Below are positions 1 through 64,000 of a DNA stretch of 64,000 nt, piece by piece. A program made the translations under genes and the position numbers. Where the stretch lies: the IMG/VR virus record IMGVR_UViG_3300042289_000986, positions 62,001 through 126,000 of that record. The stretch is one strand, 5' to 3'. Numbering within the stretch: the first letter of the stretch is position 1; each line of letters starts with the position of its first letter. The notes under the pieces were generated by a model. The model was not told where the DNA came from and did no database searches. It saw nothing but the letters and a program-made list of their open reading frames with translations.

Positions 1-1523
1 ATGTAACAACATCTGATGGATTAAACGCATTAAGAGTTTTATCCCAAGATTTAGAATCTTCTGTTGATGATATCACCATTGGTGATAAAAATGGAAATCT
101 TGCATACGTTACCAATAGTGCATTAAATGTATTTGTAACCAATGGTATTAGTGCAGTTTCTCTTACAAATCAATTAACAGGTATTACTGTTTTAAATCCA
201 ATTACAGCAGTTAATGCTAATATAACAAACACAGTAGCAATTAGTACAACTCAAACTTTACCTATTTCTGGTTCAGTTACTGTTTTAAATCCCGTTACAC
301 AAGTTACTACATCCCAAGAACCTACTCAACTTGATGCCTTTGGAAGATTAAGAACATCTTCTCCCATGACTTTATTTGATTCAAGTCATAGATATAGAGA
401 TAATAATTTATGGTCTACATTATCAGCAAATAATGGTTCGGTTTCATTCAACGAATTACAGGGATTAATGGAGTTAAATGTCACCAATACGTCAGGGGCT
501 AGTGCAATAAGAGAAACAACAAAAGTGTTTTCCTATCAACCGGGTAAGTCATTGTTAGTCATGAACACCTTTGTCATGGCTCCTTCTACAAATAATTTAA
601 GACAAAGAGTAGGTTATTTTGGACAAGATAATGGTATCTATTTTCAACTAGATGATGGTGTAATGAGCTTTGTTGAAAGAACTTTAGTTAACGGTTCTCC
701 TTCTTCAGAAACTATAGTACCTAAATCAGCTTGGAATGGTGACAGATTAGATGGAACTGGACCTTCTGGATTTACTTTAGATATTACAAAAGCACAAATT
801 TTGTGGATGGATATTGAATGGCTTGGTTTAGGAACGGTAAGAACTGGGTTTGTTATCGATGGTAAATTTATTGTTTGTCATTCATTTCACCATGCTAACA
901 GAATTGCTTCAACTTATATTACTACAGCATCTTTGCCTCTGAGATATGAGATTGTTAATAAAGGAACTACAACAGGTGGTACTAAAACACTAAAACAAGT
1001 ATGTTCCACTGTAATATCAGAAGGTGGTTATGAATTGAGAGGTTTGCAACAGGCAGTATCTATTCCAATTAATGCAGCAAGAACCTTTGCGGCTACAAAT
1101 ACATATTATCCGATAATTTCAATTAAATTAAAAACAACTCCAGATAGACTCGATGCAATTATTATTTTAACGGCTTTATCAATTTTAGGAAAAGGAAATA
1201 ACATCAACTACAACTGGCAAGTAAAAGCAAGCGGAGATACATCAGGAGGAAGTTGGGTTGATGCTGGAGTTGATAGTGCAGTGCAATATAATATTACAGG
1301 AACAAGCTATGCGGGTGGAAGAATTTTAGCAAGTGGTTTCATAAATGCTTCTAATCAAGGTTCTCCGAATTTGGATATTCTTAAAGAAGCTTTGTTTAAA
1401 TTTCAATTAGAACGAAACAATTTAACGAAGACTCCTTTTGAATTAACTTTGGTTGCTGCATCAGATGCCACTAATAATGCTGGTATGTTTGCTTCAATGG
1501 ATTGGGAAGAGATTAGTAGATAA
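1..1523 (+). CDS. Virion structural protein, 5'-truncated by window edge (frame open from base 3, upstream of the track's ATG at 366)
   Basis: No stop in frame from 3 to 1523; Thr/Val/Asn-rich beta repeats, then DAFGRLRTSSPMTLFDS, a motif seen in aquatic myophage structural proteins. Confidence 0.6.
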   Translation, partial: VTTSDGLNALRVLSQDLESSVDDITIGDKNGNLAYVTNSALNVFVTNGISAVSLTNQLTGITVLNPITAVNANITNTVAISTTQTLPISGSVTVLNPVTQVTTSQEPTQLDAFGRLRTSSPMTLFDSSHRYRDNNLWSTLSANNGSVSFNELQGLMELNVTNTSGASAIRETTKVFSYQPGKSLLVMNTFVMAPSTNNLRQRVGYFGQDNGIYFQLDDGVMSFVERTLVNGSPSSETIVPKSAWNGDRLDGTGPSGFTLDITKAQILWMDIEWLGLGTVRTGFVIDGKFIVCHSFHHANRIASTYITTASLPLRYEIVNKGTTTGGTKTLKQVCSTVISEGGYELRGLQQAVSIPINAARTFAATNTYYPIISIKLKTTPDRLDAIIILTALSILGKGNNINYNWQVKASGDTSGGSWVDAGVDSAVQYNITGTSYAGGRILASGFINASNQGSPNLDILKEALFKFQLERNNLTKTPFELTLVAASDATNNAGMFASMDWEEISR

Positions 1524-1534
1524 TTTACTTTTTT

Positions 1535-2200
1535 ATGATTCTCTGTTTATCAGATATTCATTTAGGAAGTCCAATATGTCAGGCAGAATTGACATTAAAA
1601 ATATTAGAAGATTGCGAGTACGATAAACTTATAATTTGTGGTGATCTTTTAGATTCTTATAACATTCATAGACTTTGTAAAAAACAATGGAAAGTTTTAT
1701 CTGCCTTGAGGAAAATATCCAAAACTAAAGAGTGCATTTTCATTAAAGGAAATCACGATAAAAGTTTGGAAACCGTAAGTGCTTTGCTTGGTTTTGATTT
1801 TAAATTGGAACACATTGAAAAGATTGGTGGTAAAAAGTTTTATTTTGTTCATGGGGATAAATGGGATTATATAATTCAATTAAGACCATTGTTAACTGAA
1901 ATCGCATCGGGAATTTATTATTTTTTACAAAAAATAGATAAGACCCAAAAGTTTACAAGAAAATTAAAAAAGAAAATTAAAACTTGGAGATCATCTGCTG
2001 ATAAAGTTATGGAAAGAGTAGCTAATCACGGAAAAGATTTAAATTGTGATGTGGTTGTATTTGGACATACCCACATGCCAGAGCATAAAAACGTCAATGG
2101 AATAGAATGTGTTAATTTAGGTTCTCAGTGTGATCTACCAGTTACATACTGTAAAATAAGTAATAAAGGTAACATAACTTTAAAAAGTTTAGATAAATAG
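1535..2200 (+). CDS. Calcineurin-like metallophosphoesterase, LpxH (UDP-2,3-diacylglucosamine hydrolase)-like
   Basis: Motifs SDIHLG, GDLLD, GNHD, HGD, FGHTH, N(L)GS. Confidence 0.8.
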   Translation: MILCLSDIHLGSPICQAELTLKILEDCEYDKLIICGDLLDSYNIHRLCKKQWKVLSALRKISKTKECIFIKGNHDKSLETVSALLGFDFKLEHIEKIGGKKFYFVHGDKWDYIIQLRPLLTEIASGIYYFLQKIDKTQKFTRKLKKKIKTWRSSADKVMERVANHGKDLNCDVVVFGHTHMPEHKNVNGIECVNLGSQCDLPVTYCKISNKGNITLKSLDK

Positions 2201-2208
2201 TAATAGTT

Positions 2209-3045
2209 ATGTTCGTAGGTATTTTAGCTTTAACCGCATTTATTATTGCTGGTGTGGCAGCATATTTTTCTGTTTATGGTATTGCTACACTCTATGCAGG
2301 AGCATTTATTTCTGTTCTTGTCATGGCAGGAGCTTTGGAAGTCGGTAAGCTTGTAGCAACAAGTTTTCTTTACCGATACTGGCACAAGACTAATCTGTTG
2401 TTAAAAACTTATATTCTTGTTGCCATTTTAACTCTGATGGGAATTACATCAATGGGTATATTTGGATTTTTGACATCAGCTTATCAAACAAGTCTTATAG
2501 AATATTCTCAAGCAGAAACACAACAAGAATTTTTGGTATCGCAAAAAGCGATACTTGAAAAAGAATTAGAGTCTTTGGCAATGCGTGTTGATACCTTAAA
2601 TCAATCTCGTCTCTCTCAAGAACAAAGACTCCCATCAATGTCTCGTAGATCAGCAGCACCTGTTTATGAAGATATTAAAAAGTCTGGAGAAGAAATTACA
2701 CAATCTAAAGGAAGAATGAATCAAATATTTGAAGAAATAAAAGCCCTTGATTTACAAACACTGGAAGCACAAAAACAAAGTGGTAAACAAAAAGATATTG
2801 GAACACTCAAATATGCAGCAGAACTTTTTGGAACAGATATCAATACAATTGTTAAGTGGTTCACACTTGCTATTATTGTTGTATTCGATCCTTTGGCTAT
2901 TGCTTTAGTTTTAGCTTATAACATAGCAGCAAATAAAAAATTTGATGAAGAGGAAATTGTAGTCGAAGATGAAGAAAAAGAAGTTAAATTAATAAGAAAA
3001 ATTAAAGAAAAAATTTTACCATCAACAGCAAAATATAGAAACTAA
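2209..3045 (+). CDS. Membrane protein with long coiled coil (conserved myophage protein)
   Basis: Three N-terminal TM helices, coiled coil, C-terminal TM with VFDPLA; TAAATA upstream. Confidence 0.6.
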   Translation: MFVGILALTAFIIAGVAAYFSVYGIATLYAGAFISVLVMAGALEVGKLVATSFLYRYWHKTNLLLKTYILVAILTLMGITSMGIFGFLTSAYQTSLIEYSQAETQQEFLVSQKAILEKELESLAMRVDTLNQSRLSQEQRLPSMSRRSAAPVYEDIKKSGEEITQSKGRMNQIFEEIKALDLQTLEAQKQSGKQKDIGTLKYAAELFGTDINTIVKWFTLAIIVVFDPLAIALVLAYNIAANKKFDEEEIVVEDEEKEVKLIRKIKEKILPSTAKYRN

Positions 3046-3046
3046 T

Positions 3047-3187
3047 ATGAAATATAGTAAAAATAGAAAATATAGAGATCAAGAAGTTATTCTTGAAAAA
3101 GAAATTAAAACAGTTAAAAAGAAAATTAAAAAGAAGACTTCTGTTTTAGATAAAGTTAAAAACTTTTTTAAAAAACTTTGGAAATAA
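3047..3187 (+). CDS. Small Lys-rich protein (46 aa, not in ORF track)
   Basis: ATG right after previous stop; MKYSKNRKYRDQEVILEKEIK...FFKKLWK. Confidence 0.45.
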   Translation: MKYSKNRKYRDQEVILEKEIKTVKKKIKKKTSVLDKVKNFFKKLWK

Positions 3188-3196
3188 TTTTGAAAG

Positions 3197-3653
3197 TGGA
3201 GGTGAGGAGAGTTGAACTCCTGTCCAAATAATCTAGGCTAAAAGGTCTACATGTTTGAGTGTCTTTAGCATTTCAGCCACCATACGGTAACGGAGACTTT
3301 AGGCTGCATAGTGACACTAACTGAGTTTATAGTCTGCCTGTAGACATTATCGCAATCTACATACGGTTGATATTTTGTTGTTACGTTAGAACTACCAACA
3401 ATCTAACAACCTCTGCTATCAATGATTCTTTAGAGGATCCAGAATCAAGGTTCTTAGGCGGCTAAGAGCATCTCTTCATCCGCATATGAGGCGAGAACCT
3501 CATCAGCGTTGTTGAAAATACTCTCGGCTTCTGCCAAGAGATCAGAAGTGAAATCTTCTGCATTTAGTTTTTTAATCGATTTTTTACGAGGCCATCGATT
3601 AACCTCGACATGCACTTTTAGTTTCAACTATCTGTCGAAACCAGTACACCCCC
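3197..3653 (-). ncRNA. ssrA: tmRNA (about 457 nt)
   Basis: 5' GGGGGTGTACTGGTTTCGAC; 3' GACAGGAGTTCAACTCTCCTCACCTCCA; acceptor stem with G3.U70; internal tag frame 3561-3454 ending LLAA-stop. Confidence 0.95.
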
Positions 3654-3654
3654 A

Positions 3655-3669
3655 AATTTTCAAAGAACA
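3655..3669 (-). promoter_or_regulatory. boxA-like antitermination element upstream of tmRNA
   Basis: Minus strand TGTTCTTTGAAAATT immediately before the tmRNA 5' end. Confidence 0.6.
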
Positions 3670-3676
3670 GATCTAT

Positions 3677-4849
3677 TTAGTCAACCTTCAAAGTTTTACC
3701 CAATGAATTGATTGTGGCTTTTTTATTGGTAACCTTAACCAATTCAACGCCTGTGCTATCTTCAGAATAATTGACAATACAAAAACCATTTTGCCAATTT
3801 GCGCCTTTAACATAGGTAGGATTCAGTTTACATGCACATCCGATTTCATGGTTCTCAATAATTTCCATTGGACGAGAACCAATCTTTGGAATGGTTTGAT
3901 ATGTTGATCCCAAACGATGAGTATGGCTTGTAATAGTAGAAGCAAAATGTTTTTCAAAATTACCTCTAGCAGAGAAGCCACCATGCTTACGAACAATATC
4001 ACCATGATAAACAAACACGTTATTTGGCAACTCTACCAAAGAATCCATATCATCTGTAGCATCTACTAAACGAATTCTTGACCAATCAGCTTGAGGATGG
4101 AACACCTTCGTATATGAGAGATTCTCTGCAATTTGTGGAAGCTCTAAAAGTTGTTTGATATCATCACTGGCAGAAATGTATCTCCACCAACGACCTTCGA
4201 TACCATTACCTGAATGGTTTCCATTCGTTTCAAGAATCTCTGCTTTAAATGGTTCTGTAATATCATGAAGAATTTTGAGAAATTTATGATAAGCCTCAAT
4301 TTCATCATTGATACTATGACCATGACGAGCATCTTTAGAATACTTGCTAATAGAAAGAAGATCAACCGTATCACCATTAAGAATAATTCTTTCTGGTTTC
4401 ATTTCTTCGACAGCTTGAAGAAAGATGTTGATCGTATCCCAACACTCAAAACCAAAGTGAGTGTCACCAATAATCATTGTTGATTTGTTGGCAACCGAAT
4501 ATGTTTTAGGTTTTACTGGAGCAGGATATTGGACGTATTTAACATTTTCCAAAAACTCTTTCAAACGTTCTTGGCGGAAATCATTTTTGGTCATTCCTGC
4601 AAGATAAGGAGTTTCAAAAGATTCCGTAGTTTCTTCTTCAGTAATAATATTGATTGGGTTGTCATTCTCATCAAAAGAATTTTGAACTGTTGTCTTAACA
4701 GTAGTATTGCGGCGGCGACCTGTAACCCAATCGTGAATGGTTGATCTTGGAACGCCTAACAGTTCAGAAATTTCTGTTTTGGTTTTACCTCTTCCGTGAA
4801 GCTGTAAAACTTTTTTACGTTTAATATTTCGATCTGAATTTATATTCAT
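3677..4849 (-). CDS. N-terminal HTH fused to calcineurin-like metallophosphoesterase
   Basis: KTEISELLGVPRSTIHDW HTH; GDTH, GDTVD, GNH, HG, SHTH motifs. Confidence 0.8.
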   Translation of the reverse strand: MNINSDRNIKRKKVLQLHGRGKTKTEISELLGVPRSTIHDWVTGRRRNTTVKTTVQNSFDENDNPINIITEEETTESFETPYLAGMTKNDFRQERLKEFLENVKYVQYPAPVKPKTYSVANKSTMIIGDTHFGFECWDTINIFLQAVEEMKPERIILNGDTVDLLSISKYSKDARHGHSINDEIEAYHKFLKILHDITEPFKAEILETNGNHSGNGIEGRWWRYISASDDIKQLLELPQIAENLSYTKVFHPQADWSRIRLVDATDDMDSLVELPNNVFVYHGDIVRKHGGFSARGNFEKHFASTITSHTHRLGSTYQTIPKIGSRPMEIIENHEIGCACKLNPTYVKGANWQNGFCIVNYSEDSTGVELVKVTNKKATINSLGKTLKVD

Positions 4850-4850
4850 A

Positions 4851-4885
4851 TTGCCAATATTAAGCTACTGTGGTATATTTGTCAA
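4851..4885. promoter_or_regulatory. Overlapping divergent sigma70-type promoters
   Basis: Plus: TTGCCA-N17-TATATT; minus: TTGACA-N17-TAATAT, ending 7 nt before the ATG at 4849. Confidence 0.65.
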
Positions 4886-4894
4886 ATCTTTTTT

Positions 4895-5227
4895 GTGAAT
4901 AAATATATGATGGAAGAACAAGAATACTTTCAACTGAATGAAAAACTGAAAGAAGAACTGGTTTTAAAATACGAAGCATTTGAAGTTAAAACTATTTTTT
5001 ATCCTAATGGTTTTAGTATTGTACCATATCCTTTTTATGAATCAATTGCTAGATGGCATAAAGATGTAGATGAGAAAATAATAGCAAGAGGAATGGCTAA
5101 AATTTGGAAATATCAAAAAAAGATAAACGATTTGTGTGAAATGTCTGATCCTGTGTTTGAAACTAGCTACGGCCATCCACAAATCGTCTGGGCTATATTT
5201 CCTGACAATATTGACACTCCAAATTGA
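4895..5227 (+). CDS. Hypothetical protein
   Basis: ORF downstream of the divergent promoter. Confidence 0.55.
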   Translation: MNKYMMEEQEYFQLNEKLKEELVLKYEAFEVKTIFYPNGFSIVPYPFYESIARWHKDVDEKIIARGMAKIWKYQKKINDLCEMSDPVFETSYGHPQIVWAIFPDNIDTPN

Positions 5228-5245
5228 TAATTATTAATATCTCCA

Positions 5246-5692
5246 ATGGAATCATATACACACCGAAGATCAGCAGATAAAAGCGATGCTAAAGTTAATA
5301 TAATTGAATTTTTAAACCAATTTGAAGTAAAACACAGAGCATTTATCAGTTTAATTTTAAGACCGCTGTTTATGCTTTTGATGTTTTTATCTGTAGGATA
5401 TTATACAATGTGGCTTTCATCAACATACGTTAAACAAACTCAATTTGGTCAATATATCGAAAAACAAGACGTAGAAGACGCAAAACAAGATGAATTAGCC
5501 AAAACACGATTTGAAGTAGTACAAACTAAATTGGATGCAATCATCAATCAACAAACAATATACACTGAACAATTAAAATCTGTAAATCAACTGATGGTTA
5601 ATCAACAAAAAGATGTTGATGATTTAAATGAAAGAGTTACATATATAGAGAGAAATATTAGAAATTATTATTCTGAACCAAATACACCATGA
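5246..5692 (+). CDS. Single-TM protein with C-terminal coiled coil
   Basis: Hydrophobic segment about aa 33-58; heptad-rich C-terminus. Confidence 0.55.
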   Translation: MESYTHRRSADKSDAKVNIIEFLNQFEVKHRAFISLILRPLFMLLMFLSVGYYTMWLSSTYVKQTQFGQYIEKQDVEDAKQDELAKTRFEVVQTKLDAIINQQTIYTEQLKSVNQLMVNQQKDVDDLNERVTYIERNIRNYYSEPNTP

Positions 5693-6075
5693 AATATGAT
5701 TTATTAGTATCAAGTTATCTTGATAAACTTGGAAAACCAAAATATAAAAATTCGTATGTTATATCTTACGATCAAAAAAGATATACTTTAAGTGCCAATA
5801 CACCAAAACAAGCAATGGCATTTATTGGTAGAAAAATTGCGGAAAAAATGAATTATAAAAATCCTGCGATTGTTATTTCAAAAGTTTTACAAAATGCAAA
5901 AGTTGTTGAAGAAAAACCTAACCCAGAGACAAAACCAATTGTTAATGAAGAAAAAGCCAAACGTGACCGTTGCTTGCGAAGGGCGGATAGCGTCTACGGT
6001 AAAAAAACAAGTGCCTATAAATCTGGCGCGGTAGTCAAGTGTCGCCAAGGTAAAATCTGGAAAAAGAAAAAATGA
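5689..6075 (+). CDS. Small basic Cys-containing protein, putative head-internal protein
   Basis: C-terminal DRCLRRADSVYGKKTSAYKSGAVVKCR; leader MKYDLLVSSYL. Confidence 0.55.
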   Translation: MKYDLLVSSYLDKLGKPKYKNSYVISYDQKRYTLSANTPKQAMAFIGRKIAEKMNYKNPAIVISKVLQNAKVVEEKPNPETKPIVNEEKAKRDRCLRRADSVYGKKTSAYKSGAVVKCRQGKIWKKKK

Positions 6076-6335
6076 ATTTAAAACAATTAATTTTAGATGT
6101 AATTGAAGAAGGTTTTCAAAAAGAAAAAAAAGAAGGATTGCATGGTTGGTTTTCTAGAAATAAAGGAAAGGGTTGGGTGGATTGTAAAACAGGAAAAACG
6201 TGCGGAAGACAAAAAGGAGAAAAAAGAAAAGGGTATCCTGCTTGCCGTCCAACCAAATCTATGTGCAATTCTCGTAAAAGACACAAGAAAGGTTCTAAAA
6301 GAATTTCTTGGAAAAAAGGAGATAAGGCATCTTAA
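6072..6335 (+). CDS. Small basic Cys-rich protein
   Basis: GLHGWF..KGWVDCKTGKTCGR..YPACRP; leader ending IEE. Confidence 0.6.
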   Translation: MNLKQLILDVIEEGFQKEKKEGLHGWFSRNKGKGWVDCKTGKTCGRQKGEKRKGYPACRPTKSMCNSRKRHKKGSKRISWKKGDKAS

Positions 6336-6355
6336 AAAGTATAAGTATTCATACA

Positions 6356-6670
6356 ATGAAAACAAAAGACCAAATGCTTTTAGAACAAGCTTATAATAAA
6401 ATTTTAAATGAAATAAGCGGTTTCGATGAAGATGATAGTGCTTCTGATGCACAACAAAACGCACCACAAGATTTAAAAGAAATCGAACAAGATTTGATGA
6501 GTGGTGAGTTTGGTGCTGCTTATGGAAAGTTAGAAAAACTTTTAAAATCATTGGAACCATTGGTTGGTGACATGTTCACTAAAGAAGAACCAAAAGGACC
6601 AAACTCTGAAGAATTCTTAAAACAAAGAATGAGTTTGAAGTTTGACGAAGAAGATAATCAAAACAACTAA
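6356..6670 (+). CDS. Acidic protein with KDQxLLExAY leader
   Basis: MKTKDQMLLEQAYNKILNE; TAAGTA 8 nt upstream. Confidence 0.65.
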   Translation: MKTKDQMLLEQAYNKILNEISGFDEDDSASDAQQNAPQDLKEIEQDLMSGEFGAAYGKLEKLLKSLEPLVGDMFTKEEPKGPNSEEFLKQRMSLKFDEEDNQNN

Positions 6671-6681
6671 GATTTTCTTTT

Positions 6682-7035
6682 ATGTCTGATCTTTCATTTA
6701 AAGATTATTTTCTTTTAAAGGAAGCTTTAGAATTTAAAAATGGTGGGTTTAGAATAACAGCCGATGATGGTGTTAATATAACTCTTGTTCAGCTTTTTAA
6801 AGATTTAAAAAATAACTGGAAAGAGCTTGCAAAATTTATTATACAAAATATAAAGTCTCATCATTTTAGTCCTTTAGTTATTATTATATCAATGGCGTTG
6901 GCTGGAATAAACACACAAGATTTTATCAATAAAAATCCTGAAGTTTTAAATTATGGAATAAGTCAAAAACTTATCGATAAAGTTGCCATTTTTTTAGATA
7001 AAAATCCCGAAGCTTTAAAATTATTTCAAAAATGA
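6682..7035 (+). CDS. Hypothetical protein
   Basis: ORF; leader SFKDYFLLKE resembles the T4 capsid-targeting sequence. Confidence 0.5.
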   Translation: MSDLSFKDYFLLKEALEFKNGGFRITADDGVNITLVQLFKDLKNNWKELAKFIIQNIKSHHFSPLVIIISMALAGINTQDFINKNPEVLNYGISQKLIDKVAIFLDKNPEALKLFQK

Positions 7036-7236
7036 AATCTTATAAGCAAGGTGTTGTAAACACAGACGATCATCCAATTTTAAGAAAAACTCAATTAGTG
7101 AGTATAATTTCCGAAGAAGATGATTTTTATATTGTTAAACCATTAATATCTTGTTTTGAACAAAAAATTTTAAAAAAAGATTTAATTGTTAATTGACATC
7201 AACCGATGTTTAAGGTAAGTTTATAGTATATTAAAT

Positions 7237-7307
7237 GCCTGGTTAGTTTAATGGTAAAACGGTTGATTTGTAATCATCTGACACCAGTTCGATTCTGGTA
7301 CTGGGCT
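7237..7307 (+). tRNA. tRNA-Thr(TGT)
   Basis: Acceptor GCCTGGT/ACTGGGC; anticodon loop TT-TGT-AA; TTCGATT T-loop. Confidence 0.9.
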
Positions 7308-7315
7308 TTTTAAAT

Positions 7316-7392
7316 TGCGGGATAGCAGTTCTGGTGAACTCAAGTGTCTCATAAGCACTTTTAGGTGGGTTCGATTCCCACTCCCGCTACCA
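7316..7392 (+). tRNA. tRNA-Met(CAT), initiator-like acceptor end
   Basis: Loop CT-CAT-AA; U1:U72 mismatch; encoded CCA. Confidence 0.88.
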
Positions 7393-7396
7393 ACTT

Positions 7397-7618
7397 ATGT
7401 ATGTACCATCTAAGCATTTTGAAAACCCTGAACAAGAAATAGTTTGTCTTTTAACAGGAGAATCTTATGTTTATTTAGAAGGCGATGATTTATCTCTAAT
7501 AGATCCAAAATATCATGAAGGATCTATAACAGAGCTACCAAAAAGATTTTTTCAACATCCTACTGGTATTTCAAAAGGAAATGGACAAGTTAGAATTTTA
7601 ATGCCCAAGATCCAATAA
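7397..7618 (+). CDS. Hypothetical protein
   Basis: ORF within tRNA region. Confidence 0.45.
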   Translation: MYVPSKHFENPEQEIVCLLTGESYVYLEGDDLSLIDPKYHEGSITELPKRFFQHPTGISKGNGQVRILMPKIQ

Positions 7619-7685
7619 TGTGACGAAATCTTAACTTGTTAGTTGGCACAAATGGTGCTAAATAAATGTGTGAAAGGAGGTATAC

Positions 7686-7847
7686 ATGGAAAAACATTAT
7701 CAAACACACCAATTGGGGATTGTTTTTGGTCCTTATGGTTCAGTTGGATATGTAGGAACAATACAGCGAGAAGATTTGAAAGAAATCGCTCAGATTTTTT
7801 TCGGATTGTTTCGTTGGGTTAAAACAACTTTAGCTTCATTGTTCTAA
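7686..7847 (+). CDS. 53-aa peptide with strong Shine-Dalgarno (not in ORF track)
   Basis: AAAGGAGGT-atac-ATG; MEKHYQTHQLGIVFGPYGSVGYVG...IFFGLFRWVKTTLASLF; followed by a terminator. Confidence 0.6.
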   Translation: MEKHYQTHQLGIVFGPYGSVGYVGTIQREDLKEIAQIFFGLFRWVKTTLASLF

Positions 7848-7857
7848 TCATAAACAC

Positions 7858-7885
7858 AACCCCTCTCGAAAGAGAGGGGTTTTTT
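7858..7885 (+). terminator. Intrinsic terminator
   Basis: AACCCCTCTC-GAAA-GAGAGGGGTT then T-run. Confidence 0.85.
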
Positions 7886-7921
7886 ATTTGACTTTTAAAA
7901 TATTTTTAGTATATTCTTATT

Positions 7922-8083
7922 ATGGACATCACATTTTTACTTCTTCGTTGGTTGGCAATTTTTACTGGATATTTTTTAATTGGATTAAGTATTGGTGCAG
8001 TATTATCTTTCATTTGGATTTCTTGGCGAGAAAAAAGAGCCAATAAACAATTCATGAAAGAAATTCTAAGTAAAAGAAAATAA
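7922..8083 (+). CDS. 53-aa single-TM membrane peptide (not in track)
   Basis: TTGACT..TATATT promoter ending 6 nt before ATG; hydrophobic N-half, basic tail. Confidence 0.55.
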   Translation: MDITFLLLRWLAIFTGYFLIGLSIGAVLSFIWISWREKRANKQFMKEILSKRK

Positions 8084-8090
8084 TTTTTAT

Positions 8091-8162
8091 GTCGCCATCG
8101 TCTAACGGTTAGGACACATGGTTTTCATCCATGTAATCGGAGTTCGATTCTCCGTGGCGATG
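8091..8162 (+). tRNA. tRNA-Glu(TTC)
   Basis: Anticodon arm CATGG-TT-TTC-AT-CCATG. Confidence 0.92.
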
Positions 8163-8167
8163 CTTTT

Positions 8168-8241
8168 GCGGAATTAGTTTAATGGTAAAACTGGACTCTT
8201 CCAAAGTCAGGACGAGGGTTCGATTCCCTCATTCCGCACCA
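8168..8241 (+). tRNA. tRNA-Gly(TCC)
   Basis: Acceptor GCGGAAT/ATTCCGC; loop CT-TCC-AA; CCA encoded. Confidence 0.92.
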
Positions 8242-8275
8242 CTTGACTTCTTTGTTTTGAAAATAAATTAATCAT

Positions 8276-8491
8276 ATGATTAATGCAGAAGTAAGAATAC
8301 CAAAACGAGGAGATGCAAAACTTAATTTAGATAGAGCACTTCAAAGACTAAAAACAAAATTAATGATCGAAGGAACTATGGATACTGTTCGATCAAAAAG
8401 AGCTTTTGAAACACCTAAAGAAAGAAGTGAAAGAAAACTTAAACAAAGATTAAAAATGATCAAGAAAAAATCTTTGACAAAAAGTAGATAA
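8276..8491 (+). CDS. rpsU: 30S ribosomal protein bS21
   Basis: V-x-I...LDRALQRLKTK..EG.M..VRSKRAFETPKERSERK pattern; 71 aa, basic. Confidence 0.88.
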   Translation: MINAEVRIPKRGDAKLNLDRALQRLKTKLMIEGTMDTVRSKRAFETPKERSERKLKQRLKMIKKKSLTKSR

Positions 8492-8509
8492 ACGTCTATA
8501 AATGATAAT

Positions 8510-9064
8510 GTGAAAACATTAATCATTCACCCAAAAGATACAAGTACTGTTTTTTTAGAACCAATCTACGAAAAGATTGATAACAAAACAGTTATCCAAA
8601 AAGATTGTTCCTTTGAACAACTTATTAATCTCATTGAAACACACGATAGAATTATGATGATGGGTCATGGTTCTCCTGATGGATTATTTTCTATTGGTAA
8701 TTTTGATGAGGGGTATGTTATTGATAAAAATATTGTGGATTTTTTAAAAAAGAAAAAAGAATGTTTTTATCTTTGGTGCAACGCTGATAAATTTGTTGAA
8801 AAATATCAATTGAATGGATTTTATTCAGGAATGTTTATTTCCGAAGTTAATGAGGCAAATTTTTGTAATGTGAATACCGATCAAAAATTGGTTAATGAAT
8901 CAAATTATTCTTTTTCTAAAATTGTTTCTAAATGGGCAAATTATGATATGAAAAACTTGTATGATAATGTAAAGATGGAATATAGCAAACTTGCAGAGTT
9001 TAATAATGTAGCTCTTTATAATTTAAAAAGACTTTATTATCAAACTAGCATAAATATTATTTGA
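8510..9064 (+). CDS. Hypothetical protein (caspase/CHAT-like GHG motif)
   Basis: IMMMGHGSPDG and LWC; TTGACA promoter upstream. Confidence 0.45.
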   Translation: MKTLIIHPKDTSTVFLEPIYEKIDNKTVIQKDCSFEQLINLIETHDRIMMMGHGSPDGLFSIGNFDEGYVIDKNIVDFLKKKKECFYLWCNADKFVEKYQLNGFYSGMFISEVNEANFCNVNTDQKLVNESNYSFSKIVSKWANYDMKNLYDNVKMEYSKLAEFNNVALYNLKRLYYQTSINII

Positions 9065-9097
9065 CAAAAGGAAAGATCTTTGATATGTTAGTAATAC

Positions 9098-9400
9098 GAT
9101 TTGGTGGCAGTTATAACCAAATCAGGATAAAAATTTTTGCTTGTTGGTGAGTTGGGGTTTTTATCTGAGCTAGGGGAGCCAAGCTGCGGTAAGCTATGAT
9201 CCTATGCATTTATACAATACAAGCTATGGACGAAGTTGTGTTCTGCGGATTGCGGAGCCTTCGTTGAGTAGTGGGACAAATTCTAGAATAAAACCCACTA
9301 AACACCAATTCGGGTTAATCTTGTAAGAGGAGCCGACTTTCCGTGGTTGTATAAACATGGCTGAGATTAGTCCTGAATCGTCGCGGGTAAACGATTCACA
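9098..9400 (+). ncRNA. Unassigned structured ncRNA (about 300 nt)
   Basis: Own promoter TTGACA(9061)-N17-TATGTT; GC-rich; no ORF; multiple nested helices. Confidence 0.7.
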
Positions 9401-9466
9401 TTTTCAGTAAATATTATTGTTATTTTTCTCGCGGAAACTTAGAGGTTTTTGCGAAAGGAGATAACA

Positions 9467-9571
9467 ATGACATTAATAATAGGAACAATAGTCTTAGCAT
9501 TTAACATTAAACTTGCATGTTTAGGTTATTTGGTAATGATTACAGAAATGTTTGGCAGACACACTCGATAA
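9467..9571 (+). CDS. 34-aa hydrophobic peptide with strong SD (not in track)
   Basis: AAAGGAG-ataaca-ATG; MTLIIGTIVLAFNIKLACLGYLVMITEMFGRHTR. Confidence 0.55.
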   Translation: MTLIIGTIVLAFNIKLACLGYLVMITEMFGRHTR

Positions 9572-9596
9572 TGAATGATTCTGACTAACGTTTTTG

Positions 9597-9630
9597 AAAC
9601 AAGGGTAGAGAAATCTACCCTTGTTTTTTT
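9597..9630 (+). terminator. Intrinsic terminator
   Basis: AAACAAGGGTAGA-GAAA-TCTACCCTTGTTT then T-run. Confidence 0.85.
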
Positions 9631-9657
9631 ATAACTTAATGATATATTGTTTACATG

Positions 9658-9744
9658 GGTGCGATGGCTGAGTGGTCTAAAGCAGGAGTTTACTAAACTC
9701 TCGAAGTTTAATCGCTTCCGTGGGTTCGAATCCTACTCGCACCG
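9658..9744 (+). tRNA. tRNA-Ser(ACT)
   Basis: Acceptor GGTGCGA/TCGCACC, G73, long variable arm, loop TT-ACT-AA. Confidence 0.88.
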
Positions 9745-9750
9745 TTTTTT

Positions 9751-10164
9751 ATGGAAATAACAGAATACGATCCGTTTAAAAAATCAATTGTTCCTTATGG
9801 CTTAGATAGGGGTGCTCCTAAATTTGATATAATTGAAACAAAAACTAAAAAAGATCAGCACTACAATCTTGCAGTGCAACAAGCACAAAAAGAATTTGAA
9901 AATCTTAAACAAATAGCTGATGTAATTAATAAACAAGCTCAACAAATAAAAGAGCGTTTAGAAATTACAGAACTTGTATATAACGCCGAACGTACCTTTA
10001 CCCCTGTTGTTGGAGCCAACTACTGGCTTATAAAAGATACAAAAAAAAATAATATAAAAATTGTTGTTTTGGGTCCGAAAGAATGGGCTACAAAACATCC
10101 AGAAAATTATGAATATATTTCAGAAGTTCAATTTTTAGCTAATGGACTTTGGGAAAAGTTGTGA
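9751..10164 (+). CDS. DUF2452-like protein
   Basis: PYG..RGAPKF, coiled coil, F.PVVG.NYWL, W at C-end. Confidence 0.6.
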   Translation: MEITEYDPFKKSIVPYGLDRGAPKFDIIETKTKKDQHYNLAVQQAQKEFENLKQIADVINKQAQQIKERLEITELVYNAERTFTPVVGANYWLIKDTKKNNIKIVVLGPKEWATKHPENYEYISEVQFLANGLWEKL

Positions 10165-10394
10165 TAATATATCAATATGAAAAAGTATGCTATACATATT
10201 AAATTCAAAGGACGTAATTTTAAATTAAACATTTTACCAAAAGATGATGATAGATTTGATTTGGAAATGGAATTTAAAGGTTCTCTATCTGGAGAAGATT
10301 TTCAAGATTTAAGAAAATATCTTGTTGATGAAGGATATGTAGATGCTGCCAGAAGTTGGATAGAAGGAGATAGTTATCTGGCAAATTAATTTTT

Positions 10395-10485
10395 GGGTAG
10401 ATGGCTGAGTTGGTCTAAGGCGTCCGACTTGAAATCGGAAGTGGGGGAAACTTCACCGTGGGTTCGAATCCTACTCTACCCGCCA
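10395..10485 (+). tRNA. tRNA-Ser(TGA)
   Basis: TCCGA-CT-TGA-AA-TCGGA; long V-arm; GCCA end. Confidence 0.93.
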
Positions 10486-10490
10486 TTTAA

Positions 10491-10564
10491 GGAGTCATAG
10501 CTCAATTGGTCAGAGCACCGCCCTGTCACGGCGGGGGTTGCGAGTTCGAGCCTCGTTGACTCCG
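10491..10564 (+). tRNA. tRNA-Asp(GTC)
   Basis: CCGCC-CT-GTC-AC-GGCGG. Confidence 0.93.
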
Positions 10565-10787
10565 TTTTTGAATAAGTATAACATATGTTTGAAAGCGGAA
10601 ACTCATTTGAAGATAAAACATCTGATGCTTTTATAAATGAAGCAATAAAAGAAACGTTAGATAATTTAAAAATTAACCCACCAAAATTCCAAGCGGTTTT
10701 TGATGACGGTTCAACTGTAGATTTTGAAATTTACGAAGAAGCTATGGGTTTTTTACATAAAAACCCAAACTGTAAAGTATTTGTAAA

Positions 10788-11219
10788 ATGAAATTTAAAA
10801 TTTATTTTGAATCAAAAAATTTTAATTTAAATGTTTATTATAAACTTTTAAATAATTTTTTGAATTCACAAAAAAACTGGAACTTAAAAAAAATTGAAAA
10901 TGATCCATATAACCAAATGGAAATTGTTGATGAGAATGGAAAAAGGTATGGGAAAATTGAAAGAGATTATGATCCTGAAACAAAAACATTATATTTAAAT
11001 CATATCGGTGTGGGGTTTGATGAAAACGGTCAAAGAATGAAAGGTTTGGGGTTGGTTGATTTAATTTATAATTTTGAAAAACAAATCGTGCAAATGTATG
11101 GAATTGAAAACGTTTGCACAGAACCAGTAAATGATATTACAGATAAAAAATTCAAAGAAATATACCAAGATTACAAAATAGAGCAAAAAGACAATTATAT
11201 TTGCGCCTCGATTAAATAA
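10788..11219 (+). CDS. Possible GNAT-fold protein
   Basis: LYLNHIGV..QRMKGLGL resembles acetyl-CoA motif A; leader MKFKIYFES. Confidence 0.4.
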   Translation: MKFKIYFESKNFNLNVYYKLLNNFLNSQKNWNLKKIENDPYNQMEIVDENGKRYGKIERDYDPETKTLYLNHIGVGFDENGQRMKGLGLVDLIYNFEKQIVQMYGIENVCTEPVNDITDKKFKEIYQDYKIEQKDNYICASIK

Positions 11220-11228
11220 GTATAAGAT

Positions 11229-11957
11229 ATGAGAAAAGATGATATTAGCATTAACGAAGCTTACTTAAAAGTTTATCAAAATTTAGAAGAAGGCATGTTT
11301 GATGTCGCTAAAGCCAAAATTGGTGGTGCAATTAAAGGTATTGCGCCTGGTAAAAGATTAGGCGCAATGGCAGCAAAAGGATTAGGAAAAGCTGCTGGTA
11401 TGCTGAGTCCAACAGCAGGAAAAATGTTACAACAAACAGGTGAGCGTTTACAAAAATCTGCATCAGAAGCTGGTATGGCTGGTAAAATAAACTCAATCAT
11501 GAAATCTCATACAGGCAGCATTCAAAAGATTGCTCAAGAAGTCATTAATGATTTAAACAAATTAGATTTAAATCCTGAAAATCTTACAGCCGAACAATTT
11601 GCTTCCCAAATAACACAAGATTTCACATCTTATTTAAGCTCACAGCTTCCAGAATCGCAAGTTGATGTTTCTGGTATTGGAATTGGATCAACAGTTAAAG
11701 ATAAAGAAGGAAACGCTTATCGTTATACTTCTCCTTCAGAAGTTGATCCAGCAACAGGCAAACTTAAACCAGCAACTGATAGTGCCAACAAAGAAGGTGC
11801 TAAATGGTATGAACTGAGTGGTGGTGGCAAATCAGCATATGAGATTGCTGGGGACAGCGATGAAATGCAAAAGAAAATTTCTATTGCTTTCAAAAAACAA
11901 GGCCAATCTCAGCCAGAAACACCAGAAGAAGAAAAACCAAAAATGCCCGAATTTTAA
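11229..11957 (+). CDS. Putative head-internal protein with KDxxxxxEAY leader
   Basis: MRKDDISINEAYLKVYQNLEE-G; Gly/Ala/Lys-rich helix; TAAGTA 6 nt upstream. Confidence 0.6.
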   Translation: MRKDDISINEAYLKVYQNLEEGMFDVAKAKIGGAIKGIAPGKRLGAMAAKGLGKAAGMLSPTAGKMLQQTGERLQKSASEAGMAGKINSIMKSHTGSIQKIAQEVINDLNKLDLNPENLTAEQFASQITQDFTSYLSSQLPESQVDVSGIGIGSTVKDKEGNAYRYTSPSEVDPATGKLKPATDSANKEGAKWYELSGGGKSAYEIAGDSDEMQKKISIAFKKQGQSQPETPEEEKPKMPEF

Positions 11958-11999
11958 TTTATCTTGCTTTCTTTGATTTTTCTAGTAAGATAATAATAT

Positions 12000-12076
12000 C
12001 GGGATGTGGCTCAATTTGGTAGAGCATCTGCTTTGGGAGCAGAGGGTTGCAGGTTCAAATCCTGTCATCCCGACCA
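12000..12076 (+). tRNA. tRNA-Pro(TGG)
   Basis: CGGGATG/CATCCCG; loop TT-TGG-GA; ACCA. Confidence 0.94.
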
Positions 12077-12170
12077 TTTATTCTTGACAATATTTTGTTT
12101 TTATAATATTGTCTATGGATGAAAAATGAAGTTATTTATGATTTAAGAACTTAAAAATGTAACAAAATCT

Positions 12171-12821
12171 ATGTTAATAAAACATTACATCAAAGAAATA
12201 AACTCTGATATTTTTGCGGTTGTTATTAAAAACAAATATGATCGTGCCATGCTTTTTTGTCGCGCCCAAGAATATTATGAAAGTCCAAGTCCTAAGTTTC
12301 GTGGAAAACAATTTTCTATTTGGGACTATATGAAATGGTATGATGAACAACATGGAAGAGGATTTAGTTATGCAAATGATTGGTCTGGTTTCAACATTCC
12401 TTTGAGACAAATAAACGATTGTTATAACAAATTAAACAAGATAGAGTCTCCTTATGATAAACTAATGTATGATATTTTGGCTGTTTTGAATTTAAAATAT
12501 CTTGCGACAAATGAATCATACGTGATTGGTTGTGGTGACACAAAAGGTGATATCTTTAAACATGAAGTCTGTCATGGTCTTTATTACACCAATAAAGAAT
12601 ACAAAAAGAAAATGGATGCTTTGACTAAAGGACTTCCAAAAAAATATTACGAAGCATTCAAAAAAAATATTTTAAAAATGGGATATGCCGCAAAAGTCGT
12701 TGATGATGAGATACAAGCATATCTTCAATATGGATATGAAAATGAAGATTTTGGAAAAGGGGTTGACATTAGTGTTCGTATCGAATATAGTAGTCTTTAT
12801 AAACAACAATCAAAATTATGA
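12171..12821 (+). CDS. Hypothetical protein with HExxH (zincin-like) motif
   Basis: FKHEVCHGLY; downstream DEIQAY. Confidence 0.5.
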   Translation: MLIKHYIKEINSDIFAVVIKNKYDRAMLFCRAQEYYESPSPKFRGKQFSIWDYMKWYDEQHGRGFSYANDWSGFNIPLRQINDCYNKLNKIESPYDKLMYDILAVLNLKYLATNESYVIGCGDTKGDIFKHEVCHGLYYTNKEYKKKMDALTKGLPKKYYEAFKKNILKMGYAAKVVDDEIQAYLQYGYENEDFGKGVDISVRIEYSSLYKQQSKL

Positions 12822-15300
12822 AAGCAAAACATCAATTCAAATATACATACGACGAATTTTGTGAAAACTTTTCACCAGTTGAAGTCATTTTTGATATACC
12901 AACAGGAGAAGTAACTATTACTCAAATGCTTTGGAATTTTGAGTGTTACTTGAAAGCTTGTGGCTTTGTCTTTGATGGACATTTGGAAGTTGTACCAGAA
13001 AGTGGTTATGATGTCATCGATGATACAGACTATTGTTGTATGGGTGATACTGATGGTTTAGAAGATGAACAATATATTATACCTCCAACAGTTAAATCTC
13101 CTTCTTATTGGGATAATCAACCGTCAAGCATTTGTTCTTCTGATAAACACAACATAACAGCGGAAGATCCTAAAAAGTTTTTTCCTCAACATGATAGCGG
13201 TCTTTCTACTACTTCTAGTTCTTTAGATAATGAGTGGACTAAAGCAGAAAAGAAACTCAAAGAATGGAATGAGGGAATTGCTAAACTTGATAACGAACAA
13301 AAAGAGAAAGCTAATGAAGATGCTCGTAAAATGTCTGATCTTCATTACGAAGCCACAAAAGAAGTGGTTAAGAATAAATGGGTTCATGGTATGTGCAATC
13401 CACCTTCACCTGATTGGAAAAAGAATAAATGAAGAAACCTACACAAAAACAAAAGATCGAAATGTATGAAAAATTCTTACATAAGATCAATATGTGTGTA
13501 ATGTGTTGTAATGATACAGGAGTTAGAGAACTTGTACACAATGCAGATGATTGGTCTTATATGCATCGTGTAGGAAACGGAGAACCATCTGAAAGAGAAC
13601 AACAAAGATTGATTACAAAAGCATTTTGGCAACTTTGCGATACTCCAGAATCAGATAAAGAAGTCGAAGAAAGACAAAGAATATATACTGAAAAGAAAAA
13701 AGAAAGAGAAGAAGCTGCTATAAATTTATGAAAAAGAAAAATAATAAATTCCAATACAAACCATATCCATCAACGGATGTAAGATCACCATATTATGATT
13801 CAAAATCAACAATTACGGAGGAACATTACACACTAGACGGAGATCATCCCGAAGATCGAATCTATAGAGATAAAGAATTTATCAACAGACTTCAATCACA
13901 TATTGATATAGTATATGATATTTTAGCTATGGACTTAAAACTTAACGAAAAGGGCAAAGAATGGCTTTTTGATTTTGTTTATAACGAAGAAGAAAATATT
14001 GAGTTTGAAGACTTCTTGGCAAAGTATAAGGTCAAGTATAAAGATCTAGTTACTTCAAATAGCTGGTATTATAATCAATAAAATATGATAACAAAACTAG
14101 TAGCATTATTCGCAATAGTCACCGCATCTATTGGATTGAGTGTAGCAACTCTCATTTATGGATGGGGATTAGAACCTAAAAGCTGGACCGCAATTATATT
14201 CTTTGGTATAGTTGGTCAAGTTATTGTAAGCAGTCTTTATAGAAAAATTATGGAAGATGACAAATGAAATACAGAATTAAAGAAGAAATAAAGATGGGTA
14301 AACATTACTTTTACCCTCAATATAAAAAATTCCTATTCTGGAAGAATATGACTGAACGTGATGTTAAGGATGTAGTTGTATACCCTCACCTAAAAGGAGC
14401 TAAAGATCATATTGAAATCTTTAAAGAGAGACTAAACAAGAAAAAGAAGCTTGATAGTTACAAACAAGTATTGTATCATTCCTATATATCATAGATGAAA
14501 TATAAATTTGTAGAAACTCAAGGTTGCACGGCATTTGGCTTCACTGTCAATGATGAAGACCTTGCTAATGTTTCCAAAGAGAAACAAAAAGAAATTATTG
14601 ATTATCTTTGTGAAAAAATGAAAGAAGAAATTGATAAAGGAACTGTTTTGTTTTCAGATATTGTTGGAGTTTTTCAAGAAACGGATCATGGTTCTGAAAA
14701 AGAACCTTGCGATCAATGCTATGATACTGTAAGCTGGACTATATGGGAGATTTAACTATGAATACAAATGAATATGTAAAAATTCTAGAAGAAGAATGTG
14801 GCAAAAACCAAGCACACAAGAAAAAAAGTATCAAAAAAAGTACAGGTATAAATGCTCTTTACATACCAGAAAAACCAAAGCCAGATTACAGTTGGACGAT
14901 TAAAGATCGTTTAAAAAATACTTTTATAATTCTTAATAACCGTTGGGTGTTTTTGAAAAACTACAACCCTCTGGATTTTAGATCTTATGAAGAAGAATAT
15001 AACCCATATGGGTTTGATAAGATATATACTAAATTTCACAGAACATCGACTCCATTAACTCGTTTTAAACTTTTTTGGGGTGAATTTGAAACTACTTTAA
15101 AAAATATTAAAGATGGTTTTTTATATACCCCACTCGCTGTTAAACATTATCAAAAAAATAAAGAAAGAATATCTTGGTTTGAAGAAAATCTTTCAAAGAT
15201 GTTTGCCGATAAGTTAGATGTTGATGTCAGAAAAGTATTGCATAAACATGGGTATGATCTTGACGGACAAGGTAGAATTTGTTATAAAGTAAAAGAATGA
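12818..15300 (+). other. Run of seven small abutting hypothetical ORFs (12818, 13429, 13728, 14085, 14264, 14495, 14743)
   Basis: Overlapping or abutting start/stop codons on the same strand, typical of phage early genes. Confidence 0.6.
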
Positions 15301-15467
15301 AAATTATAATTTTATCTTTACTTTTAACTGGATGCACAACGCTTACAGATAAAATGGTAAAACCAGCTATTAATGAAGATAACTATTGGAAAACTCCTTG
15401 TATTTGGGATGGAACTATTTTAAAAAAACCTTGGCTCAAAAAAGATATAACTACAAATGAGCGATAA
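15297..15467 (+). CDS. Small lipoprotein (56 aa, not in track)
   Basis: MKIIILSLLLTG-C lipobox; ATGA overlap with the upstream gene. Confidence 0.6.
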   Translation: MKIIILSLLLTGCTTLTDKMVKPAINEDNYWKTPCIWDGTILKKPWLKKDITTNER

Positions 15468-15588
15468 ATTAAAACAAATTATGGAAGAAATCAGTAAATT
15501 AACAATTACTGAACTTAATGAACTTATTAAAAGTTTAGAACCTATCTTTACACCAGAAAATAAAACAGATGAACACGGAAATAATTGA
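15457..15588 (+). CDS. 43-aa protein resembling the N-terminal dimerisation domain of ribosomal protein bL12 (not in track)
   Basis: MSDKLKQIMEEISKLTITELNELIKSLEPIF fits the bL12 NTD pattern I-x-E-x-I-x-x-L-T-x-x-E-L-x-E-L-x-K-x-L-E-x-x-F. Confidence 0.7.
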   Translation: MSDKLKQIMEEISKLTITELNELIKSLEPIFTPENKTDEHGNN

Positions 15589-15823
15589 CGAACAATATAA
15601 AACACATCTTGTTAAAGAGTATGAGCGTCTTAAAGATGAAGTTGAATTATACAAAAAAGTTAATCTTAGTTTAAGGAAAGAACTTACGATGTGTGAAAAA
15701 CTTATTGAATTAAACATAAAAGATCTTTGGAACATAGCCGATCAAAGAGATTGGTATTATGAAGAATATCAAAAATTAAAAAGAAAAGAGGAGCTTAAAC
15801 AAGCTGCTTGGAGAAGAAAATAG
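15569..15823 (+). CDS. Coiled-coil hypothetical protein
   Basis: Heptad-rich ORF. Confidence 0.5.
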   Translation: MNTEIIDEQYKTHLVKEYERLKDEVELYKKVNLSLRKELTMCEKLIELNIKDLWNIADQRDWYYEEYQKLKRKEELKQAAWRRK

Positions 15824-15828
15824 ATTGA

Positions 15829-16203
15829 ATGGATTTATTATTTGTTTACGGTACTTTAATAGAAAATAAAAAAACAAAAATACATAAACTTTTAAACAAA
15901 AATAGTTTGTATATATCTAAAGCTGTTTTTCAAGGTAAACTTTATGATACAGGAAAATATCCAGCAGCAATAAAATCTAATAAAAAAAATGACATGGTTA
16001 TCGGAAATATAATAAAAATATTAGATTTAGAAATATTAAAAAAAATAGACGAATATGAAGGATTAGAGTATAAAAGAAATATAACGACATTAGTAGCTAA
16101 TAAAAAAAATATAAAAGCTTGGATTTATCTTTATTGTAAATCGATTGAGAAACATAAAAGAATAATATCGGGTAATTGGTTAAAATATAAAAAAATAGAT
16201 TGA
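15829..16203 (+). CDS. Gamma-glutamylcyclotransferase (AIG2-like) family protein
   Basis: LFVYGTL, GKLY..G.YP, DEYEG..YKR, AWIY. Confidence 0.85.
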   Translation: MDLLFVYGTLIENKKTKIHKLLNKNSLYISKAVFQGKLYDTGKYPAAIKSNKKNDMVIGNIIKILDLEILKKIDEYEGLEYKRNITTLVANKKNIKAWIYLYCKSIEKHKRIISGNWLKYKKID

Positions 16204-16246
16204 CTGATTAAATATATCTGGTAAATTAGATATAGTTCTTTGAAAA
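16200..16246 (+). promoter_or_regulatory. Sigma70-like promoter followed by boxA-like element
   Basis: TTGACT-N16-TAAATT then GTTCTTTGAAAA (16235-16246). Confidence 0.6.
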
Positions 16247-16257
16247 ATTTAAAAAAG

Positions 16258-16597
16258 TTTAATGTTGGCTAGTCGAACCAGCATTAAAAATCCTGATGCG
16301 AAACCCATCAGGTAACAAGGTATGCAACTCTACCTCTCTATACAACGGATACGTGTCCGTGTTCTGATCAGACATATAGAGTCCCATAGTGGATAACTTA
16401 AAAGTGAAAAAAAAGAGTGTAGGTTCTGGGTAAACCGAAGCTAGATTGGCTAAAACCCTTGTCCCGAAAGGGGTAAAGGTTCTGTGTTCTGATTCTAAGC
16501 ATTATGGCCCAATCGAACAACGATTGGCTTAGATAATGCCAGCAGATTAAGGCGCAACTTAATCGTCAGTCTGGTCCTGTTTGCGACAAAAACACCA
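16258..16597 (+). ncRNA. Unassigned structured ncRNA, 5' domain/RNA A (about 340 nt)
   Basis: GC-rich, no ORF, more than 8 helices with multibranch closure, ends ACCA + U-rich spacer. Confidence 0.7.
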
Positions 16598-16607
16598 ATT
16601 TTTATAA

Positions 16608-16789
16608 TCCGAGAATCCTAACGAGATTCTAGTCAGTACCCACTGATGAATAGAAGCTGTTCGTTACAGTAATAAGGGGGATGGTTGCCGTGACTCGCAT
16701 ACGGTGTGCGTAAGTTGACTCGTCTGAAAAGATAGGGAGTCCGTGCTTGATTCCGAAAGGAAAATGATGGTATGTAAAGACAGCCGAAA
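16608..16789 (+). ncRNA. Unassigned structured ncRNA, 3' domain/RNA B (about 180 nt)
   Basis: Hairpins AGAATC/GATTCT, TCAGT/ACTGA, GCTGT/ACAGT, GACTC/GAGTC; two GAAA tetraloops. Confidence 0.65.
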
Positions 16790-16814
16790 TTTTTTAATTC
16801 TTTTATAATTTAAT

Positions 16815-16888
16815 TCCTTGGTGGGCTAACGGTAAGCCAACAAACTGTTAATTTGTTCATCATGCTGGTTCGAATCCAGCCCAAGGAG
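16815..16888 (+). tRNA. tRNA-Asn(GTT)
   Basis: TCCTTGG/CCAAGGA; ACAAA-CT-GTT-AA-TTTGT. Confidence 0.92.
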
Positions 16889-16970
16889 CTTTTATTAAAT
16901 GTATAAAAATGGTGTTATACTAAGCCAAACCATTATATAAAATGTTACATATAATATGTAAGTATTATAT

Positions 16971-17525
16971 ATGAGTATAAATGCAGATCGTGTTAAAGCT
17001 TGGAGAAAAGATACTAAAAATTTAATTGTTGAAGGGTTTGGAGGAAAATGTTGTATATGTGGTTATGATAAATGTGAAGAAGCTTTTGATATACACCATA
17101 TAGATCCTACTCAAAAGACATTATCTTTTGGAGGAATAAGAGCTAATCCTAAACAATGGAAAATTTTATTAAAAGAGTTAGAAAATTGCGTTTTATTGTG
17201 TGCTAACTGTCACAGAGAATATCATGCAGGTAAAACTAACATCCCAAAAAATATTCCAAAATTTGTAGATTTAAAAGAAAAAAGAAAAATAAAAACATAT
17301 TGTCCAATTTGTAATAAGCAAAAAGCAAATTATCTTATAACTTGTTCAAAAACTTGTGCTGCAAAAAGAAAATCTCAAATCGAATGGGATAATTTTGATT
17401 TATATGATTTACACGTAATTCAAAAATTAAGTAATCTTAAAATAGGAAAAATAGTTGGTGCTTCTGATGTTGCAGTTATAAAAAGATTAAAAAAATTAAA
17501 AATTTATCAACTTCAAAATAATTAG
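16971..17525 (+). CDS. HNH endonuclease with Zn fingers and C-terminal HTH
   Basis: CCICG..FDIHHIDP..CVLLCANCHREYH; CPIC..CSKTC. Confidence 0.85.
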   Translation: MSINADRVKAWRKDTKNLIVEGFGGKCCICGYDKCEEAFDIHHIDPTQKTLSFGGIRANPKQWKILLKELENCVLLCANCHREYHAGKTNIPKNIPKFVDLKEKRKIKTYCPICNKQKANYLITCSKTCAAKRKSQIEWDNFDLYDLHVIQKLSNLKIGKIVGASDVAVIKRLKKLKIYQLQNN

Positions 17526-17540
17526 TGTATAATTACTATT

Positions 17541-17660
17541 ATGAAAAAACTATTATATACTATTATCTTTGTTAGTATTTGTTTACTTGTTTCTGGATGT
17601 TATAGCACAAAATCTATGGGCGATTCAGAAAAAGCAGACAAATATCTTTTTATCTATTAA
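17541..17660 (+). CDS. 39-aa lipoprotein (not in track)
   Basis: MKKLLYTIIFVSICLLVSG-C; TATAAT 7 nt upstream. Confidence 0.55.
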   Translation: MKKLLYTIIFVSICLLVSGCYSTKSMGDSEKADKYLFIY

Positions 17661-17666
17661 CTTAAA

Positions 17667-17918
17667 TTATTTTTGATTACAACTATCTAAAAGTTCTTTA
17701 TAAACTCTGTTTATATTTTCCATAGCTTGACAGAGCATAGATATGGAACTTGGATGATTAATAGCATTAGAATATTCTTTTATTTCTTCAGCATTTGCTG
17801 AAATGGTCATTCTTAATCTAATTTCTTTAGGTGATATAGAATTTTTTTTATTTGAGTCGCAACAAGAAGCAACTGTTTCATATAATTTTTCTAAACTGGT
17901 TTGGTCTTTTTTCGCCAT
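17667..17918 (-). CDS. Small protein with KDQ leader
   Basis: MAKKDQTSLEKLYE; TAAATA 5 nt upstream. Confidence 0.55.
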   Translation of the reverse strand: MAKKDQTSLEKLYETVASCCDSNKKNSISPKEIRLRMTISANAEEIKEYSNAINHPSSISMLCQAMENINRVYKELLDSCNQK

Positions 17919-17926
17919 AATAATAT

Positions 17927-18493
17927 TTATACAATTAAATCACTAACAATCAAAATTAGAGTTTTTGCTCTTGTTTCAAATTCTTCATCAGCACAAGGAG
18001 TTTCCAGTGTGCAATATGGAATGTTTCTTCTTCTCAATGCACGTTCTAAAGTTCCCTTATATGGTTGCTGACCATTTGAAATAACACCTTGATCTGTAAC
18101 ATCCCCATGTGCTTTTACTGCCAGTTGGATTTTACTTTTCATTAAAGCACCTTTTACCTTGTCTTCAATTTCTGGAGAACAATAAGCATAAACTCCATCT
18201 ACTTCATCATCTTCGTGTAAAGAAATAACAAGTGTTGGATTCAGTTCTTCAATTTTAGAAAGAAGTCTGTCTTGTAAATCGTTTTGATCATCAGTGTCAA
18301 AATGACGATTGGGATCTTTTCCATTCAATCTTCTTTTCTTAGTTTTATTTAAATTAGAATAAACCTTGACGTTTGGGAGATTTTTAAAATAGTTTGCAGC
18401 AATATTTCCAGCAGGTTCATCACCATGCAAACCACTAACAATCACAAAAACGTTTGGGTTTAAAAGATTTTCTACTAATGCGTCAAATTTCAC
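17927..18493 (-). CDS. M14-family Zn carboxypeptidase/deacylase (AstE/MpaA-like); start reassigned to GTG 18493
   Basis: GLHGDEPAG, DPNRHF, ISLHED, TLE; TAAGTA 5 nt before GTG. Confidence 0.8.
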   Translation of the reverse strand: MKFDALVENLLNPNVFVIVSGLHGDEPAGNIAANYFKNLPNVKVYSNLNKTKKRRLNGKDPNRHFDTDDQNDLQDRLLSKIEELNPTLVISLHEDDEVDGVYAYCSPEIEDKVKGALMKSKIQLAVKAHGDVTDQGVISNGQQPYKGTLERALRRRNIPYCTLETPCADEEFETRAKTLILIVSDLIV

Positions 18494-18689
18494 TTTAATA
18501 CTTATTTTCTTATAGACAAAAAGCCAAGTTGTGATAAAATAAAAAAAATGAAAAAGTACTGCATATTTCCTGATGAAACTAAAATAGAACTTCATTCAAT
18601 TTTAGATGTAACAGATACACAAACATATATCTGTTATTATGATGAAAATCTTCCACAAACACTTTGGGTTCCGAATGATTTTTTGAGCA

Positions 18690-19703
18690 ATGATTAAACA
18701 CGTTGATGTTATTGTCGGTCTTGCTTGGGGGGATGAAGGCAAGGGTAAAATTTCAAGTGCAATGGCCAAAGACTATGATATGGTCTGTCGTTGGAATGGT
18801 GGACCAAATGCTGGTCATACTGTTTATTTGGATGGGAAAAAATACAAAACCCATCTGATTCCTTCTGGTGTTTTTCATGGAAAGAAATCTGTTATCGGTC
18901 CAAACTGTGTTCTGAATATTGAGAAGTTTTTCAAAGAAATTGAATATCTAAAAGAAAATGGATTCGATACATCTTTGGTAAAAGTTCATCCAAATACTCA
19001 TGTGATTACGGATGCACACATTGAATATGATCTGAAACATTTGAAACCAAAACTTGGAACTACAGGTCAAGGTATTGCTCCTTGTTATGCAGACAAAGCA
19101 AATCGTGTTGGTATTCAGGTTAGTAAAGCAAACTTCAATCCCTTAAAAGATTTTATTTGGGATGGAAAATTAGAAGGAAAAATTCTTTGTGAAGGTGCTC
19201 AAAGTATTTGGTTGGATATCAACTACGGTGATTATCCTTATGTGACAAGCTCTGAAACATTTCCTCACAATGCTTGTTCGCTTGGATTTTCACCCAAGAA
19301 AATTCGTGATATTATTGGTGTCGCTAAAATCTATGATACCAAAAGTGGAGTTGATCCGTTGTTTCCAGAATGTCTTTGGAGTGATGTAAAACTAAACAAG
19401 TTAATTGAACTTGGTCAAGAATTTGGTTCTACTACAGGAAGAAAAAGACTTGTGAATTGGTTGAATTTTGGAAGATTAAACAATGCTATTAATCTTTCAG
19501 GTTCAACCAAAGTAATCATCAATAAGTGTGATGTTTTTGAAAAAGTTGGAATCTTCCGAATTAATAATTTTTACGAAACATCTTTGGAAACAAATTCTTT
19601 TGATCAGTTAAAAGACATCATTAAAAAGTCTTTGGTAAATCAAAACATCAATGGATTAAAACCAAATAATATTATTTTTTCTGGTGATCAGACGAATATT
19701 TAA
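18690..19703 (+). CDS. purA: Adenylosuccinate synthetase (short form)
   Basis: GLAWGDEGKGK, GGPNAGHT, GTTGQGI, EGAQ, YPYVTSS, EFGSTTGRKR. Confidence 0.95.
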   Translation: MIKHVDVIVGLAWGDEGKGKISSAMAKDYDMVCRWNGGPNAGHTVYLDGKKYKTHLIPSGVFHGKKSVIGPNCVLNIEKFFKEIEYLKENGFDTSLVKVHPNTHVITDAHIEYDLKHLKPKLGTTGQGIAPCYADKANRVGIQVSKANFNPLKDFIWDGKLEGKILCEGAQSIWLDINYGDYPYVTSSETFPHNACSLGFSPKKIRDIIGVAKIYDTKSGVDPLFPECLWSDVKLNKLIELGQEFGSTTGRKRLVNWLNFGRLNNAINLSGSTKVIINKCDVFEKVGIFRINNFYETSLETNSFDQLKDIIKKSLVNQNINGLKPNNIIFSGDQTNI

Positions 19704-19704
19704 A

Positions 19705-20196
19705 TTAATCTTCAAAAAAACTTCCGTGCATATCCCATGCTATTTTGTCTAGTGCTGTTGAATCCATTTTTATAAAACTAGTGTTTTTTAACAAATCAAC
19801 TAAAAGCTTTTGAATTAACTCAAACTCATTGTCTAAATTTTCATAGGGAGATAATGAATATTTTTTAGAGTAATATTCTAAGACATTAGGATTTTTAAAT
19901 GCTCTATCAATAAATTTATCTAAAAGTTTTTTTGCAATTACATCCAGATTATCGCCTTCTTCGGTAAGAAAATTTTGATATCCGAACATAACAGATGGAT
20001 TTAAAACGGCTTCGTTAGAATCGTTTTCTTCCTCACGATCATCTTGCTGTGTATATAAGTTCGACTTATCGAGTTTATCTAAATTTCCTGCCGACATTTT
20101 CATATCCGAATCGGGTAATTCTTCGTTTGTATTAACAACTTCTTTTAAAACTTTTTGATAAGCATCTTCTAATAAAATTTGATCTTTGCTTTTCAT
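19705..20196 (-). CDS. Acidic protein with KDQxLLExAY leader
   Basis: MKSKDQILLEDAYQKVLKE; TAAATA upstream. Confidence 0.65.
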   Translation of the reverse strand: MKSKDQILLEDAYQKVLKEVVNTNEELPDSDMKMSAGNLDKLDKSNLYTQQDDREEENDSNEAVLNPSVMFGYQNFLTEEGDNLDVIAKKLLDKFIDRAFKNPNVLEYYSKKYSLSPYENLDNEFELIQKLLVDLLKNTSFIKMDSTALDKIAWDMHGSFFED

Positions 20197-20231
20197 TATG
20201 ATATATTTACTCCAAATTTAATCAATTTAAT

Positions 20232-20444
20232 ATGATAAATATGAATATAGTGAACGTGGCAGATACTTCTTTATATAAAGAATTCTTAGCAATGAGAGAA
20301 GAAGTCATGAAACACAAGTGGTATGAATCCGAAAAAGCTGGATATGATATCGGCTTCGCAAGAGCAGTGATTGATTGGACAATGAGGTTTAAAACTCAGT
20401 GGATTAAAAATAGAAAAAAAAAAATTAAGATTCTTTGTATCTAG
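20232..20444 (+). CDS. DUF4032-like small protein
   Basis: SLYKEFLAMREEVMKHKWYESEKAGYDIGF..AVIDW. Confidence 0.7.
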   Translation: MINMNIVNVADTSLYKEFLAMREEVMKHKWYESEKAGYDIGFARAVIDWTMRFKTQWIKNRKKKIKILCI

Positions 20445-20700
20445 GTGAATGGGAAAGATCAATTATAATTTCTCGCATTTTATCAAATTTTTGATATAAT
20501 GGCTTGAGATCTTCAGAAGTAAAAGCATCTTTTAAGTTTTGATCGTTTAAAAGAGACTCTACTGTATTTAAAGCTTTAAAAAAAGCTTCTTTAGCAAGTC
20601 TTTTTGATCTAGCTTTTCTTAAAAAATAATCGGAACTATATTCTTTTAATATTTCATTTTCATATGCTTCGGATAACATATTTAAATCTTTTCTATTCAT
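20425..20700 (-). CDS. Small protein with KDxxxLxEAY leader
   Basis: MNRKDLNMLSEAYENEILKE; TAAATA upstream. Confidence 0.55.
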   Translation of the reverse strand: MNRKDLNMLSEAYENEILKEYSSDYFLRKARSKRLAKEAFFKALNTVESLLNDQNLKDAFTSEDLKPLYQKFDKMREIIIDLSHSPRYKES

Positions 20701-20759
20701 TATTTAATATTTACAAAAAATACTTGTATCTTTTTAAAAATATGCCATAATTATATTCT

Positions 20760-21287
20760 ATGGTTAAAACATATATCAAACTAATGGTAGTTGGAATTAT
20801 TGCATTGACTTCTACAGTCATGGCTGGTTCTGACTTGAAATCAAGCAAAGAAGTCGTTGTAGATTCTTGCCGCTTTCGCAGCAATGAACTCCAATTAGAC
20901 CTCTTTGGTTCTGGTGCGTTCTATAAGCAAGGTAAACCTGCTTGGGGTGGTGGCGTTGGTGTCAACTACTTCTTCCTCAAGTATGTTGGACTTGGCGTAG
21001 AACAAACCTTGGTTGGTCGTGAAGATGTTGCTGAATGGGGAACATTCGGTAACTTGTTTCTTCGCTATCCAATCTGTTCTTGGAACGTAGCACCTTATGC
21101 CGTTGCTGGTCTTGGTGCTCTCTACGGACAAACCAAAGCAATCCTTGCTGGAACTGTTGGTGGCGGTCTTGAGTATCGCATCACTGACAATATTGGCATC
21201 TTTGCAGATGCTCGTTGGCTTTACAATGCCAACGTCAGCAACAGTGGAGCAGTTGTTGCTCGCACTGGTATCAAATTTGCTTTTTAA
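20760..21287 (+). CDS. Small outer-membrane beta-barrel (OmpA/OmpW/Ail-like)
   Basis: Sec signal (..VMA-G), amphipathic strands GGGVGVNYF, PYAVAGLG, VGGGLEYR, terminal GIKFAF. Confidence 0.85.
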   Translation: MVKTYIKLMVVGIIALTSTVMAGSDLKSSKEVVVDSCRFRSNELQLDLFGSGAFYKQGKPAWGGGVGVNYFFLKYVGLGVEQTLVGREDVAEWGTFGNLFLRYPICSWNVAPYAVAGLGALYGQTKAILAGTVGGGLEYRITDNIGIFADARWLYNANVSNSGAVVARTGIKFAF

Positions 21288-21300
21288 TTAAAGTAAATCA

Positions 21301-21371
21301 TGGCTCGTAGTGTAACGGTAACACCAGAGAATTTGGATCTCTTATTCATAGTTCGAATCTATGCGAGCCAG
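21301..21371 (+). tRNA. tRNA-Gln(TTG)
   Basis: TGGCTCG/CGAGCCA; AGAGA-AT-TTG-GA-TCTCT. Confidence 0.88.
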
Positions 21372-21375
21372 TTTT

Positions 21376-21458
21376 GGGTAAGCGGTAACGTTGGAGAGTT
21401 ACTTCAGACTGTAAATCTGACGCCATTGGCTTAGTAGGTTCGAATCCTTCCTTACCCA
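21376..21458 (+). tRNA. tRNA-Tyr(GTA)
   Basis: TCAGA-CT-GTA-AA-TCTGA; V-arm GCC/GGC. Confidence 0.92.
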
Positions 21459-21475
21459 TTTTCTTTGAAATTTTA

Positions 21476-21566
21476 GCTGGATTAGTGTAACTGGAAGCAC
21501 CGACAGTTTTATAAACTGTGTGCCCTAGATGAGGGCCGAGCGCGGGTTCAATTCCCGCATCCAGCA
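21476..21566 (+). tRNA. tRNA with TAT (Ile) anticodon and long variable arm
   Basis: GCTGGAT/ATCCAGC; ACAGT-TT-TAT-AA-ACTGT; V-arm GCCCT-AGATG-AGGGC; A73. Confidence 0.85.
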
Positions 21567-21572
21567 TTTTTC

Positions 21573-21592
21573 GCACAGTTAGCTCAGTGGTA
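21573..21592 (+). pseudogene. 5' fragment of a tRNA gene, truncated by the HNH gene
   Basis: GCACAGT-TAGCTCAGTGGTA after the usual T-rich spacer, no continuation. Confidence 0.7.
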
Positions 21593-21998
21593 TGTTTAAA
21601 TTCTTAATCCTATATCTTTTCTTATATGTGGATCTTTTAGAATTTTTTCTGTTTCTGCTACAATAAGTGTCTGTCTGTGAATGACAATTTGGACAAAGCA
21701 ATCTAATATTATTAGGATAGTTATTATCGGAATTACCATCAATATGATCTAAATGTAATGATATGTCTTTATTTTTCCAATTTGATATTTCACAAACCTC
21801 ACATTTATATCCTCTTTTAAATTGTAAAAATTTTTTTAAAGTAGCAGCTTGTGAACATTTATTAGATTCTATTTTAGGAATAGTTATATTGTTAAATGTA
21901 TAGTTTCCTTGACAAGTATTGTTACAATACTTTCCAAAACTTTTACTTTCATCGTATTTTATTTCTTTTTTACAGTTTAAACAAAAAGAAGTTTTCAT
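21579..21998 (-). CDS. HNH homing endonuclease
   Basis: CLNC..CNNTC; CEVC..LHLDHIDGN..N...NIRLLCPNCHSQT. Confidence 0.9.
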   Translation of the reverse strand: MKTSFCLNCKKEIKYDESKSFGKYCNNTCQGNYTFNNITIPKIESNKCSQAATLKKFLQFKRGYKCEVCEISNWKNKDISLHLDHIDGNSDNNYPNNIRLLCPNCHSQTDTYCSRNRKNSKRSTYKKRYRIKNLNIPLS

Positions 21999-22004
21999 AT
22001 ATCA

Positions 22005-22048
22005 TATTTATCCGAGCTATTATACATAAATAAGAGGTCGGATAAATA
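22005..22048. repeat. Inverted repeat carrying outward-facing TAAATA boxes
   Basis: TATTTATCCGA ... TCGGATAAATA (11-bp perfect arms). Confidence 0.7.
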
Positions 22049-22093
22049 AAATATAGTTGATTAATAAGATATTTTAATATAATATATAAATAT

Positions 22094-22167
22094 GGGAGGT
22101 TGTTGTAATGGTAGCGATTCGCATTTACACTGCGACAGCAAAGGTTCGATTCCTTTACCTCCTACCA
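22094..22167 (+). tRNA. tRNA-Val(TAC)
   Basis: TCGCA-TT-TAC-AC-TGCGA; ACCA end. Confidence 0.88.
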
Positions 22168-22170
22168 TTT

Positions 22171-22241
22171 GGGGGATTAGTTAAGTGGTATAACTCCTGA
22201 TTTGCATTCAGGTGTCACCAGTTCGACTCTGGTATCCTCCA
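22171..22241 (+). tRNA. tRNA-Ala(TGC)
   Basis: G3.U70; CCTGA-TT-TGC-AT-TCAGG. Confidence 0.92.
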
Positions 22242-22284
22242 CTTTTTTCTTGTCATTATTTAAACATCTGCTAGACTTAAAAAT

Positions 22285-22572
22285 ATGAATTCTTATATCA
22301 CCGAATTTTTTGGAATATTGATGATGCTTAGTTTTATGCTTTGTTATATTCCACAAATTGTTAAAATTTATAAAAACAAATCATCAGAAGATGTTTCTCT
22401 GATGTTAATTTTAATGTCTATTGTTGGTTATATCTCAGGGATGATTTATATGTTTTTAACTGCTTTTGGTCTTTGGTGGTTTTTAAATTATTGTGTGGGT
22501 TTGATCATGTGTTCTATACTTGTTTATGCATGGTTTAAATTTAAAAAAGATAAAGATTACGATTCTTATTAA
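22285..22572 (+). CDS. PQ-loop / SemiSWEET-like 3-TM transporter
   Basis: YIPQIVKIYKNKSSEDVS; three TM helices; Asn in TM3. Confidence 0.8.
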   Translation: MNSYITEFFGILMMLSFMLCYIPQIVKIYKNKSSEDVSLMLILMSIVGYISGMIYMFLTAFGLWWFLNYCVGLIMCSILVYAWFKFKKDKDYDSY

Positions 22573-22574
22573 AA

Positions 22575-22973
22575 ATGAAAAAAGTAATCACTGTAGATTT
22601 TGATGATACTTTAGCTGCTACAGAAGATGGTGCTTGGTATAGCACAAGCTTGGTGCCGATTCCAAGAATTCTAAATTTTGTTAAACAAAAACATAAAGAA
22701 GGATACGAAATCCATATTGTAACTTTTAGAAATTGGCAAAACAAAGCAGACGTTGAAAGGTTTTGTCAAATACACAAACTACCAATTTCATCTATTGTCT
22801 GCACAGAAGGAACAAACAAAGTTCCCTTTTTAAAGAAACTTAATAGTGAACTTCATGTTGATGATAGTGTAGAAGTTTGTACGCTATGTATAATGGCAAA
22901 AATTGATATTTTGCTTGTTGATTGGGGACAAGATGAACACAACACTACTGCTAAATTTATGCCAAAAATTTAA
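22575..22973 (+). CDS. HAD-superfamily phosphatase
   Basis: DFDDTL, IVT, K, HVDD. Confidence 0.8.
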   Translation: MKKVITVDFDDTLAATEDGAWYSTSLVPIPRILNFVKQKHKEGYEIHIVTFRNWQNKADVERFCQIHKLPISSIVCTEGTNKVPFLKKLNSELHVDDSVEVCTLCIMAKIDILLVDWGQDEHNTTAKFMPKI

Positions 22974-23065
22974 ACAAAAGATACCATATCAAGAAAGCTA
23001 ATATATAGTATCTCACAAAAATATTTATTTGCATTTGCCAATTAAAGTGTTATATTTTTAGTACT

Positions 23066-23356
23066 ATGATTAAAACTGTACAAAAGAAAGAAGAGTTCTT
23101 CATCGAATTTACAGATGAAGAAATGAATGAATTGGGGTTTAAACCTAATACAAAATTCACAGTAGAATTAAGTGAAGACAAAAGTGGTTTAAAGTTAATT
23201 CCCCACGAAGAAATTGATATCGATCTTAATGAATTTTCAAAAGAAGATTTAATTAATATTATTGTTGCTGCAAATAAGGTAGATATGACTTTTGAAGATT
23301 TTGTTGTTGACTCTTTGACAAAATTCTGTGAAGCTCATAAAGAAGAAGAAGACTAA
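23066..23356 (+). CDS. AbrB/MazE-like DNA-binding protein
   Basis: FFIEFTDEEMNELGFKPNTKFTVE pattern. Confidence 0.5.
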   Translation: MIKTVQKKEEFFIEFTDEEMNELGFKPNTKFTVELSEDKSGLKLIPHEEIDIDLNEFSKEDLINIIVAANKVDMTFEDFVVDSLTKFCEAHKEEED

Positions 23357-23359
23357 AAT

Positions 23360-23734
23360 ATGTTAGTAGTCAAAAACAAATTGGCTCCTAGTTCTATACA
23401 TGGATTGGGTGTTTTTGCGGAAGAATTTATTCCTTCTGGTTCGGTTATATGGAAATGGTATAATGGTATAGATGGTAAAACAACTATTGAAACTATAAAA
23501 TCTTTACCAATAGCTTGTCGGGATTTTTTTAAAGTTTATGGTTGGTCTGAAAATGGTATATACAAATATTGTATAGATAATCAAAAATATATAAATCATT
23601 CCGATACACCGAATTGTATTCTTATTGATGGTGGAAATACAGGAATAGCAAATAAAAATATTGACGTTGGAGAAGAAATCACAGAAGATTATAAATCATT
23701 CGTTGATAATTTTGATATAAAAGATTTTAAATAA
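23360..23734 (+). CDS. SET-domain protein-lysine methyltransferase
   Basis: SSIHGLGVFA, YINHSDTPNC, ANKNIDVGEEITEDY. Confidence 0.9.
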   Translation: MLVVKNKLAPSSIHGLGVFAEEFIPSGSVIWKWYNGIDGKTTIETIKSLPIACRDFFKVYGWSENGIYKYCIDNQKYINHSDTPNCILIDGGNTGIANKNIDVGEEITEDYKSFVDNFDIKDFK

Positions 23735-23736
23735 TT

Positions 23737-24423
23737 ATGAAAGGTTTATTTTACGGTTCTGTTCGCCAAGAAGCAAAAAACCACGAAATTTTATTCTGGG
23801 GTTGCTTGCACTGGCATCACAATCCAAAGTGGGATATCCCCATTTGGAAACGTAGAGGATTTGAGTCCGTACAAGAACACGACGAAGCTATTGTTTTAAA
23901 TTGGAATAGTAAAGCAACAGATAAAACAATTGGATTTATTCTTGGTGACACCATGTTTGGATATGGTGGTCAAGAAGAATTCACGAAACTCATGCGCCGT
24001 TTAAAGTTTCAGCGTTTGTTTATCATGTCTGGTAATCACACGGCAGGATGGAAACAATCATTTGAAAGTATCAAAGATAATACACTTTATATTGATGGAT
24101 ATCATAAAGAAGTAATATTTGTTCCAAATTATTTGGAAGCATATATTAACGGTCAGCCTATTGTCATGTGCCACTATCCAATTTTGTCTTGGAACGGAGC
24201 AGGAAAAGGTTCGTGGATGCTTTTTAGTCATGTTCATGGTTCACTTGTAAACAGTGAGCTTGGACGTATGTATTTGAAAGATGGAGGTTGTAACTTGGAA
24301 GTTTCCGTAGAAGCAACAAAATTTCCTTTGACTTATGGTGAAATTGGTGCTATTATGAAAACTAAATCTAAATTTAAAACAGATCATCATGACGAAAAGG
24401 CATCGACCCCATTTAGTTATTAA
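23737..24423 (+). CDS. Calcineurin-like phosphoesterase (first-motif Asp replaced by Cys)
   Basis: GCLHWHH, LGD, GNH, CHYP, SHVH. Confidence 0.75.
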   Translation: MKGLFYGSVRQEAKNHEILFWGCLHWHHNPKWDIPIWKRRGFESVQEHDEAIVLNWNSKATDKTIGFILGDTMFGYGGQEEFTKLMRRLKFQRLFIMSGNHTAGWKQSFESIKDNTLYIDGYHKEVIFVPNYLEAYINGQPIVMCHYPILSWNGAGKGSWMLFSHVHGSLVNSELGRMYLKDGGCNLEVSVEATKFPLTYGEIGAIMKTKSKFKTDHHDEKASTPFSY

Positions 24424-24686
24424 TATGATAATATACATAGGAAAAACAACAATTTATTTTGCTACAAATGTAAAATTTTTAAAATTTGCTTGGTTTCCAA
24501 GATGTTCTTACTTTGATGGCGGTTCTTATTTCAAATTAAGTTTTTATTGGTTTCAATCTTTGATTGAGTTTTCCAGAACAAAAAAAAATAAATGTGTTTA
24601 CAAAAAAATTTCTTTTGAAGAAATGGAAGAAATTTTGAAAAAAGATTTTGAAAAAGAAAAACAAAAAAATGAAAGGATTCTGTTAA

Positions 24687-25175
24687 ATGAATAAAGAATT
24701 AGAATTAAAGTTGGTAGAAAAATATCCTAAAATTCTTTTTGATTATGGTGGAGATATGAAAAAAACTTGTATGCATTGGGGAATGGAATGTTGTGATGGA
24801 TGGTACGATCTTTTAGACGAATTATTGGCTAAACTTGATTATATATCTAAACATTCGGGTGTTCAGGTTGTAGCAGATCAAATTAAAGAAAAATTTGGAA
24901 CATTAAGATTTTATTACTCAACGATTATTAAAACCGATTTTAACGTAGAACCTGTTGTTGATAAAATAATTTCAGATGTTGTTAATGCTGCTGAACGTCA
25001 ATCAGCTTATGTTTGTGAAAAATCTGGTAAAAGGGGTGTAACTTGTTCTAGTGTGGGTTGGTTGAGAACTCTATGTAAAGAAGAGGCAGATAAAGACGGC
25101 TATATCCCAATCAATCCACGCGATGCAAAATATTGGGATGAACTAAATAGTAAAAAGAATGATAAAGATCATTAA
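24687..25175 (+). CDS. Conserved phage hypothetical protein
   Basis: GW..L, QIKEKFGTLRFY, CEKSG, GWLRTLC. Confidence 0.65.
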   Translation: MNKELELKLVEKYPKILFDYGGDMKKTCMHWGMECCDGWYDLLDELLAKLDYISKHSGVQVVADQIKEKFGTLRFYYSTIIKTDFNVEPVVDKIISDVVNAAERQSAYVCEKSGKRGVTCSSVGWLRTLCKEEADKDGYIPINPRDAKYWDELNSKKNDKDH

Positions 25176-25461
25176 TATTATAGTTTGTGTACTTTTAACA
25201 TCATGCACTTATAATGATATGAGAAAGTTGTTTATTGATAGACCAGATTCTTATACTAAATTTTCTGGTAATTTTAATTACACCAAAGAACAAACTGAAA
25301 AAGCTAAAAATCAAATTGGTGTAAATTTCAAAAAACCATTGCACGAAACTAAAGATAAAAAAAAGCTTTATTACGTTGGTGGTAGCGTATATCACAACTA
25401 TGATTATTTTAACAGGTCTTATCATGTTAACGGGTTTGGACAATTAGGAATGGAGTTTTAA
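25159..25461 (+). CDS. Lipoprotein with beta-signal-like C-terminus
   Basis: LLTS-C lipobox; ends GQLGMEF. Confidence 0.5.
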   Translation: MIKIINIIVCVLLTSCTYNDMRKLFIDRPDSYTKFSGNFNYTKEQTEKAKNQIGVNFKKPLHETKDKKKLYYVGGSVYHNYDYFNRSYHVNGFGQLGMEF

Positions 25462-25462
25462 T

Positions 25463-26086
25463 ATGGGATTATTTGATACATTTTATTTTAAAAATTACAA
25501 ACTGAAAAGAAGTATTTTACCTAAAAACTTGGGTGAGTTGACTTTGAAAGAAATTCAAGACGCTCAATATCAAACAAAAGATTTGGGTCAAACATTTACT
25601 GGTCACTTTTATCTAAAAAAACATAAAAATTCTTATCGTCTTTTCAAACACGATATTGAATACATTTTTGTCGAGGGCGACCAAAAAGGAAAATCTATTA
25701 TGGATCGTCTCGGTCACATGGAAGAAGTATCTTCGCAAGAGCTTTTAATTGACAATATCGGAACAAACACCATTAATGTTTATGAGTTTTTTTCCAAAGA
25801 AAACCATGATTATTGGGTTGAATTTGGTTTGGTCTTTTTAGAAAATAAACTTTGGAAAGTTAAGTTAAACGAATTTCGAGAAGAAAAAAACGATGATAAA
25901 AAATCTTTTGATTTGGAATATAATGAAAAAATGCGTAAGTCGGCAGAATTTTATAAAAGTCCTTTGGGAAAATTTATCCATTTACTCCGAAGAGCATATC
26001 TAAAAACCATTTGGAGGGTTCAGCTTTTCATTGGAAACATTTTTATTAAAATTGGAAACGCAATTAAAATGTGGCAACTTCTATGA
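25463..26086 (+). CDS. Conserved phage hypothetical protein
   Basis: MGLFD...YQTKDL motif. Confidence 0.55.
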   Translation: MGLFDTFYFKNYKLKRSILPKNLGELTLKEIQDAQYQTKDLGQTFTGHFYLKKHKNSYRLFKHDIEYIFVEGDQKGKSIMDRLGHMEEVSSQELLIDNIGTNTINVYEFFSKENHDYWVEFGLVFLENKLWKVKLNEFREEKNDDKKSFDLEYNEKMRKSAEFYKSPLGKFIHLLRRAYLKTIWRVQLFIGNIFIKIGNAIKMWQLL

Positions 26087-26982
26087 AATTTATAGAAATT
26101 CTTCTTCAAAACAGTACAGTTAAAGAAGCCAAGCTTTACACAGCAGCAAAAAAAGCTAGTTTAAAACCAGATACTGGTGTAACTATTATTAATCAAGCTG
26201 CTTATCATGTTATTAAAGATTGTGCATCGATTACATATAGATACCTTCCAATCTATATTTGGGGTCAGTATCAAGATCCGTTTCAAGCATTAAAAGGAAA
26301 ATTTACAAAAAAGGACATTCAAGATTTTTTAACCGTTGCTAACTCTGATTTCGTTTACCATCAATTACTTTCTTTAATTTTAGATAAGGTTGGTAAAGAT
26401 TCAGAACCACAAGAACAAAAACCAGTAGTTTCAAATTATGCATCAAGCGATGATCCGTATGGTGATTATGGATCATCTGCATATGAGGAAGTTTCTCAAA
26501 TATCTACACCAATAAATGTTTCAACATTAGATTTGCTTTGTAACGCTTTTAACGTAACTAGTTAACAATGATGTTAGAATTTAAAAACCCAATACCAGTT
26601 GTTACCCCTATGGGTGGTGCTTATGCTATATATGTAGCTAACGGTGGAACTTTTGAAAATGATATTTGGACCGTTGTAATGGAAAATGGTGGAAATATCT
26701 TGCATTTTAGATCGGATCAGATTAGAATATACCAAAATGCTACTTTTGATATAAAAAAATCTGATCCATTATGATTAATATATCTAAAATAAAAAACAAG
26801 TTAACCTTTACAGAAAGAGACATTTTTATTTGCTCGACAAAAAAAAGATTTCTTTCAAAGAAAACTGCGTTTGAAAAAAATACAAGATCATATAAATGTC
26901 CAATTTGCTTTTGTTGGCATAGGGCTACAAAATCAAACAAAAAAGATCCTCTTAAAGATTTTTTTAGAACATACAGAATAAA

Positions 26983-27831
26983 ATGAAAACTTTAGTTATA
27001 CCAGATGTCCACCAAAGGATCGAATCGGTCAAATCAATTTTAGACGCTGAAAAAGACTACGATGAAGTAGTTTTTCTCGGTGATTGGGTTGATTCTTTTT
27101 ATGAGCCACCGAAAGTTGCTGGTTTTGAACAAACTTGCGAATACTTAAAATATCTTGTTTTGGAACATCCTAACAAAGATAAATTTGTTTTTTTAATTGG
27201 AAATCACGATTTAAGTTATATTTACGAAAATAAAAATTTTTCACCTAATCCAATTTCAAAAACTTTAAAATATTATTGTTCTGGTTTTACAATTTCTAAA
27301 GCCAGAAAATTTCGTCGTGTGTTTTTTGATCATGGTTTAAAAGATGATTTCTTTTTTACACATTTTAAATTTGCACATCAAACACAAGGATGGACTTTAT
27401 CTCATGCGGGAATTTCAATTAAGTTTTTTCCTTATGGTTATACTATGGATCGTTTTGTAAACGAACTTCTCCCTGATGTTTGGAAAAATTTTAGAAATTT
27501 AGAATATAATCATAACGAGATCATTTCCGCTGCTGGTTATCATCGCGGAGGAAGCCATCCAGTAGGTGGTGTTATATGGCACGATTGGAGAGCAGAATTC
27601 CATCCTATTTTAGAAACTGGTAAACAAATTGTTGGTCACACAACAATCAAAGATCCTGAATGTATTCACATGAATACACCCTTAGAATGTTGGAATTTAG
27701 ATACAGAAAAAGACTACGGGGTTATTATTGATGGGCGTTTAATAACCAAAAAAATACCAATCCAAAAATCAGTTTATAATAAACTATCAAGTAGGGTTAG
27801 TAATTTATCAAATTATGGTGGAATAGCTTAA
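26983..27831 (+). CDS. Metallophosphoesterase
   Basis: PDVH, LGDWVD, GNHD, SHAG, VGHT. Confidence 0.85.
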   Translation: MKTLVIPDVHQRIESVKSILDAEKDYDEVVFLGDWVDSFYEPPKVAGFEQTCEYLKYLVLEHPNKDKFVFLIGNHDLSYIYENKNFSPNPISKTLKYYCSGFTISKARKFRRVFFDHGLKDDFFFTHFKFAHQTQGWTLSHAGISIKFFPYGYTMDRFVNELLPDVWKNFRNLEYNHNEIISAAGYHRGGSHPVGGVIWHDWRAEFHPILETGKQIVGHTTIKDPECIHMNTPLECWNLDTEKDYGVIIDGRLITKKIPIQKSVYNKLSSRVSNLSNYGGIA

Positions 27832-28055
27832 CAGTTAAGTATTATCATGACTGTTAAAGAATTAATAAATCGATTACAACAAATCAGTAATCAAGAAATG
27901 AAAGTTGTTGTGGATGGCTATGAAGATGGCTTTGATGATATCAAAGACCCAAAATTTATTGTTGCTTATGAGCAAATAGATCGTGATTGGTATAACGGAA
28001 AATATGAACAAAGTTCTTCTGGACAAGGTGGCAATCTTATGCTACTCTTGCCTAG

Positions 28056-28469
28056 ATGAAAAGAAAAGTTTTATATCTCATAACAGGACCGTCTGGTGCT
28101 GGTAAAACTACTCGCGCTAAAGAATTGATGCGCGAAAAGGACATTAAGCATCATTACGAAGCAGATATGCTTATGATTGATCGTAATGGTGATTACGCAT
28201 TTAATCCTAGAAAATTAAAAGAATGTCACAATTGGTGTCAGAAAGCAACCGAAAGAGCTATGCTTCTCGGTGAAGCTGTTATTATTTCCAATACCATGAC
28301 AATGCAATGGGAAGTTAAACCGTATATTGAAATGGCAAGACATCACGGCTATCATGTCATTATTGAACATTTGACCACAGAATACAAAAACATTCATGAT
28401 GTTCCACAGGAAATTGTGGAAAAAATGAAATCGAGGAGAGAATTTTTTAAATTGGAGGATTTTGAATAA
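28056..28469 (+). CDS. P-loop kinase (AAA_33 / polynucleotide-kinase-like)
   Basis: GPSGAGKTT, EAD, SNT, HDVP. Confidence 0.8.
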   Translation: MKRKVLYLITGPSGAGKTTRAKELMREKDIKHHYEADMLMIDRNGDYAFNPRKLKECHNWCQKATERAMLLGEAVIISNTMTMQWEVKPYIEMARHHGYHVIIEHLTTEYKNIHDVPQEIVEKMKSRREFFKLEDFE

Positions 28470-29121
28470 TATGAGCATAGAAAAAATTATAGCAAGAGAT
28501 CATAAACTTAGTGAAGATTATCTTAAAGAAGCCAAACTTAATACTTGGCAAAAATTAAATTTTCATATCCGTTCTTGGACAAATAACAAATTTGGCGTCT
28601 GGGATATTTGGGATATTGTTCCTTATGGTTGGCAAAGATTTTATTACGACAAAATCAAAACCATTTTTAAACCACATCACTCTAGACTTCGTAAAGCTAT
28701 TCCTCGTCAATGGTGGGATCTTAGTGGTCTGATTGTTGAGATTAATTTTGAAATCATTAAATCCTTTTACGAAGATGAATACTCAAAGGGAATTGTTGAT
28801 TGGGACGCTGATGAACACCACAAAAAATTTGCTGAATGGTTGGAAGCATCTTACAAATACATCACTGTGGAACGCCAAGAATTCGAAAAACAAAAAGATG
28901 CTGCATATCCAAAAACAGATAATTTTTCTGATTGGTTTGGAGAAGAAAAAACTGATAAAAATGGCGTTGTTACTCGCACTATGAAAACTTGTGAAGAACG
29001 CTATGGAAAATCATATGAAGAGGTTTATGCTGAAGTTAATAGACTTGAAGCTCTTATTGATAAAACTGACACAGAAATATTAACAGAACTCATTAAAAAA
29101 AGAGATTATTTTTGGACATAA
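28462..29121 (+). CDS. Hypothetical protein
   Basis: Trp-rich ORF ending FWT. Confidence 0.55.
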   Translation: MNNMSIEKIIARDHKLSEDYLKEAKLNTWQKLNFHIRSWTNNKFGVWDIWDIVPYGWQRFYYDKIKTIFKPHHSRLRKAIPRQWWDLSGLIVEINFEIIKSFYEDEYSKGIVDWDADEHHKKFAEWLEASYKYITVERQEFEKQKDAAYPKTDNFSDWFGEEKTDKNGVVTRTMKTCEERYGKSYEEVYAEVNRLEALIDKTDTEILTELIKKRDYFWT

Positions 29122-29125
29122 TATC

Positions 29126-29518
29126 ATGGCTAGATATGAAAATTTTATAATGACGGAAGACTTTTTGGATTCTAACCCAAAGGCCATTTTTGTATTTGGT
29201 GATAATACAATTCATCAAGGTTATTGTGGTGCAGCAATATTGAGAGATCACCAACAATCATATGGTTTTATTACAAAAAAATATCCTGATAATGAAGATG
29301 AATCTTTCTATCAACCCAAAGAGTATGCTGGTATATTTTTTGATGAGCTTGTAAACCTAAGAGAAAAAATTAAAGAAGAGCCATTTAAAACTTTTTATAT
29401 TTCTCAACTAGGTGGTGGTTTAGCAAACAAATATCATATTTGGGAAAAAATTATTAAAAATGGATTAGAAAAAAACTTGCAAGAATTTCCTAATGTGGTA
29501 TTCTTATGGGAACAATAA
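29126..29518 (+). CDS. Macro-like fold protein
   Basis: IFVFGDN..G..GAA; LGGGLA. Confidence 0.5.
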   Translation: MARYENFIMTEDFLDSNPKAIFVFGDNTIHQGYCGAAILRDHQQSYGFITKKYPDNEDESFYQPKEYAGIFFDELVNLREKIKEEPFKTFYISQLGGGLANKYHIWEKIIKNGLEKNLQEFPNVVFLWEQ

Positions 29519-29727
29519 CATGATTTACGGATTTAATTTAACTACGGAATATGCTTTAGATTTTGGTCTTTTTTATAAAGTTAGAAATTTTAAAGATGGT
29601 ATTACTTTTTTTGAGTTTTTATTAAATTTAGACCTTTATAAAAGAGATCATAACCCTCAAATTCGATTTAATTTGGTTATATGTAATTTTACTATTTTTG
29701 ATATTACATTGTATAATGTAAGGCACT

Positions 29728-30816
29728 ATGACTCTTATCTGTGATAAACCTTCTGTTGAAGATGGGTTTGGTATATACGAACATAACTTTTGTGGTATAC
29801 CTTCATATTTGATTATTCCTGCAATTGATGCGAAATGGAATAAAACCAATTTACATTACCGATCTTTAATTATAAGCAAAGAGACATCAGAAGTTCTTTC
29901 GAGTGGTTGGCCGAAATTTTTTAATTGTGGTGAAAAACCAGATTGTTATCCTGATCCAAACAAATATGATGATTGGAACATACAAGAAAAACTTGATGGT
30001 TCATTGTTGATTGCAGACTATGTTAATGGAAAATTTAATATGCGAACTCGCGGAACAGCTTCGTATATAAAACAAAACAATTTTTCTGATTTTGAACTTT
30101 TAAAAGATTATCATCCAAATATTATTTCTTTCTTAGAGCAAAACAATCATTTATCTTTACTTTTAGAAATTATTACACCAAACAATGTTATCGTTATTAG
30201 AACACCAATGGTTCAATTTTACTTGCTTGGTGCAATCGATAAAACAACTTTAAAACCGTTGCCTTTAAAAAAGGTTGAAAACATTTCTCAAGAATTAAAA
30301 ATTCCAATGCCTGAAGTTTACTCTTTTGATAGTCTTGAAGAAACCGTTAAAACAGTTAAAGAATGGAAGGGCAAAGAAGGAATTGTTATATCATATAACA
30401 ACAATCAAAATAGAATTAAAATTAAATCTGATTGGTATTGTTGGATTCATAAAATTAAATCCAAATTAAATTCTGAATCAAATTTAATTGAATTTTATGT
30501 GAATGAAGGTCTTCCATCATACAAAAAATTTTACAATATTATTAAAACTAATTTTGATTGGGAGCTTGCTGAACAAATGACAGGGGATATCTCAAAAATG
30601 GTAGAATGTGGAAAAAAAGTAAAAAAAGCTATCAAAGGAATGGGATTTTTTGTTGATATTATTAAACATTATCCCACAAGAAAAGAACAAGCTCAACAAA
30701 TAATGTCATCATATGGAGAAAATCAAAGTAATAAGACGGGAATGATTTTTAATTTATTGGATGGTAAAAGTTTAACTAACGAACAACTAATCAAACTAAT
30801 GCATCAAAATTTATGA
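29728..30816 (+). CDS. RNA ligase (T4 Rnl1-like)
   Basis: KFFN, EKLDGS (adenylated Lys), TRG, EGIV, RIKIKS. Confidence 0.85.
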   Translation: MTLICDKPSVEDGFGIYEHNFCGIPSYLIIPAIDAKWNKTNLHYRSLIISKETSEVLSSGWPKFFNCGEKPDCYPDPNKYDDWNIQEKLDGSLLIADYVNGKFNMRTRGTASYIKQNNFSDFELLKDYHPNIISFLEQNNHLSLLLEIITPNNVIVIRTPMVQFYLLGAIDKTTLKPLPLKKVENISQELKIPMPEVYSFDSLEETVKTVKEWKGKEGIVISYNNNQNRIKIKSDWYCWIHKIKSKLNSESNLIEFYVNEGLPSYKKFYNIIKTNFDWELAEQMTGDISKMVECGKKVKKAIKGMGFFVDIIKHYPTRKEQAQQIMSSYGENQSNKTGMIFNLLDGKSLTNEQLIKLMHQNL

Positions 30817-31091
30817 AAAAAATAAAAATTATAGCACACATTAAAGAAAACTATCCAGAAGCTCAAATATTATTGGCAGATGGTTTTGAAAACGCATTTT
30901 TAGGTATAGGTCAACAATTTAATACTTTTTTTTCAGTTTATGATAAAAACAAGTGTATCAAAATTTTAACAAAAAATATGAGCTATGAAGAAGCTATAGA
31001 ATATTTTGAATATAATGTTTTGGGTGCATATGTGGGAGAAAATACTCCAATTTTTATTGACAATTTTGACAGTTACTGATAGGATAAAGAA

Positions 31092-31520
31092 ATGAAAATA
31101 GTAACTCTTTCATCTCATGCACTACTTCCTAAAAAAGGTTCTGTAAATGCAGCAGGATATGATCTTTATTCTATTGAAACTGGTGTAATAAAACCTAAAG
31201 AAAGACGATTAATACCAACTGGAATAGCTCTAGCAATTCCTTCTGGATATTATGGAAGAATTGCTCCAAGATCTGGATTGGCTTTTAAACATGGAATTGA
31301 TGTAATGGCTGGCGTTATTGATTCAGATTATCGTGGAGAAGTTGGAGTAATACTTTATAACTCTGATAGCTTTAATGATTTTATTTTTAATATTGGAGAT
31401 AAAATAGCACAAATTATTTTTGAAAAACATTATGATTTTGTTTTTAATGAAGTTTTTCAAATTAAAGATTTAAATGAAACACAAAGAGGAAGTGGTGGAT
31501 TTGGTTCTACTGGAGTTTAA
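31092..31520 (+). CDS. dut: dUTPase
   Basis: AGYDL, RSGLA, GVIDSDYRG, IAQ, RGSGGFGSTG. Confidence 0.97.
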   Translation: MKIVTLSSHALLPKKGSVNAAGYDLYSIETGVIKPKERRLIPTGIALAIPSGYYGRIAPRSGLAFKHGIDVMAGVIDSDYRGEVGVILYNSDSFNDFIFNIGDKIAQIIFEKHYDFVFNEVFQIKDLNETQRGSGGFGSTGV

Positions 31521-32017
31521 TGAATATTTTTATTTTAGACGAGCATCCTGCTACCGCAGCAAGATATCACTGTGATAAACACATACCTAAAATGTGTGTT
31601 GAGTTATATCAGCAATTAGGTTCTGCTGTTATTCGTCATGGTGCTACACCTGCCCAAATGCCTTTGACATCCAAAGGAACACCATTAAAGGGTGGTTATC
31701 ACAATCATCCTTGCACTCGTTGGTGTGGCGATAGCAGAATCAATTTTATGTGGGCAATGACACATGCTTTGGCTTTGTGTGAGGAATATACCAGAAGATA
31801 TTCTAAGATTCATAGCTGTGAAGCTGGTCTTAAACATTTAGCTGATATGCAACATATGATCGAAGGCGAACAAGTTACTCCGTTTGCTCAAGCAATGCCT
31901 GATCAATATAAATCACACGATGCTGTCTATTCTTATAGACAATATTATATCCATGAAAAGAAAAACTTTGCCAAATGGGAAAAATTAAATAACATTCCCG
32001 AATGGTGGATACTATGA
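31520..32017 (+). CDS. Pyrimidine-dimer DNA glycosylase / DenV family protein
   Basis: MNIFILD..P..AA..HCDKH..KM..E; NHPC..W; EYTRRY.K.H; AQAMPD.YK. Confidence 0.8.
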   Translation: MNIFILDEHPATAARYHCDKHIPKMCVELYQQLGSAVIRHGATPAQMPLTSKGTPLKGGYHNHPCTRWCGDSRINFMWAMTHALALCEEYTRRYSKIHSCEAGLKHLADMQHMIEGEQVTPFAQAMPDQYKSHDAVYSYRQYYIHEKKNFAKWEKLNNIPEWWIL

Positions 32018-32625
32018 ATACAAAAATTACAAAACTAATTGCAGATGTTTCTAAAAAATGTATTGAAAATAAAATAAACTTTCGTTTGGAATATGCAGAA
32101 CAAGTGGATACTAACAACATTCCATGTAGTGGTTTTTTTGATGAAAAAAGTTTAGTCGTTGCCACAAAAAAGAAAACAGTCCAAGATTGGTTGGATATCT
32201 TAATTCATGAGTCGTGTCATTTAGATCAGTTTATTGAAAAATCTTCTGTTTGGGTTCCAGATGATTTGGGATTGTATGTTGTTGAGGATTGGATTAGCGA
32301 AAAACGTAAAAAGTTTAATTTGAGTAAAGTTACTGAAGCATTTCAAAACACAATTCTTCTTGAATTAGATTGTGAAAAAAGAACTGTCAAAAAAATTAAA
32401 AAATATAAACTTAATTTTAACATAGATTTGTATATCCAAAAAGCTAATGCTTATTTGTATGGTTATGGTGTTTCTTATAAGAAAAAAGTATGGCCAAATA
32501 GACCCTATGAAAAAGCTTTTATTATTAATAAAATGCCAAAAAAGTTTTTGAAAAAAGAAGAGTACTTTAATATTCCAGACCACATACTAAGTCTTTATAA
32601 GTATTCTTATGAAAAAAATACTTAA
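32002..32625 (+). CDS. HExxH putative metalloprotease
   Basis: CSGFF; LIHESCHLDQ; ELDCE. Confidence 0.55.
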   Translation: MVDTMNTKITKLIADVSKKCIENKINFRLEYAEQVDTNNIPCSGFFDEKSLVVATKKKTVQDWLDILIHESCHLDQFIEKSSVWVPDDLGLYVVEDWISEKRKKFNLSKVTEAFQNTILLELDCEKRTVKKIKKYKLNFNIDLYIQKANAYLYGYGVSYKKKVWPNRPYEKAFIINKMPKKFLKKEEYFNIPDHILSLYKYSYEKNT

Positions 32626-32831
32626 ACCATCGGAATTAGAAGATGCTGTATATTACTCTGATTTTAGTGGAAAAATATTAAACGAACAACCTCCGATAGA
32701 GATTAATATTGACTTTAATTATGGGTCAAAGTATGATGGATGTAAGTTAGAATTACATTTGGATGATGAAGATTTTGACCAGCTTTTAAGCTTTTTAAAA
32801 ACCAAATTATCTGAAAATTTTAAACATAATT

Positions 32832-33419
32832 ATGAGCAGTTTAAATAAAGACATTGTATTGGTTTTAAACAAAAATTGGCAAGCTATTAATATCAGTACA
32901 CCAGCCGATGCATTATCCATGATGTATTCGAATACTGCTACTGGATTAGATATTCGTGGAAAGGACGATATGGTTCCTTTAACTTGGAAACAATGGGTCG
33001 ATTTATCATGTTCCGAAGACGATCATTTTGTAAAAACGATTCAGGGTAATGTAAAAATTCCTAAAATTATTATTTTGTGCAGATATGATAAAGTTCCTAA
33101 AAAACGTCCTAAAATAACTCGTAAGGGTATTTGGATTAGAGATCAGGGGATTTGTCAATATACTGGTAAAAAAATAAATCCAAACGAAGGAAATATAGAT
33201 CATGTAATTCCAAAAAGCAGGGGCGGTGCTACTGATTGGACTAACTGCGTTTTAGCACATAAAAAAGTAAATGCTAAAAAAGCAGATAGAACACCAGAAG
33301 AAGCTGGACTGAAATTAATTCGTCAACCGTATGTTCCGAAAGAACTTCCAGTTTCTTTTTATCTTACAAACAAATATAACATCCAAGAATGGGAATTGTT
33401 TTTGAATTCTAAATCATGA
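32832..33419 (+). CDS. HNH endonuclease (McrA/HNH_5-type)
   Basis: VLVLN; RDQGICQYTG; IDHVIPKSRGG..W.NCV..N..K..RTPEEAG. Confidence 0.9.
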   Translation: MSSLNKDIVLVLNKNWQAINISTPADALSMMYSNTATGLDIRGKDDMVPLTWKQWVDLSCSEDDHFVKTIQGNVKIPKIIILCRYDKVPKKRPKITRKGIWIRDQGICQYTGKKINPNEGNIDHVIPKSRGGATDWTNCVLAHKKVNAKKADRTPEEAGLKLIRQPYVPKELPVSFYLTNKYNIQEWELFLNSKS

Positions 33420-33823
33420 GATCATCTTGGCCAAAACATGCAATGGAACTTGCAAAGGTTGCTATGCTCAGATCCGAAGATCCCCATAAAAAAGTGGGTG
33501 CTTGTGTTCTGGGACATAACAACGAAGTTTTAGCTGTTGCTTATAATGGTTTAGCCAGTGGTGTAAACGTTCACAATAGCTTTTGGAAAGATAGAGACGA
33601 GCGTAGACCTTATATGATTCATGCTGAAACAAATTGTTTGGCAAGAATTCGTCAAGGCGAAGGGAAGTTAATAGCTTGTACTTTGCTACCTTGTTCCAAT
33701 TGCGCTATTAACATTGTGGCTCATGGAATTAAAGAAGTGTTCTTTAATGAAATGTACAGCAGAGATTACAAGGCTGTGGAAATTTTTAGTTTTTATGGCG
33801 TTAAGTGCCATCAACTTGATTAA
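33416..33823 (+). CDS. dCMP deaminase
   Basis: RSED..KVGA, YNG, HAE, PCSNC. Confidence 0.9.
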   Translation: MRSSWPKHAMELAKVAMLRSEDPHKKVGACVLGHNNEVLAVAYNGLASGVNVHNSFWKDRDERRPYMIHAETNCLARIRQGEGKLIACTLLPCSNCAINIVAHGIKEVFFNEMYSRDYKAVEIFSFYGVKCHQLD

Positions 33824-34719
33824 AGTTCGTATGCCTCTTTTGCCAATCTATAATCGATTGGTTCAGCCATAGAATATTCTTTGACTGCTTTCTCTATACT
33901 TTCTTTGACAGTTAGAAGTCCTAATCCAATACTTTCAATTTTATCCGTATTTAAAATACAATTACTTCTACCAACTTTAAATTTGGCATCAGGAATAGAA
34001 ACAAAATTCCACTTTGGATTTTCGAATCCATAAGACTTTAAAATTTCAACAACTTCTTTGGCTTCAATACTACCTTTATTGGTAACATTATAAACTCCTA
34101 AAGGTCTATTTTTTTCAATGAACTTGTAAACAAAATTTACAAGATCATCAACATTAGTAATAGAATTTTGTTGGCTGATTAAATTGTCATAATTTAATAA
34201 TTTCCAAAGATAATTTTTAGATTCAGGAACGCCATTAAACGGTATACGAATTCTGAAAATATATCTTTCCAAATGTTCGCTCAACTTTTCAAAAGCATCT
34301 TTTGTTTTTGAATAAAAAGAACTTTGATTACTATCTGCTCCAAAATTTGGGAGATCGTCTTCTGTGTATTGTTGTGAATACCCATCATAAATACAACCAG
34401 ATCCAATATGAATAATTGGAATTCTGAGACGGTTGGCGACTTTAGTGATATATAAAGGTACTGTTACGTTATAATGGTAACAATTTTCTTTATCGGTTTC
34501 ACATGCTTCAACATTGGGTCTACCAGTATAACCAGAACAATTTATAATCCAATCAAAATTTGCTTTTGGATAGTCTGATTCTCTATGTAAAAATTTTACA
34601 AATGTATCAGGATCTTCATAATTCAAATCAGATTTACTAATATGAACTATGTTATGTTTTTCATTAGCTTTTGCTAAATAATTTCCAATATATCCCTTTC
34701 CAAGTATTAATACTTTCAT
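33820..34719 (-). CDS. RmlD-like NDP-sugar epimerase/reductase; start reassigned to 34719
   Basis: MKVLILGKGYIG, GYTGRPNVEACE, SGCIYDG, FYSKTK. Confidence 0.85.
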   Translation of the reverse strand: MKVLILGKGYIGNYLAKANEKHNIVHISKSDLNYEDPDTFVKFLHRESDYPKANFDWIINCSGYTGRPNVEACETDKENCYHYNVTVPLYITKVANRLRIPIIHIGSGCIYDGYSQQYTEDDLPNFGADSNQSSFYSKTKDAFEKLSEHLERYIFRIRIPFNGVPESKNYLWKLLNYDNLISQQNSITNVDDLVNFVYKFIEKNRPLGVYNVTNKGSIEAKEVVEILKSYGFENPKWNFVSIPDAKFKVGRSNCILNTDKIESIGLGLLTVKESIEKAVKEYSMAEPIDYRLAKEAYEL

Positions 34720-34720
34720 A

Positions 34721-36700
34721 TTATTTGATTGGACATGCACCGCCTTCACATTCCAAACCTTGAATAGCATCTTCTCCCATATCAGAAGATTTCATTGTTT
34801 GAATTGGTTTAACTTTAGCTTTATTTTTTTCGTATGTTTCACCATTAATTTCTTCGTATGGTGCTTGTTTGAATCCGTGATTTTGTCTCAACAAAAAGCT
34901 TACAGATTTAATTGAATTTTGATAATTTTCTTCTAACCATTTTTTAAGCTCTGGAAGTTCTTCTTCCGAGTAATATGCGGTAACACTAACTGCATTATCT
35001 GACCAAATAGTTTGAAGTTTTTTAACTGTTTCCAGTTGTTTGATAACTCCCATATCTGCTGCAAAAATTGCACCATCTGGTGTTTCGCACGGAAACTCAA
35101 TAACAACGGTATCATGATTTTCTGAGCCATCAAAATTGATGACATATTCGGTATGATATCCCATATCTCTGCAATATTGAACTAATGGATCATTACTTGC
35201 CATACGAACACGACGAGTATAATATTTTGAATAAGCGGGGTGGATTCCTGGTGTAGCACCACCAAGAAGACTTAATGTTCCACTAGGCTTAATTGTTGTA
35301 AGTTTAATACTACGAGGCCATCCTTTTTGTTTACTCCACTCTTTATCAAATTTTCTCAATTCTTTATAACAATCGTCAAGCCAATCGACTTTATCTAATG
35401 CTTGACAAACACCAGTTACTCCCAAACCAAGACGCATGTTCTTGTGAACAATTTTATTTGTTTCATCGTGAATGAATGGAAGTGCAGCGATTGCTTTTTG
35501 TGTTTTATAAAGCAATCTGGCACAATCAACCAATTCTTCTTTGTTTGAAATATTATTCAAATAAAGTTCTGAGAGATTGCAACACTCATAAGAGGCAAGA
35601 CTAATTTCACCACATGGGTTTGTACCAACTACATTGTCTTCATCGGTTGGATAAAGACTAGAATCCTTCATTGGACCATCTTTAATTCTTCCATATTTTT
35701 GAGAAAGAGGAAGGTTAAAGAAACCATAAGGTTCGCCTTTTGCAAAACCAGTTTCTTTATCTGTTGTATAACCATTTTGCCAGATCTCGTTTGAGATGTG
35801 GGAAAAGTCATCAGCATAAATCGTGTTGTTAGACATTGCTCTCCAGTTAGGAATATTTCCCAATGACCAATTTTTGGCGCGTAAAAAGAGATAATCATCA
35901 GGATCTCCTATAGCAATTTGGGCAGAGCGACGAACATTACCAGAAACAACAATACTTCCAATAATATTACAAATATCTAATACATCGATAGAACGAAGCT
36001 TTTTGCCTTCTCTTGTTTGAAAGATTTTTGCAATTTTGTCAATACCTTCGATTAATATTCCTGCTCCGCTTGCTTGTCCACCGAAACCTTGAATCTTTTC
36101 ACCTGCACCACGAATAAGGATTGTAGAATAATTAAAAGATTTTCCTGTTACATAAAATGCATGAAGAACTCGATCTAAAAGTTCGATCCAGCCTTCACGA
36201 CTATCTGGAATAATAAACTTTGCATCTTTTGTACATTCATGTGTAATCGTTACACCTTTTTTAATTTTAGGAAGTTCGTGAATATCTTCTCTACGAATAG
36301 AAAATCCGACACCACCACCAAGCATTAAATTTTCAAATAAAAACAAAAATGCTTTTGGTTCATTCATAGACACATTCCAACAATTCAATAAAGAATTTGC
36401 TCCAAAACGCTCAACTGTGTTTGTTCCTAATTGCCAAAGCATTCTTCCTGCATAGTTGCAACGCAAGTTGAAAATATGATCAAACAGTCTTTCGGCTTCT
36501 TCTTGTGTATAATCTGCACCTAGTTTTTGTGCTCCGTTGATACAACGTTGAATTGTTTCATGCCACTCTTCTTTTTGTCCATCGTCTTTTAAACGAGCAT
36601 ATGTTCTTTTATAAACAATATAACCAAGTCCATTGAAACCCCAATTAGTTTTTTTGTTAGAATATTTTTTAACAAACGAATCCGAAATAATTTTTTCCAT
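34721..36700 (-). CDS. nrdJ: Class II (adenosylcobalamin) ribonucleotide reductase
   Basis: KRTYAR, NC, GGGVG, NVRRSA, TNPCGE, TIKPSGT, C-terminal CEGGACP. Confidence 0.93.
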   Translation of the reverse strand: MEKIISDSFVKKYSNKKTNWGFNGLGYIVYKRTYARLKDDGQKEEWHETIQRCINGAQKLGADYTQEEAERLFDHIFNLRCNYAGRMLWQLGTNTVERFGANSLLNCWNVSMNEPKAFLFLFENLMLGGGVGFSIRREDIHELPKIKKGVTITHECTKDAKFIIPDSREGWIELLDRVLHAFYVTGKSFNYSTILIRGAGEKIQGFGGQASGAGILIEGIDKIAKIFQTREGKKLRSIDVLDICNIIGSIVVSGNVRRSAQIAIGDPDDYLFLRAKNWSLGNIPNWRAMSNNTIYADDFSHISNEIWQNGYTTDKETGFAKGEPYGFFNLPLSQKYGRIKDGPMKDSSLYPTDEDNVVGTNPCGEISLASYECCNLSELYLNNISNKEELVDCARLLYKTQKAIAALPFIHDETNKIVHKNMRLGLGVTGVCQALDKVDWLDDCYKELRKFDKEWSKQKGWPRSIKLTTIKPSGTLSLLGGATPGIHPAYSKYYTRRVRMASNDPLVQYCRDMGYHTEYVINFDGSENHDTVVIEFPCETPDGAIFAADMGVIKQLETVKKLQTIWSDNAVSVTAYYSEEELPELKKWLEENYQNSIKSVSFLLRQNHGFKQAPYEEINGETYEKNKAKVKPIQTMKSSDMGEDAIQGLECEGGACPIK

Positions 36701-36736
36701 ATTTTTAATTAGATAATTTTTACAATAATCAATATA

Positions 36737-37114
36737 TCATTTTTTAATCTTTTTGTAAATTTTTTTCTTTTTCTTTTTTCGTTTTGCAAGTTTTTTTAAC
36801 TCTCCTTGATATATTTTGATAGCTAAATATTTTAAAAATTTTGTTATATCTAAAACAGACAAAGTATTCATTAATCTAGATTCAGTATATAAAACTTGGG
36901 TTTCGCACCAATCTGGATACAAATAATGAACACATTCATGATAAGCAGTTGATATTAAATTTGTTCTTGGATCTATTTCAATATCTGTCCAATTACAAGA
37001 ACCATCAAACCCTCTCATTTTTTTAAAAATAAAAAAAGTTGGAGGTTTTCTTCTGATCAAATTTAAACATCTATTATGAATTTGAGTCAATTGTCTTTTG
37101 GTCAGCTTTTTCAT
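36737..37114 (-). CDS. Small basic HExxH protein
   Basis: AYHECVH. Confidence 0.5.
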   Translation of the reverse strand: MKKLTKRQLTQIHNRCLNLIRRKPPTFFIFKKMRGFDGSCNWTDIEIDPRTNLISTAYHECVHYLYPDWCETQVLYTESRLMNTLSVLDITKFLKYLAIKIYQGELKKLAKRKKKKKKIYKKIKK

Positions 37115-37322
37115 CTTTATACTTATCGCTATGGATTTGGACGATTTTCGTATGTGGGTTAATGGCTATATTCAATATTACTAAAAAAATATAAGTTGCG
37201 AGCCAATTATTAAATGTGTATAACATGTTCATATTGAACAGTGTATTTAAACTCCACATAAACAAAATAGGCCCAAAAATCAAATATACTAAGATTAATA
37301 GTAACGCAAAAATATATTTCAT
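37074..37322 (-). CDS. Two-TM membrane protein
   Basis: GP...WSLNTLF..Y.F.NWLA. Confidence 0.55.
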   Translation of the reverse strand: MKYIFALLLILVYLIFGPILFMWSLNTLFNMNMLYTFNNWLATYIFLVILNIAINPHTKIVQIHSDKYKDEKADQKTIDSNS

Positions 37323-37400
37323 GAGTTGAATTATGAGCTTTTTTGAGGGAAAGTCAATTTATTTGTTTGCTTTTATCTTCAAAACTGCTAAACTACTTGC

Positions 37401-38597
37401 ATGATTTCTTTAAAAGTAAAAAGTGTCTTTTCAATACCCAAAGATAAAGAATTTTATAAACCTGAAATGGGTAACGAGTTTCCCCTTAAAACATTTATTA
37501 CAAATCATTATGGTTATGCTCCTTGTTTTTATAATCTCGAAACTGTTTTTAGTTCTGGTGTGTTAGATTATTTGTTTGAGCATGGTCAACTTATTAATTT
37601 TTACAATACAGGCAAATTAGAAAGCATCTTAGTTGGAGAAATCGAAAAAACACACGGAGGGTTTTTTCTTTTTAAATACAAAGACATTTTTGTTAAATTA
37701 AATATTAAAAATTTCAACAGTGAATTTTTTGACGATGATTTAGAATTTCTTTCACGCATTCAAATTAAAGATAAAAAGAAAGACACTAAAACTTTTACAC
37801 TATCTATTATAGGACCAGCAAACTTGAAAGAATACCCACTAAAAGATTTTGCTCAGTTTGCTCTTAACGATGCTCAAGAAGTTAAAGTTCACTTGTTTAT
37901 CAAAAATCAATATGGTGACTACAACTTTGAACCTATTGCGATTAATCTTCCAGATAATCTTGATCTAGAATCAAACTATGGAAAAAATTTTATTGATGTT
38001 GACAAAAAAATCAAAGAAAGATTGGAAGAAAAACCCAACGGTTTATTCATGTTTCATGGTTTGCCAGGTACCGGAAAAACAACTTATATCAAATATTTGG
38101 CAGGGCAAGTTAAAAGAGACTTTATTTATATCCCAACAACAATGATCGAATATTTTACTTCCGATCCTAATTGTTTACACACTCTCATCCAAAAACCAAA
38201 TTCTGTTATTATTTTGGAAGATGCAGAAAAAGCAATTTTAAAAAGACTTGGAGATGGCATGGATTCATCAGCAGTATCTTCACTTTTAAATCTTTCAGAT
38301 GGAATTTTAAGCGATATTCTTAAAACATCTGTTATTGTAACTTATAATTGTCCAAAACAAGATGTTGATGATGCATTGAAAAGAAAAGGAAGATTACAAA
38401 TGGATTATGAATTTACAGCATTGAGTGAAGAAGATGCAAAAAAATTAGCAAAAAAATTAAAATATTCTAAAAAGACTATTGATGAAAAAATTAATAAACC
38501 AATGACATTAAGCGAAATTTATAATATTGAAAAAGAAACTGAATTTTATGGAGATACCAAAAAAGAAAATCAAAAACAAATTGGATTTGGGGTTTGA
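37401..38597 (+). CDS. AAA+ ATPase
   Basis: GLPGTGKT, IILEDAE, LLNLSDG, ALKRKGR, terminal IGF. Confidence 0.9.
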   Translation: MISLKVKSVFSIPKDKEFYKPEMGNEFPLKTFITNHYGYAPCFYNLETVFSSGVLDYLFEHGQLINFYNTGKLESILVGEIEKTHGGFFLFKYKDIFVKLNIKNFNSEFFDDDLEFLSRIQIKDKKKDTKTFTLSIIGPANLKEYPLKDFAQFALNDAQEVKVHLFIKNQYGDYNFEPIAINLPDNLDLESNYGKNFIDVDKKIKERLEEKPNGLFMFHGLPGTGKTTYIKYLAGQVKRDFIYIPTTMIEYFTSDPNCLHTLIQKPNSVIILEDAEKAILKRLGDGMDSSAVSSLLNLSDGILSDILKTSVIVTYNCPKQDVDDALKRKGRLQMDYEFTALSEEDAKKLAKKLKYSKKTIDEKINKPMTLSEIYNIEKETEFYGDTKKENQKQIGFGV

Positions 38598-39390
38598 CGA
38601 TTTAATTTTATTGGAAGAATCTTTTTCTCATATAAAGTTCTTTGATAAAAATCACACTTATACAATTAATAATAAACCAGCAAAAGAATCTGTTTCTGGT
38701 TTATTGAAAAATTTTGAAAAACCTTTTGAATCTGAAAAAATTGCAGGTTTTGTTGCGACAAGAGATCAAAAATCAGTAGAACAAGTTTTATCTGAATGGG
38801 AATTTGCAAAAAATTATTCATGTCATAAGGGATCAGAATTTCATTTATTTGTTGAAAATTATTTTAATAGAAAACAAATCACGATAGATTCAAAATCTTT
38901 AAAATTATTTTTTGATTCTAATCAAAGTTTTTATGATAACCAATCAACCGAAAAATACTATAAAGAGTTAGCACATTTAATAAAAAATTTTTTAAATTTT
39001 TATGATTGGTGGAAAAAAGATCATGTATTAATTAAATCTGAGTTTGTTGTTGGTGATGAAGAAAATGGTATTTGCGGAACTATCGACAACCTTTCTTATA
39101 ATAAGAAAACAAAAGAATTAGTTATTTTTGATTATAAAACTAATAAAGAAATTAAAAAAAGAAATCCAAGAGATGAAACATTTTTAAAACCAATCCAATA
39201 TTTGTCTCATTGTGAATACATAAAATACAGCCTTCAATTAAATTTATATCAATATATAATTGAAAAAAATTCACCATTCAAAGTTCCAAAGTCATATATT
39301 GTTTGGGTGGCTGATAAAGAAAACTATGAATTGATGCAAACGTTACAACTTCAAAAAGAAGCAAAAATGTTAATAGAATACTATAAATAG
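38527..39390 (+). CDS. PD-(D/E)xK exonuclease (Cas4/RecB-like); exact start uncertain
   Basis: GSEFH, SE, GTID, IFDYKT, QLNLY. Confidence 0.85.
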   Translation: MKKKLNFMEIPKKKIKNKLDLGFDDLILLEESFSHIKFFDKNHTYTINNKPAKESVSGLLKNFEKPFESEKIAGFVATRDQKSVEQVLSEWEFAKNYSCHKGSEFHLFVENYFNRKQITIDSKSLKLFFDSNQSFYDNQSTEKYYKELAHLIKNFLNFYDWWKKDHVLIKSEFVVGDEENGICGTIDNLSYNKKTKELVIFDYKTNKEIKKRNPRDETFLKPIQYLSHCEYIKYSLQLNLYQYIIEKNSPFKVPKSYIVWVADKENYELMQTLQLQKEAKMLIEYYK

Positions 39391-39395
39391 TATTA

Positions 39396-39902
39396 ATGAG
39401 ATCAAAAGACCAAATTTTACTAGAAAATGCATATTCAAGCATTTTATCAAAAGACAACGATATTGAAATGGGTATGCCAGAAGAAAACCCTGAAGCTCCT
39501 TTTTCGTGTGATCATTTAGCAGAAAGAGAAGAAGAGGCTATGGCAAAATCTAATCTTTATGCTATCTGTAAACACGCAAAATCTCTTTTAGACTCATTGG
39601 AGTCTGGCGCACATTTAGAACCTTGGCAATTAGAAAAAATTGCAATTGTAAATGATAACATTCAAAGTGTTTCTCAAGTAGCAGAGTATGAAGCTGGTGC
39701 TCAATCTGAAGAATTTGATATCAATGATATTGATAGTATGGATAAACCAGAAAGTATCCAAAGAGAATCAAAAGAAACTAAAGAAAAGGGAAATCCTTGG
39801 GCAATATGTAACAAATCAACAGGTGGTAAAAAAGAAAACCCAGAAAAATTTGAAAAATGTGTCAAAGGGGTAAAGAAAAAAACTGGTTATAAAAAGAAAT
39901 AA
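39396..39902 (+). CDS. Protein with KDQxLLExAY leader and basic Cys tail
   Basis: MRSKDQILLENAY; LEPWQLEKI; NPWAIC..KFEKCVKGVKK. Confidence 0.65.
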   Translation: MRSKDQILLENAYSSILSKDNDIEMGMPEENPEAPFSCDHLAEREEEAMAKSNLYAICKHAKSLLDSLESGAHLEPWQLEKIAIVNDNIQSVSQVAEYEAGAQSEEFDINDIDSMDKPESIQRESKETKEKGNPWAICNKSTGGKKENPEKFEKCVKGVKKKTGYKKK

Positions 39903-39946
39903 TTTTATAGAAATGGGAACAAACCAAGATAAATAATATTACAACT

Positions 39947-40786
39947 ATGAATGATCCATTAGCAAACGCATACTTAAAAATCCTTGAGGAAGGTGTTCCT
40001 TCAAGCGAAGTAAAAGGTACAACAACTAAACCAAGCGATGCTCCTTACGGAGACAAGAAAAATAATCTTGTTAAAAAAGTTTCGCCAAAATCAGCAACCG
40101 AAAATGCTGACAGTGAAATGGATGATGTTGAAGAAGCTCCAGCCGAATTAACATCAAATGGATCAGACGGAGAAGCTAAAAAATTAGGAGAAGCATCCAA
40201 TCCTTTTGATGCTCTCTTTAATAAAATTTTAGAAGAAGAAGAAGCATTCAATTTCTCAACTGAAGACAATTCTTTGGAACCAGATTCATCATTTGATATG
40301 AATACAAATGATGATGGTCTTGATGAATTTGATGATGAAACAGAAGAAACAGAAGGCGAAGAAGTAACACTCACACTAAGTCGTGAATTAGCTGAAAAAC
40401 TTCACGAAGCTTTGATGGGAGTTCTCGAAAATTCCGAAGAAGAATCAGAAGATTTGGGTGAAGAAGGTGAAGAAGGTGAAGAAGGTGAAGAAGGTGAAGA
40501 AATCGAAGAAACTGAAGAAGTTAAAGAAGAAGCAGTAGATGCTGAAGTCGTAGGACATGCTTTAGTTGATTCTGAAAAACTCAATAAAGGTTTGAACAGT
40601 CATTCAAACAAAGTTGTAAAGGGAGCAGTTCCTGTTACAAGTAAATCAGCCGAAACACCACAAACAGGAAAAGGTTGTGATGGAGAATTAAAATCACATT
40701 CAACAGAACCAGCAGTAAAAAAACTTCAAAGTAAAAAAGATAATGTTGGTGGAGTAACTGTTGGAAAAACATTGTTTGACAATTAA
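39947..40786 (+). CDS. Highly acidic low-complexity protein (scaffold/core-like)
   Basis: Glu-rich, repeated KILEE, GEE repeats; late-type promoter and terminator. Confidence 0.55.
   Translation: MNDPLANAYLKILEEGVPSSEVKGTTTKPSDAPYGDKKNNLVKKVSPKSATENADSEMDDVEEAPAELTSNGSDGEAKKLGEASNPFDALFNKILEEEEAFNFSTEDNSLEPDSSFDMNTNDDGLDEFDDETEETEGEEVTLTLSRELAEKLHEALMGVLENSEEESEDLGEEGEEGEEGEEGEEIEETEEVKEEAVDAEVVGHALVDSEKLNKGLNSHSNKVVKGAVPVTSKSAETPQTGKGCDGELKSHSTEPAVKKLQSKKDNVGGVTVGKTLFDN
40457..40501 (+). repeat. Perfect tandem repeat (GGTGAAGAA)x5 encoding (GEE)5
   Basis: Read directly. Confidence 0.9.
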
Positions 40787-40807
40787 TTAAAATATTAAAA
40801 TAAAGTT

Positions 40808-40834
40808 AAAAACCCCGCAATCGCGGGGTTTTTT
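40808..40834 (+). terminator. Intrinsic terminator (possibly bidirectional)
   Basis: AAAAACCCCGC-AATC-GCGGGGTTTTTT. Confidence 0.88.
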
Positions 40835-40851
40835 CTTTGTAAGTACTAGTA

Positions 40852-41208
40852 ATGGATTTTAAATCATACTACTCTTTGAATAAACAAGAAAAGGATTTGC
40901 TTAGTCCTAATACAGGGTCACACCATCATCAATCTTTAAACAGATTGGTAGGATCTGGATTAAATCGCAAACACGCTAACTTTGTTGCTCGTAAAGAAAC
41001 TGAAAAAGAACACCTTCATCCCAAAGTTACCAGTTGTTATAAAAACAAAAAAGATGAAAACTTAACACCATTTGAAGCAAAAGACATTATGAATAAATTT
41101 GGTTTATATCCAACTGATGAAGAACCAAAAAAAGCAATTAAACAATTGGGAGTTTATTTATACAAGACCGGACCAGATACATATATTTTAAAATATATGG
41201 GACAATAA
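40852..41208 (+). CDS. Hypothetical late protein
   Basis: TAAGTA 6 nt upstream; leader MDFKSYY. Confidence 0.55.
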   Translation: MDFKSYYSLNKQEKDLLSPNTGSHHHQSLNRLVGSGLNRKHANFVARKETEKEHLHPKVTSCYKNKKDENLTPFEAKDIMNKFGLYPTDEEPKKAIKQLGVYLYKTGPDTYILKYMGQ

Positions 41209-41209
41209 A

Positions 41210-41839
41210 ATGGAAAAGCTAAGATTTTTAGATAAAAGACTTAACGGCAACGAAAGAAGAAACTTTGATCGTTGGTGGTATGAACAAATTGGTATATATG
41301 GACAAGGTGTAACATATTACACAAACCAAACAACTTTAAGTAGTGCATATCATCTTTATGGTGAAAACCCTAGTGCTGGTTTTGGAAATCCAAACGATAT
41401 GGTAGTCATGTTAAATTTAAATAATGATTCATATCTTCTTTCAAAATTTGGAATTGTTGCAGATAGTGATGTAACTGGAGTTATACACCCAAAACACTTT
41501 ACAGCGGTGTATGGATTATCTTCTGAACCAAAAATGGGGGATTTGATGAGGTTGACGGAATTTGGTGCTGACAGAATCAACTATCCAAAAAGAGGCGCAA
41601 CAATATATGAAATAACCGAAGTTGTTGATGAGTTTCAATTTAATCCTCTTGGTGGTCATTACGTTTGGTTTTTCAAAGCGAAACGTTATGATTATAGTTA
41701 TGAAACTGGAAGTCCAGGACCAGGACAAGGTAATAACGGTCTAGATGATAATGATACAATCGAACAGGCTTCTCTAAACAACTTCAACTACATTGATGAT
41801 AATACTTGTAGTAATACTTCTGTTTATGGTGAATATTAA
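41210..41839 (+). CDS. Neck/head-completion protein (T4 gp14-like)
   Basis: IYGQGVTYY, LYGE, SKFGI, EPKMGDL, YEITEV. Confidence 0.7.
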   Translation: MEKLRFLDKRLNGNERRNFDRWWYEQIGIYGQGVTYYTNQTTLSSAYHLYGENPSAGFGNPNDMVVMLNLNNDSYLLSKFGIVADSDVTGVIHPKHFTAVYGLSSEPKMGDLMRLTEFGADRINYPKRGATIYEITEVVDEFQFNPLGGHYVWFFKAKRYDYSYETGSPGPGQGNNGLDDNDTIEQASLNNFNYIDDNTCSNTSVYGEY

Positions 41840-42118
41840 TATTTTTCGTAATTGAAGTTCTTTTCTGAAAAATCATCATAACAAACATCTATTTGATATT
41901 CATCCCTTAGAATTTTTCTTAAAAAAATATTTTCCGTTGCTTCCATATATTTGTAAACTTCTAGTGGTTTAATTTCAATCTTGGAAAATGGGATATTTTT
42001 TTCTTGGGCTTTATCAGCTATAATGTTTACTGCTTCGTATAAAGACATCCATTTGGCCCAAGTAGAAGCTTCTTGATGTACTACTTCAAACTTTTTTTGT
42101 TTATTTTTTTTCATATAT

Positions 42119-42535
42119 TTAAGAAACTTTTTTATCATCAACTAAAGGAACTCCTGTTACACTCGGAATGTTTAATGGTTCTGTTACTCTTGCAACAACA
42201 AATTGAATATTAACAGAATTTTTCTTTTTACAAGAAGCGCAATCAAATTCTACTTTTTCGTTTTCATCTGGTAAAAACGTCATGATATTTTTAGAATTAC
42301 AATATGCACATTCTAATATTGTGGACAATGGTTCTAATTTTTCTAATTGTTTTTGTTTAGTTTTCTCAACAAAATAGTTGTTAATAATATTGGCTAAAAA
42401 AGAAAAGGTAACATATTGAAAAACAAACATTAACAAAAAAGATCCCCAAAAACTAACACCAAATAAATAAAAACCAAATGCACCCAAAGAAGAAATAGAA
42501 AATACAAGTGCTGTTGAAAATAAAGCTTTTTTCAT
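42119..42535 (-). CDS. Two-TM protein with Zn-ribbon
   Basis: TM helices; CAYC..CASC. Confidence 0.55.
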   Translation of the reverse strand: MKKALFSTALVFSISSLGAFGFYLFGVSFWGSFLLMFVFQYVTFSFLANIINNYFVEKTKQKQLEKLEPLSTILECAYCNSKNIMTFLPDENEKVEFDCASCKKKNSVNIQFVVARVTEPLNIPSVTGVPLVDDKKVS

Positions 42536-43077
42536 TTATACTAAGTTAACAAATTATAAACAGTTTGTCAACTTAAAAATCAAGGTAATTGAATTTGGAT
42601 TGTGTTTCCTTGAATTGGAGAAGAGTTTATTGGTATATCTTTTGGAACAAAAACTGGATTCTGTGATGGTTGTTGCTCTGCCATATTAGTTATTTCACCT
42701 ATTTTTAACCCCACATCTTTAATCAAAGAAATGGCTTTTTTTGATTTTCCATATAGCTGAATTAAATCACTTTTTTGTTCTGGTGTTAATGTTGGGTTAT
42801 TTTTAATGCATTGTGCAATTTTAGACATACCCGTCATTAAATAAACAAAACTGTCTGAGAGATCATCCACAATCGTTTGTAATGGCCAAGGGAAAGCAAC
42901 TGATGCGTCTGGTGGTGGTGTTGTTAAATTATCAGTTGGAAAGTTTCTTTGGTTTTGATAATTATAGCCGTCTTTAGTTGGTATAGGAGCAAAGTCTTTT
43001 CTTGGTGGTGCATTGTATGCTGGATACTGTGCAGGACCCCTATCATAGACTTCTTCTATAATTTTTTCCAAATTCAT

Positions 43078-43260
43078 TTACTTGACTACACCAACCTTCG
43101 ATAAATTGCCACATCTAGCACAAACCCATTTACATTCTTTTACTACTTGTTTGTCTTGTGGGTTTGTTTTTTCGGTGATTTTACCATGAATTGATGCGCC
43201 ACAAAAATGACAAGCAATTGGTCTGTTTTCAACCGTCATATAATGGGTGTTGTTGTTCAT
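43078..43260 (-). CDS. Zn-ribbon protein
   Basis: CHFCG..CARCG. Confidence 0.55.
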   Translation of the reverse strand: MNNNTHYMTVENRPIACHFCGASIHGKITEKTNPQDKQVVKECKWVCARCGNLSKVGVVK

Positions 43261-43267
43261 GTTATAT

Positions 43268-44059
43268 TTACTTAGTATTCGAAGGTTTCCAAGTGTTCTT
43301 TTCGTTTTCTAATTTTTCAACAACAAATTTAACAAATTCAGATCTTACAATATCTTCTTTTGTAAATTGAAACCTATGAATACCGAATTTTTTAGATTCT
43401 TCACAAGTAAAAAGATCACAAATTTTTGAAAAACCACCTGCTTTATTTTCTGGTAAATCTGATTGCATGGGGTCACCACAAAAGATTATTTTGGAAAATT
43501 CTCCCATTCTGGTAATTGTCGTAATAAGTTCACGAAAACTAATATTTTGACATTCATCTACAATAATACATTTAGTAGCCCAGTGCAAACCTCGAATATA
43601 ATTTACTGGTGTCGCATTAAATCTTTCATCATTTCTTAATCTGTTGATTGATGCTTTATCTAAAAGTTCTTCGAGTTTTTCCATGAAAGGTACCATGTAT
43701 GCTTCAAACTTCTCATCAATAGTTCCTGGTAAATATCCGATTTTACTATCTGCGCTTTCTACTGCGCTTCTTACAAAGATTATGTCAGATATTTTTTTAT
43801 TTCTTAAAAGATGAAGTGCGGCATAAACAGCAGTAATTGTTTTTGATACACCTGCTGGTCCTTCTACAAACACACATCTAGTATTTTTATCTAAAAGAAT
43901 TTCAATTAATTCTTTTTGTTTTTTAGTCCAAGGAAGTTCTTTGATAAAGAAATCAAATGCAACCTTGTCTCTTTGATAAACATAAGGAGACGTATCCTTG
44001 GAAGTTTCCATGTTTTTTTCCAACGAAGACTCTTTACGACGAGTTTTCTTTTTAGTCAT
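43268..44059 (-). CDS. phoH: PhoH-like ATPase
   Basis: GPAGVSKT, IGYLPG, YIRG, DECQN, TRMGE.SK, GDPMQSD, DIVRS. Confidence 0.93.
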   Translation of the reverse strand: MTKKKTRRKESSLEKNMETSKDTSPYVYQRDKVAFDFFIKELPWTKKQKELIEILLDKNTRCVFVEGPAGVSKTITAVYAALHLLRNKKISDIIFVRSAVESADSKIGYLPGTIDEKFEAYMVPFMEKLEELLDKASINRLRNDERFNATPVNYIRGLHWATKCIIVDECQNISFRELITTITRMGEFSKIIFCGDPMQSDLPENKAGGFSKICDLFTCEESKKFGIHRFQFTKEDIVRSEFVKFVVEKLENEKNTWKPSNTK

Positions 44060-44444
44060 GATTTTTTAAAAATTAATTAAAACGGAGCACTGTAAGTTAA
44101 TGAATCTGGTTTAGTATCTTTTTTAACTTCTGTTTGATTGTTTGTTGTTTTTGGCGGGAGATTTTTTGACATTAAAACTTTTATAAGTTTTTCTTTTCTT
44201 GCATTATCCATTTGGTCAAAGTTTAAATTTTCTAATTGTTTTATCAGATCATCAGATTCTTCTTCTGAAACGTTTTCATCTTCAGTTGCCGATGTAAGAG
44301 GTTCTAATGCTGCTTGTAATCCTTCTTTTTCTCTTTGACCAAGCATTCTACCTAATGGTTCAAACTTCTTTTTTAAAGTTTCTTGGTCTAAAGTAGCTAC
44401 AGTTTCTAAAAATATTTTTTCAAATCTAGTGTTCATAATTTTAA

Positions 44445-44720
44445 TTACCAATCTTTACAAGCTTGATATCTTGGTGTTCCAGGTTTAGCACTAGAACATT
44501 TATGTCTAGCACGAAATGATTTTTTGCGTTTTGTGTTTCCTGATTTACCTGTTACGCGAACTCCTTTTTGGCCCCAATGTATTCTTTTATATCCACCTTT
44601 AGGATTTTTAACACATTTCATCCATTTTTTACCTTTTGAAGTAGAAGACGTTTTTCCTGTTACCTTTGTACAGTTGGATTCTGTAAGTATTGTTGATACA
44701 AGTAAATCAAACTTATTCAT
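44445..44720 (-). CDS. Small basic Cys-rich protein
   Basis: KKWMKCV..WGQKG..RKKSFRARHKC..RYQACKDW; leader MNKFDLLVSTILTE. Confidence 0.65.
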   Translation of the reverse strand: MNKFDLLVSTILTESNCTKVTGKTSSTSKGKKWMKCVKNPKGGYKRIHWGQKGVRVTGKSGNTKRKKSFRARHKCSSAKPGTPRYQACKDW

Positions 44721-44798
44721 AATATTACTTATTCAAAGACAACACTAAAACAAATTAATAAAAATTGGTAAAAATAAAGATAAATAGTATTATAAAAT

Positions 44799-47288
44799 AT
44801 GGCAACAAGAACAATAGCATCACCTGGTGTACAAATAAATGAAATTGATCTCAGTATTATTTCCAGACCAATCGGTTTAACAGACGTATTCATTACTGGA
44901 TTTGCTGATCAAGGCCCAACTGAAGATTTTGTTAGTATTGGAAGTCTTTCTGAATTTGAACAAGTTTATGGAAGTCCAAAAAATGCAGCAGAAAGATATC
45001 TTTATCATTCTGCAAAACAAATTTTATTAAATTCACCTGCTAACCTTTTAGTTTCCAGAATGCCTTATGGATCTGGTGGTGGTGAAGGGTACTCCAATCA
45101 ATATAGTGCTTTGGTATTTCCTATCAGAAACCAAGGTGTGGGTAGTAATATATTTGGGGTAACTACTATTACAGTTCAAACAAATGGAAGTGGGTTTACA
45201 ACAATTCCAAGTATTGAAATTGTTGGTGGTGGACCAAATGGAACAAACCCACCAATAAAAGCTACAGCAAGAGCAGTGATGGGTCTTTTTAGTGGTCTTT
45301 CGGGTGTGGCAGCAATTGAAATTACTAATCCTGGATATGGGTATGTTACAGCACCATCCGTTCAAATAATAGGCGGAACTCCATCTATCGCCGCAGTTGC
45401 TAATGCAACTATTTCATTAATTGGACAGGTTACAAATAACTATGAAACAAGTTTAAGTTATGTTTTAGAAGAACCGATTTCAATGCTTCTCACAGAAGAG
45501 CAATATGAAAAACTTGTACAAAATGATATTCGTTGGTTTTCTTCATATAGTCCAACAATTAATGGATTCGATGAAATTGGTAAAGCTGGTTTAATTATTC
45601 TAAATAATTCCAAAACAACAGTCAATAATTTATATGAAGGATATTATATCAGTATTGCTGATAATTCAGAAGTAAATCCTGCAACCGATTATACGGCTGT
45701 AACTGGTGTTAAATCTGTTAATACAATTAATAACAATCAAACACAATCTTATATTTCTATTCCACAAACAAGATTAAATTTTAGCTTGACACAATCATAC
45801 TCTTCATTTGGAGGAACCAGTATTTCACAAACAATTGAAAATTATCCAATTGGATATGATTTTGGAACAAGATCGTTTAATGATAGTTTATTAATTACTT
45901 TATTCAAAATTAATTCGAATCAATATGGTCAAGATACTGTAACTTTAGATTATAGTGTTGCCGAAGGATTTGCTGGATCTCTTTATTCAAAGAGAACTCA
46001 GAATAATCCTGGTGGCGGAACACCAGATAGCTTTTATATTGATACTGTAATCAATAACTCTTCAAATAATTTGAAAGTTTTCACAAATCCATATATTTCC
46101 ACAAGAGGATCTTGGATTTCTGATGATGGTAATCCTACTAAATCAATTAGAGTTTCTGGTGCTGCTAAAAATCTTTATTCAATAGGTGTTTATACATCTG
46201 ATACAGATTTTTCAGCTAAAGAAGTAGGAAACGTTCCTCTTAAATTACAACGCATTTTAAGAAAAATCGAAAATGATGATGAGATGAACATCGATGTTGT
46301 AGCTGAATGTGGTTTATCAACCATATGGGCTGGTGCTAGAATGCGCTCATTAGATCCTACTATTGAAGATACTAGAACAATATTTGATGAGACATATAAT
46401 GTAAACATTAGTACCATTAAATCTACTAATGGTTCAGCACCAACTGGTACTTTATATCAGTCTTATATTGATGTTGTTAATCAGTTCGTAGTTTTAGCAG
46501 ATAAAACCAAAAAAGATCATGTGTTTATTGCTGATCCTTTAAGATATATATTTGTTCAAGGTGAAAACTCAAAAACAAGCGAAAAACAAAATTACATATT
46601 CTCAACAGACATTTATTGGCCTCTAAAAAATATTTTTAGTTCTGTACAAAGTAGTTATGTAGCTGCTTATGGAAACTGGCTTAAAACAAATGATATAGTA
46701 ACAAATAAACAAGTTTGGGTTCCAAACTCTGGATATATTGCTGCTGTTTTTGCTGAAACATCACAGGCAGCATTCCCTTGGTCTGCACCTGCTGGTTTTA
46801 ATAGAGGTACATTAAATAATGTAACAGATATCGGTGTTAATCCAACACAGAAACAAAGAGATCTATTGTATAAAATGAATGTCAATCCTATTGCATTTTT
46901 CTCAAATGACGGATATGTCATTTATGGACAAAAAACAATGTATCGTAAACCATCTGCATTTGACAGAGTTAACGTTCGTAGATTGTTCCTTACACTTGAA
47001 AAAGAAACACAAGCATTGCTTAAATACTTTGTGTTTGAACCAAATACTTTTGCTACACGCAACAGATTAAAGGGTGCATTGATTCCTACATTTGACAAAG
47101 CAAAATTAAACGATGGTCTTTATGATTATCAATTAATTTGTGATGAAAGAAACAATACAGCAGATGTAATCGACAATAACGAATTAAAAATTTCGATTTA
47201 CATTAAACCAGTAAGAACTGCTGAATTTGTATTAGCAGACTTCATCGCCACAAGAACAGGAATTGATTTCGCTGAACTTAATGGTTAA
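44799..47288 (+). CDS. Tail sheath protein (gp18-like)
   Basis: SPGVQINEID; PWSAPAGFNRG; YGQKT; AFDRVNVRRLF; FEPN; IKPVRTAEF. Confidence 0.96.
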   Translation: MATRTIASPGVQINEIDLSIISRPIGLTDVFITGFADQGPTEDFVSIGSLSEFEQVYGSPKNAAERYLYHSAKQILLNSPANLLVSRMPYGSGGGEGYSNQYSALVFPIRNQGVGSNIFGVTTITVQTNGSGFTTIPSIEIVGGGPNGTNPPIKATARAVMGLFSGLSGVAAIEITNPGYGYVTAPSVQIIGGTPSIAAVANATISLIGQVTNNYETSLSYVLEEPISMLLTEEQYEKLVQNDIRWFSSYSPTINGFDEIGKAGLIILNNSKTTVNNLYEGYYISIADNSEVNPATDYTAVTGVKSVNTINNNQTQSYISIPQTRLNFSLTQSYSSFGGTSISQTIENYPIGYDFGTRSFNDSLLITLFKINSNQYGQDTVTLDYSVAEGFAGSLYSKRTQNNPGGGTPDSFYIDTVINNSSNNLKVFTNPYISTRGSWISDDGNPTKSIRVSGAAKNLYSIGVYTSDTDFSAKEVGNVPLKLQRILRKIENDDEMNIDVVAECGLSTIWAGARMRSLDPTIEDTRTIFDETYNVNISTIKSTNGSAPTGTLYQSYIDVVNQFVVLADKTKKDHVFIADPLRYIFVQGENSKTSEKQNYIFSTDIYWPLKNIFSSVQSSYVAAYGNWLKTNDIVTNKQVWVPNSGYIAAVFAETSQAAFPWSAPAGFNRGTLNNVTDIGVNPTQKQRDLLYKMNVNPIAFFSNDGYVIYGQKTMYRKPSAFDRVNVRRLFLTLEKETQALLKYFVFEPNTFATRNRLKGALIPTFDKAKLNDGLYDYQLICDERNNTADVIDNNELKISIYIKPVRTAEFVLADFIATRTGIDFAELNG

Positions 47289-47322
47289 TCAAAAATATAG
47301 AATAAGGAGATAAATATAATAT

Positions 47323-47865
47323 ATGGCAGGATTACTCGAACAACAAGGAATTGAAAACTTCTACGATAGTGCAATTGCTAATGATTTTGCGCGTCAGAAT
47401 TTATTCAGAGTCGTATCTCTCGGAGGAGTTAGATTCACAACAGACGAATTGGTTTATGTAACCAGTACAACATTGCCAGGACGCGCAATAACAAACGTTC
47501 AGGTCCCATTTATGGGATTGGTATTTAACGTTCCTGGAACAGCTAACTACCCAAACAGTAGTGGTTGGCAGGTAACGTTTAGAGTTCCTCAAAGTTTATC
47601 AATTAGAAGAAAATTTGAAGAATGGACACAACAAGTGTTCAATGATGAAGATAGTACGGGTGCGTATGACATTCCAAGTAAAGATGCTTCAAATCAAGTT
47701 ATATTAACATTAATTGATAAACAAGGAAACCCTCTTCGCACTTACACCTTATTCGGTGCTTATTGCCAAGCTGTAGGAGATTTAACAGTAAACTTAACAA
47801 GTGCTGGAGAAATCCTCGAACAACAAGCAACGTTGGCTTATCAATATTGGAGATTATCTCGATAA
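47323..47865 (+). CDS. Tail tube protein (gp19-like)
   Basis: ARQNLFRV, TLPG, VPFMG, WQVTF, LAYQYW; follows sheath. Confidence 0.88.
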   Translation: MAGLLEQQGIENFYDSAIANDFARQNLFRVVSLGGVRFTTDELVYVTSTTLPGRAITNVQVPFMGLVFNVPGTANYPNSSGWQVTFRVPQSLSIRRKFEEWTQQVFNDEDSTGAYDIPSKDASNQVILTLIDKQGNPLRTYTLFGAYCQAVGDLTVNLTSAGEILEQQATLAYQYWRLSR

Positions 47866-47891
47866 TATTATAATCCGCCATAAATAGTATT

Positions 47892-48617
47892 ATGGCAGTA
47901 CTACCAGCAATAGCGGCTAATAACCGTAGTCCATATTCTTATTATTTAGATCTTTTAGGAAGTTGGCCTACTGGAATAGCTTTAGCTAGTCAGTGGTTGA
48001 TTTATTTTGATTTTAGTTCAGTAAATGCACTTAGAAATAATTTTCAACAAAGACTTACAAATCGAGAAAGTGGAACGGCATGGTCTTTAAACGAAAACGT
48101 TACTAAAACACTATTAGATGGAAAGTACCAATATACCACAAATATAATGACGGGTTGTGTGTTTGCTAGACAAGTTACTCTTCCTAGTGAAACTATAAAT
48201 GGTGGAAATGAAGGATTAACGTATGGTGGATTTCAAGCACCTGCGACATTAAACAATCGAGATAAATATCCTAGTTTAAACGTTACCTTTTTAGAAACAA
48301 ATGCTTCTTTTCTAGATTTAATTATTCGTCCTTGGTTAATTACGGTTGGTTATAATGGTTTAGTGGCGCGATCAACTAACTCCGAAAACTATGTAAAAGC
48401 TAATTTTGCTGATGTGGTTATGTATGCAAAGACAGGTTCTTATAGAAAAATGGGTATAAGAAAAGTATATCGATTTTATAATTTGGCTCCTGTATCTATT
48501 GGCGGCGAAACTTATTCATATACAGAAGAAGGATTAAAATATTCTGAAGTTAAATTTGTGTATGATAGATATGGTATTTTAGATGAAGAAACTGGAACTT
48601 TAATGTCTTTACCATAA
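47892..48617 (+). CDS. Tube-fold baseplate/tail initiator (gp54-like)
   Basis: VTLPSE, LNVTFLET, P-x-S-I, V-x-F-x-Y. Confidence 0.6.
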   Translation: MAVLPAIAANNRSPYSYYLDLLGSWPTGIALASQWLIYFDFSSVNALRNNFQQRLTNRESGTAWSLNENVTKTLLDGKYQYTTNIMTGCVFARQVTLPSETINGGNEGLTYGGFQAPATLNNRDKYPSLNVTFLETNASFLDLIIRPWLITVGYNGLVARSTNSENYVKANFADVVMYAKTGSYRKMGIRKVYRFYNLAPVSIGGETYSYTEEGLKYSEVKFVYDRYGILDEETGTLMSLP

Positions 48618-48623
48618 ATTTAA

Positions 48624-49601
48624 ATGATGGTATTATACAACTACACAATAGATTTACCTTTCAGTAAACAAAAAGTTCATTTTAGAGAACTAAACACACA
48701 AGAACAAATTTTATTAGCTAAAGCTGGTATAAATTATGATAGTCAAATTGAATCTTTATTTTTATATTTTAATTATTTAAAAAAAATTATATCAAAATGT
48801 TTGGAAGATGAATTAATTTTAAATAAAATTAGTATTTTGGAATTTGTTTTATTAGTTTTAAAAATTAGAATGATTAGTGTGGGTGGAAAAATAGAATTTT
48901 TATTAAAAAATAAAAAAGATAAAACAAAAGTTGAAATTGATTTAAAAAAATATCTTTTAAATCTTTATAAGATTGGAGAATTTTTTGAAAATGAAAGTAA
49001 TTCACTTTTTCAAGAAAAAAATTTAGAAATTAAATTAAGTTGGCCTTCAATTAACTCTATAGATTTTTTTTATGAGTTGAACAGTAAAGACAAAAAAAAC
49101 TATGAGGTTATTCTGGATTCGTTTCATGAATATGTTGAATATATAAAAATTAAAAATAAAAAGATTATTTTTAATCAATTTTCTTCAGAAGATAAAATAG
49201 AAATGTGCAATAAAATTAGTGTAAATTTAAGAAATAGTCTTCAAGATAAAATAGTTAATGGGTTAAAAGTTTTATTTGAAAGTTTATTATTTGATATACA
49301 ACTATTTGAAGAACAAAGATTTAATTATTATAATTTAAATTTTGTCGAACATTTAAAAATGTTTTTTTCTAATGATATAAGATCTTTATACCAAGAAATT
49401 TACATTTTATCATCTTTTAATTTACCACCATCATATATATTAAATATATCACCGTCAGAAAGAAAAATATATTTTTCTATAATAGAAGAACAACAAAAAA
49501 GAAATCAAGAAAAGGGTAATGGTGGTGTTGGAGATATAACGCCAAAATCAAATCAAAATTTAGAAGATTTAGCTCTTGAATTTGGGGATACTCCTCCATA
49601 A
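48624..49601 (+). CDS. Baseplate hub assembly protein, gp26-like with gp51-like C-terminus
   Basis: YTIDLP..K.V.FREL..E; L.KIRMISVG; C-terminal YQEIYIL...ISPSERKIY. Confidence 0.7.
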   Translation: MMVLYNYTIDLPFSKQKVHFRELNTQEQILLAKAGINYDSQIESLFLYFNYLKKIISKCLEDELILNKISILEFVLLVLKIRMISVGGKIEFLLKNKKDKTKVEIDLKKYLLNLYKIGEFFENESNSLFQEKNLEIKLSWPSINSIDFFYELNSKDKKNYEVILDSFHEYVEYIKIKNKKIIFNQFSSEDKIEMCNKISVNLRNSLQDKIVNGLKVLFESLLFDIQLFEEQRFNYYNLNFVEHLKMFFSNDIRSLYQEIYILSSFNLPPSYILNISPSERKIYFSIIEEQQKRNQEKGNGGVGDITPKSNQNLEDLALEFGDTPP

Positions 49602-49614
49602 TTAGTAGTAAAGT

Positions 49615-50436
49615 ATGCAAGAAAAAGAATCTAATAACATATTAAACGTACAAGATGCGCTTAATGCATTAAGTGAAGTTTCGGAACTTTTTAAAATACA
49701 AGTCTGGGTTCCTTCTAAAAAACAGAATTATTCTTTTAAAGAAATTGACGCTAAACAACAAAAAGATTTGTTGAGTGCTGCTATGGATGATAATGTTTAC
49801 AATTTAGATTTTGTTAAAACTTTTTATAATATTTTAAAAGAAAACCTCTTAGAAAAAGATAAAAGCGAAATCGATAATTTATTAGTGGTTGATAAAATAG
49901 CGATTGCTTTGGGGTTAAGAATGCAAATTTCTCCAGAAATTTTAGTTGTTTTTGATGAAAAAAATAAAATATCTGAAAAAGTAAAACTGTCTTCAATTGT
50001 TGAAAAATTTAAAAATTATGAATGTAATTTTGAAAAAAATGCAGAAATTAAAAACGATAAAGTTGATTTAAAAGCAAAATTAACATATCCCACAATTAAA
50101 AAAGAATTAGATTATGATCTATTTTTTGGAAAATCATCCAAGAAAGCATCTGAAGTTAAAACAAGTGAAGATGTTCAAAAAATTATTTCTGAAGCATTTT
50201 TAGCTGAAATTTCAAAATATATAGACTCTATTATCATCAACCAAAGTGAAATAAATCTTAATCAAATTTCTTTTGATCAAAAAGTAAAAGTAATTGAAAA
50301 ATTACCTAGTGCTTTGATTCAAAAAATATTAGAAATAATATCTCAGTGGAAAGCATCTTTAGATGAAGTTTTAACTGTAAAACACCAAAATTACAGTAAA
50401 GCTATTACTATAGATAGCATGTTATTTTTGAGTTAA
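49615..50436 (+). CDS. Second gp26-like baseplate hub protein
   Basis: VWVPS..FKEI..KQQK.LL; D...I..LR; L.YPTI. Confidence 0.6.
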   Translation: MQEKESNNILNVQDALNALSEVSELFKIQVWVPSKKQNYSFKEIDAKQQKDLLSAAMDDNVYNLDFVKTFYNILKENLLEKDKSEIDNLLVVDKIAIALGLRMQISPEILVVFDEKNKISEKVKLSSIVEKFKNYECNFEKNAEIKNDKVDLKAKLTYPTIKKELDYDLFFGKSSKKASEVKTSEDVQKIISEAFLAEISKYIDSIIINQSEINLNQISFDQKVKVIEKLPSALIQKILEIISQWKASLDEVLTVKHQNYSKAITIDSMLFLS

Positions 50437-50465
50437 TATTAGAATAGTACTAATAAGTACTATAT

Positions 50466-52562
50466 ATGGCAAGTATCGATGATTTACTTTCTCAAGTAAG
50501 AATTGACGGATCAGTTAGTGCTAAAGATTTTATTAACAGTTTGTTAGTATCATCTGATGATCAGTTTTATCTCGATAATATTAAAAATGATTTTAAAAGA
50601 AGTTTTTTAGAACCTTTTTCTAAAAAAATAAAAGATTTAAAATTAAAAGACGTTAAAGAGGTTTTTGATCCTTTTGGTATTGCTGATCAACAAGATGATT
50701 TAAAAAAAGACATTAAAAATTATAGGGAAAAAATTAAAAAATTTTTAAATTCAAATTTTTTGTCTGATAGAGAAACTGAGGAAACCAATAAAGAAAAAAT
50801 TAAATCCTCTACTGTAAATCAAGTTTTACCTGATAAAATTCAAAGATTGCCAGAGATTGAAAATAATGAAGTTAAAGAAAAAAATATATTAGATGCAATT
50901 AAAGAAAAATTTAGCTTATTAACAAATAATATTCAACAGTTTGAAAAAGCTAAAAAATTTCAAGAACAACAAACACTAGGAGAAACAATACCACAATTTA
51001 ACTATGCGGATGAAACTAAAAAATTTTTAACAGATTTGATATTAAACAAATTAATCGAGCGTTTACCTAAAGCAGAAAAACCAAAAACACAAACACCAGA
51101 AGAAAATGAGGGTGGATTAGGGTTTTTGGGAATATTAGGATTATTAACACTATTAAAAAGATTAAAAGATGGTTTACATGCTTTAAAAATTGGATTTTTA
51201 AGATTTGTTGATGAGTTAATGAAACTGCCAGGTAGAATATGGAACGCCTTAAAAACTTTAGGATTAAAATTAAGAGATTTTAAAGCATGGTTAGAATTAA
51301 GATGGGAAAAATATGTTTCTGAACCACTTAAAAGATTGTTCAACTCACTTAAATTTGATGAACTGTTCGACTCACTAAAACTAAAATGGACTCAAATGAT
51401 TGATGATGTTAAAAAGTTTTTAAAATTTGATGATATTGCAGAATGGATAAATTTAAAATTTGAAAAATACATCAAAGGTCCAATATTATCATTAATAGAC
51501 AAATTAAGTGAGTTTAAAACAAGAGTTGTGACAATGTTTGATGATTTCATTGATATGTTTAAAGCTGGAGGAAAGTTTAGTTTTGTTGAAACTGCTATAA
51601 AGGGATTAGGTTGGCTTTTTTCAAAATTAAAAGCACCATTTGAATTATTAAAACCTTTAGGAAGACCCGTTTTAGGGTTTTTTAAAGGTTTGGGAAAAAT
51701 TTTAGGTCCTTTGGCTTTGGTAATTGATCCTGTTATAACAACAATTCAAACATTTTTTAATTTATGGGGTGATGAAAATTTGTCACCTTTACAAAAGGGC
51801 ATTGCTATCATAACAGGAATTGTAGCTAGTTTTGGTGATATTTTATTTTTTGTCATTGATATGTTATCACAAGGTGTAACGGGATTGTGGAATTTTATTA
51901 CAGGAAATGGTTTTAAAACCGAAAATCCAGTTTCAAAATGGATGAATGAGGAGTTATATAGAGGAGAAGGTGGATTTGGTGCTGGTGCCGCTATGGGTGC
52001 TGCTGAAATGATGCGAAGCTATAACAAAGATCCGAATGGAATGTTTACAGACATGGCGGAAGGTGCAATAAAGAGAGGATCGTTTGGTTTTATTGATCCA
52101 TTTAAAAATAAAGAAGCTGAAAGAAGAGAAAAACGAATGAACGAAATGGAAGAGGATGGTGTTGTCGATGATGCAGAAATGGAAGAGATTGACAGTTGGG
52201 GTACTTTACCAGTTGACGATTTTGTAAAACCTAAAGGAAAGGGTTCTTCTTTGATTGTTGATCCTCAAACGCAACAAATTTTTGAAACCTCACCAAATGA
52301 TGAAATTTGGGCATTAAAAAGTGGAGGAGTTTTAGATAAAGCTTTAGGTGAATTAAAAAATATAATGACAGATGTAAACAAAAACATTTTGTCTATGAAT
52401 AAAAATTTAGCAAATACAAAATCAGTTAATAATTCTTCTATTAACATATCAGGAGGAGCTTCAAATAATAAAGATTATTTGTTTGAAAATACTAGAGATC
52501 CTATTTTTGCGGATAGAACAAATTGGTGGAATCTTTCACAAAGGACTAGATCAACTGTCTAA
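50466..52562 (+). CDS. Putative tape-measure/hub protein (gp29-like)
   Basis: Long helical protein with periodic F/W and hydrophobic Gly-rich segments; position in tail module. Confidence 0.6.
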   Translation: MASIDDLLSQVRIDGSVSAKDFINSLLVSSDDQFYLDNIKNDFKRSFLEPFSKKIKDLKLKDVKEVFDPFGIADQQDDLKKDIKNYREKIKKFLNSNFLSDRETEETNKEKIKSSTVNQVLPDKIQRLPEIENNEVKEKNILDAIKEKFSLLTNNIQQFEKAKKFQEQQTLGETIPQFNYADETKKFLTDLILNKLIERLPKAEKPKTQTPEENEGGLGFLGILGLLTLLKRLKDGLHALKIGFLRFVDELMKLPGRIWNALKTLGLKLRDFKAWLELRWEKYVSEPLKRLFNSLKFDELFDSLKLKWTQMIDDVKKFLKFDDIAEWINLKFEKYIKGPILSLIDKLSEFKTRVVTMFDDFIDMFKAGGKFSFVETAIKGLGWLFSKLKAPFELLKPLGRPVLGFFKGLGKILGPLALVIDPVITTIQTFFNLWGDENLSPLQKGIAIITGIVASFGDILFFVIDMLSQGVTGLWNFITGNGFKTENPVSKWMNEELYRGEGGFGAGAAMGAAEMMRSYNKDPNGMFTDMAEGAIKRGSFGFIDPFKNKEAERREKRMNEMEEDGVVDDAEMEEIDSWGTLPVDDFVKPKGKGSSLIVDPQTQQIFETSPNDEIWALKSGGVLDKALGELKNIMTDVNKNILSMNKNLANTKSVNNSSINISGGASNNKDYLFENTRDPIFADRTNWWNLSQRTRSTV

Positions 52563-52570
52563 ATATTAAT

Positions 52571-53626
52571 ATGGCTAGTACTGGCGCAAATGGAATTAAT
52601 AATGCTTTTGCAAGAAACAAATTTTTTTCTGCTCAAGAAGGAAAAATGAATGTTTTAGGTTTGGATAATTTGGGACAACCATACACCAAATTAGTTCCAA
52701 AGGGATCTGGTATAGTTAATGTTTTAGAAAAAATGCATTGGAAAAATCCCGGTAGCAACAAAGAAGTTCCTAGTGTTTGGGTTACAGAAAGAGAATTATT
52801 GTATGGAACTTGGACTACAAATTTATTGCAAATTTGGAAACAAGGACAAAATTTACTTGGTGGTGGAAGTATTGACTCATATCTACAATTATATTCTGCT
52901 GAAAAAACAGGATTTGCTTACAATTTACCTTATTTAAAAGGTTCAGGGGAAAATTTAAGACAAGTTAGTAATGAATGGGTTAAAGCATCTGGACTTGCTG
53001 ATCTACTTAAAAGCAGTGCAGGTAGTGCTGGTGGTGTGGGTGATATTATCGGTGCTGGTGCTGGCGCAATCGTTGGTTCTGTATCGCCTGGTGTTGGAAT
53101 GGAGGAAACAAAACAATATGGAAACACAGCACCATTTTCTTTAGAAGTTTCTTTTCCTTTGTATAATACAATATCTTTGGAATCTGCATTTGATCATTAT
53201 TGTTTTGTTCAGCTTATAACTTTTCAAAATTTAAAAATAAGAACTTCTTTATTGACATTTATACCCCCAAAAATTTATACGGTTGATACTTTTTCTTTGG
53301 GTGGTGTTTACATGGCTGCTGCTTACATCAGTAATTTAAAAATTGATAGTATTGGAACTACTCGTAGAATGACAGATTTTTCAACATTTGGACCTACTGA
53401 AATAATAATACCGGAAGCATACAAAATTACTATAACTTTTACTGATTTAGTTTCTCCTAGTGCAAATATTTTTGCTGGAACTTTAGGAGGTTCAAAAATA
53501 GAAGTAACGAATATCGATCCTACAATACAAGCACAATTACGACAAGTACAAAATGGGGTTGGTGGTTTTGTTCGCGGTGGAGCAGCTTTGGCTGGAGAAG
53601 CAGCAGAAACCCTTTTAGGATTATAA
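52571..53626 (+). CDS. Baseplate protein (gp48-like)
   Basis: Tube-like C-terminal strands; precedes gp53-like gene. Confidence 0.5.
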   Translation: MASTGANGINNAFARNKFFSAQEGKMNVLGLDNLGQPYTKLVPKGSGIVNVLEKMHWKNPGSNKEVPSVWVTERELLYGTWTTNLLQIWKQGQNLLGGGSIDSYLQLYSAEKTGFAYNLPYLKGSGENLRQVSNEWVKASGLADLLKSSAGSAGGVGDIIGAGAGAIVGSVSPGVGMEETKQYGNTAPFSLEVSFPLYNTISLESAFDHYCFVQLITFQNLKIRTSLLTFIPPKIYTVDTFSLGGVYMAAAYISNLKIDSIGTTRRMTDFSTFGPTEIIIPEAYKITITFTDLVSPSANIFAGTLGGSKIEVTNIDPTIQAQLRQVQNGVGGFVRGGAALAGEAAETLLGL

Positions 53627-53627
53627 A

Positions 53628-53987
53628 ATGAAAAAACAAATAGATTATCCAGATTTGCCTAAACTTTCAGTTTATAGATATGAAAATTTTTTAAATATCT
53701 ATGAAGATGAGAATGGATATAAATTTTATAACTTATTAAAATCAATATCAGTTTTTCCAGCAGAAAACAGTTCTGTTGAAGAAGAATATTACACTAAACC
53801 AAATGATACTTGGGTTTATATATCTTATAAGTTTTATAATACTATTGATCTTTGGTGGTTAATTTGCGAATACAATCAAATTAAAGATGCAACAAAAAAA
53901 CCAGAAACAGGTACAAAACTAAAAATTTTAAAAAGAGAATTTGTTTGGCCTATAATATCAGAACTAAACAGACAACTTAAGCAGTAA
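53628..53987 (+). CDS. Baseplate wedge protein (gp53-like, LysM)
   Basis: DTWVYISYKFYNTIDLWWLICEYNQI. Confidence 0.8.
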   Translation: MKKQIDYPDLPKLSVYRYENFLNIYEDENGYKFYNLLKSISVFPAENSSVEEEYYTKPNDTWVYISYKFYNTIDLWWLICEYNQIKDATKKPETGTKLKILKREFVWPIISELNRQLKQ

Positions 53988-54380
53988 TAATTCATTCAAA
54001 TCAAAATAAAATCTTGCGTATATTTTTCTTTTAGATTTGTTACCGACAGTATATGAATATATTTTATTATTTATTTTAAAAATGAAATGCTTAGTCATTA
54101 ATTTTTTAAAAAATAAAATTTCAAAATCTACATCTGAATTTTTTTTAAAATATTCAATTAAATCTTTTTCAGAAATTTCTTTTAATAAATCTAAGTTTTC
54201 TAATATTTTTAATTTATCTTGGATTTTTTTCCAAAGTCCTTTTTTATCGTAAACATCCAAAAAATAAATAGGCCATTTGCTATTATAATTAGCGGTTCGA
54301 TCATTTTTTCCTAAAATGATATCAAACTCTTCATTTTTTAAAAATGATTTTTCCATTTTTCTTATAAGTATTTATTAATC

Positions 54381-56243
54381 ATGGGAAGAAAAAAAAAGAC
54401 GGATAATCCTTTAGTAGATGTCGATAGTATAACTCCAGAAGATGTTTTAGTTGATGCTTCCTTTTATAAAGGAAATGAAAATCTTTTAAGAGGAAATTCT
54501 CAGTTCAAATGGACTGATGAGATGATTGATGAATTAAAATTATGCAATAAAAGTATTTTACATTTTGCAGAAAATTATTTTTATATTACGACACTTGATG
54601 AAGGAAAAAAGAAAATAGAATTATACAAATATCAAAAACGTCTTTTAAAAGCATTTAAAGGCAATCGCTTTAATGTTGTTTTATCATCTCGTCAATCTGG
54701 AAAAACCACAACAATAACAATATATGCTCTTTGGATTGTTTGTTTTCAAAGCGATAAGAGAATTACTATTGTAGCCAACAAAGAATCAACAGCAAAAGAA
54801 ATATTTGCTCGTATCAAAATGGCATTTGAGCAATTACCAATTTGGATGAAACCAAGTGTTAAATCTTGGAGAAAGGATGGATTTCTTTTGGCCAATGATT
54901 CAGCAATTACTATTAGCACAACATCAAGTGCTGGTCCTCGCGGATCAACCAGTAATCTTTTGATTATTGATGAAATGGCTCACTGTCCAAACGAATTAAT
55001 GAAAGAGCTTTGGAAATCTGCGATTCCAATTATTTCATCTTCCAAAAAATCTCAAATTGTTGTTATTAGTACTCCAAACGGTACAGATAATAAATTTTAC
55101 GATTTATATAAAGAGTCACAAAAAGATAAAGCAGAATGGCACTGTGAAGTCGTAAATTGGTTTGATGTGCCTGGACGAGATGAAGAATGGAAAGTTCAAA
55201 CTATTGCTGCTATGGGTTCAAAAGAAGATTTTGATCAAGAGTTTGGGAATGTCTTCCATGAACCAGGTAAAACTGCAATTGATCCAGAACTTTTAGCAGA
55301 ATTAAAAAGTCAATGCAAAGAACCAATTTTAGTCATGGACAACGGAGCTTATAAAATTTTTGAGGAACCAAACCCACAAAGTTTTTATGCTATAGGTGTT
55401 GACGTTGGAGAGGGTATTGGAAGATCAAATACCGTAGCTCAAATTTTAGATGTTTCCGATTTAACTAATATTAAACAAGTGGCAATTTATTCTAGCAATC
55501 AGATGAGTCCATTTCATTTTGGTACTCGTTTAATGGGAGTTTTAGAAGATTGGGGGCGTCCACCAATACTTGTAGAAAATAACAATAATGGACAACAAGT
55601 TTTGGATGTTTTATGTCATACTCATAACTACGAATCAGTCGTTTCTTATAAATTTGAAGGGTTTAGTCAACATTATAATAATGAAAACCGATTTGGTATT
55701 CACAATCACACCAATACTAGATATAAAGGAATAACAAATTTTAGATATTGGGCAAATAGTTTAAAGGCTGTTAAACTATTTGATTTAGATACTCTTTTAG
55801 AATTGGAAACTTTTGTTCGTCTTCCAAATTATACTTTTAGTAAAAGAAAAGATGATGACTTGGATGATAGAGTATTAGCTTTAATATGGGGATTGTTTAT
55901 ATTAGATCCATCAATAGCGGTAAAATATTATCAAATAATAGATACAGACGACCAAGGAAGACCTTTAAAAATACAACCAATTGTTGATAATAGTGAATTA
56001 ATTAAAAAAAGTCCATTATGTAGCGGAAAAGCTTCTACATTTAAAAAATCTATAAACCCAAATGCTTCGTTTTCTTTTGTTGGAAAAATTGAAGAAAATA
56101 AAGTAATGGGATTAGACGAGGAAGCTGCTTCCCTTCAACAGTGGCTTTTAAATTGGAATAATCCACCACCAAAATCAACAGAAACTGACAATTCGGATAA
56201 GTTATATAATAAGGATAACTACCAACCAGTGATATTATTTTAA
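54381..56243 (+). CDS. Terminase large subunit (gp17-like)
   Basis: SRQSGKTT, LIIDE, ISTPNG, FDQEF, GVDVGEG, DDRV. Confidence 0.96.
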   Translation: MGRKKKTDNPLVDVDSITPEDVLVDASFYKGNENLLRGNSQFKWTDEMIDELKLCNKSILHFAENYFYITTLDEGKKKIELYKYQKRLLKAFKGNRFNVVLSSRQSGKTTTITIYALWIVCFQSDKRITIVANKESTAKEIFARIKMAFEQLPIWMKPSVKSWRKDGFLLANDSAITISTTSSAGPRGSTSNLLIIDEMAHCPNELMKELWKSAIPIISSSKKSQIVVISTPNGTDNKFYDLYKESQKDKAEWHCEVVNWFDVPGRDEEWKVQTIAAMGSKEDFDQEFGNVFHEPGKTAIDPELLAELKSQCKEPILVMDNGAYKIFEEPNPQSFYAIGVDVGEGIGRSNTVAQILDVSDLTNIKQVAIYSSNQMSPFHFGTRLMGVLEDWGRPPILVENNNNGQQVLDVLCHTHNYESVVSYKFEGFSQHYNNENRFGIHNHTNTRYKGITNFRYWANSLKAVKLFDLDTLLELETFVRLPNYTFSKRKDDDLDDRVLALIWGLFILDPSIAVKYYQIIDTDDQGRPLKIQPIVDNSELIKKSPLCSGKASTFKKSINPNASFSFVGKIEENKVMGLDEEAASLQQWLLNWNNPPPKSTETDNSDKLYNKDNYQPVILF

Positions 56244-56244
56244 T

Positions 56245-56856
56245 ATGCAACAACCACCACTAAATAGATCTCGTAACGATAAATTTGTTTTAGTTTTGGA
56301 TATACCAAAAGCACTAAAAAACAAATATGATTCTACAACAGGAGATTTTTTTGAAATTGATTCTTTACAAATGGCTGTATATGGATCTCCTGTTCCACAA
56401 ATAACTGTTCCTGCTATTAGTGTTCCATATGCAGGTCAAGTTTACAAAGCAACTTCTGCTTCAAGACCTGAATACAACCCCTTAACAATTAAATTTTTGG
56501 TTGATAATGGTTATAAAAATTATTGGCTTTTGTGGAATTGGTTAAACTTGTTAAATGATGCTAAAACTTCAAAAAGTGAACAAAATACAATTCCTGACTT
56601 TTCAATTAATGATTCTAAAAGAGATATAAGAATTATTAATCCTATGTCTGATTATGTTTCTCGTTTTGCCATTTATGGAATGGATGAATATAACAATAAA
56701 TTAATTAGTTTTGAATATACTCATGCTTTTCCTACAAATTTAAGCGAGTTAAATTTTTCAAACCAAGACCCTTCTGAAATTAACTGTAATATAACATTTG
56801 CCTTTAATCAACTACACGTTGAGTTAGTTAAAAACGTAAACGATACAAATTGTTAA
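56245..56856 (+). CDS. Tube-fold tail completion protein (gp3-like)
   Basis: YNPLTIKFLVD..KNY..LWNW; AFPTNLS.L.F. Confidence 0.7.
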   Translation: MQQPPLNRSRNDKFVLVLDIPKALKNKYDSTTGDFFEIDSLQMAVYGSPVPQITVPAISVPYAGQVYKATSASRPEYNPLTIKFLVDNGYKNYWLLWNWLNLLNDAKTSKSEQNTIPDFSINDSKRDIRIINPMSDYVSRFAIYGMDEYNNKLISFEYTHAFPTNLSELNFSNQDPSEINCNITFAFNQLHVELVKNVNDTNC

Positions 56857-56857
56857 T

Positions 56858-58459
56858 ATGGCTACTTCCAATAGAAAAGGATTTGTTCAACAAATTCGTG
56901 ATCAAAAATTTTATATAGAAATTTGTTTTTTTAATCAAATTGAAGGACAAGTACCAATAAGCATTCCTTTTTTTTATATTGATTCTTTAAAAATAGTTGA
57001 AAGTTTACAACATTGGGCAACTTCTGCTGAATTAACATTAAATACAGATTTTGAAATTTTTACCAGAGGTACAACACAAAAAGTTGTAACTGATAATGGA
57101 AAGATTGATAAAATCGCTGCTCCTTATATTGATCGAACAGATGGAAGAAACAGGATTGGTGTAAGAATTTATCCAGTTTCTCCAAATAACGATGAAAACG
57201 TTTTTCCAAAATATAGATGGGAAATGTCTTATGATTTTGTTGTAGTAGACGTTGAAGATTTACCTACTCAAAATAGTCAAAGGAAAAAAAGAAAATATAC
57301 ATTGATCGATGAAAGATATCAAATATTAAAAGAAAGAAACATTGAATGGTCTACTAGAATAATGGCGGCGGCAACATATTCCAAGTTACCTTATGAATTA
57401 ACAGATGAAGAATCTTCAATGAATCCTAATGATATTTTACGAGAAATTATAAATTTAGCAGCATCAAATCCCAACCCATCGGTTGGTGTTAATGATCCAA
57501 TTAAAGTTGGTTATTCTGAAGAAGGTAGTATTGATAAACCAACAGTTCCTTTAAACAATTTTAATTTGGATTTGTGGGATGCTGGAAATGTTAATAATAA
57601 ATTGCAAGCAAACAATGTCGCAAAAACTTTTGCTTTAGATGATATTGAGTATATTTTACCTTTTTGTACTGGAACTGATGGATATCCTGTGATTTTAGAT
57701 TTTGGTAGATCTTCTGTAGATAAAGCATGGCACTTAACATCTTTAAAAAAATTATTTGAAAATTCTAATGAAGAACAAGTAGAAAGATTATTAATTGAAG
57801 ATGGGTTGTCTCCTAGTGATAGCGAACCTTATGTTGCTAGAGCAGATGCTTCAGAATCAAATAATGTTAAAAATTTTACTTCAGGTTTGGCATCTCGAAT
57901 AAGCAAATATAAATTTTCTCCAATGGTTGCAACTGATGATAATCAGATTTTAAATAGAGCACTTCATTTTTATAATCATTCTACAGGAGAATTTTCAATA
58001 CTAATGGAACAAAATACCGCTAAAAGTGTTTTAGAAGGATTTAAAGAAATTGCTCAAAACGGACTTTATAGTTTTAAAAATGGATACAGTCCTCAAATCA
58101 TTTCAAACTTAAATCAAACTAAAGCAAAAGGATTAATGACTACAAACGAATTAAGTCTTTCAGGTCCGTTTATAACAGAAAATAATACTAGAAATCAAAT
58201 GATGTTAGATTTTTTATTTTTGTCACAATCTGTGACTTTTCAAGCTTTGGGTTTAACATTAAGAGCACCTGGTAAGTTTATATTCATTGATAGATTTGCA
58301 TCTGCTGATAGCAACCCTTTTGATGATAGATTTTTAGGACAGTGGTTAATGACAAAAGTATCTCATCTTTTTACACAAGAAACATATATGAATGAAGTTG
58401 TGGCAGTAAAAATTGATAGTTTTGGTAAGTTGTTCCCAGAAGAAGATAATAAACTTTAA
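56858..58459 (+). CDS. Baseplate hub protein (gp27-like)
   Basis: N-terminal IDSLKIVES; C-terminal G...R.PGKFI..LGQWLMTKVSHLF. Confidence 0.55.
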   Translation: MATSNRKGFVQQIRDQKFYIEICFFNQIEGQVPISIPFFYIDSLKIVESLQHWATSAELTLNTDFEIFTRGTTQKVVTDNGKIDKIAAPYIDRTDGRNRIGVRIYPVSPNNDENVFPKYRWEMSYDFVVVDVEDLPTQNSQRKKRKYTLIDERYQILKERNIEWSTRIMAAATYSKLPYELTDEESSMNPNDILREIINLAASNPNPSVGVNDPIKVGYSEEGSIDKPTVPLNNFNLDLWDAGNVNNKLQANNVAKTFALDDIEYILPFCTGTDGYPVILDFGRSSVDKAWHLTSLKKLFENSNEEQVERLLIEDGLSPSDSEPYVARADASESNNVKNFTSGLASRISKYKFSPMVATDDNQILNRALHFYNHSTGEFSILMEQNTAKSVLEGFKEIAQNGLYSFKNGYSPQIISNLNQTKAKGLMTTNELSLSGPFITENNTRNQMMLDFLFLSQSVTFQALGLTLRAPGKFIFIDRFASADSNPFDDRFLGQWLMTKVSHLFTQETYMNEVVAVKIDSFGKLFPEEDNKL

Positions 58460-58461
58460 AT

Positions 58462-58773
58462 ATGAATAAAGAAAATTTAAAACAAATGATGCAAAAAAAC
58501 CAAATTCAAAGACTTGCTTCTTCAAATAAGAATAATTTTCCTACTCTTCCACAAATGGCAAAAAATTTAGGAAGAGATGTGGTTAAAAACATTCAAAGCA
58601 TATCTCAAGGAAATTCAATAAATGCTTCTTCAGAAGAAGTACAAAAAAGAAAATCTATCTGTCAGGGTTGCGAGTATTATAACTCGTTTCAAGATCGTTG
58701 TGTTAAATGTGGGTGTTTTCTAGCAGTTAAAACTTATTTAAAAGCATCAAACTGTCCCATTAATAAGTGGTAA
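58462..58773 (+). CDS. Small Cys-rich metal-binding protein
   Basis: R.SICQGC..RCVKCGCF..K...CPINKW. Confidence 0.65.
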   Translation: MNKENLKQMMQKNQIQRLASSNKNNFPTLPQMAKNLGRDVVKNIQSISQGNSINASSEEVQKRKSICQGCEYYNSFQDRCVKCGCFLAVKTYLKASNCPINKW

Positions 58774-59334
58774 ATAATACCTTTCAATGATTAATTTTGA
58801 ATGATGGTCTATTATTTTTCTTTCATATTCAATTTTTTCATTTAACCTACCCCATTTTAAATGGTAGTCAGCAGATTCTTTAATAATTTTATTATTAATT
58901 TTTTCTGTTTCATTGGCATCAAAAATTTCTTCTCTTTCTATAAAAATACATAAGCCTTTCATTTCATTTTTAAGCCAAAACAGTTCATCTTTAGGATATT
59001 CTGAATATCGAATATCTGGAATAATATTAACGCAATTTTCTTTTAATTCAAATTTTTCAATAAAATATCTACCATTTGTTTTTTGTCTCATTAATTTACC
59101 ATATTCTACCAACAATGGTCTAACAGATTCTTTTTCTTGGTTATTTTCTGTAAAAGAATCAAATTCAATTTTTTCAAAAAGTATTTTTTGTAAATCTTGT
59201 TTAACAATATCTCCAGCAATAGATTTTCTCATGGCTGGTAAATCTAATTTCTCAAATTCTCTAATTAATCCTCGACATAACGTATCTTTGCCGCATCTGG
59301 CAGCACCAGAAATGCCTATAATTGGATAATTCAT
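58747..59334 (-). CDS. Deoxynucleoside monophosphate kinase (T4 gp1-like); start reassigned to 59334
   Basis: IIGISGAARCGKDT; RPLLVEYG..R; IPDIRY. Confidence 0.8.
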   Translation of the reverse strand: MNYPIIGISGAARCGKDTLCRGLIREFEKLDLPAMRKSIAGDIVKQDLQKILFEKIEFDSFTENNQEKESVRPLLVEYGKLMRQKTNGRYFIEKFELKENCVNIIPDIRYSEYPKDELFWLKNEMKGLCIFIEREEIFDANETEKINNKIIKESADYHLKWGRLNEKIEYERKIIDHHSKLIIERYYLPLINGTV

Positions 59335-59404
59335 ACTAAATATATAGTATACATTTAAAAATAAAATTATCAAGAAAAAATAAGTTATCTGAGTAAGTTT
59401 TTAT

Positions 59405-61048
59405 ATGGCAACCAATTCAATCACTAATTCTTTATTTCAGGGGGTTAGTCCAGCAACCGCCGATCAAGTTATTAATGGATATAATCCATTTTCTTCTAGT
59501 TCAACTTCTGGAAGAACCACTGTTGGTCAAACAAATCCCCCAACTGGTATTACTGTTGGTGGAGGAACTGGTAATGTTTTTCAAACATTAGCTTCTAGCG
59601 TTCCTGCTGTGCAAAATGCTGCTGCCGCAGCAGGAGCAGCATCTAAAAGAATAACAACGCAAGCAGGATCTAATCAAGTAAGATTTGGAACTCCTACAGG
59701 AAGGTCGCCTTCTATGTTGAGTGGTGAATATAGTGAACCAACATCACAAGAAATTAGAGAACTTGAGAAAAAAACAAATCTAACATTATACCCTTATATT
59801 TTTGGTGGAGAATTAGCAAAAATTAAACATCAGTTTAGCGATTTGAATGTTAATAAATATTATCTTTTATTATCTCTTTTAGTTTATGGATTTGATAACG
59901 CAACTTTAAGATCTGCTACACAAGGACAAGATGCTTATATTATAGATGAAGCATTTATTGCAGATTTTTTAAATCTTCCTAAACAACCAGGTTTACTAGA
60001 AGCATTACAAAAAACACCTGCTTGGCAAAAAGGTTGCTTTGATGATATTGGTAAACTTGGTGTTACTGAAGTGAATGCGGATCGAATGGAAAATAATCCT
60101 ATCACTGGTCCAGAAAAAACTACACCAAGTTTAGTAGAAAAACTTTTAAATCAAATTCATCCTGATACTGTCGATAATATTGAAAAATTTTGTAATGTTA
60201 TACGCACACGTTCTTATCTATCTATGCCAAAGGGAGCATTCGGTTCTATTTCAAGAATTGTTGCAGGAATTAATGGTGTTATTGGTGCTTTTCAAAGTAT
60301 TATCAACGACATCTACAATGGAGTTATTATTTATATTCAAAAAATTTATGCTTGGATTAATGGTATTATAGTTCAAATACAAAGAAAATTATTAGAAGTT
60401 ATCGAAGATCTAATTCCATTAGATTTATTATGTTTAATATTAGATACGTTGCAAGTATTACTAGATGATATCAACTTTTTTACATCATTGTTTAATATGT
60501 CAGGGTCTTTTACTAATATCTTAAATAGTGTACAAAATTTTGTTAACATTGCATCAAATTTTGTTACAAATCCATTTACAACAGCTATGGCATATTTGCC
60601 ACCAGAAGTTCAACAAATTGTTGATACTGTAAATCAAATTGGTACAGATCCTGGTGGGTTTTTAGCTGATCAACTTTCTAACTATGGTTATGCTTGGGTT
60701 GCCACGGCACTTCAAGGAAATTTGATAGGTGCTTTAGTAAATAAGTTTGGACCTGGTTATGCAGCAATTACTCCACTAGGTAATGTTCTTTCAAAAGCGG
60801 GTGAAATATATCAAAGATACGGTGGTTCATTTCCTCCGATTGCTGCTTCACTTGGACCGAATGTTTATAATAGTAATAGAGAAGACATTTATGGGCATCC
60901 TTTAGATCCTTCATTCATTTATAAAAACATCCAAGAAAATTTTAGATCGATTAGTCCATCAGTAGGACAAATTGGAGAAGGGGTTAAAAAGATTCCTGCT
61001 GATGTAAATTCATTTATTACTAGTTTAAATCCTTTTGATGGAAAATGA
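59405..61048 (+). CDS. Putative virion/baseplate-associated protein
   Basis: Low-complexity N-terminus, amphipathic helical core; directly upstream of gp5. Confidence 0.45.
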   Translation: MATNSITNSLFQGVSPATADQVINGYNPFSSSSTSGRTTVGQTNPPTGITVGGGTGNVFQTLASSVPAVQNAAAAAGAASKRITTQAGSNQVRFGTPTGRSPSMLSGEYSEPTSQEIRELEKKTNLTLYPYIFGGELAKIKHQFSDLNVNKYYLLLSLLVYGFDNATLRSATQGQDAYIIDEAFIADFLNLPKQPGLLEALQKTPAWQKGCFDDIGKLGVTEVNADRMENNPITGPEKTTPSLVEKLLNQIHPDTVDNIEKFCNVIRTRSYLSMPKGAFGSISRIVAGINGVIGAFQSIINDIYNGVIIYIQKIYAWINGIIVQIQRKLLEVIEDLIPLDLLCLILDTLQVLLDDINFFTSLFNMSGSFTNILNSVQNFVNIASNFVTNPFTTAMAYLPPEVQQIVDTVNQIGTDPGGFLADQLSNYGYAWVATALQGNLIGALVNKFGPGYAAITPLGNVLSKAGEIYQRYGGSFPPIAASLGPNVYNSNREDIYGHPLDPSFIYKNIQENFRSISPSVGQIGEGVKKIPADVNSFITSLNPFDGK

Positions 61049-62553
61049 AAAAAGTTTCTGGTAATCATTTAGGAATTGTAGTTAATACAACTGACCCCGA
61101 AAATAGAGGAAGGGTTCAAGTTTTTGTTCCACACATTTCCACAACTTTATATTCTGGTTGGAATGAAAACTTAAAAGATATAAAATTTAAAACATTTACA
61201 TCTGATGTTTTTACTGACGAAATAAAACAAAGATTGTGGTCTTTGTTACCTTGGGCAGAAGCTGCGGTCCCGTGTTGGGGTGGTGGTACTGGTGCTCCAA
61301 TTGATGAAAGTACAGGGTTACCAATGCCAATACCAACGGATCAAGCTTTTGCTTCTCAAGGACCTTCTGGCACGATTAGATATAAATCAGGCATATCTGG
61401 TGATGGTTTACAGGGATTTGTTAAAGAAAGGACTGCCGCTTTTTTTGGACAGTTTCCAAACGCAACTATAACGAGTACAACTGGTGGAAGGCACTCTGCT
61501 GGAAGTCTTCATTATTCTGGAAGAGCGATTGATATTAGAACTTATGATCAAAACCCAGAAACAATTCGTCAAATGGTAAATTGGTGGGGTACAGTTGGTG
61601 GCGCAACAGAAATAGGATATGAAGTAAACAGTAGCAGTCCTCACTTACATATTGGTTTTAGAACAGATGGTAGAAGAACCGCTTTTAACGTTGGAAGCAC
61701 CCCTTCATGGTGGGGTGGTTTTGCTTCAGGATTTAGAAATGGAAGTTTACAACAATCTCCAACAAATCCTGGTACATCACAAGCTATTGCTACGGCATCA
61801 GTTAATCCTAGATCTGTTCCAGCAAAAGATGGGTTAAATAATAAAAAAGGAGAAAGAACTGGATCTGAAACAGGTCCTTCACAAGTTTCTGGTACAGGAT
61901 TTAGTCAAAATTTTTTGAATGCTGTAAAAGATTGGGAAGCTGGACCAAACAGAGAATATTTTAACTCAACTGCAATAGATGATGGTGGAATTTATACAAT
62001 AGGTTATGGAACAGAATCTAGACCAGGCGCAACAATTACCGAAGCTGAAGCATCCAGAGCATTGATTGCAGATTTAAGTAAAAGAGCTATTGTGGTAAAT
62101 AATGCATTAAATAATCGAGGAATTACGCTAACACAAAGTCAAAAAGAAGCGTTGATATCTTATACATTTAATAGAGGACCTCGCGGACTTAATGAACTTT
62201 TAAATAAATCTGGTAAAACTTGGGATTCTATAGGACCAAACATGTTAAAATATTGGGGAAAAAATCCAGATGCTCAAGCAGGATTAGTTAATCGTCGCCA
62301 AAAAGAACTAGCACATGCCAATAATGATGGTTCTGGTGGTGGTGCTGTAGAAGGAGACGGTTCAAATGTTTTTAGAACTACAAATGCTGGACAAAATGCA
62401 TATGCCTCAATCAACAGTCCAAGAGCAGGAGGACCGATGGGCTTTTATTCTACACCCGCAGTTGGAGCAAAAGTTTGGGTATTTTTTGAAGCAGAAAATC
62501 CACAAAGACCTGTATTTTTTGCAAATGCTTACGAACCTTCAAATATAATCTAA
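61045..62553 (+). CDS. gp5-like hub: OB-fold with inserted M15-type peptidase and GH24 lysozyme domains
   Basis: GIVVNTTDPENRGRVQV..PWA and P.VGAKVWVFFE..PQRPV flank SLHYSGRAIDI..HLHIG and WEAG..YTIGYG..ALISYTFNRG..GLVNRRQKE. Confidence 0.85.
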   Translation: MKKVSGNHLGIVVNTTDPENRGRVQVFVPHISTTLYSGWNENLKDIKFKTFTSDVFTDEIKQRLWSLLPWAEAAVPCWGGGTGAPIDESTGLPMPIPTDQAFASQGPSGTIRYKSGISGDGLQGFVKERTAAFFGQFPNATITSTTGGRHSAGSLHYSGRAIDIRTYDQNPETIRQMVNWWGTVGGATEIGYEVNSSSPHLHIGFRTDGRRTAFNVGSTPSWWGGFASGFRNGSLQQSPTNPGTSQAIATASVNPRSVPAKDGLNNKKGERTGSETGPSQVSGTGFSQNFLNAVKDWEAGPNREYFNSTAIDDGGIYTIGYGTESRPGATITEAEASRALIADLSKRAIVVNNALNNRGITLTQSQKEALISYTFNRGPRGLNELLNKSGKTWDSIGPNMLKYWGKNPDAQAGLVNRRQKELAHANNDGSGGGAVEGDGSNVFRTTNAGQNAYASINSPRAGGPMGFYSTPAVGAKVWVFFEAENPQRPVFFANAYEPSNII

Positions 62554-62588
62554 ACTTGTATATTTGAATGCTTTAATAAATATTAATA

Positions 62589-64000
62589 ATGGCTACTTTC
62601 TCTTATAGTCCTACAAAATTAAACGAAAACGAATCCAAACAATATAGTGTAATTGGTGGTGAGGCAGGTTCTATTTCTATGGGACAACATGTGGTAAAAG
62701 ATCCTTATGGTTCTTTTATTTCGGAAGATAGATCTCATATGATTTTATCCGATAAATTTGGTAGCTTAATACAATTTATTGGAGGAAAAGTAGTATTTAA
62801 AACTGCATCCGATTTGTGCATGTTTACAAATCAAAACATGTTTATGTCGGTTACAGGTGATGTTCAATCGAGTATTGGTGGTAGTAAACATGATTTTGTT
62901 GAGGGTGATGTTACTGCACAGGCAGGTAATGACAAACAAAGAGCCGCTGCTGAAAAACTTCAAGGATTAACAAGTCAAATAGATAAAGAAAAATTAGATA
63001 CTATTAAATCTACCGAAGGACAAGAAATGGATTGTCCAGTTTGTTCTCAAAAACATTTGTCAGAAAGAGGTTCTGCTTTAGTTGGAAAAATTTTTAAAAC
63101 GTTAAGAAGATTTTTACCAAACATGGCATATCCTTTAGATATTGTTCAAAAGATTATAAATTTTTTGGTAGTTCCTTTTTTAAATGCATCAACTACAAAT
63201 TTATCATTAACTGGAGGAAAAGGCTGTGGTAGTCCTGGCTGTAAAAATGGAAGAATAAAATCGCCAGCAACTGCTGTTCAAGAAGGAAACAGTAAAGCAG
63301 CCGATGCATATGAATCTAGAAAACTTCAAATTGCAAGCGCACAAACAGAAATGGGAAAAGGTGGTGCAAAGGTTGTTAGAGAAGGGGGCGATGTAGTTTG
63401 GCAGGTTGGTTTAGCAAAAAATGATGCACCAACAGTAACGTACAAAGATCCGGTTCCTACGGCATTATATTTACAAAATTCAAAAATACCTGGTGAATTT
63501 TTTGCTCTTGGCGCAAAAGGAACAGCAAAACAAGCTATACATTCAGATCCTTTAATTAATCCAGGTAGCTTATTGCTTGATGTTGCTAATAAGTTTGAAG
63601 TTTCGGCAGGATCGCCAGGTGTAGATTTAAAAACTTCTGGTAAAGCAACTTTTTCTGGTGCAGTTACAAATATTGTTGCAAACCAAGGAGAATTAACTTT
63701 AACATCAGGTAATAAAACAACTTTAAAAGGAAAAAATGTTTTAATTGATGCTAGAGATAGATCTGGTGATAGTGGAGTTAAAATTGAATCTGATAATACT
63801 CTTGTTGCTGGAAAGTTAAGTGTAACTGGAGATCTTGCTTTAAAAGGATCTTTGATGATGGATGGGGGATTGTATGTTACACATTTAACATGCCCATCAG
63901 AAAGAATTCAAACATCTCCTAGTGGTGGAGCACATTATGTTCATTCAAATGCAACGTGGAATGATTTTGCTCCAACAAAAGCAAGTGCTTTGGATATATT
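62589..64000 (+). CDS. gp5 C-terminal (spike, beta-helix-like) protein, runs off window (not in track)
   Basis: ATG 6 nt after TAAATA; frame open to end; V-x-G-D/K-type repeats; CPVC..CGSPGC insert. Confidence 0.7.
   Translation, partial: MATFSYSPTKLNENESKQYSVIGGEAGSISMGQHVVKDPYGSFISEDRSHMILSDKFGSLIQFIGGKVVFKTASDLCMFTNQNMFMSVTGDVQSSIGGSKHDFVEGDVTAQAGNDKQRAAAEKLQGLTSQIDKEKLDTIKSTEGQEMDCPVCSQKHLSERGSALVGKIFKTLRRFLPNMAYPLDIVQKIINFLVVPFLNASTTNLSLTGGKGCGSPGCKNGRIKSPATAVQEGNSKAADAYESRKLQIASAQTEMGKGGAKVVREGGDVVWQVGLAKNDAPTVTYKDPVPTALYLQNSKIPGEFFALGAKGTAKQAIHSDPLINPGSLLLDVANKFEVSAGSPGVDLKTSGKATFSGAVTNIVANQGELTLTSGNKTTLKGKNVLIDARDRSGDSGVKIESDNTLVAGKLSVTGDLALKGSLMMDGGLYVTHLTCPSERIQTSPSGGAHYVHSNATWNDFAPTKASALDI

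What the first reader, a model, noticed from the sequence alone, without database searches (positions are those of the whole stretch)
9061..9405. Second unassigned structured ncRNA with its own consensus promoter
Seen: TTGACA-N17-TATGTT, then a 5' hairpin GATTTGGT/ACCAAATC. A long interrupted helix TTGGTG..GGGTTTTTATCT / AGAATAAAACCC..CACCAA encloses AGCT/AGCT, TAGG/CCTA and ACGAAG..TTCTGC/GCGGAG..CTTCGT arms. A second domain GGGTTAATCT/AGATTAGTCC and a final TGAATCGT/ACGATTCA hairpin follow. No ORF. Its first hairpin (TGGCAGTTATAACCA) loosely resembles that of the 16.26-kb RNA (TGGCTAGTCGAACCA), hinting at a shared 5' module (weak inference). No RNase P, SRP or tmRNA signature.
Basis: partly seen in the sequence, partly recalled or inferred. 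Interest (0 to 1): 0.78.

Follow-up and report, generated by a model that had tools for sequence, protein, structure and literature searches.

The report
New structured RNA in phage tRNA islands
A large uncultivated lake phage encodes, among its tRNA genes, a roughly 215-nucleotide non-coding RNA of a family absent from Rfam 15, whose conserved fold includes a self-complementary loop suggesting that two copies pair, as in the giant phage RNAs ROOL and GOLLD.

Summary
The finding is real. Window 9096-9312 (+) is the core of a non-coding RNA gene with a sigma-70-like promoter (9061-9089) and a clade-specific 3' add-on (9312-9405). I found 15 distinct homologues (13 full-length), one per contig, all in uncultivated viral or metagenome contigs and 12 of 14 inside tRNA islands. 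Rfam 15, deposited phage genomes and T4 RNAC/RNAD give no match.

On a 17-sequence alignment, 91.8% of proposed pair cells are paired (32-44% in slid controls). 36 pairs changed on both sides, and 0 of 500 shuffles reach any measure.

The fold has:
- a 5' hairpin whose loop pairs with the helix-d loop;
- a pseudoknot (helices a/a' and b/b');
- a k-turn-like loop;
- two 3' hairpins, the second with an 18-nt near-invariant loop.

The centre of that loop is always self-complementary: UCUAGA, UCCGGA or UCUAGG. It switched UA/CG at least twice with no intermediates seen. The likeliest reading is a symmetric kissing-loop homodimer.

Its long inner helix, its AGCU/AGCU arm and its "shared 5' module" are not supported. 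Transcription and function remain unproven.

The parts
9061..9089 (+). Sigma-70-like promoter: -35 TTGACA (9061-9066), 17-nt spacer, TG-extended -10 TATGTT (9084-9089). The predicted start is about A9096.
   Evidence: 10 of 12, best in the region. By my inspection of the upstream sequences printed, -35 and -10 boxes are kept at the same distance in 10 of 14 homologues. L054 has none and instead abuts tRNA-Cys.
9096..9312 (+). Conserved core of the RNA, about 215 nt, present in all family members.
   Evidence: Covariance model R1 scores 185.1 bits (E 3.6e-42). There is one copy in the window. Homologues score 85-229 bits and chance loci <=19.7 bits. G.U pairs in several helices fix the + strand as the RNA strand.
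9098..9123 (+). H0, the 5' hairpin GAUUUGG/CCAAAUC with a 12-nt loop (9105-9116). The loop segment GCAGUU (9107-9112) pairs with the helix-d loop.
   Evidence: helix 1: 98.9% paired, 6 of 7 pairs covary; loop-loop complementarity of 4-8 bp in every member.
9139..9224 (+). Helix a/a': GCUUGU (9139-9144) with ACAAGC (9219-9224). Adjacent helix e/e': UUGGG (9152-9156) with UACAA (9213-9217). Together they enclose the k-turn arm.
   Evidence: a/a' is 100% paired with 4 of 6 pairs covarying; e/e' is 86.7% paired. RNAalifold recovers a/a' independently.
9145..9307 (+). Pseudoknot helix b/b': UGGUGA (9145-9150), a bulge between helices a and e, pairs with ACACCA (9302-9307) at the 3' end. It crosses a/a'.
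   Evidence: helix 3: 91.1% paired. Column pair 59-243 is A-U in 8 and G-C in 7 sequences.
9169..9207 (+). Helix c (GCUAGG 9169-9174 with CCUA-U-GC 9201-9207), then a k-turn-like internal loop, then helix d. The non-bulged strand of the loop is G9175-G9176-A9177. The bulged strand is U9195-A9196-U9197 then G9198-A9199 then U9200. Helix d is GCC 9178-9180 with AGC 9192-9194. Its loop is 9181-9191, and AGCUGC (9182-9187) is the partner of the H0 loop.
   Evidence: helix c is 97.6% paired with 4 pairs covarying; the N-G-A / 3 nt + G-A signature is present in 14 of 15 members that have the region. One search supports the loop-loop pairing.
9230..9264 (+). H3, a two-part hairpin: ACGAAG/CUUCGU at the base and UUCUGC/GCGGAG at the top.
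   Evidence: helices 7 and 8: 91.2% and 87.7% paired, with all 7 upper pairs covarying. RNAalifold recovers it.
9270..9299 (+). H4: stem (A)GUGGG/CCCAC(U) with a near-invariant 18-nt loop, ACAAAUUCUAGAAUAAAA (9276-9293). The self-complementary centre is AUUCUAGAAU (9280-9289), with core UCUAGA at 9282-9287.
   Evidence: the stem is 94.1% paired and all 6 pairs covary. Central loop positions are UA in 12 and CG in 5, never mixed; flanking positions are U-A in 15 and U.G in 2; C-G in all 17; at least 2 independent UA/CG switches; self-duplex of 6-10 bp, -7.6 to -11.9 kcal/mol.
9312..9405 (+). Clade-specific 3' add-on. It comprises helix GGGUUAAUCU (9312-9321) with AGAUUAGUCC (9364-9373), an inner helix AGCCG (9331-9335) with UGGCU (9358-9362), and a terminal hairpin GAAUCGU (9375-9381) with ACGAUUC (9391-9397). 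The terminal hairpin has an invariant loop CGCGGGUAA, followed by UUUU (9401-9404).
   Evidence: 22 pairs, 6 with compensatory changes, in the window, L059, L002, L013 and L015. The module is absent or different in L007, L018, L025, L008, L026, L054 and L056.
9658..9744 (+). Context: tRNA-Ser (anticodon ACU). In close relatives it follows the RNA directly.
   Evidence: In L007 the RNA core ends 1 nt before this tRNA. In L054 the RNA starts 5 nt after tRNA-Cys.

Best explanation
This is a stand-alone gene for a stable, highly structured non-coding RNA. It belongs to a family absent from Rfam 15 and is carried in the tRNA islands of large, uncultivated, T4-superfamily freshwater phages.

Shown by comparative analysis:
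- The roughly 215-nt core folds into a compact architecture.
- The 5' hairpin loop kisses the loop of an arm that is bent by a k-turn-like motif.
- A bulge between two stacked helices pairs with the 3' tail, forming a pseudoknot.
- Two 3' hairpins follow. The last one displays an 18-nt, A-flanked loop whose centre is always self-complementary.

Inferred:
- The RNA is transcribed from its own sigma-70-type promoter or as part of a tRNA precursor.
- Its ends are trimmed by the tRNA-processing enzymes (RNase P at a downstream tRNA, a 3'-processing enzyme at an upstream one).
- Two copies join through the palindromic loop into a symmetric kissing-loop homodimer.
- The dimer acts as an RNA scaffold or decoy during infection, in the same still-unexplained functional niche as ROOL, GOLLD and T4 RNAC/RNAD. 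The likeliest connection is to the phage's tRNA and translation take-over.

The biochemical target is unknown.
For: - Family and single copy: model R1 finds one copy per contig at 85-229 bits. Chance loci score <=19.7 bits.
- Structure: 91.8% of cells are paired against 32-44% when slid. 36 pairs changed on both sides, and 0 of 500 shuffles reach any of the 5 measures. RNAalifold recovers H0, a/a', H3 and H4 on a MAFFT-only alignment and on the 17-sequence alignment.
- Pseudoknot: b/b' is 91.1% paired, with A-U in 8 and G-C in 7 sequences at one pair.
- Intramolecular kissing loop: cognate loop pairs average -7.98 kcal/mol against -5.87 for permuted partners. Only 2 of 20000 permutations are as good.
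- K-turn signature in 14 of 15 members.
- Dimer loop: the adjacent central bases are UA (12) or CG (5), never mixed. At least 2 coordinated switches are needed on the tree. The U.G variant arose twice and keeps RNA but not DNA self-complementarity. Kretsch et al. used the same argument for OLE L9.3 and GOLLD L21a.
- Niche and processing: tRNA genes flank the RNA in 12 of 14 loci. L054 starts 5 nt after tRNA-Cys, and L007 ends 1 nt before tRNA-Ser.
- Not a leader: another promoter follows the RNA in L018, L025 and L008.
- Weak expression hint: the words held by two lake metatranscriptomes number about 6 and 3 for both the 801-nt stretch and the RNA alone. By that count they all fall inside the RNA.
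Against: - No direct evidence of transcription.
- Dimerisation is inferred from sequence only. A U-A-closed CUAG/CCGG tetraloop inside the big loop would also tolerate the central changes, and a protein or another RNA could be the loop's real partner.
- The alignment used for the pair counts was fitted to the model, which biases it towards the structure.
- There are only 15 distinct sequences from related phages.
- The host is unknown, no partner gene is conserved nearby, and the function is unknown.
Confidence: 0.6

Rival explanations
1. The RNA works as a monomer. The conserved 18-nt loop of H4 is a recognition site for a protein (phage or host, perhaps a dimer) or pairs with a conserved host RNA. 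On this reading the RNA is a decoy or sponge, or a trans-acting base-pairing regulator, and the palindrome is incidental or reflects a symmetric protein.
For: The loop is almost invariant outside 3-4 positions, which is more than self-pairing alone requires. The A-rich flanks ACAA and AAAA are strictly kept. Phage RNAs that bind host factors are an established kind.
Against: No complementary target in the 64-kb window beyond chance: 2 matches, one of them the loop itself, against 1.1 expected. No conserved neighbouring protein gene. A fixed external partner does not explain two coordinated UA/CG switches with no intermediates.
Confidence: 0.25
2. It is a cis-acting leader, such as a riboswitch, attenuator or processing signal. 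It would control the downstream tRNA-Ser or the small downstream ORF rather than act as an independent RNA.
For: In the window and its close relatives it lies directly upstream of tRNA-Ser(ACU). Its 3' add-on ends in a hairpin plus U-tract that could act as a weak terminator. The fold uses a k-turn, a pseudoknot and a kissing loop, modules common in riboswitches.
Against: The downstream element differs between members: tRNA-Ser, tRNA-Pro after another module, or a fresh promoter and an unrelated gene in L018, L025 and L008. In L054 the RNA sits between two tRNAs. The terminator-like add-on is missing from most lineages. No riboswitch family matches.
Confidence: 0.05
3. It is a catalytic RNA, for example a self-cleaving or processing ribozyme that helps mature the polycistronic tRNA transcript.
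For: Invariant junction nucleotides (CUWUG-ACG and CGUUGA) lie next to a pseudoknotted core. The RNA is placed inside tRNA precursors.
Against: No match to any ribozyme family in Rfam 15, even at E<=10. No conserved cleavage-site context. The tRNA boundaries are explained by RNase P and RNase Z.
Confidence: 0.05
4. It has no RNA function. The conservation would reflect DNA-level signals (a protein-binding palindrome, an origin, a recombination site) or a small unrecognised coding region.
For: TCTAGA is a DNA palindrome. Transcription has not been shown directly.
Against: 36 base pairs show compensatory changes, including many G.U pairs that work on one strand only. The UCUAGG variants break the DNA palindrome but not the RNA pairing. 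There are 1-2-nt indels and no conserved ORF. TCTAGA is not enriched in the window: 10 found against 14 expected.
Confidence: 0.03

Closest known systems
ROOL and GOLLD RNAs (Rfam RF03087, RF01998)
   Same: They are phage or prophage RNAs 'often near tRNA islands' with unknown function. They have elaborate pseudoknotted folds and assemble through kissing loops. One line of evidence for this is covariation of adjacent bases in palindromic loops (PMC12286853).
   Different: No sequence or structure homology: no Rfam hit even at E<=10. This core is about 215 nt, against roughly 580 nt and more than 800 nt. Only one self-complementary interface is evident here, which predicts a dimer rather than an 8- or 14-mer cage. 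No experimental structure exists.
Bacteriophage T4 RNAC and RNAD (species 1 and 2 stable RNAs)
   Same: They are small stable RNAs of unknown role encoded in the tRNA cluster of a T4-type myovirus, next to tRNAs (PMC3014915, PMC9697503). The window's phage is a distant T4-superfamily relative.
   Different: Model R1 with filters off gives nothing on the rnaC/rnaD strand: 2.5 bits there, and a best of 13.5 bits inside a protein gene. The T4 RNAs are shorter (139 and 119 nt).
Symmetric kissing-loop dimerisation hairpins (HIV-1 DIS; OLE L9.3)
   Same: A hairpin loop carries a 6-nt or longer palindrome flanked by unpaired purines. Natural variants switch between alternative palindromes. This is established knowledge for DIS; for OLE and GOLLD.
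   Different: The loop here is much larger (18 nt) with strictly conserved A-rich flanks. The context is a phage non-coding RNA, and dimerisation is untested.
Kink-turn (k-turn) motif, as in the lysine and SAM-I riboswitches and box C/D RNAs
   Same: A Watson-Crick stem, a 3-nt bulge, G-A on both strands placed to form tandem sheared pairs, then a second stem. The bend would let the arm's loop reach another loop, as in the L2-L3 kissing loop of the lysine riboswitch (established knowledge).
   Different: It is only a sequence-level match. L058 has U in place of one G, and L008 lacks the module. No L7Ae-type protein was identified.
phi29 prohead RNA (pRNA, RF00044)
   Same: A phage-encoded structured RNA that multimerises through loop-loop pairing.
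   Different: There is no Rfam match here.

Membership tests
Any Rfam 15 family (including RNase P, SRP, tmRNA, 6S, ROOL, GOLLD, raiA, OLE, riboswitches, ribozymes) | Covariance-model score at or above the family's gathering threshold | tested here: not met
   no hit in 9061-9405 at gathering thresholds; the best at E<=10 is SNORA11 at 21.7 bits (threshold 36), i.e. noise.
ROOL / GOLLD kind (phage ornate RNAs) | Encoded by phages or prophages, typically beside tRNA genes | tested here: met
   All members lie on viral or metagenome contigs. tRNA genes flank the RNA in 12 of 14 loci.
ROOL / GOLLD kind (phage ornate RNAs) | Large size (about 580 nt, or more than 800 nt) and homo-oligomeric cage | tested here: not met
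   The core is 213 model positions. Oligomeric state cannot be tested with these tools.
Symmetric kissing-loop dimer element | A self-complementary stretch of at least 6 nt in a hairpin loop, in all members | tested here: met
   the three central pairs are self-complementary in 17 of 17, giving a 6-10 bp duplex.
Symmetric kissing-loop dimer element | Covariation of adjacent central bases that keeps the palindrome | tested here: met
   UA in 12, CG in 5, no mixed state. At least 2 switches on a tree built without the loop.
Symmetric kissing-loop dimer element | Physical dimer in solution | not testable with these tools
   Needs native gel, SEC-MALS, mass photometry or cryo-EM.
K-turn motif | C-stem, 3-nt bulge, G-A on both strands, NC-stem | tested here: met
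   the N-G-A / NNN-G-A pattern is flanked by covarying helices c and d in 14 of 15 members. The sheared-pair geometry itself cannot be tested.
T4 RNAC / RNAD | Detectable sequence or structure homology to the T4 genes | tested here: not met
   R1 with filters off on T4 68000-75000 gives no hit on rnaC or rnaD.
T4 RNAC / RNAD | Small stable RNA gene located in the tRNA cluster of a T4-type phage | tested here: inconclusive
   Location is met. Stability and expression are not shown.
Cis-regulatory leader / riboswitch | Constant position upstream of one kind of gene, plus an expression platform | tested here: not met
   The downstream element varies, and a new promoter follows in L018, L025 and L008.
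Base-pairing sRNA | A conserved single-stranded seed with complementary targets | tested here: inconclusive
   No target in the window beyond chance. The host genome is unknown, so host targets could not be searched.

The most novel reading that the evidence does not exclude
This is a miniature, self-assembling relative-by-function of ROOL and GOLLD. It would be an RNA-only symmetric dimer (or higher assembly, if the lineage-specific 3' modules add interfaces) made by large, near-jumbo freshwater phages from their tRNA operons. Together with the neighbouring roughly 560-nt RNA at 16.2-16.8 kb, it would show that tRNA-island quaternary RNAs are a broad, recurrent phage invention with a shared role in taking over tRNA or translation.
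Probability: 0.3. Interest if true: 0.78.

Novelty: new variant of a known kind. Interest (0 to 1): 0.6.

Why it matters
Phage tRNA islands repeatedly harbour abundant structured RNAs whose function has resisted explanation. T4 RNAC and RNAD have been unexplained for decades. ROOL and GOLLD were recently shown to be RNA-only assemblies.

This family is small enough (about 215 nt; a dimer would be about 140 kDa) to be tractable for probing, crystallography or cryo-EM. It combines well-defined modules: a k-turn, a pseudoknot and an intramolecular kissing loop. It also carries comparative evidence for an intermolecular interface.

If the dimer is real, self-association extends from giant ornate RNAs to a compact one. 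That would give a simpler model for asking what such RNAs do during infection. The family also adds a curated alignment and model for a class missing from Rfam.

Tried and rejected
1. A tertiary pairing between the J strand (GAACUUGU in the L002 group) and the 5' half of the H4 loop. It is only 70.8% paired and most departures are broken cells. Rejected.
2. Not conserved.
3. The loop as an antisense seed. No target in the window beyond chance. TCTAGA is not enriched.
4. RNA-seq. The two lake metatranscriptomes gave only a spurious 38-nt match in the upstream ORF when laid. Only the word counts are suggestive.
5. Cultured phages. Megablast and blastn with the window's RNA and three divergent members found nothing in 50,697 records.
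6. Bacterial genomes. One strict loop-pattern scan gave a single apparent chance match (no flanking stem) in a Desulfobacterales MAG. The pattern was strict, so absence from prophages is not proven.
7. The pattern TGACG..GTTRA..CAANTTCTAGA gave no new hit with the hairpin stem or the loop's 3' half (apparently chance matches).
8. Homology to T4 rnaC/rnaD. None.
9. The IMG/VR structured-RNA catalogue (PMC10690425) could not be checked because no supplements are held. Its candidates are 29-151 nt, so at most a fragment could be listed there.
10. Neighbouring proteins. There is no Ro, L7Ae, RtcB or other obvious partner.

Full report
**Setting.** The 64-kb window is part of a large myovirus.
- It encodes a tail sheath, a large terminase, a ribonucleotide reductase and a virion protein. 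It also carries 14 tRNA genes and a tmRNA. G+C is about 31%.
- The sheath and terminase are at most 35-39% identical to T4-superfamily phages. No deposited phage genome matches the DNA.
- The same sequence lies on a 211,587-bp IMG/VR contig. All of its sampled words occur in at least 16 lake-water DNA runs from 2020 and 2024. So this is a persistent, uncultivated freshwater phage.

**The observation.**
- TTGACA-N17-TATGTT at 9061-9089 is the best sigma-70-like match between 8400 and 10600, at 10 of 12 with a TG-extended -10.
- No ORF longer than 44 aa overlaps it.
- Rfam 15 has no match at gathering thresholds. Only noise appears at E<=10.
- The single-sequence fold is only mildly better than shuffles, with z = -1.99. 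The case therefore rests on comparison with homologues.

**Homologues.** I collected related loci in three ways.
- Through the flanking 184-aa ORF.
- Through four informative DNA-pattern scans of the viral and metagenome collections.
- Through a covariance model (R1, 213 positions, 45 pairs) to confirm them.

Model R1 finds exactly one copy in the window (9096-9312, 185 bits). It finds one in each of L002, L003, L007, L013, L018, L025, L026, L054, L055, L056, L058, L059 and L008, plus truncated copies in L005, L015 and L057. Full-length members score 85-229 bits. Thirty-four chance-hit loci give at most 19.7 bits, mostly short local matches to the loop motif that had been used to fetch them. 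Outside the loop, members are 37-94% identical.

**Secondary structure.** RNAalifold on a MAFFT-only alignment already recovered four elements with compensatory changes: the 5' hairpin, a helix GCYUGU/ACARGC, and the H3 and H4 hairpins. It recovered the same four on the 17-sequence alignment, where 22 of 28 predicted pairs are compensated.

Explicit pair counting on the 17-sequence alignment gave the following:
- 91.8% of 855 cells are paired, against 32-44% when partners are slid by 1-3 columns.
- 36 of 56 pairs changed on both sides.
- 0 of 500 shuffles reach the observed value for any of the five measures.

Per helix:
- H0: 98.9% paired.
- a/a': 100% paired.
- b/b': 91.1% paired.
- e/e': 86.7% paired.
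- c: 97.6% paired.
- d: 86.0% paired.
- H3: 91.2% and 87.7% paired (lower and upper parts).
- H4: 94.1% paired.

Frequent G.U pairs identify the + strand as the RNA strand. One caveat applies. This alignment was fitted to the model, so it leans towards the structure. The MAFFT-based result and the slid controls argue that the signal is real.

**Higher-order features.**
- *Pseudoknot.* Helix b/b' (UGGUGA 9145-9150 with ACACCA 9302-9307) crosses a/a' (9139-9144 with 9219-9224). One of its pairs is A-U in 8 sequences and G-C in 7.
- *K-turn-like loop.* Between helices c and d the strands read N-G-A and NNN-G-A in 14 of 15 members. This matches the sequence signature of a kink-turn.
- *Intramolecular kissing loop.* The H0 loop is complementary to the helix-d loop in every member, with lineage-specific sequences: GCAGU/GCUGC, GUAG/CUAC, UUCAUGAC/GUCAUGGG, UGUAGGU/ACUUACA and AUGCAGG/CCUGCGU. 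Cognate pairs average -7.98 kcal/mol against -5.87 for permuted partners. Only 2 of 20000 permutations do as well. The 5' hairpin is therefore docked onto the k-turn arm. It is not a generic 5' stabiliser.

**The conserved loop.** H4 has a fully covarying stem and an 18-nt loop, ACAAnUUCYRGRnnAAAM, at 9276-9293.
- Its central hexamer is UCUAGA in 10 of the 17 aligned sequences, UCCGGA in 5 and UCUAGG in 2.
- The two adjacent central bases are UA or CG and never mixed.
- On a tree built without the loop columns, the CG lineages (L055/57, L054/56, L026) are interleaved with UA lineages (L018, L058). At least two coordinated double switches are therefore needed.
- The A-to-G change that gives U.G arose twice, in L025 and L059. 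That variant is self-complementary as RNA but not as DNA.
- The predicted self-duplex is 6-10 bp, at -7.6 to -11.9 kcal/mol.

Adjacent bases cannot pair within one molecule, so this pattern points to pairing between two copies. Kretsch et al. used the same reasoning for OLE L9.3 and GOLLD L21a. Three alternatives are not excluded: a small U-A-closed tetraloop inside the loop, a protein partner, or an RNA partner.

**Context and maturation.**
- tRNA genes flank the RNA in 12 of 14 loci.
- In L054 the RNA begins 5 nt after tRNA-Cys and has no promoter of its own. In L007 the core ends 1 nt before tRNA-Ser.
- In L018, L025 and L008 a new TTGAC-type promoter and an unrelated gene follow directly.
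- By my inspection of the upstream sequences printed, ten of 14 members have -35 and -10 boxes that place the start at the first base of the model.
- It follows (inference) that the RNA is an independent product. It would be made either from its own promoter or from a tRNA precursor, and trimmed by RNase P and the tRNA 3'-processing machinery.
- The 3' add-on of the window (9312-9405) is real but clade-specific. L054 and L056 carry a different add-on.

**Expression.** Two lake metatranscriptomes hold about 6 and 3 sampled words, whether the query is 8900-9700 or only 9096-9405. By that count the RNA-library signal lies inside the RNA and not in its flanks. This is only a hint.

**Comparison with known RNAs.**
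- There is no homology to any Rfam family.
- There is no homology to T4 rnaC or rnaD. These share the niche and are likewise of unknown role.
- In genomic niche and in the evidence for self-association, the closest known kind is ROOL/GOLLD. This RNA is three to four times smaller, unrelated in sequence, and shows only one symmetric interface.

The 16.26-kb RNA is itself a conserved large RNA: 87% identity to L007, with a compensated 5' hairpin and variable insertions. It has no Rfam match. Its hairpin loop (CUAGUCGAA or AUAGUCGGA) does not resemble the H0 loops. The H0 loops vary with their internal partner. A shared module is not supported.

**Verdict.** This is a genuine family of structured phage RNA that is absent from Rfam 15 and from the deposited phage genomes searched. 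Its fold is well supported. A homodimeric kissing-loop state is plausible but unproven, and its function is unknown.

Noticed in passing
window 16230-16790 (+), promoter-like TTGACT at 16201: A second, much larger ORF-free RNA candidate of about 560 nt lies just upstream of tRNA-Asn (16815-16889). It is 87% identical to L007 7930-8554, with a compensated 5' hairpin and variable inserted arms. It has no Rfam match even at E<=5. It may be another novel tRNA-island ornate RNA.
   Followed up: partly
window 9658-9744; also L002, L007, L013, L014, L015, L059: The tRNA-Ser downstream of the RNA has the unusual anticodon ACU (A at position 34). This is conserved in all close relatives.
   Followed up: no
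window 9467-9571 and 9601-9630: Only in the window, a 34-codon hydrophobic small ORF (preceded by AAGGAG at 9455-9460) and a terminator-like hairpin with a T-run are inserted between the RNA and tRNA-Ser. In L002, L059, L013 and L015 the tRNA follows the RNA directly.
   Followed up: partly
L054 1840-2040 (+) and L056 about 1607-2039 (-): These two members share a different conserved, apparently structured add-on between the RNA core and tRNA-Pro. This suggests modular 3' extensions in this family.
   Followed up: no
window 3196-3653 (-): A phage-encoded tmRNA (138 bits, tag peptide ADEEMLLAA) lies on the opposite strand to the tRNA genes.
   Followed up: no
window 16971-17525 (+): An HNH endonuclease ORF lies directly after tRNA-Asn and the large RNA. 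It recalls the homing endonuclease segB inside T4's tRNA cluster.
   Followed up: no
window 9301-9310 and 16591-16600: The 10-mer AACACCAAUU occurs both in the b' strand of this RNA and in the large 16.26-kb RNA. In L007 the small RNA's copy has changed while the large RNA's copy has not, so this is probably coincidence.
   Followed up: partly
window 18690-19703 (+) and 34721-36700 (-): Auxiliary metabolic genes: adenylosuccinate synthetase (E 1e-82) and a class I or II-type ribonucleotide reductase large subunit.
   Followed up: no
window 9096-9405 as a whole: Every sampled word of this stretch is present in at least 16 lake-water DNA runs from 2020 and 2024. The phage is therefore a recurrent member of lake communities.
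   Followed up: no

Follow-up and report, generated by a model that had tools for sequence, protein, structure and literature searches.

Bacteria read the serine codons AGU and AGC with a tRNA-Ser whose anticodon is GCU, and A at position 34 is almost confined to tRNA-Arg(ACG), as an earlier note on this DNA correctly stated. A 2021 review counts all split-box ANN tRNAs except Ile, Ser(ACU) included, as universally missing, and describes phages as being without the same "prohibited" genes (PMC8007984). A 2026 re-survey of GtRNAdb finds split-box A34 tRNAs to be sporadic and always beside the G34 form (bioRxiv 10.64898/2026.05.15.725136). A phage locus that appears to encode a tRNA-Ser with anticodon ACU raises three questions: whether the gene is real, which codons its product would read, and what a phage would gain from it.

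The locus lies in IMG/VR record IMGVR_UViG_3300042289_000986, a complete genome of 211,587 bp with direct terminal repeats and 32% GC. Bases 62001-126000 of this record, the whole 64,000-nt stretch of DNA that was analysed, are called the window, and coordinates below refer to it unless another sequence is named. Its genes include those for a tail sheath and for a large terminase of the T4 type; since the closest cultured terminases, from rhizobial T4-like phages, are only 35-39% identical, the virus is taken to be an uncultured large myovirus. The locus is present in 20 lake-water metagenome runs, none of which is an RNA run. For the whole genome ARAGORN reports 20 tRNAs and one tmRNA. The Ser tRNAs are ACT and TGA only, GCT being absent, and the phage carries its own tRNA-Arg(UCU). 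Nearly all of the 20 tRNAs are U34 or G34 types for A/U-ending codons; an exception is Arg(CCG), at genome positions 49736-49808 and so outside the window, which reads CGG, the rarest codon of the phage with 7 occurrences. No CCA-adding enzyme (PF01743) was found in the phage. The tmRNA adjoins an ORF with an HTH domain:

3196-3653 (-), tmRNA, Rfam 138 bits, tag peptide ADEEMLLAA
3677-4849 (-), 390-aa ORF with HTH domain

The tRNA-Ser(ACU) gene and its immediate surroundings contain the following features:

9600-9630 (+), terminator-like hairpin with a 10-bp stem (9600-9609/9614-9623), a GAAA loop and seven T (9624-9630)
9640-9648 (+), extended -10-like element TGATATATT, read from the sequence, 9 nt 5' of the tRNA
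9658-9744 (+), tRNA-Ser(ACU), class II, 87 nt (ARAGORN; Rfam RF00005)
9692-9694 (+), anticodon A34-C35-T36 within loop 9690-9696 (sequence and ARAGORN drawing)
9745-9750 (+), T-run immediately 3' of G73
9751-10164 (+), 137-aa ORF without Pfam match
10395-10485 (+), companion tRNA-Ser(UGA), for UCN codons (ARAGORN)

The Ser body, long arm, G73 and loop TT-ACT-AA described in the earlier note are right in every detail by ARAGORN and Rfam. The ARAGORN cloverleaf has an acceptor stem of 7 bp, all Watson-Crick, a D stem of 3 bp, and anticodon and T stems of 5 bp each, together with a long variable arm whose stem is 5 bp, discriminator G73, and T loop TTCGAAT. The anticodon loop reads U32 U33 A34 C35 U36 A37 A38. 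With Rfam model RF00005, whose gathering score is 29, the gene reaches 54.1 bits. Model score, four intact stems, long variable arm and G73 are those of a bacterial-type class II tRNA-Ser, and ACU is complementary to the Ser codon AGU. A long variable arm with G73 marks Ser identity; the class II tRNAs for Leu and Tyr have A73. CCA is not encoded, as is the case for most other tRNAs of this phage. An exact match of 21 nt in the T arm links the two neighboring Ser tRNAs, genome positions 72456-72476 in Ser(UGA) being identical to positions 61-81 of Ser(ACU). Just 5' of the hairpin, an ORF of about 34 codons (9468-9572, +) with a good Shine-Dalgarno-like AAAGGAGA would, as read from sequence only, encode a hydrophobic product.

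Four more lake-water runs (X10, X11, X12 and X17) have Logan contigs that span the gene, with no listed difference. Seven IMG/VR contigs, from seven metagenomes, matched an anticodon-arm pattern in which position 34 was left as N, and all seven have A. A search of other data and relatives, which the earlier note had proposed, thus returned A everywhere and GCT in none of the four runs and seven contigs; a sequencing or assembly error is ruled out. Three of the seven contigs (L004, L006 and L009) are syntenic with the window, and the tRNA is 100% identical in all three. The junction between the tRNA and the 137-aa ORF is kept in these relatives, while the ORF product is 93% identical in L006 and 70% identical in L004; in the latter, 87 of 87 tRNA positions are retained despite this divergence downstream and an upstream spacer that cannot be aligned. 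Full identity of the tRNA beside diverged flanks points to purifying selection on the RNA. Among phages more widely, 34 distinct Ser(ACU) sequences form one cloverleaf with 28 consensus pairs, 17 of them with compensatory changes, which occur in every stem, the variable stem included, while ACU is invariant. These changes, and the conservation beside diverged flanks, rule out a pseudogene. Judged by sequence comparison, the Ser(ACU) gene is under purifying selection and is neither an error nor a decaying copy.

The sequences upstream of the gene are less constant. Folding of 9596-9634 gives -20.2 kcal/mol (z = -6.4 against shuffled sequences), and the hairpin at 9600-9630, which looks like an intrinsic terminator, would close the unit upstream of the tRNA. 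It is found in L009 and is absent from L004 and L006, whose upstream spacers are unalignable. The element TGATATATT is possibly the tRNA's own promoter; a scan for consensus promoters assigned none to the tRNA, having passed over this candidate because it has no -35 match, and the element is not kept in L004 or L006. The negative promoter scan and the unencoded CCA would suit a gene with no role in translation, whether a decaying or neutral Ser(GCU) copy, an assembly error, or a tRNA-like element serving as an integration site, decoy or processing signal. Most other tRNAs of the phage equally lack an encoded CCA, however, and such an explanation must contend with the same base in four independent assemblies, with perfect conservation beside diverged flanks, with compensatory changes in every stem across 34 variants, and with the persistence of A34 through whole clades. 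We regard it as very improbable.

Because the D-arm sequence was fixed, all pattern counts for the wider family are lower bounds and describe one sub-family: a looser IMG/VR pattern, with that D-arm, any anticodon stem and R at position 34, matched at least 119 viral contigs, and a scan for ACT only with this D-arm type found 75 IMG/VR contigs. Among the matches listed for the looser pattern, ARAGORN called 44 Ser(act) and 67 Ser(gct), so that about 40% of the listed phage Ser(AGY) tRNAs with this D-arm are ACT. A tree was built from an alignment of 119 distinct AGY-type Ser tRNAs, leaving out column 34. Changes between A34 and G34 number 8 on this tree, versus a mean of 39 for shuffled labels, counts that are approximate because the tree rests on about 90 nt. 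The ACU forms fall into several clades among GCU forms; one clade of 19 sequences, the window tRNA among them, is purely ACT (support 94), as is a second clade, of 9 phage sequences (support 95). GenBank carriers of Ser(act) are two cultured phages:

OR258281, 305983-306070, Ser(ACU) of Xanthomonas phage XaC1
LC554890, 138609-138698, Ser(ACU) of Ralstonia phage RP13

These two genes share the anticodon and the class II Ser body with the window tRNA, at 72-78% identity, and have C32 where the window has U32; both phages are AT-rich and AGT-rich. Both genes are annotated as plain tRNA-Ser, and the anticodon is passed over without remark in the accessible portion of the XaC1 paper. No report of A34 Ser tRNAs in phages was found in the literature. 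The term "rare", applied to this anticodon in the earlier note, holds for cellular genomes and fails if a singularity is meant, given 75 IMG/VR contigs and two cultured phages.

Two phage arrays carry both anticodons. Ser(ACU) and Ser(GCU) lie 7 nt apart, with Trp(CCA) after or before them, in L155 (1274-1460) and L163 (2129-2315), and the pair of Ser tRNA sequences is identical in the two contigs. The presence of ACU beside GCU fits a division of labor, as would be expected if ACU reads AGU only. Other A34 tRNAs also occur in phages: tRNA-Thr(AGU), a non-Arg A34 tRNA of a family box, in IMG/VR phage contigs L017 (4447-4522) and L059 (9991-10066), and at least 12 Arg(ACG) tRNAs among the listed phage loci of the first set.

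Cellular occurrences are fewer. A search of species-representative bacterial genomes with the ACT pattern found a chromosomal tRNA-Ser(ACU) in 20 metagenome-assembled genomes (L131-L150). Most are labeled Paceibacterota, Saccharibacteria or Magasanikbacteria, and the five genomes that were sized are about 0.8-1.1 Mb. Several of the records bear the labels Gammaproteobacteria, Patiriisocius or Acidimicrobiales, which may be wrong, because the three of these that were sized are equally small. In most of the 20, the retrieved sequence also holds a Ser(gct) gene nearby; it shares 56-74% identity with the ACT gene and in some cases stands in tandem with it, at a distance of only 18-34 nt. Examples of these loci are:

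L135, 3922-4131
L141, 3589-3781
L147, 6977-7536

Ser(ACU) is not general in Patescibacteria, being found with this D-arm in 2 of 301 sampled genomes; its occurrence there is sporadic. A tRNA-Ser(ACU) is also mentioned in passing for an Acidithiobacillus tRNA array (PMC4758250).

A separate phage tRNA family, of 88-96 nt, combines a long variable arm with anticodon UAU, which prokaryotes are likewise said to lack. Its members are:

Window 21476-21566 (+)
L004, 9869-9959
L032, 7352-7439
L034, 2362-2455
L046, 4661-4752
L059, 9185-9276
L083, 3559-3648
L120, 9188-9283
L122, 6146-6237

In these tRNAs the hairpin of the variable arm has a 7-nt loop, with the sequence CAGAUUA, CAGAUAA or CCGAUUA (CUAGAUGA for the window member), which closely resembles CUGAUAA, the anticodon loop of tRNA-Ile(GAU). 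The loop may be a surrogate identity element for IleRS, in an AUA reader that bypasses lysidine. Alternatively, these tRNAs may be charged with Leu, like the nematode nev-tRNA-Ile(UAU) (PMC3333845, PMC4300185).

Which codons the Ser(ACU) tRNA would read depends on the genetic code of the phage and on the fate of A34. In alignments of orthologues, AGA falls opposite Arg or Lys and in no case opposite Ser; AGT falls opposite Ser codons in 22 of 30 cases. By this comparison the code of the phage is standard; recoding of AGA to Ser, or some other code, is ruled out by the AGA alignments together with the phage tRNA-Arg(UCU). AGA is moreover the main Arg codon of the phage. Deamination of A34 would be a different route to a broader reading. 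If a host TadA or another deaminase made inosine at this position, a single tRNA would read AGU and AGC, and AGA to some extent, and the phage genome encodes no GCU tRNA. In bacteria and eukaryotes, nearly all A34 tRNAs that occur naturally are deaminated (PMC8007984), as are, in E. coli, the non-native split-box A34 tRNAs His-AUG and Phe-AAA (for Phe-tRNA(AAA), bioRxiv 10.64898/2026.05.15.725136). The phage itself has a single candidate deaminase, which lies in a block of nucleotide-metabolism genes:

31092-36700, nucleotide-metabolism block
31092-31520, dUTPase
31520-32017, pyrimidine-dimer glycosylase (DenV-like)
32832-33419, HNH endonuclease
33416-33823 (+), sole CDA-fold deaminase ORF of the phage (PF00383 60 bits; NCBIfam ComEB 43 bits)
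34721-36700 (-), class II (B12-type) ribonucleotide reductase

The CDA-fold ORF adjoins the dUTPase and ribonucleotide reductase genes, scores only 17.5 bits with the TadA model NF008113 against a cut-off of 150, and is dCMP-deaminase-like; a phage-encoded TadA is ruled out. Known bacterial TadA substrates, Arg-ACG and Leu-AAG, have G36, whereas the Ser(ACU) loop has U36, and U32 as well. I34 would also read AGA, with 1222 occurrences in the phage, as Ser, and GCU has been kept next to ACU in two phages. In E. coli, an orthogonal ACU tRNA read AGU at 9.4% and AGG at 0.36%, with AGC and AGA below detection, and A34 showed no A-to-I change (PMC11066159). Other E. coli experiments bear on AGU reading and on fitness: for tRNAPyl, the ACU form decoded AGU more efficiently than the GCU form did (PMC6158751), and overexpression of Ser-tRNA(ACU) improved growth (bioRxiv 10.64898/2026.05.15.725136). 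Results obtained in E. coli with heterologous tRNA bodies may not transfer to the TadA or ribosome of another host. The earlier note had seen in A34, modified or not, a risk of reading AGA as Ser; the measurements with the orthogonal ACU tRNA speak against it, as does the persistence of the tRNA where AGA is the main Arg codon. The AGA alignments, the lack of a phage TadA, U36 and the E. coli data together make an unmodified, AGU-restricted A34 the most likely state, and we think an inosine decoder improbable.

The codon counts proposed in the earlier note show a demand for an AGU reader. The 231 long ORFs of the phage contain AGT 1149 times, AGC 364 times, AGA 1222 times and AGG 112 times. 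AGT makes up 18.6 per 1000 codons and 25% of Ser codons, three times the share of AGC, so the cognate codon is frequent in phage genes. Its frequency rises to 27.5 per 1000 codons in the blocks of sheath, terminase and very large ORFs, versus 15.0 elsewhere. Loci carrying the two anticodons compare as follows:

ACT carriers, 69 loci, median GC 0.31, AGT/(AGT+AGC) 0.74
GCT carriers, 66 loci, median GC 0.425, AGT/(AGT+AGC) 0.51

The ACT carriers are AT-rich, with AGT and AGC in a ratio of about 3:1. Within the GC band 0.33-0.45, AGT/(AGT+AGC) is 0.84 for ACT versus 0.56 for GCT (p = 1.8e-6), among loci that are mutually related and with kinship uncorrected. An independent-pairs test of ACT against AGT preference has only 2 well-supported contrasts and so no power, and some GCT-carrying phages are equally AGT-rich. 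Once relatedness is counted, a link between ACT and AGT is not established, and causality could run in reverse, with the tRNA letting AGT drift upward. Two cultured phages supply independent cases. The stretch of XaC1 that was analysed has 34% GC, with AGT 304 and AGC 70, and the full tRNA set of this phage numbers eight: Ser-ACU, Thr-UGU, Asn-GUU, Phe-GAA, CAU, Leu-UAA, Gly-UCC and Arg-UCU. The stretch analysed for RP13 has 41% GC, with AGT 267 and AGC 86, and tRNAs CAU, Ser-ACU, Leu-UAA and Arg-UCU. In either phage these tRNAs serve A/U-rich codons, and the hosts of XaC1 and RP13 are high-GC bacteria. Of the two explanations offered in the earlier note, adaptation to AGT-rich codons is the one that the codon counts, the comparison of carriers and these two phages favor.

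We judge it probable, with room for doubt, that the locus is a functional phage tRNA-Ser gene whose product is a Watson-Crick AGU specialist, supplementing the wobbling tRNA-Ser(GCU) of the host. To our knowledge, AGU is served only through G:U wobble in all bacteria. SerRS identifies its substrates by acceptor stem, long variable arm and G73 and takes no account of the anticodon, and the host SerRS would be expected to charge this tRNA. Host enzymes would mature it, adding CCA and probably t6A at position 37, next to U36. With A34 most likely left unmodified, the anticodon would form three Watson-Crick pairs with AGU and the tRNA would read essentially nothing else; AGC would be left to the host tRNA-Ser(GCU), and AGA and AGG to Arg tRNAs, the phage tRNA-Arg(UCU) included. 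AGU is among the commonest Ser codons of this AT-rich phage and would create the demand for a reader, and the presumed gain is kinetic, a faster or more reliable decoding of AGU than wobble affords. The broader proposition is that unmodified A34 tRNAs of split boxes are a naturally selected solution, with ACU as a strictly AGU-specific Ser decoder that arose several times in AT-rich phages and that, in some small-genome Patescibacteria, lies beside a diverged GCU paralogue. We consider this about as probable as its opposite.

The other explanation of the earlier note was escape from an anticodon nuclease. A change from G34 to A34 would hide an AGY-reading phage tRNA from a GCU-recognizing host nuclease, or from another tRNA-targeting defense, so that translation could continue after host tRNA-Ser(GCU) had been destroyed. 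The phage has a nearly complete tRNA set and a tmRNA, and the window holds a cassette, with a phosphoesterase, a kinase and an Rnl1-type ligase, of the kind used by T4 against the PrrC anticodon nuclease. Pfam scans define it as follows:

26983-30816 (+), RNA heal-and-seal cassette
26983-27831 (+), Metallophos phosphoesterase
28056-28469 (+), AAA_33 P-loop kinase
29126-29518 (+), DUF7831
29728-30816 (+), T4 Rnl1-type RNA ligase

A 219-aa ORF without Pfam match also lies within the cassette, which resembles the Pnkp/Rnl1 answer of T4 to anticodon nucleases. Ser(ACU) is often the sole tRNA of its phage locus (21 of 69 ACT loci versus 6 of 66 GCT loci). ACU, however, cannot replace GCU at AGC, with its 364 codons here, and could thus make up only poorly for the destruction of the host tRNA. 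Nuclease-evading phage tRNAs of the van den Berg 2023 type are said to work in that a host nuclease cleaves the cellular counterpart and spares the phage version. Phage tRNAs do evade tRNases through changes in the anticodon loop (PMC10264068; PMC13056530). Yet no nuclease targeting tRNA-Ser(GCU) is described in the literature consulted, and for mycobacteriophages Ser(GCU) is described as the serine tRNA that is no known target of nucleases (PMC10264068). Neither does escape from defense predict the preference of carriers for AGT over AGC, or the company that Ser(ACU) keeps in XaC1 and RP13, a few other tRNAs all for A/U-rich codons. Despite the RNA-repair cassette, the nuclease proposal gains no direct support, and we rate it unlikely.

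Comparison with known tRNAs places the proposed AGU specialist more exactly. The normal AGY reader, tRNA-Ser(GCU), as in Synechococcus phage S-SKS1, has the same class II body, long variable arm, G73 and 3-bp D stem, and the S-SKS1 gene is 80.6% identical to the window tRNA over 72 nt. The codon box is the same and the same amino-acid identity is expected, but G34 reads AGC as well as AGU by wobble, while A34 should be confined to AGU. The window tRNA has A34 in common with natural tRNAs of four-codon boxes, namely Arg(ACG) with TadA and, in Lactobacillales and Mollicutes, Leu(AAG) and Thr(AGU). The organisms that carry these tRNAs are AT-rich, and U-ending codons are often abundant in them (bioRxiv 10.64898/2026.05.15.725136). 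In those boxes any reading of the third base gives the same amino acid, and most of these tRNAs are deaminated to inosine; Ser(ACU), in contrast, belongs to a box split between Ser and Arg, in which superwobble or inosine would lead to miscoding. The engineered E. coli ACU tRNAs (Schmitt 2024; Cui 2018; Raval 2026) have the same anticodon and are AGU-specific, not deaminated, better than GCU at AGU, and either without fitness cost or beneficial. They are man-made point mutants or orthogonal bodies, whereas the phage family is natural, diversified and selected over the long term.

Codon-compensating phage tRNAs, such as the sets of T4, T5 and jumbo phages, likewise serve a heavily used codon, and the window Ser(ACU) resembles them in lying in a dispersed early-region tRNA cluster among small ORFs. 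Those sets use cellular anticodons, whereas the window tRNA has A34. A codon-compensating phage tRNA is thus a known kind; what is new is an anticodon that reviews call forbidden, conserved across several phage lineages.

A34 is avoided by nearly all life, above all in split boxes, and this phage family is a selected natural exception. Engineered Ser-tRNA(ACU), harmless or beneficial in E. coli, has been said to sharpen the paradox of A34 avoidance (bioRxiv 10.64898/2026.05.15.725136). That Ser(ACU) is kept under selection where the at-risk codon AGA is common suggests that the ACU anticodon discriminates well by itself, and XaC1 and RP13 would, if the interpretation is true, be the first natural systems for testing why A34 is avoided. 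Annotators should not discard Ser(ACT) calls as pseudogenes when they meet them in the genomes of phages or Patescibacteria. For phage biology, the family points to AGU decoding as a specific translational bottleneck: Ser(ACU) is often one of very few tRNAs that a phage carries, which would mean, if the proposal is right, that the reading of AGU by G:U wobble is a real constraint for AT-rich phages.

What the first reader, a model, noticed from the sequence alone, without database searches (positions are those of the whole stretch)
15457..15588. Hidden 43-aa ORF resembling only the N-terminal domain of ribosomal stalk protein bL12
Seen: MSDKLKQIMEEISKLTITELNELIKSLEPIFTPENKTDEHGNN, too short for the ORF track and overlapping both neighbours. 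Known: the first ~30 residues of bL12 dimerise and bind uL10; an Ala-rich hinge and the C-terminal domain then recruit IF2, EF-Tu and EF-G. The match stops where the hinge would begin and no CTD follows. Inference: a headless bL12 could occupy uL10 sites or heterodimerise with host bL12 and throttle translational GTPase recruitment, or interfere with L10-L12 operon autoregulation. Phage bL12 homologues are known; I do not recall an NTD-only form.
Basis: partly seen in the sequence, partly recalled or inferred. Interest (0 to 1): 0.88.

Follow-up and report, generated by a model that had tools for sequence, protein, structure and literature searches.

The report
Phage micro-protein mimicking bL12's anchor domain
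A roughly 211-kb uncultured phage encodes a conserved 43-residue protein that is only the anchoring and dimerising domain of ribosomal stalk protein bL12, without the part that recruits translation factors, so it probably docks on the host ribosomal stalk as a headless copy.

Summary
Window 15457-15588 (+) is a real 43-codon gene.

- **Homology:** it passes Pfam's curated cut-off for Ribosomal_L12_N (28.1 bits against 25). It aligns without gaps, from Met1 to Phe31, with cellular bL12. It ends in a short acidic tail exactly where the Ala-rich hinge would begin.
- **No CTD:** no C-terminal domain is encoded anywhere in the 64-kb window or beside the gene in relatives.
- **Not a pseudogene:** 32 protein clusters (29-60 aa) share a near-invariant 33-residue core. 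pN/pS is 0-0.23 with synonymous sites near saturation. The gene persists while its neighbours are shuffled or replaced.
- **Structure:** AlphaFold2 predicts the two-helix hairpin. The top PDB match is the L12 NTD chain of the L10-L12(NTD) complex, 1ZAV.
- **Genome context:** a distant T4-like jumbo myovirus that also carries bS21, 14 tRNAs, a tmRNA and an RNA ligase.
- **Prior work:** the main survey of viral ribosomal proteins searched only for the bL12 C-terminal domain. IMG auto-labels some members "L7/L12". I found no description of an NTD-only form.

The best reading is a headless stalk mimic that occupies uL10 sites or pairs with host bL12. Binding and its effect on translation are untested, and the host is unknown.

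The parts
15457..15588 (+). Gene for the 43-aa headless bL12 (L12N) micro-protein, stop codon included
   Evidence: ORF and translation. Pfam PF16320 above the gathering cut-off. Family of 32 short proteins. pN/pS 0-0.23 over the first 33 codons.
15463..15495 (+). Helix 1 of the predicted two-helix hairpin (residues 3-13)
   Evidence: AlphaFold2 model md002e3971bf2; mean pLDDT 93-97 over residues 1-30.
15505..15549 (+). Helix 2 (residues 17-31), ending at the conserved Phe31 that closes the NTD in cellular bL12
   Evidence: AF2 model. Ungapped alignment with cellular bL12 through Phe31. Foldseek top hit 1zav_U, TM 0.80 on the target, rmsd 2.2 A.
15550..15585 (+). Variable, net-acidic, predicted disordered tail (residues 32-43) that replaces the hinge and CTD
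   Evidence: In the family the tail is 5-13 residues long (one 29-residue outlier) and always net negative. pLDDT falls to 63 and then 43. No similarity to the bL12 hinge or CTD.
15448..15450 (+). In-frame TAA two codons upstream, which fixes Met1 as the N-terminus
15297..15467 (+). Upstream 56-aa ORF with a lipoprotein-like signal; its stop overlaps the L12N start by 11 nt, an arrangement typical of translational coupling
   Evidence: In all seven genomic contexts the L12N start overlaps or abuts the stop of the preceding same-strand ORF, whichever gene that is.
15569..15823 (+). Downstream 84-aa ORF overlapping L12N by 20 nt. It is not conserved in relatives and is not part of the L12N function.
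   Evidence: No homologue in L003-L009; absent in L004 and L005.
8276..8491 (+). Context: phage bS21 homologue, a second ribosomal-protein-derived gene in the same tRNA-rich region
   Evidence: Pfam PF01165 31.8 bits against a cut-off of 27. NCBIfam S21p 26.6 bits, just under its cut-off of 28.95. The relative L007 also carries bS21 about 5 kb upstream of its L12N.

Best explanation
The gene encodes a stand-alone copy of the bL12 N-terminal domain. This is the 30-residue two-helix hairpin that in bacteria dimerises and clamps onto the C-terminal helix of uL10. It was captured from a cellular rplL with its native start codon and is kept by the phage without hinge or C-terminal domain. In the infected cell the micro-protein most likely enters the exchangeable bL12 pool. 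There it would form homodimers that occupy bL12 sites on uL10, or heterodimers with host bL12. Either way the number of factor-recruiting C-terminal domains per ribosome falls, and the stalk-dependent steps (IF2-driven subunit joining, EF-G steps) are retuned. It probably acts alongside the phage's own bS21, tRNAs and tmRNA as part of a ribosome-remodelling programme. Shown: the gene is real, is under strong purifying selection, is homologous to the bL12 NTD, forms a complete domain, lacks hinge and CTD, and is conserved across a phage clade. Inferred: that it binds uL10 or bL12, and the direction and size of any effect on translation.
For: - **Homology:** Pfam L12_N is above its curated cut-off. 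The best PDB sequence hits are the L7/L12 NTD chains. After the family itself, the exhaustive profile search finds mainly bL12.
- **Domain completeness:** the match covers positions 3-29 of the 30-residue NTD chain 1zav_U, deposited as the L10-L12(NTD) complex.
- **Fold:** AF2 gives a hairpin with helices 3-13 and 17-31 at pLDDT above 90.
- **Shared invariant positions:** K4, L15, T16, E19, E22, L23, K25, E28 and F31 are invariant in both the phage family and the cellular bL12 sequences aligned with it. Twelve of the first 31 residues are hydrophobic, which is more than a monomeric hairpin can bury. Exposed charged residues are also invariant within the family. Both features fit a protein whose whole surface is interface.
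- **Selection:** pN/pS is 0-0.23 with pS up to 0.9. The core is 82-100% identical where homologous neighbouring proteins have dropped to 40-63%.
- **Always headless:**
- **Translation-oriented genome:** bS21, 14 tRNAs, a tmRNA and an Rnl1-type RNA ligase.
- **Published phenocopy:** E. coli ribosomes with one bL12 dimer fewer double the generation time, slow IF2-dependent subunit joining 2-fold and slow EF-G steps 1.6-fold, while EF-Tu dipeptide formation is unchanged (PMC3299993).
Against: There is no direct evidence of binding. No multimer prediction could be run, and the host and its uL10 are unknown (searches gave no signal). The end of helix 2 differs from the cellular consensus: Pro29-Ile30 stands where the aligned cellular bL12 have acidic/Lys residues. 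That could change partner specificity. A general brake on translation would also slow phage protein synthesis, so the benefit must be selective or timed, and nothing here shows that. From my own knowledge (Oleinikov et al. 1998), single-headed bL12 dimers still support protein synthesis, so heterodimerisation alone may have a mild effect. The family is confined to one phage clade (8 IMG/VR contigs). Foldseek's E-value for the 1ZAV match is not significant, because the domain is so small.
Confidence: 0.55

Rival explanations
1. The hairpin has been co-opted as a small dimerisation or adaptor module that binds a phage protein, or a non-ribosomal host protein. It never touches the ribosomal stalk.
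For: The phage-specific Pro29-Ile30 and the acidic tail differ from cellular bL12. The gene lies among many small genes of unknown function. Mizuno et al. report bL12 CTD domains embedded in large non-ribosomal phage proteins, so ribosomal domains do get reused.
Against: The positions shared with cellular bL12 include exposed charged residues as well as the hydrophobic core, which fits the ancestral partners being retained. No neighbouring gene is consistently present to serve as a partner. No other L12_N-containing protein is encoded in the window.
Confidence: 0.18
2. It acts off the ribosome. By complexing free uL10 or free bL12 it perturbs L10(L12)n-mediated translational autoregulation of the rplJL mRNA, or late 50S assembly, and so shuts down production of new host stalks.
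For: The L10(L12)4 complex is the repressor of rplJ-rplL translation (review PMC10931766). From my own knowledge, bL12 attaches to uL10 through its NTD, so an NTD-only protein might form such a complex.
Against: This needs the same untested binding to uL10. The host's leader and regulatory system are unknown. A phage with a short infection cycle gains little from blocking the synthesis of new ribosomal proteins.
Confidence: 0.12
3. It has a protective or stabilising role. The headless copy keeps uL10 sites occupied, or shields the stalk base, when host bL12 is depleted, modified or targeted during infection. This preserves the ribosomes for phage use and does not inhibit them.
For: The genome invests in maintaining translation (tRNAs, tmRNA, RNA ligase, bS21). 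The N-terminal Ser2 is nearly invariant in the family. From my own knowledge, that is the position acetylated in E. coli L7. PMC3299993 notes that N-acetylation is thought to stabilise L12 dimers on L10.
Against: A stalk position without a CTD cannot recruit factors, so occupancy alone does not restore function. No stalk-directed host defence is known to me, and no PADLOC hit was found nearby.
Confidence: 0.1
4. It is a decaying remnant of a captured rplL gene, or a chance ORF with a coincidental resemblance, and has no function.
For: The ORF is very short, has no Shine-Dalgarno sequence, and overlaps both neighbours.
Against: Purifying selection is strong (for example 11 synonymous changes against 1 nonsynonymous versus L006). 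The 33-residue core is near-invariant in 32 clusters. The gene is kept while its neighbours are replaced. The genome as a whole lacks Shine-Dalgarno motifs (8 of 50 genes). There is no CTD remnant in any frame or in any relative. Independent gene callers predict it.
Confidence: 0.03

Closest known systems
Isolated L7/L12 N-terminal domain, as crystallised with L10 (PDB 1ZAV/1ZAW/1ZAX) and in 1DD3/1DD4 of Thermotoga maritima
   Same: Same domain boundaries (about 30 residues) and the same predicted two-helix hairpin. It is 48% identical over 31 aligned columns and is the top sequence and fold match in PDB.
   Different: The crystallised fragment is a laboratory truncation of a full-length ribosomal protein. 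Here the truncated form is the natural, selected gene product of a phage, and it carries its own acidic tail plus Pro29-Ile30 near the end of helix 2.
Phage-encoded bL12 domain proteins (Mizuno et al. 2019, PMC6375957)
   Same: Virus-encoded derivative of bL12 under purifying selection, proposed to interact with host ribosomes.
   Different: Those proteins carry the C-terminal, factor-binding domain (PF00542), often inside larger proteins, in podoviruses under 80 kb. This one is the opposite half (PF16320 only), stands alone, and is in a jumbo myovirus. PF16320 was absent from that survey's seed-domain table and from its supplementary files.
Phage-encoded bS21 (pelagiphage HTVC008M; freshwater Bacteroidetes phages, PMC9723584)
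   Same: A small, exchangeable ribosomal-protein homologue in large aquatic phages with about 31% GC and many tRNAs. A bS21 gene is present in this very window and in the relative L007.
   Different: bS21 is a complete ribosomal protein that can substitute functionally. L12N is a partial protein that can only fill a binding site. Neither paper mentions an L12 NTD gene.
Mycobacterium phage 32HC bL9 homologue (Mizuno et al. 2019)
   Same: A precedent for a phage keeping only the ribosome-anchoring N-terminal domain of a two-domain ribosomal protein.
   Different: In that case the C-terminal domain is replaced by unrelated sequence in an 86-aa protein. Here almost nothing follows the anchoring domain.
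E. coli JE105 (uL10 lacking its last bL12-dimer site; PMC3299993)
   Same: An engineered reduction in the number of functional bL12 heads per ribosome, which is the expected net effect of a headless competitor.
   Different: A genetic deletion in uL10, not a trans-acting competitor. It shows what the phenotype could be and says nothing about whether the phage protein causes it.
Full-length bL12-like gene in a 735-kb huge phage (LR756501)
   Same: A phage-borne relative of rplL.
   Different: It covers residues 2-101 of a cellular bL12 and so includes CTD sequence, at 31% identity. It is not truncated.

Membership tests
Pfam Ribosomal_L12_N (PF16320), the L7/L12 dimerisation domain | Profile score at or above the curated gathering cut-off | tested here: met
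   28.1 bits against 25, E 1.7e-6. Nearly all family members carry precomputed PF16320 hits.
Pfam Ribosomal_L12_N (PF16320), the L7/L12 dimerisation domain | Two-helix hairpin fold | tested here: met
   AF2 gives helices 3-13 and 17-31 with pLDDT above 90. The Foldseek top hit is 1zav_U, TM 0.80 and 2.2 A, though its E-value is not significant for a 30-residue domain.
Pfam Ribosomal_L12_N (PF16320), the L7/L12 dimerisation domain | Dimerises and binds the C-terminal helix of uL10 | not testable with these tools
   No multimer prediction was available and the host uL10 is unknown.
Ribosomal protein bL12 (rplL; NCBIfam TIGR00855 equivalog) | Whole-protein score at or above the equivalog cut-off | tested here: not met
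   19.1 bits against 84.4, matching profile positions 5-32 of 125 only. The control P0037 scores 123 bits.
Ribosomal protein bL12 (rplL; NCBIfam TIGR00855 equivalog) | Flexible Ala/Gly-rich hinge after the NTD | tested here: not met
   A 5-13-residue acidic Lys/Glu/Asp/Asn tail stands in its place.
Ribosomal protein bL12 (rplL; NCBIfam TIGR00855 equivalog) | C-terminal factor-binding domain (PF00542) | tested here: not met
   No Pfam hit. No CTD similarity in six frames of the window or in the flanks of the relatives.
Ribosomal protein bL12 (rplL; NCBIfam TIGR00855 equivalog) | Encoded next to rplJ (uL10) | tested here: not met
   The neighbours are small phage ORFs that vary between relatives. 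The cellular control P0037 does follow uL10.
Virus-encoded ribosomal protein homologues (sensu Mizuno et al. 2019) | Ribosomal-protein domain encoded on a bona fide viral genome | tested here: met
   The same contig carries a tail sheath, T4-type terminase, baseplate and tail-tube genes. There are eight IMG/VR contigs. The pattern scan found none in 185,579 cellular species genomes.
Virus-encoded ribosomal protein homologues (sensu Mizuno et al. 2019) | Purifying selection on the viral copy | tested here: met
   pN/pS 0-0.23.
Virus-encoded ribosomal protein homologues (sensu Mizuno et al. 2019) | Incorporation into ribosomes | not testable with these tools
   Needs expression and ribosome purification.
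Dominant-negative micro-proteins (a small single-domain protein that titrates a multi-domain relative; concept recalled from my own knowledge) | Consists only of the interaction domain of a larger multi-domain protein | tested here: met
Dominant-negative micro-proteins (a small single-domain protein that titrates a multi-domain relative; concept recalled from my own knowledge) | Forms non-productive complexes with the target and reduces its activity | not testable with these tools
   Requires biochemistry.

The most novel reading that the evidence does not exclude
This phage clade makes a natural headless stalk protein. It would be a trans-acting subunit mimic that displaces or pairs with host bL12 on uL10 and lowers the number of factor-recruiting heads. 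Together with the phage's own bS21 it would convert host ribosomes into a phage-tuned form. That would be the first natural regulator found to act on the bacterial ribosomal stalk by domain mimicry.
Probability: 0.4. Interest if true: 0.8.

Novelty: new variant of a known kind. Interest (0 to 1): 0.62.

Why it matters
Viral ribosomal-protein genes described so far are either complete exchangeable proteins (bS21) or factor-binding domains (the bL12 CTD). A conserved, strongly selected gene that keeps only the anchoring half of bL12 points to a different strategy: occupying a ribosomal binding site without supplying its function. If the protein binds uL10, it would be a natural, chemically synthesisable 43-residue probe or inhibitor of the stalk. 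It would also offer a direct way to ask how the number of bL12 copies tunes initiation and translocation in vivo. Finally, it shows that domain-level surveys seeded only with PF00542 have missed a class of viral ribosomal-protein derivatives.

Tried and rejected
- **Cultured-phage collection:** megablast of the 5-kb region gave no match. tblastn of the 43-aa protein gave only chance hits at E of 5 or more.
- **PHROGs:** no meaningful family (best E 0.59).
- **The search for related loci with the bare 43-aa protein:** I solved this by using a neighbouring gene and then the family alignment.
- **Donor and host inference:**
  - The first scan of cellular genomes found no family member.
  - The second found cellular bL12 N-termini at 48-64% identity, scattered over Clostridia, Patescibacteria, WOR-3 and others.
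  - The phage bS21 has no match in cultured phages.
  - The terminase is at most 39% identical to Rhizobium and Agrobacterium T4-like phages.
- **Promoter and terminator scan around the gene:** fewer promoter-like sites than in shuffles, so uninformative.
- **Possible wider family through the divergent 42-aa protein P0046:** only two sequences, on contigs under 1 kb.
- **Frameshift fusion of L12N to the overlapping downstream ORF:** considered and rejected. The downstream ORF is non-homologous or absent in relatives.
- **The 61-aa ORF on the opposite strand (15420-15605) as the real gene:** rejected because of the synonymous/nonsynonymous pattern in the + frame.
- **Defence or anti-defence link:** no PADLOC hit for L12N or for the upstream ORF. 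The downstream 84-aa ORF has only weak hits (best E 0.0026).
- **Literature:** searches for an NTD-only phage bL12 found nothing. Two searches failed on term syntax and one was unproductive.

Full report
**1. The observation**

An in-frame TAA two codons upstream fixes the N-terminus. The ORF overlaps the upstream ORF 15297-15467 by 11 nt and the downstream ORF 15569-15823 by 20 nt.

**2. Is the resemblance to bL12 real?**

- Pfam Ribosomal_L12_N (PF16320) scores 28.1 bits against a gathering cut-off of 25. The E-value is 1.7e-6, with residues 4-28 on profile positions 1-25 of 48.
- phmmer against PDB ranks the Thermotoga maritima L7/L12 NTD chains first (1zav_U and 1dd3_C, E 0.003).
- A profile of the family was searched exhaustively against 1.84 billion representative proteins and gave only 20 hits at E<=1e-3. 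These were four family representatives, then mostly full-length bL12 or bL12 N-terminal fragments, together with two repetitive multi-stretch proteins. P0037 is a true cellular bL12. It follows a uL10 gene, has both Pfam domains and scores 123 bits on NCBI's bL12 equivalog.
- The phage protein aligns with these from Met1 to Phe31 without a gap, at 55-64% identity. Similarity ends exactly where the cellular Ala-rich hinge starts.

**3. Is it a gene, and is the short form the selected form?**

- The search for homologous proteins returned 32 protein clusters of 29-60 aa. In their alignment, residues 1-33 are invariant or nearly so. The tail that follows is 5-13 residues long and always net acidic, with one 29-residue outlier.
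- At the DNA level the first 33 codons show pN/pS of 0-0.23, while synonymous sites approach saturation. Examples are 11 synonymous against 1 nonsynonymous difference versus L006, and 16 against 7 versus L007.
- The immediate neighbours differ between relatives. There are insertions in L003 and L005 and entirely different genes in L006, L007 and L009. The L12N core stays 82-100% identical where homologous neighbouring proteins have fallen to 40-63%.
- In every context the start codon overlaps or abuts the stop of the preceding same-strand ORF. Several independent pipelines call the gene.
- The lack of a Shine-Dalgarno motif is a property of the whole genome. Only 8 of 50 large genes have even a weak one.
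- Full-length bL12 queries find nothing beyond residue 31 in any frame of the window or in the flanks of eleven related loci. No close relative with a full-length gene appeared in the any-length search. The recent-pseudogene alternative is therefore rejected.

**4. Structure**

AlphaFold2 with the family alignment gives mean pLDDT 83.5, with 93-97 over residues 1-30. It predicts helices 3-13 and 17-31 and a disordered tail. Foldseek against PDB ranks the L12 NTD chain of the L10-L12(NTD) complex first: 1zav_U, TM 0.80 normalised to the target, 2.2 A, 48% identity. The E-value (3.9) is not significant for so small a domain.

**5. What genome is this?**

- The window carries a contractile-tail sheath, a T4-type large terminase, T4 baseplate and gp19 tube proteins, a baseplate lysozyme/spike, a class II ribonucleotide reductase, PhoH, dUTPase and dCMP deaminase.
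- It matches IMG/VR contig IMGVR_UViG_3300042289_000986 (211.6 kb) at 100% over the loci compared.
- There is no nucleotide match to cultured phages. The best terminase identity is 38.7%, to Sinorhizobium phage phiM9. This is an uncultured, distantly T4-like jumbo myovirus.
- It is heavily invested in translation. It has 14 tRNAs and a full-length tmRNA, an Rnl1-type RNA ligase and a bS21 homologue at 8276-8491. The relative L007 also has bS21 near its L12N.
- The family lies on 8 IMG/VR contigs. It is in none of 185,579 cellular species genomes, within the limits of the pattern scan.
- Host and donor could not be inferred.

**6. Mechanism**

From established knowledge, the bL12 NTD has two known activities: dimerisation and binding to the C-terminal helix of uL10. 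The CTD is the common docking site for IF2, EF-Tu, EF-G and RF3 (review PMC10931766; introduction of PMC3299993). The phage protein corresponds residue for residue to the 30-residue NTD chain deposited in the L10-L12(NTD) complex 1ZAV.

Three features fit the ancestral partners being retained:

- The hydrophobic positions of both helices are kept.
- Charged positions that are invariant in the cellular bL12 sequences aligned with it are kept too (K4, E19, E22, K25, E28).
- Exposed residues are almost invariant within the family, as expected if nearly the whole surface is interface.

The most likely mechanism is therefore a headless stalk mimic. Homodimers would occupy uL10 sites, or heterodimers with host bL12 would form, and fewer CTDs would remain per ribosome. 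Published work shows what that can do. E. coli ribosomes with one bL12 dimer fewer give a generation time of 46 minutes against 24. IF2-dependent subunit joining is 2-fold slower and EF-G steps are 1.6-fold slower, while EF-Tu dipeptide formation is unchanged (PMC3299993).

Binding, exchange onto ribosomes and the net effect are all inferred. The report's Rival explanations section lists the rivals: a non-ribosomal adaptor, off-ribosome interference with rplJL autoregulation or assembly, and a protective role.

**7. Comparison with what is known**

- Mizuno et al. 2019 found phage bL12 as the C-terminal domain (Pfam Ribosomal_L12, PF00542), often embedded in larger proteins of podoviruses under 80 kb.
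- That study seeded its searches with 106 Pfam domains. The seed table lists PF00542. PF16320 appears neither in the main text nor in the held supplementary files. The survey therefore could not have found an NTD-only form.
- Chen et al. 2022, on bS21 phages, do not mention L12.
- Full-text searches for L12_N in phages found nothing.
- IMG's automatic annotation labels several family members "ribosomal protein L7/L12" and others "hypothetical protein". The sequences are therefore public but not interpreted.
- By NCBI's equivalog model the protein is not a bL12 (19.1 bits against 84.4). It is a member of the L12_N domain family only.

**8. Verdict**

The finding is real and unusual. It is a new variant within the known phenomenon of virus-encoded ribosomal-protein homologues. 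Interest is moderate to high: the hypothesis is sharp and easy to test with a synthesisable peptide. It is limited by the narrow distribution of the family, the unknown host and the absence of any binding evidence.

**9. Side observation**

A 611-nt ORF-free stretch lies downstream, at 16204-16814 (+). It is conserved across relatives, richer in GC than the genome, and has the hallmarks of a large structured RNA that Rfam does not classify. In some relatives it directly follows the L12N stop codon. It deserves its own follow-up.

Noticed in passing
window 16204-16814 (+); also L004:4830-5477, L005:5343-5976, L013:3295-3892: A 611-nt ORF-free element directly 5' of a tRNA gene. It has 39% GC against about 30% for the genome and is 75-90% identical across relatives, better conserved than the flanking protein genes. 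It shows long invariant blocks, discrete hairpin-sized insertions, several GAAA-loop hairpins and a long-range closing helix. Of 154 predicted pairs, 8 show compensatory changes among only 4 sequences. The MFE z-score is -3.2 on the + strand and -1.9 on the - strand. No Rfam family matches at E<=1. In L004 and L005 it starts at the L12N stop codon. It is a candidate novel large structured RNA.
   Followed up: partly
window 8276-8491 (+): A phage-encoded ribosomal protein bS21 homologue (71 aa; Pfam 31.8 bits against a cut-off of 27) directly after tRNA-Gly. It has no match in cultured phages at E<=1e-3.
   Followed up: partly
window 3194-3653 (-): A full-length tmRNA gene on the phage genome (Rfam RF00023, 138 bits, model positions 1-374). 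ARAGORN predicts the tag peptide ADEEMLLAA.
   Followed up: no
window 7237-22242 (+): Fourteen tRNA genes in clusters. Two have unusual anticodons: tRNA-Ser(ACT) at 9658-9744 and tRNA-Ile(TAT) at 21476-21566.
   Followed up: no
window 15297-15467 (+): A 56-aa ORF upstream of L12N whose N-terminus looks like a lipoprotein signal (a hydrophobic stretch ending in L-T-G-C). It is conserved at 87-95% in close relatives. In L003 and L005 it is separated from L12N by two inserted ORFs.
   Followed up: no
window 15589-16203 (+): The 84-aa ORF and the gamma-glutamyl cyclotransferase-like gene (GGACT, 15829-16203; Pfam E 2e-21) are absent from L004 and L005. There the L12N gene abuts the conserved RNA element, so this segment is an insertion or deletion polymorphism.
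   Followed up: partly
window 16971-17525 (+) and 32832-33419 (+): Two HNH endonuclease genes. The first lies just downstream of tRNA-Asn. Both are probably homing endonucleases.
   Followed up: no
window 18690-19703 (+): An adenylosuccinate synthetase (PurA) homologue of only 337 aa against a 416-position profile (E 1e-82, two matched stretches). It may be a shortened auxiliary metabolic gene.
   Followed up: no
window 29728-30816 (+): A T4 Rnl1-type RNA ligase. This fits a tRNA-repair function alongside the tRNA set.
   Followed up: no
whole window: Shine-Dalgarno-like motifs are nearly absent upstream of the large genes (8 of 50 by a simple motif count). This resembles the SD-independent initiation reported for Bacteroidetes and their bS21 phages (PMC9723584), but the host was not established.
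   Followed up: partly
L019:272-400 (P0046) and P0050: Two other very short proteins (42 and 37 aa) with bL12-NTD-like sequence. P0046 has the same 'LEPxF plus acidic tail' ending at about 35% identity. Only two P0046-type sequences are known, on contigs under 1 kb. They may be divergent headless forms.
   Followed up: partly

What the first reader, a model, noticed from the sequence alone, without database searches (positions are those of the whole stretch)
16200..16790. About 530 nt of promoter- and boxA-driven, densely structured non-coding RNA upstream of tRNA-Asn
Seen: GC-rich ORF-free island after TTGACT-N16-TAAATT and GTTCTTTGAAAA. Helices include TTTAATGTTGG/CCAGCATTAAA, CCTGATG/CATCAGG, CTCTATA/TATAGAG, ACGGATA/TGTCCGT and long-range GCTAGATTGGC(16440)/GTCAGTCTGGT(16565), which encloses a GAAA-capped arm, GCATTAT/ATAATGC, CCAATCG/CGATTGG and GATTAAG/CTTAATC. 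Many G.U pairs argue for RNA-level selection. An ACCA plus U-rich spacer at 16594-16607 resembles the spacers between the tRNAs, so this may be two processed RNAs. Known: large ncRNAs such as GOLLD and ROOL occur next to phage tRNA genes. I cannot match this to a named family, so it may be a new class.
Basis: partly seen in the sequence, partly recalled or inferred. Interest (0 to 1): 0.85.

Follow-up and report, generated by a model that had tools for sequence, protein, structure and literature searches.

The report
Two new phage RNAs before tRNA-Asn
The GC-rich, gene-free stretch is a real phage operon for stable RNAs: a promoter and an rRNA-type boxA signal drive two separate folded RNAs and a tRNA, and the second RNA belongs to an undescribed family that sits directly in front of tRNA genes in many lake phages; what it does is unknown.

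Summary
Window 16204-16814 has no ORF, is 42% GC against about 25% in the flanks, folds better than shuffles on the + strand only, and matches no Rfam 15 family.

Relatives show two separable units rather than one RNA.
- RNA-A (about 16258-16597) is a multi-hairpin RNA ending in ACACCA plus a U-run. I found it only in six or seven close relatives. Its local helices covary.
- RNA-B (about 16612-16789) is a roughly 180-nt pseudoknotted RNA. I found 23 distinct copies in viral and metagenome contigs of 30-59% GC, and none in 185,579 bacterial and archaeal genomes.

In 18 of 24 loci a tRNA gene (Asn or Cys) starts 5-12 nt after RNA-B's invariant GCCGA tail (27 nt in the window). Two tRNA-less copies end in a terminator-like hairpin instead.

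A boxA-like element lies upstream of RNA-B on the same strand in 20 of 23 loci. In the window it also directly precedes the tmRNA, tRNA-Ile and tRNA-Asn.

Best reading: an rrn-style, boxA-antiterminated stable-RNA operon whose modules are released by tRNA-type processing. The closest analogues are T4 species 1 and 2 RNAs and GOLLD/ROOL; no homology to any of them was detected.

The parts
16200..16227 (+). Sigma-70-type promoter: -35 TTGACT, 16-nt spacer ending in TG-G (extended -10), -10 TAAATT
   Evidence: Found by the promoter scan. The layout TTGACT-N16-TAA[AG]xT, then 6-7 nt, then boxA recurs in L056, L013, L011, L093 and L096. In L014 it stands in front of RNA-B alone. Activity was not measured.
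16235..16246 (+). boxA-like element GTTCTTTGAAAA, at or near the 5' end of the transcript
   Evidence: Close to the rrn boxA consensus of B. subtilis (AUGAUCUUUGAAA) and E. coli (UGCUCUUUAACA) given in PMC13753749. A boxA-like motif lies within 700 nt upstream of RNA-B, on the same strand, in 20 of 23 loci. The same motif sits 3 nt before the phage tmRNA.
16258..16597 (+). RNA-A: lineage-specific multi-hairpin RNA. Helices at 16258-16288, 16292-16312, 16336-16381 (enclosing 16345-16360), the GAAA-capped arm 16456-16479, 16499-16539 (enclosing 16509-16527), 16545-16564, and a terminal minihelix 16578-16594 followed by CCA
   Evidence: Homologues occur only in L093, L096, L056, L013, L011 and, in part, L006. 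RNAalifold predicts 87 pairs, 11 of them with compensatory changes. Arms are inserted, deleted or swapped between homologues. The true 5' end, somewhere in 16229-16258, is not determined.
16598..16611 (+). U-rich spacer after ...ACACCA: the boundary between the two RNAs and a likely processing site
   Evidence: ACACCAAUUUU is invariant in all six RNA-A homologues. It resembles the encoded-CCA-plus-T-run ends of this phage's tRNA genes. L011 has the 125-nt module Y inserted here. Module X of other phages ends in a similar ACCAC-UUUCU tail.
16612..16789 (+). RNA-B: conserved ~180-nt RNA. P1 16612-16617/16625-16630; P2 16632-16636/16643-16647 with a CC-containing loop; P3 16656-16660/16666-16670; G-rich junction 16671-16682; P4' 16683-16685/16693-16695; P5 16696-16701/16705-16710 with invariant loop CGG 16702-16704; P6 16714-16716/16779-16781 enclosing a variable arm; invariant tail GCCGA 16783-16787
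   Evidence: Covariance models R1 and R2 score 23 distinct copies at 62-229 bits. On the model-fitted alignment 89% of cells pair and 29 pairs show double changes. The covariation score is 0.31, against 0.14 for shuffles and 0.03-0.07 for slid partners. P4', P6 and the contact between the P2 loop and the junction come from my own column counts. P2 is confirmed by a stem swap in L098. The pairing of loop CGG with tail CCG is inferred only, because both are invariant.
16795..16811 (+). Second boxA-like leader, TAATTCTTTTATAATTT, 3 nt before tRNA-Asn
   Evidence: A strict boxA-like pattern hits the window 4 times (0.69 expected). Three of those hits lie 1-4 nt before a stable-RNA gene: tmRNA, tRNA-Ile and this tRNA-Asn. 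This insert explains why the gap from RNA-B to the tRNA is 27 nt here and 5-12 nt in relatives.
16815..16889 (+). tRNA-Asn (GUU), last member of the operon. Its RNase P site would set the 3' end of the upstream RNA
   Evidence: ARAGORN and Rfam tRNA at 60.2 bits. A tRNA (Asn or Cys) follows RNA-B in 18 of 24 loci.

Best explanation
Window 16200-16889 is a phage operon for stable RNAs, built like a miniature rRNA/tRNA operon. Its order is: a sigma-70 promoter, a boxA element, RNA-A (~340 nt), a U-rich spacer, RNA-B (~180 nt), a second boxA-like leader, and tRNA-Asn.

Shown here:
- The two RNAs are separate evolutionary modules.
- Both are structured on the + strand, with compensatory base changes.
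- RNA-B belongs to a family seen only in viral and metagenome contigs. Its members nearly always abut the 5' end of a tRNA gene and lie downstream of a boxA-like element.

Inferred, not shown:
1. The boxA RNA loads host NusB/S10 onto RNA polymerase. This would let the long untranslated transcript escape Rho termination, as in rrn operons and boxA-led CRISPR arrays.
2. RNase P cleavage at the tRNA 5' end defines RNA-B's 3' end, a few nucleotides after GCCGA. Copies without a tRNA use a hairpin plus U-run there instead.
3. RNA-A is trimmed back to its encoded ...ACCA, as a tRNA is.
4. The released RNA-B folds into a compact knot, with the P2 loop on the G-rich junction and the 3' tail on the P5 loop. 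It then acts in trans as a stable RNA during infection.
5. Because it travels with tRNAs, a tmRNA and tRNA-like modules, its target is most likely part of the tRNA or translation machinery. This is the weakest step.
For: No ORF, a GC island and a strand-specific fold.

No Rfam family on the window or on relatives.

The two units are separable:
- L014 has terminator, promoter, boxA, then RNA-B alone.
- L011 has an extra module between A and B.
- In other phages RNA-A is replaced by unrelated modules X or Y.

Covariation is seen in RNA-A and RNA-B.

A tRNA starts 5-12 nt after GCCGA in most loci, exactly 7 nt in all Cys-linked copies. The tRNA-less copies L077 and L078 end in a hairpin, GCCG and a U-run.

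boxA evidence:
- 20 of 23 loci, same strand, usually the only or nearly the only copy in the locus.
- L094 reads GTTCTTTAACAATTT. Twelve of the 13 positions that overlap E. coli's UGCUCUUUAACA are identical.
- In the window the motif also leads the tmRNA and two tRNAs.

RNA-A ends like this phage's CCA-encoding tRNA genes and like T4 rnaD.
Against: There is no transcript, end-mapping or binding data, because the phage and its host are uncultured. All processing steps are inferred from gene order.

Five boxA-like motifs occur in a row in L090, each abutting the 5' end of a module. That is more than antitermination alone needs. The motif could instead, or also, be a processing signal, an RNase P leader, or a phage-specific promoter.

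L006 and L096 carry GATCTTTGACAA. This is still within boxA consensus space, but it shows the motif is not invariant.

The proposed tail-to-P5-loop pairing has no covariation. The P2-loop contact fails in 2 of 22 sequences.

Nothing indicates what RNA-B binds.
Confidence: 0.7

Rival explanations
1. A and B are two domains of one large RNA of the GOLLD/ROOL kind, with a variable 5' part and a conserved 3' part. It would work as a single molecule, perhaps as an oligomeric RNA assembly, and would not be cut at the spacer.
For: The context matches published descriptions of GOLLD and ROOL. They are phage-borne, lie next to tRNA islands and occur in lake metagenomes. GOLLD has a conserved 3' region, a less conserved 5' region and sometimes tRNAs in a linker (PMC12286853). 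Here the 3' unit is conserved and the 5' partner varies among A, X, Y and others. In the window there is no boxA or promoter between A and B.
Against: No GOLLD or ROOL match even at E<=10. L014 puts a terminator-like hairpin and a full promoter plus boxA between X and B. L065, L077 and L078 carry B with no detected A or X partner. The partners are not homologous to one another. RNA-A ends in a tRNA-like ACCA plus U-run.
Confidence: 0.12
2. RNA-B is a cis-acting 5' leader that controls the maturation or yield of the tRNA behind it, for example a ligand- or factor-sensing fold that hides or exposes the RNase P site.
For: The spacing to the tRNA is tight and fixed: 7 nt in every Cys-linked copy and 5-12 nt in the Asn-linked ones. 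The invariant tail just before the tRNA may be tied into the fold. High sequence conservation and pseudoknots are typical of aptamers.
Against: Six of 24 loci have no tRNA after RNA-B, and two of those end in a terminator-like hairpin. The tRNA identity differs between clades although the core is the same. In the window itself a boxA-like leader has been inserted between B and the tRNA.
Confidence: 0.12
3. RNA-B is a self-cleaving ribozyme that frees itself or the tRNA.
For: Most copies contain GUC and CUGAUGA, the words of a hammerhead core. The conserved pseudoknotted core is ribozyme-sized.
Against: No ribozyme family in Rfam matches. Stems I and II of a hammerhead cannot be drawn. In L098 both words are replaced by an unrelated stem (GCCU/GGGC), so they form a hairpin rather than a catalytic core.
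Confidence: 0.04
4. The island is not a functional RNA. It could be decayed coding sequence, decayed tRNA genes, or a DNA-level signal.
For: RNA-A occurs only in close relatives, where conservation alone proves little.
Against: Compensatory changes occur in many helices. Stability is strand-specific. Indels fall on hairpin tips and whole arms. RNA-B is kept in phage contigs of 30-59% GC.
Confidence: 0.02

Closest known systems
Bacteriophage T4 species 1 and species 2 RNAs (rnaC, rnaD)
   Same: They are small stable RNAs of unknown function in a phage of the T4 superfamily, to which this phage's terminase is distantly related. They are encoded inside the tRNA gene cluster next to a homing endonuclease gene and abut a tRNA gene. 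rnaD ends in ...ACCA, as RNA-A does.
   Different: In T4 they lie downstream of a tRNA, not upstream. They are shorter (119 and 139 nt). rnaC has a tRNA-like T arm. The RNA-B model gives no hit on them with filters off. I saw no boxA-like motif in the T4 stretch I read.
GOLLD and ROOL RNAs
   Same: They are large structured RNAs of unknown function carried by phages and prophages near tRNA islands. GOLLD was first seen in lake metagenomes and has a conserved 3' region, a variable 5' region and sometimes embedded tRNAs (PMC12286853).
   Different: There is no sequence or structure match to either Rfam model. The units here are smaller and separable, with promoters, terminators or other modules between them. 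Oligomerisation is untested.
rrn-type boxA antitermination (rRNA operon leaders and spacers; boxA upstream of CRISPR arrays and suhB)
   Same: A 12-nt boxA-like RNA word lies just downstream of the promoter of a long untranslated transcript and is repeated in spacers. It is close to the published consensus sequences (PMC13753749).
   Different: Here a phage carries it in front of tRNAs, a tmRNA and new RNAs. In some relatives it recurs before every module, directly abutting the mature 5' ends. This is not the classic arrangement, and Nus factor binding is untested.
MALAT1/mascRNA-type 3'-end formation
   Same: A non-coding RNA whose 3' end would be made by RNase P cutting at the 5' end of an adjoining tRNA or tRNA-like structure.
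   Different: That system is eukaryotic and unrelated in sequence. It is an analogy of mechanism only, drawn from general knowledge, and cleavage here is inferred.

Membership tests
Any Rfam 15 family (including GOLLD, ROOL, HEARO, OLE, raiA, RNase P RNA, 6S, tmRNA, Y RNA and the self-cleaving ribozymes) | Covariance-model score at or above the family's gathering threshold | tested here: not met
   The only match at gathering in 16100-16900 is tRNA-Asn. At E<=10 only chance-level hits of 18.6 bits or less appear. The same holds for homologous arrays in L074 and L090 and for whole related loci.
GOLLD RNA | Conserved 3' domain homologous to the family's model, about 800 nt in total | tested here: not met
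   No GOLLD hit at E<=10. A plus B together span about 530 nt (16258-16789) and are separable.
GOLLD/ROOL | Forms a homo-oligomeric RNA-only cage | not testable with these tools
   Needs SEC-MALS or cryo-EM of the transcript.
T4 species 1/2 RNAs | Sequence or structure homology to rnaC or rnaD | tested here: not met
   The R1 search of the T4 tRNA region with filters off gives no hit over rnaC or rnaD. R2 also finds none.
T4 species 1/2 RNAs | Stable RNA co-transcribed with, and processed out of, a phage tRNA cluster | tested here: inconclusive
   Gene order, tRNA adjacency and the ACCA end fit. No transcript data are available.
boxA (Nus-dependent antitermination element) | Match to the boxA consensus word | tested here: met
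   GUUCUUUGAAAA compares with B. subtilis AUGAUCUUUGAAA and E. coli UGCUCUUUAACA. Relatives carry GUUCUUUAACAAUUU and GUUCUUUUACAAUUU.
boxA (Nus-dependent antitermination element) | Transcribed position just downstream of a promoter, or in spacers, of a long untranslated operon, on the sense strand | tested here: met
   It lies 7 nt after the -10 in the window and its close relatives. It is on the same strand and upstream of RNA-B in 20 of 23 loci. It also precedes the tmRNA and two tRNAs.
boxA (Nus-dependent antitermination element) | Binds NusB/S10 and suppresses Rho termination | not testable with these tools
   Needs binding assays or reporter assays.
Hammerhead ribozyme | Conserved CUGAUGA, GAAA and NUH core joined by three stems | tested here: not met
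   No model hit. No GAAA-flanked stem II can be drawn. GUC and CUGAUGA are replaced by an unrelated paired stem in L098.
Bacterial RNase P RNA | P4 helix with AGUCC and ACAG...GGCU conserved regions, in the family architecture | tested here: not met
   Short look-alike words occur: AGUCCC-AUAG in RNA-A, GGGUGAAG in module Y, ACAGCCGAA in RNA-B. No RNase P model scores at E<=10 on the window, L074 or L090. The AGUCC word inside RNA-B lies in an arm that other members lack.

The most novel reading that the evidence does not exclude
RNA-B is a new class of phage RNA with an activity of its own, working together with the interchangeable upstream modules A, X and Y. Possibilities are a tRNA-docking or tRNA-escorting scaffold, a decoy against host nucleases that attack tRNAs, or a subunit of an RNA-only assembly. 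The boxA-led arrays that also hold odd tRNA-like RNAs would then be a previously unrecognised phage toolkit of RNAs aimed at the host's translation system.
Probability: 0.15. Interest if true: 0.85.

Novelty: new variant of a known kind. Interest (0 to 1): 0.62.

Why it matters
Phage tRNA islands are already known to hide large RNAs whose function is still unexplained decades after T4 species 1 and 2 and fifteen years after GOLLD.

This locus adds at least one well-supported new family, RNA-B. It has a compact, pseudoknotted, highly conserved core, was found only in viral and metagenome contigs, and is physically coupled to a tRNA 5' end. That makes it small enough for direct biochemistry and structure work.

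The locus also shows that phages can borrow the host's rRNA-type boxA signal for whole arrays of non-coding RNAs (tmRNA, tRNAs, tRNA-like RNAs and new modules). Each part of this proposal can be tested: how long untranslated phage transcripts escape Rho, how their ends are made, and what RNA-B binds.

Tried and rejected
1. DNA similarity to 50,697 GenBank phage records matched only the tRNA.
2. Using the upstream GGACT gene as an anchor found only identical copies, one 96%-identical fragment, and distant bacterial genes with no RNA nearby. The purA gene 2 kb downstream worked as an anchor.
3. Homology of RNA-A to module X: a profile HMM gives no hit. The covariance model R3 gives only a 5-bit match to one hairpin and the ACCA/U tail. 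Homology is not shown.
4. RNA-B in more distant purA-linked phage loci and in T4: none in 0.93 Mb.
5. RNA-B in bacterial genomes: two exact-pattern scans gave zero matches and nine chance matches.
6. The pattern GGGGATGGT..ACC..ACCCGC gave three chance matches in coding DNA.
7. Hammerhead, RNase P, 5S and SRP look-alike words: no model support.
8. A conserved partner protein: the neighbours in the window are a GGACT enzyme and an HNH endonuclease. An 87-aa ORF is syntenic only within the ~47% GC clade and has no Pfam or PHROG family.
9. P1 loop as an Asn 'specifier' or anticodon-like loop: UAAC/UAAU is common, but it does not track the downstream tRNA and is absent in six copies.

Full report
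**What the window is.** It comes from an AT-rich (about 31% GC) uncultured jumbo myovirus. The sequence is identical to part of a 211.6-kb IMG/VR contig. The window encodes a tail sheath, a T4-type large terminase, a class II ribonucleotide reductase and purA. It also carries 14 tRNA genes and a tmRNA gene. The terminase is only about 38% identical to its best cultured relatives, which are phiM9-like members of the T4 superfamily.

**Checking the observation.**
- Positions 16204-16814 have no ORF of 45 aa or more. From 16533 to 16970 there is no ORF of 25 aa or more on either strand.
- GC rises to 0.42-0.44 from 0.20-0.27 in the flanks. This is the longest GC island in the window that no gene explains.
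- The + strand folds at z = -3.5 against dinucleotide shuffles. The - strand reaches only z = -1.5, which fits G-U pairs on the + strand.
- Rfam 15 gives nothing but tRNA-Asn, at the gathering threshold and at E<=10.

**Finding relatives.** DNA search of GenBank phages and the upstream GGACT gene gave only identical copies, plus one 96%-identical 1.2-kb fragment, L006. That fragment was already informative. The first hairpin carries four substitutions, and all of them keep the pairs, including one A-U to G-C exchange. The purA gene 2 kb downstream then retrieved 57 viral loci. Among these, L056, L013 and L011/L012 carry the whole region, and L014 carries only its 3' third.

**Two units, not one.**
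- In L014 the 3' ~180 nt (RNA-B) has its own TTGACT-N16-TAAGAT promoter and boxA-like word. A terminator-like hairpin closing a different RNA lies just before that promoter.
- In L011 a 125-nt GC-rich module (Y) is inserted exactly at the ACACCA/U-rich spacer.
- RNA-A (about 16258-16597) occurs only in the closest lineage: window, L093, L096, L056, L013, L011 and part of L006.

**RNA-A structure.** Its local helices covary.

| Helix | Cells paired | Double changes |
|---|---|---|
| H1 (TTTAATGTTGG/CCAGCATTAAA) | 66 of 66 | 5 |
| CCTGATG/CATCAGG | 41 of 42 | 1 |
| CTCTATA/TATAGAG | 41 of 41 | 1 |
| ACGGATA/TGTCCGT | 40 of 42 | 4 |
| GATTAAG/CTTAATC | 42 of 42 | 3 |

- In L096 the ACGGATA/TGTCCGT hairpin is replaced by a different hairpin.
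- The GCATTAT and CCAATCG arms are swapped for an unrelated hairpin in three homologues.
- A further arm is inserted after the second hairpin, and the GAAA-capped tip is deleted in L011. This is the usual pattern of a structured RNA with variable peripheral arms.
An alternative, GATCAGAC/GTCTGGTC, pairs in 44 of 47 cells but shows no covariation.
- RNA-A ends in a small hairpin followed by CCA and a U-run, invariant in all six homologues. Several of this phage's tRNA genes end the same way, as does T4 rnaD.

**RNA-B is a wider family.**
- A model built from five sequences (R1) found nothing in the more distant purA loci.
- An exact-pattern scan of viral contigs with the invariant hairpin found ten new contigs. 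All score 82-121 bits.
- One metagenome scan added eleven more loci.
- A scan with a pattern from a different part of the RNA found a more divergent copy, L098, at 62 bits.
- Together this makes 23 distinct sequences from contigs of 30-59% GC.
- Two scans of one genome from each of 185,579 bacterial and archaeal species gave no true match. A 23-sequence model (R2) found no second copy in 0.93 Mb of held sequence.

**RNA-B structure.** On the model-fitted alignment:
- 89.4% of cells pair, against 76% for shuffles.
- 29 of 50 pairs show changes on both sides.
- The covariation score is 0.31, against 0.14 for shuffles and 0.03-0.07 when partners are slid.

This alignment was fitted to the structure, so it leans towards it. 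An independent MAFFT/RNAalifold run gave the same P1, P3, P5 and P6 with compensatory changes.

My own column counts refine the core:
- A three-pair helix GGU/ACY: 17 G-C, 4 A-U and 1 G-U at one pair, with GGC/GCC in L078 and L065.
- A contact between the P2 loop (CC plus one variable base) and the G-rich junction: C-G 16, U-A 3, A-U 1, U-U 2.

P2 itself was invariant at first only because I had searched with it. In L098 its stem GUCAG/CUGAU becomes GCCU/GGGC and the loop keeps CC. That confirms the hairpin and removes the hammerhead-like words. The pairing of the invariant P5 loop CGG with the invariant tail GCCGA is plausible but cannot be tested by covariation.

**Context of RNA-B.**
- In 18 of 24 loci a tRNA gene starts 5-12 nt after GCCGA. 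It is tRNA-Asn in the AT-rich clade and tRNA-Cys in the ~47% GC clade, where the gap is always exactly 7 nt.
- In the window the gap is 27 nt because a second boxA-like word is inserted there.
- The tRNA-less copies in L077 and L078 end with the P6 hairpin, GCCG and a U-run.
- The simplest reading is that the functional RNA ends just after GCCGA. That end would be made either by RNase P at the adjoining tRNA or by a terminator. This is an inference.

**The upstream partner varies.** It is RNA-A in the window's clade. In L014 and nearly all of the ~47% GC loci it is a very conserved 140-nt module X, 88% identical across 12 loci. Some loci add module Y, and L095 has something else. X and A are not detectably homologous.

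**boxA.**
- GTTCTTTGAAAA starts 7 nt after the -10 hexamer. The published rrn consensus sequences are AUGAUCUUUGAAA for B. subtilis and UGCUCUUUAACA for E. coli (PMC13753749).
- The word GTTCTTTGAAAACTGAAT is used as a standard mycoplasma-detection PCR primer (PMC3019172). From my own knowledge, that primer targets the conserved rRNA spacer of Mollicutes.
- A boxA-like word lies within 700 nt upstream of RNA-B, on the same strand, in 20 of 23 loci. It usually occurs only once or twice per locus and never on the other strand, except at the window's minus-strand tmRNA. The forms include GTTCTTTAACAATTT and GTTCTTTTACAATTT.
- In the window a strict form of the motif occurs four times (0.69 expected). 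Three of these lie 1-4 nt before the 5' end of the tmRNA, tRNA-Ile and tRNA-Asn. A looser form follows a TTGACA promoter at 9058-9085, in front of another conserved ORF-free island.
- In L090 five copies stand in a row, each abutting the start of a module. Two of those modules are tRNA-like RNAs that neither ARAGORN nor Rfam recognises.
- I read the motif as a true boxA that keeps long untranslated transcripts safe from Rho and may be reloaded after each processing cut. Its constant position at mature 5' ends leaves room for a second role as a processing leader, or for a promoter function in those phages.

**Known families.** No Rfam family matches. GOLLD and ROOL share the context (PMC12286853) but not the sequence or structure. 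T4 rnaC and rnaD share the context and the ACCA end but are not hit by the RNA-B model. Words resembling RNase P, 5S, SRP or hammerhead motifs are not backed by any model.

**Verdict.** It consists of two new RNAs in a boxA-led stable-RNA operon. RNA-B is a new family that I found only in viral and metagenome contigs, and it belongs to the known but unexplained class of structured RNAs in phage tRNA islands. Its molecular function remains inferred only.

Noticed in passing
window 9058-9420 (+): A second unit of the same design. TTGACA-N17-TATGTT overlaps a boxA-like GATCTTTGATA (9075), followed by about 330 nt at 42% GC with no ORF longer than 44 aa. The island is conserved in L014, L056 and L013. 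In L014 and L056 it ends 4-10 nt before tRNA-Ser; in L013 no tRNA-Ser was detected. No Rfam match.
   Followed up: partly
window 3657-3670 (-), 21461-21473 (+): boxA-like words directly abut the 5' ends of the phage tmRNA (3 nt before G1) and of tRNA-Ile (in the Tyr-Ile spacer). The motif is therefore a general leader of stable RNAs in this phage.
   Followed up: yes
L090:1389-1645: Two tRNA-like modules, each preceded by a boxA-like word. They have acceptor-like ends, and one has two T-arm-like hairpins. Neither ARAGORN nor the Rfam tRNA model recognises them.
   Followed up: no
L074:5303-5445 (module X); also L014:6063-6205 and 10 other loci: A 140-nt RNA module lies just upstream of RNA-B and is 88% identical across 12 loci. 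It has one covarying GNRA-capped hairpin and ends in a GC-rich hairpin plus ACCAC-UUUCU. It has no Rfam match and is not detectably related to RNA-A.
   Followed up: partly
L011:3576-3700; L064:12144-12249; L090:1775-1871 (module Y): A ~125-nt module closed by GAGACG/CGTCTC and containing GGGUGAAG...GCGGUGCUUCGG. It sits between A and B in L011 but before X in L064 and L090, so modules are shuffled between phages.
   Followed up: partly
window 16971-17525 (+) and 21579-21998 (-): HNH homing-endonuclease genes sit inside the tRNA region, as segB does in the T4 tRNA cluster.
   Followed up: no
L074:4630-4893 and 11 other loci: An 87-aa ORF with no Pfam or PHROG family lies between tRNAs and the RNA array in 12 loci of the ~47% GC clade (79-100% identical). 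It is absent from the window's clade.
   Followed up: partly
window 3196-3653 (-): A phage-encoded one-piece tmRNA with the predicted tag ADEEMLLAA (Rfam 138 bits). Related phage loci L016 and L021 also carry tmRNA genes.
   Followed up: no
window 15829-16203 (+), 18690-19703 (+): Auxiliary metabolic genes flank the RNA operon: a gamma-glutamylcyclotransferase-like (GGACT) gene and adenylosuccinate synthetase (purA).
   Followed up: no
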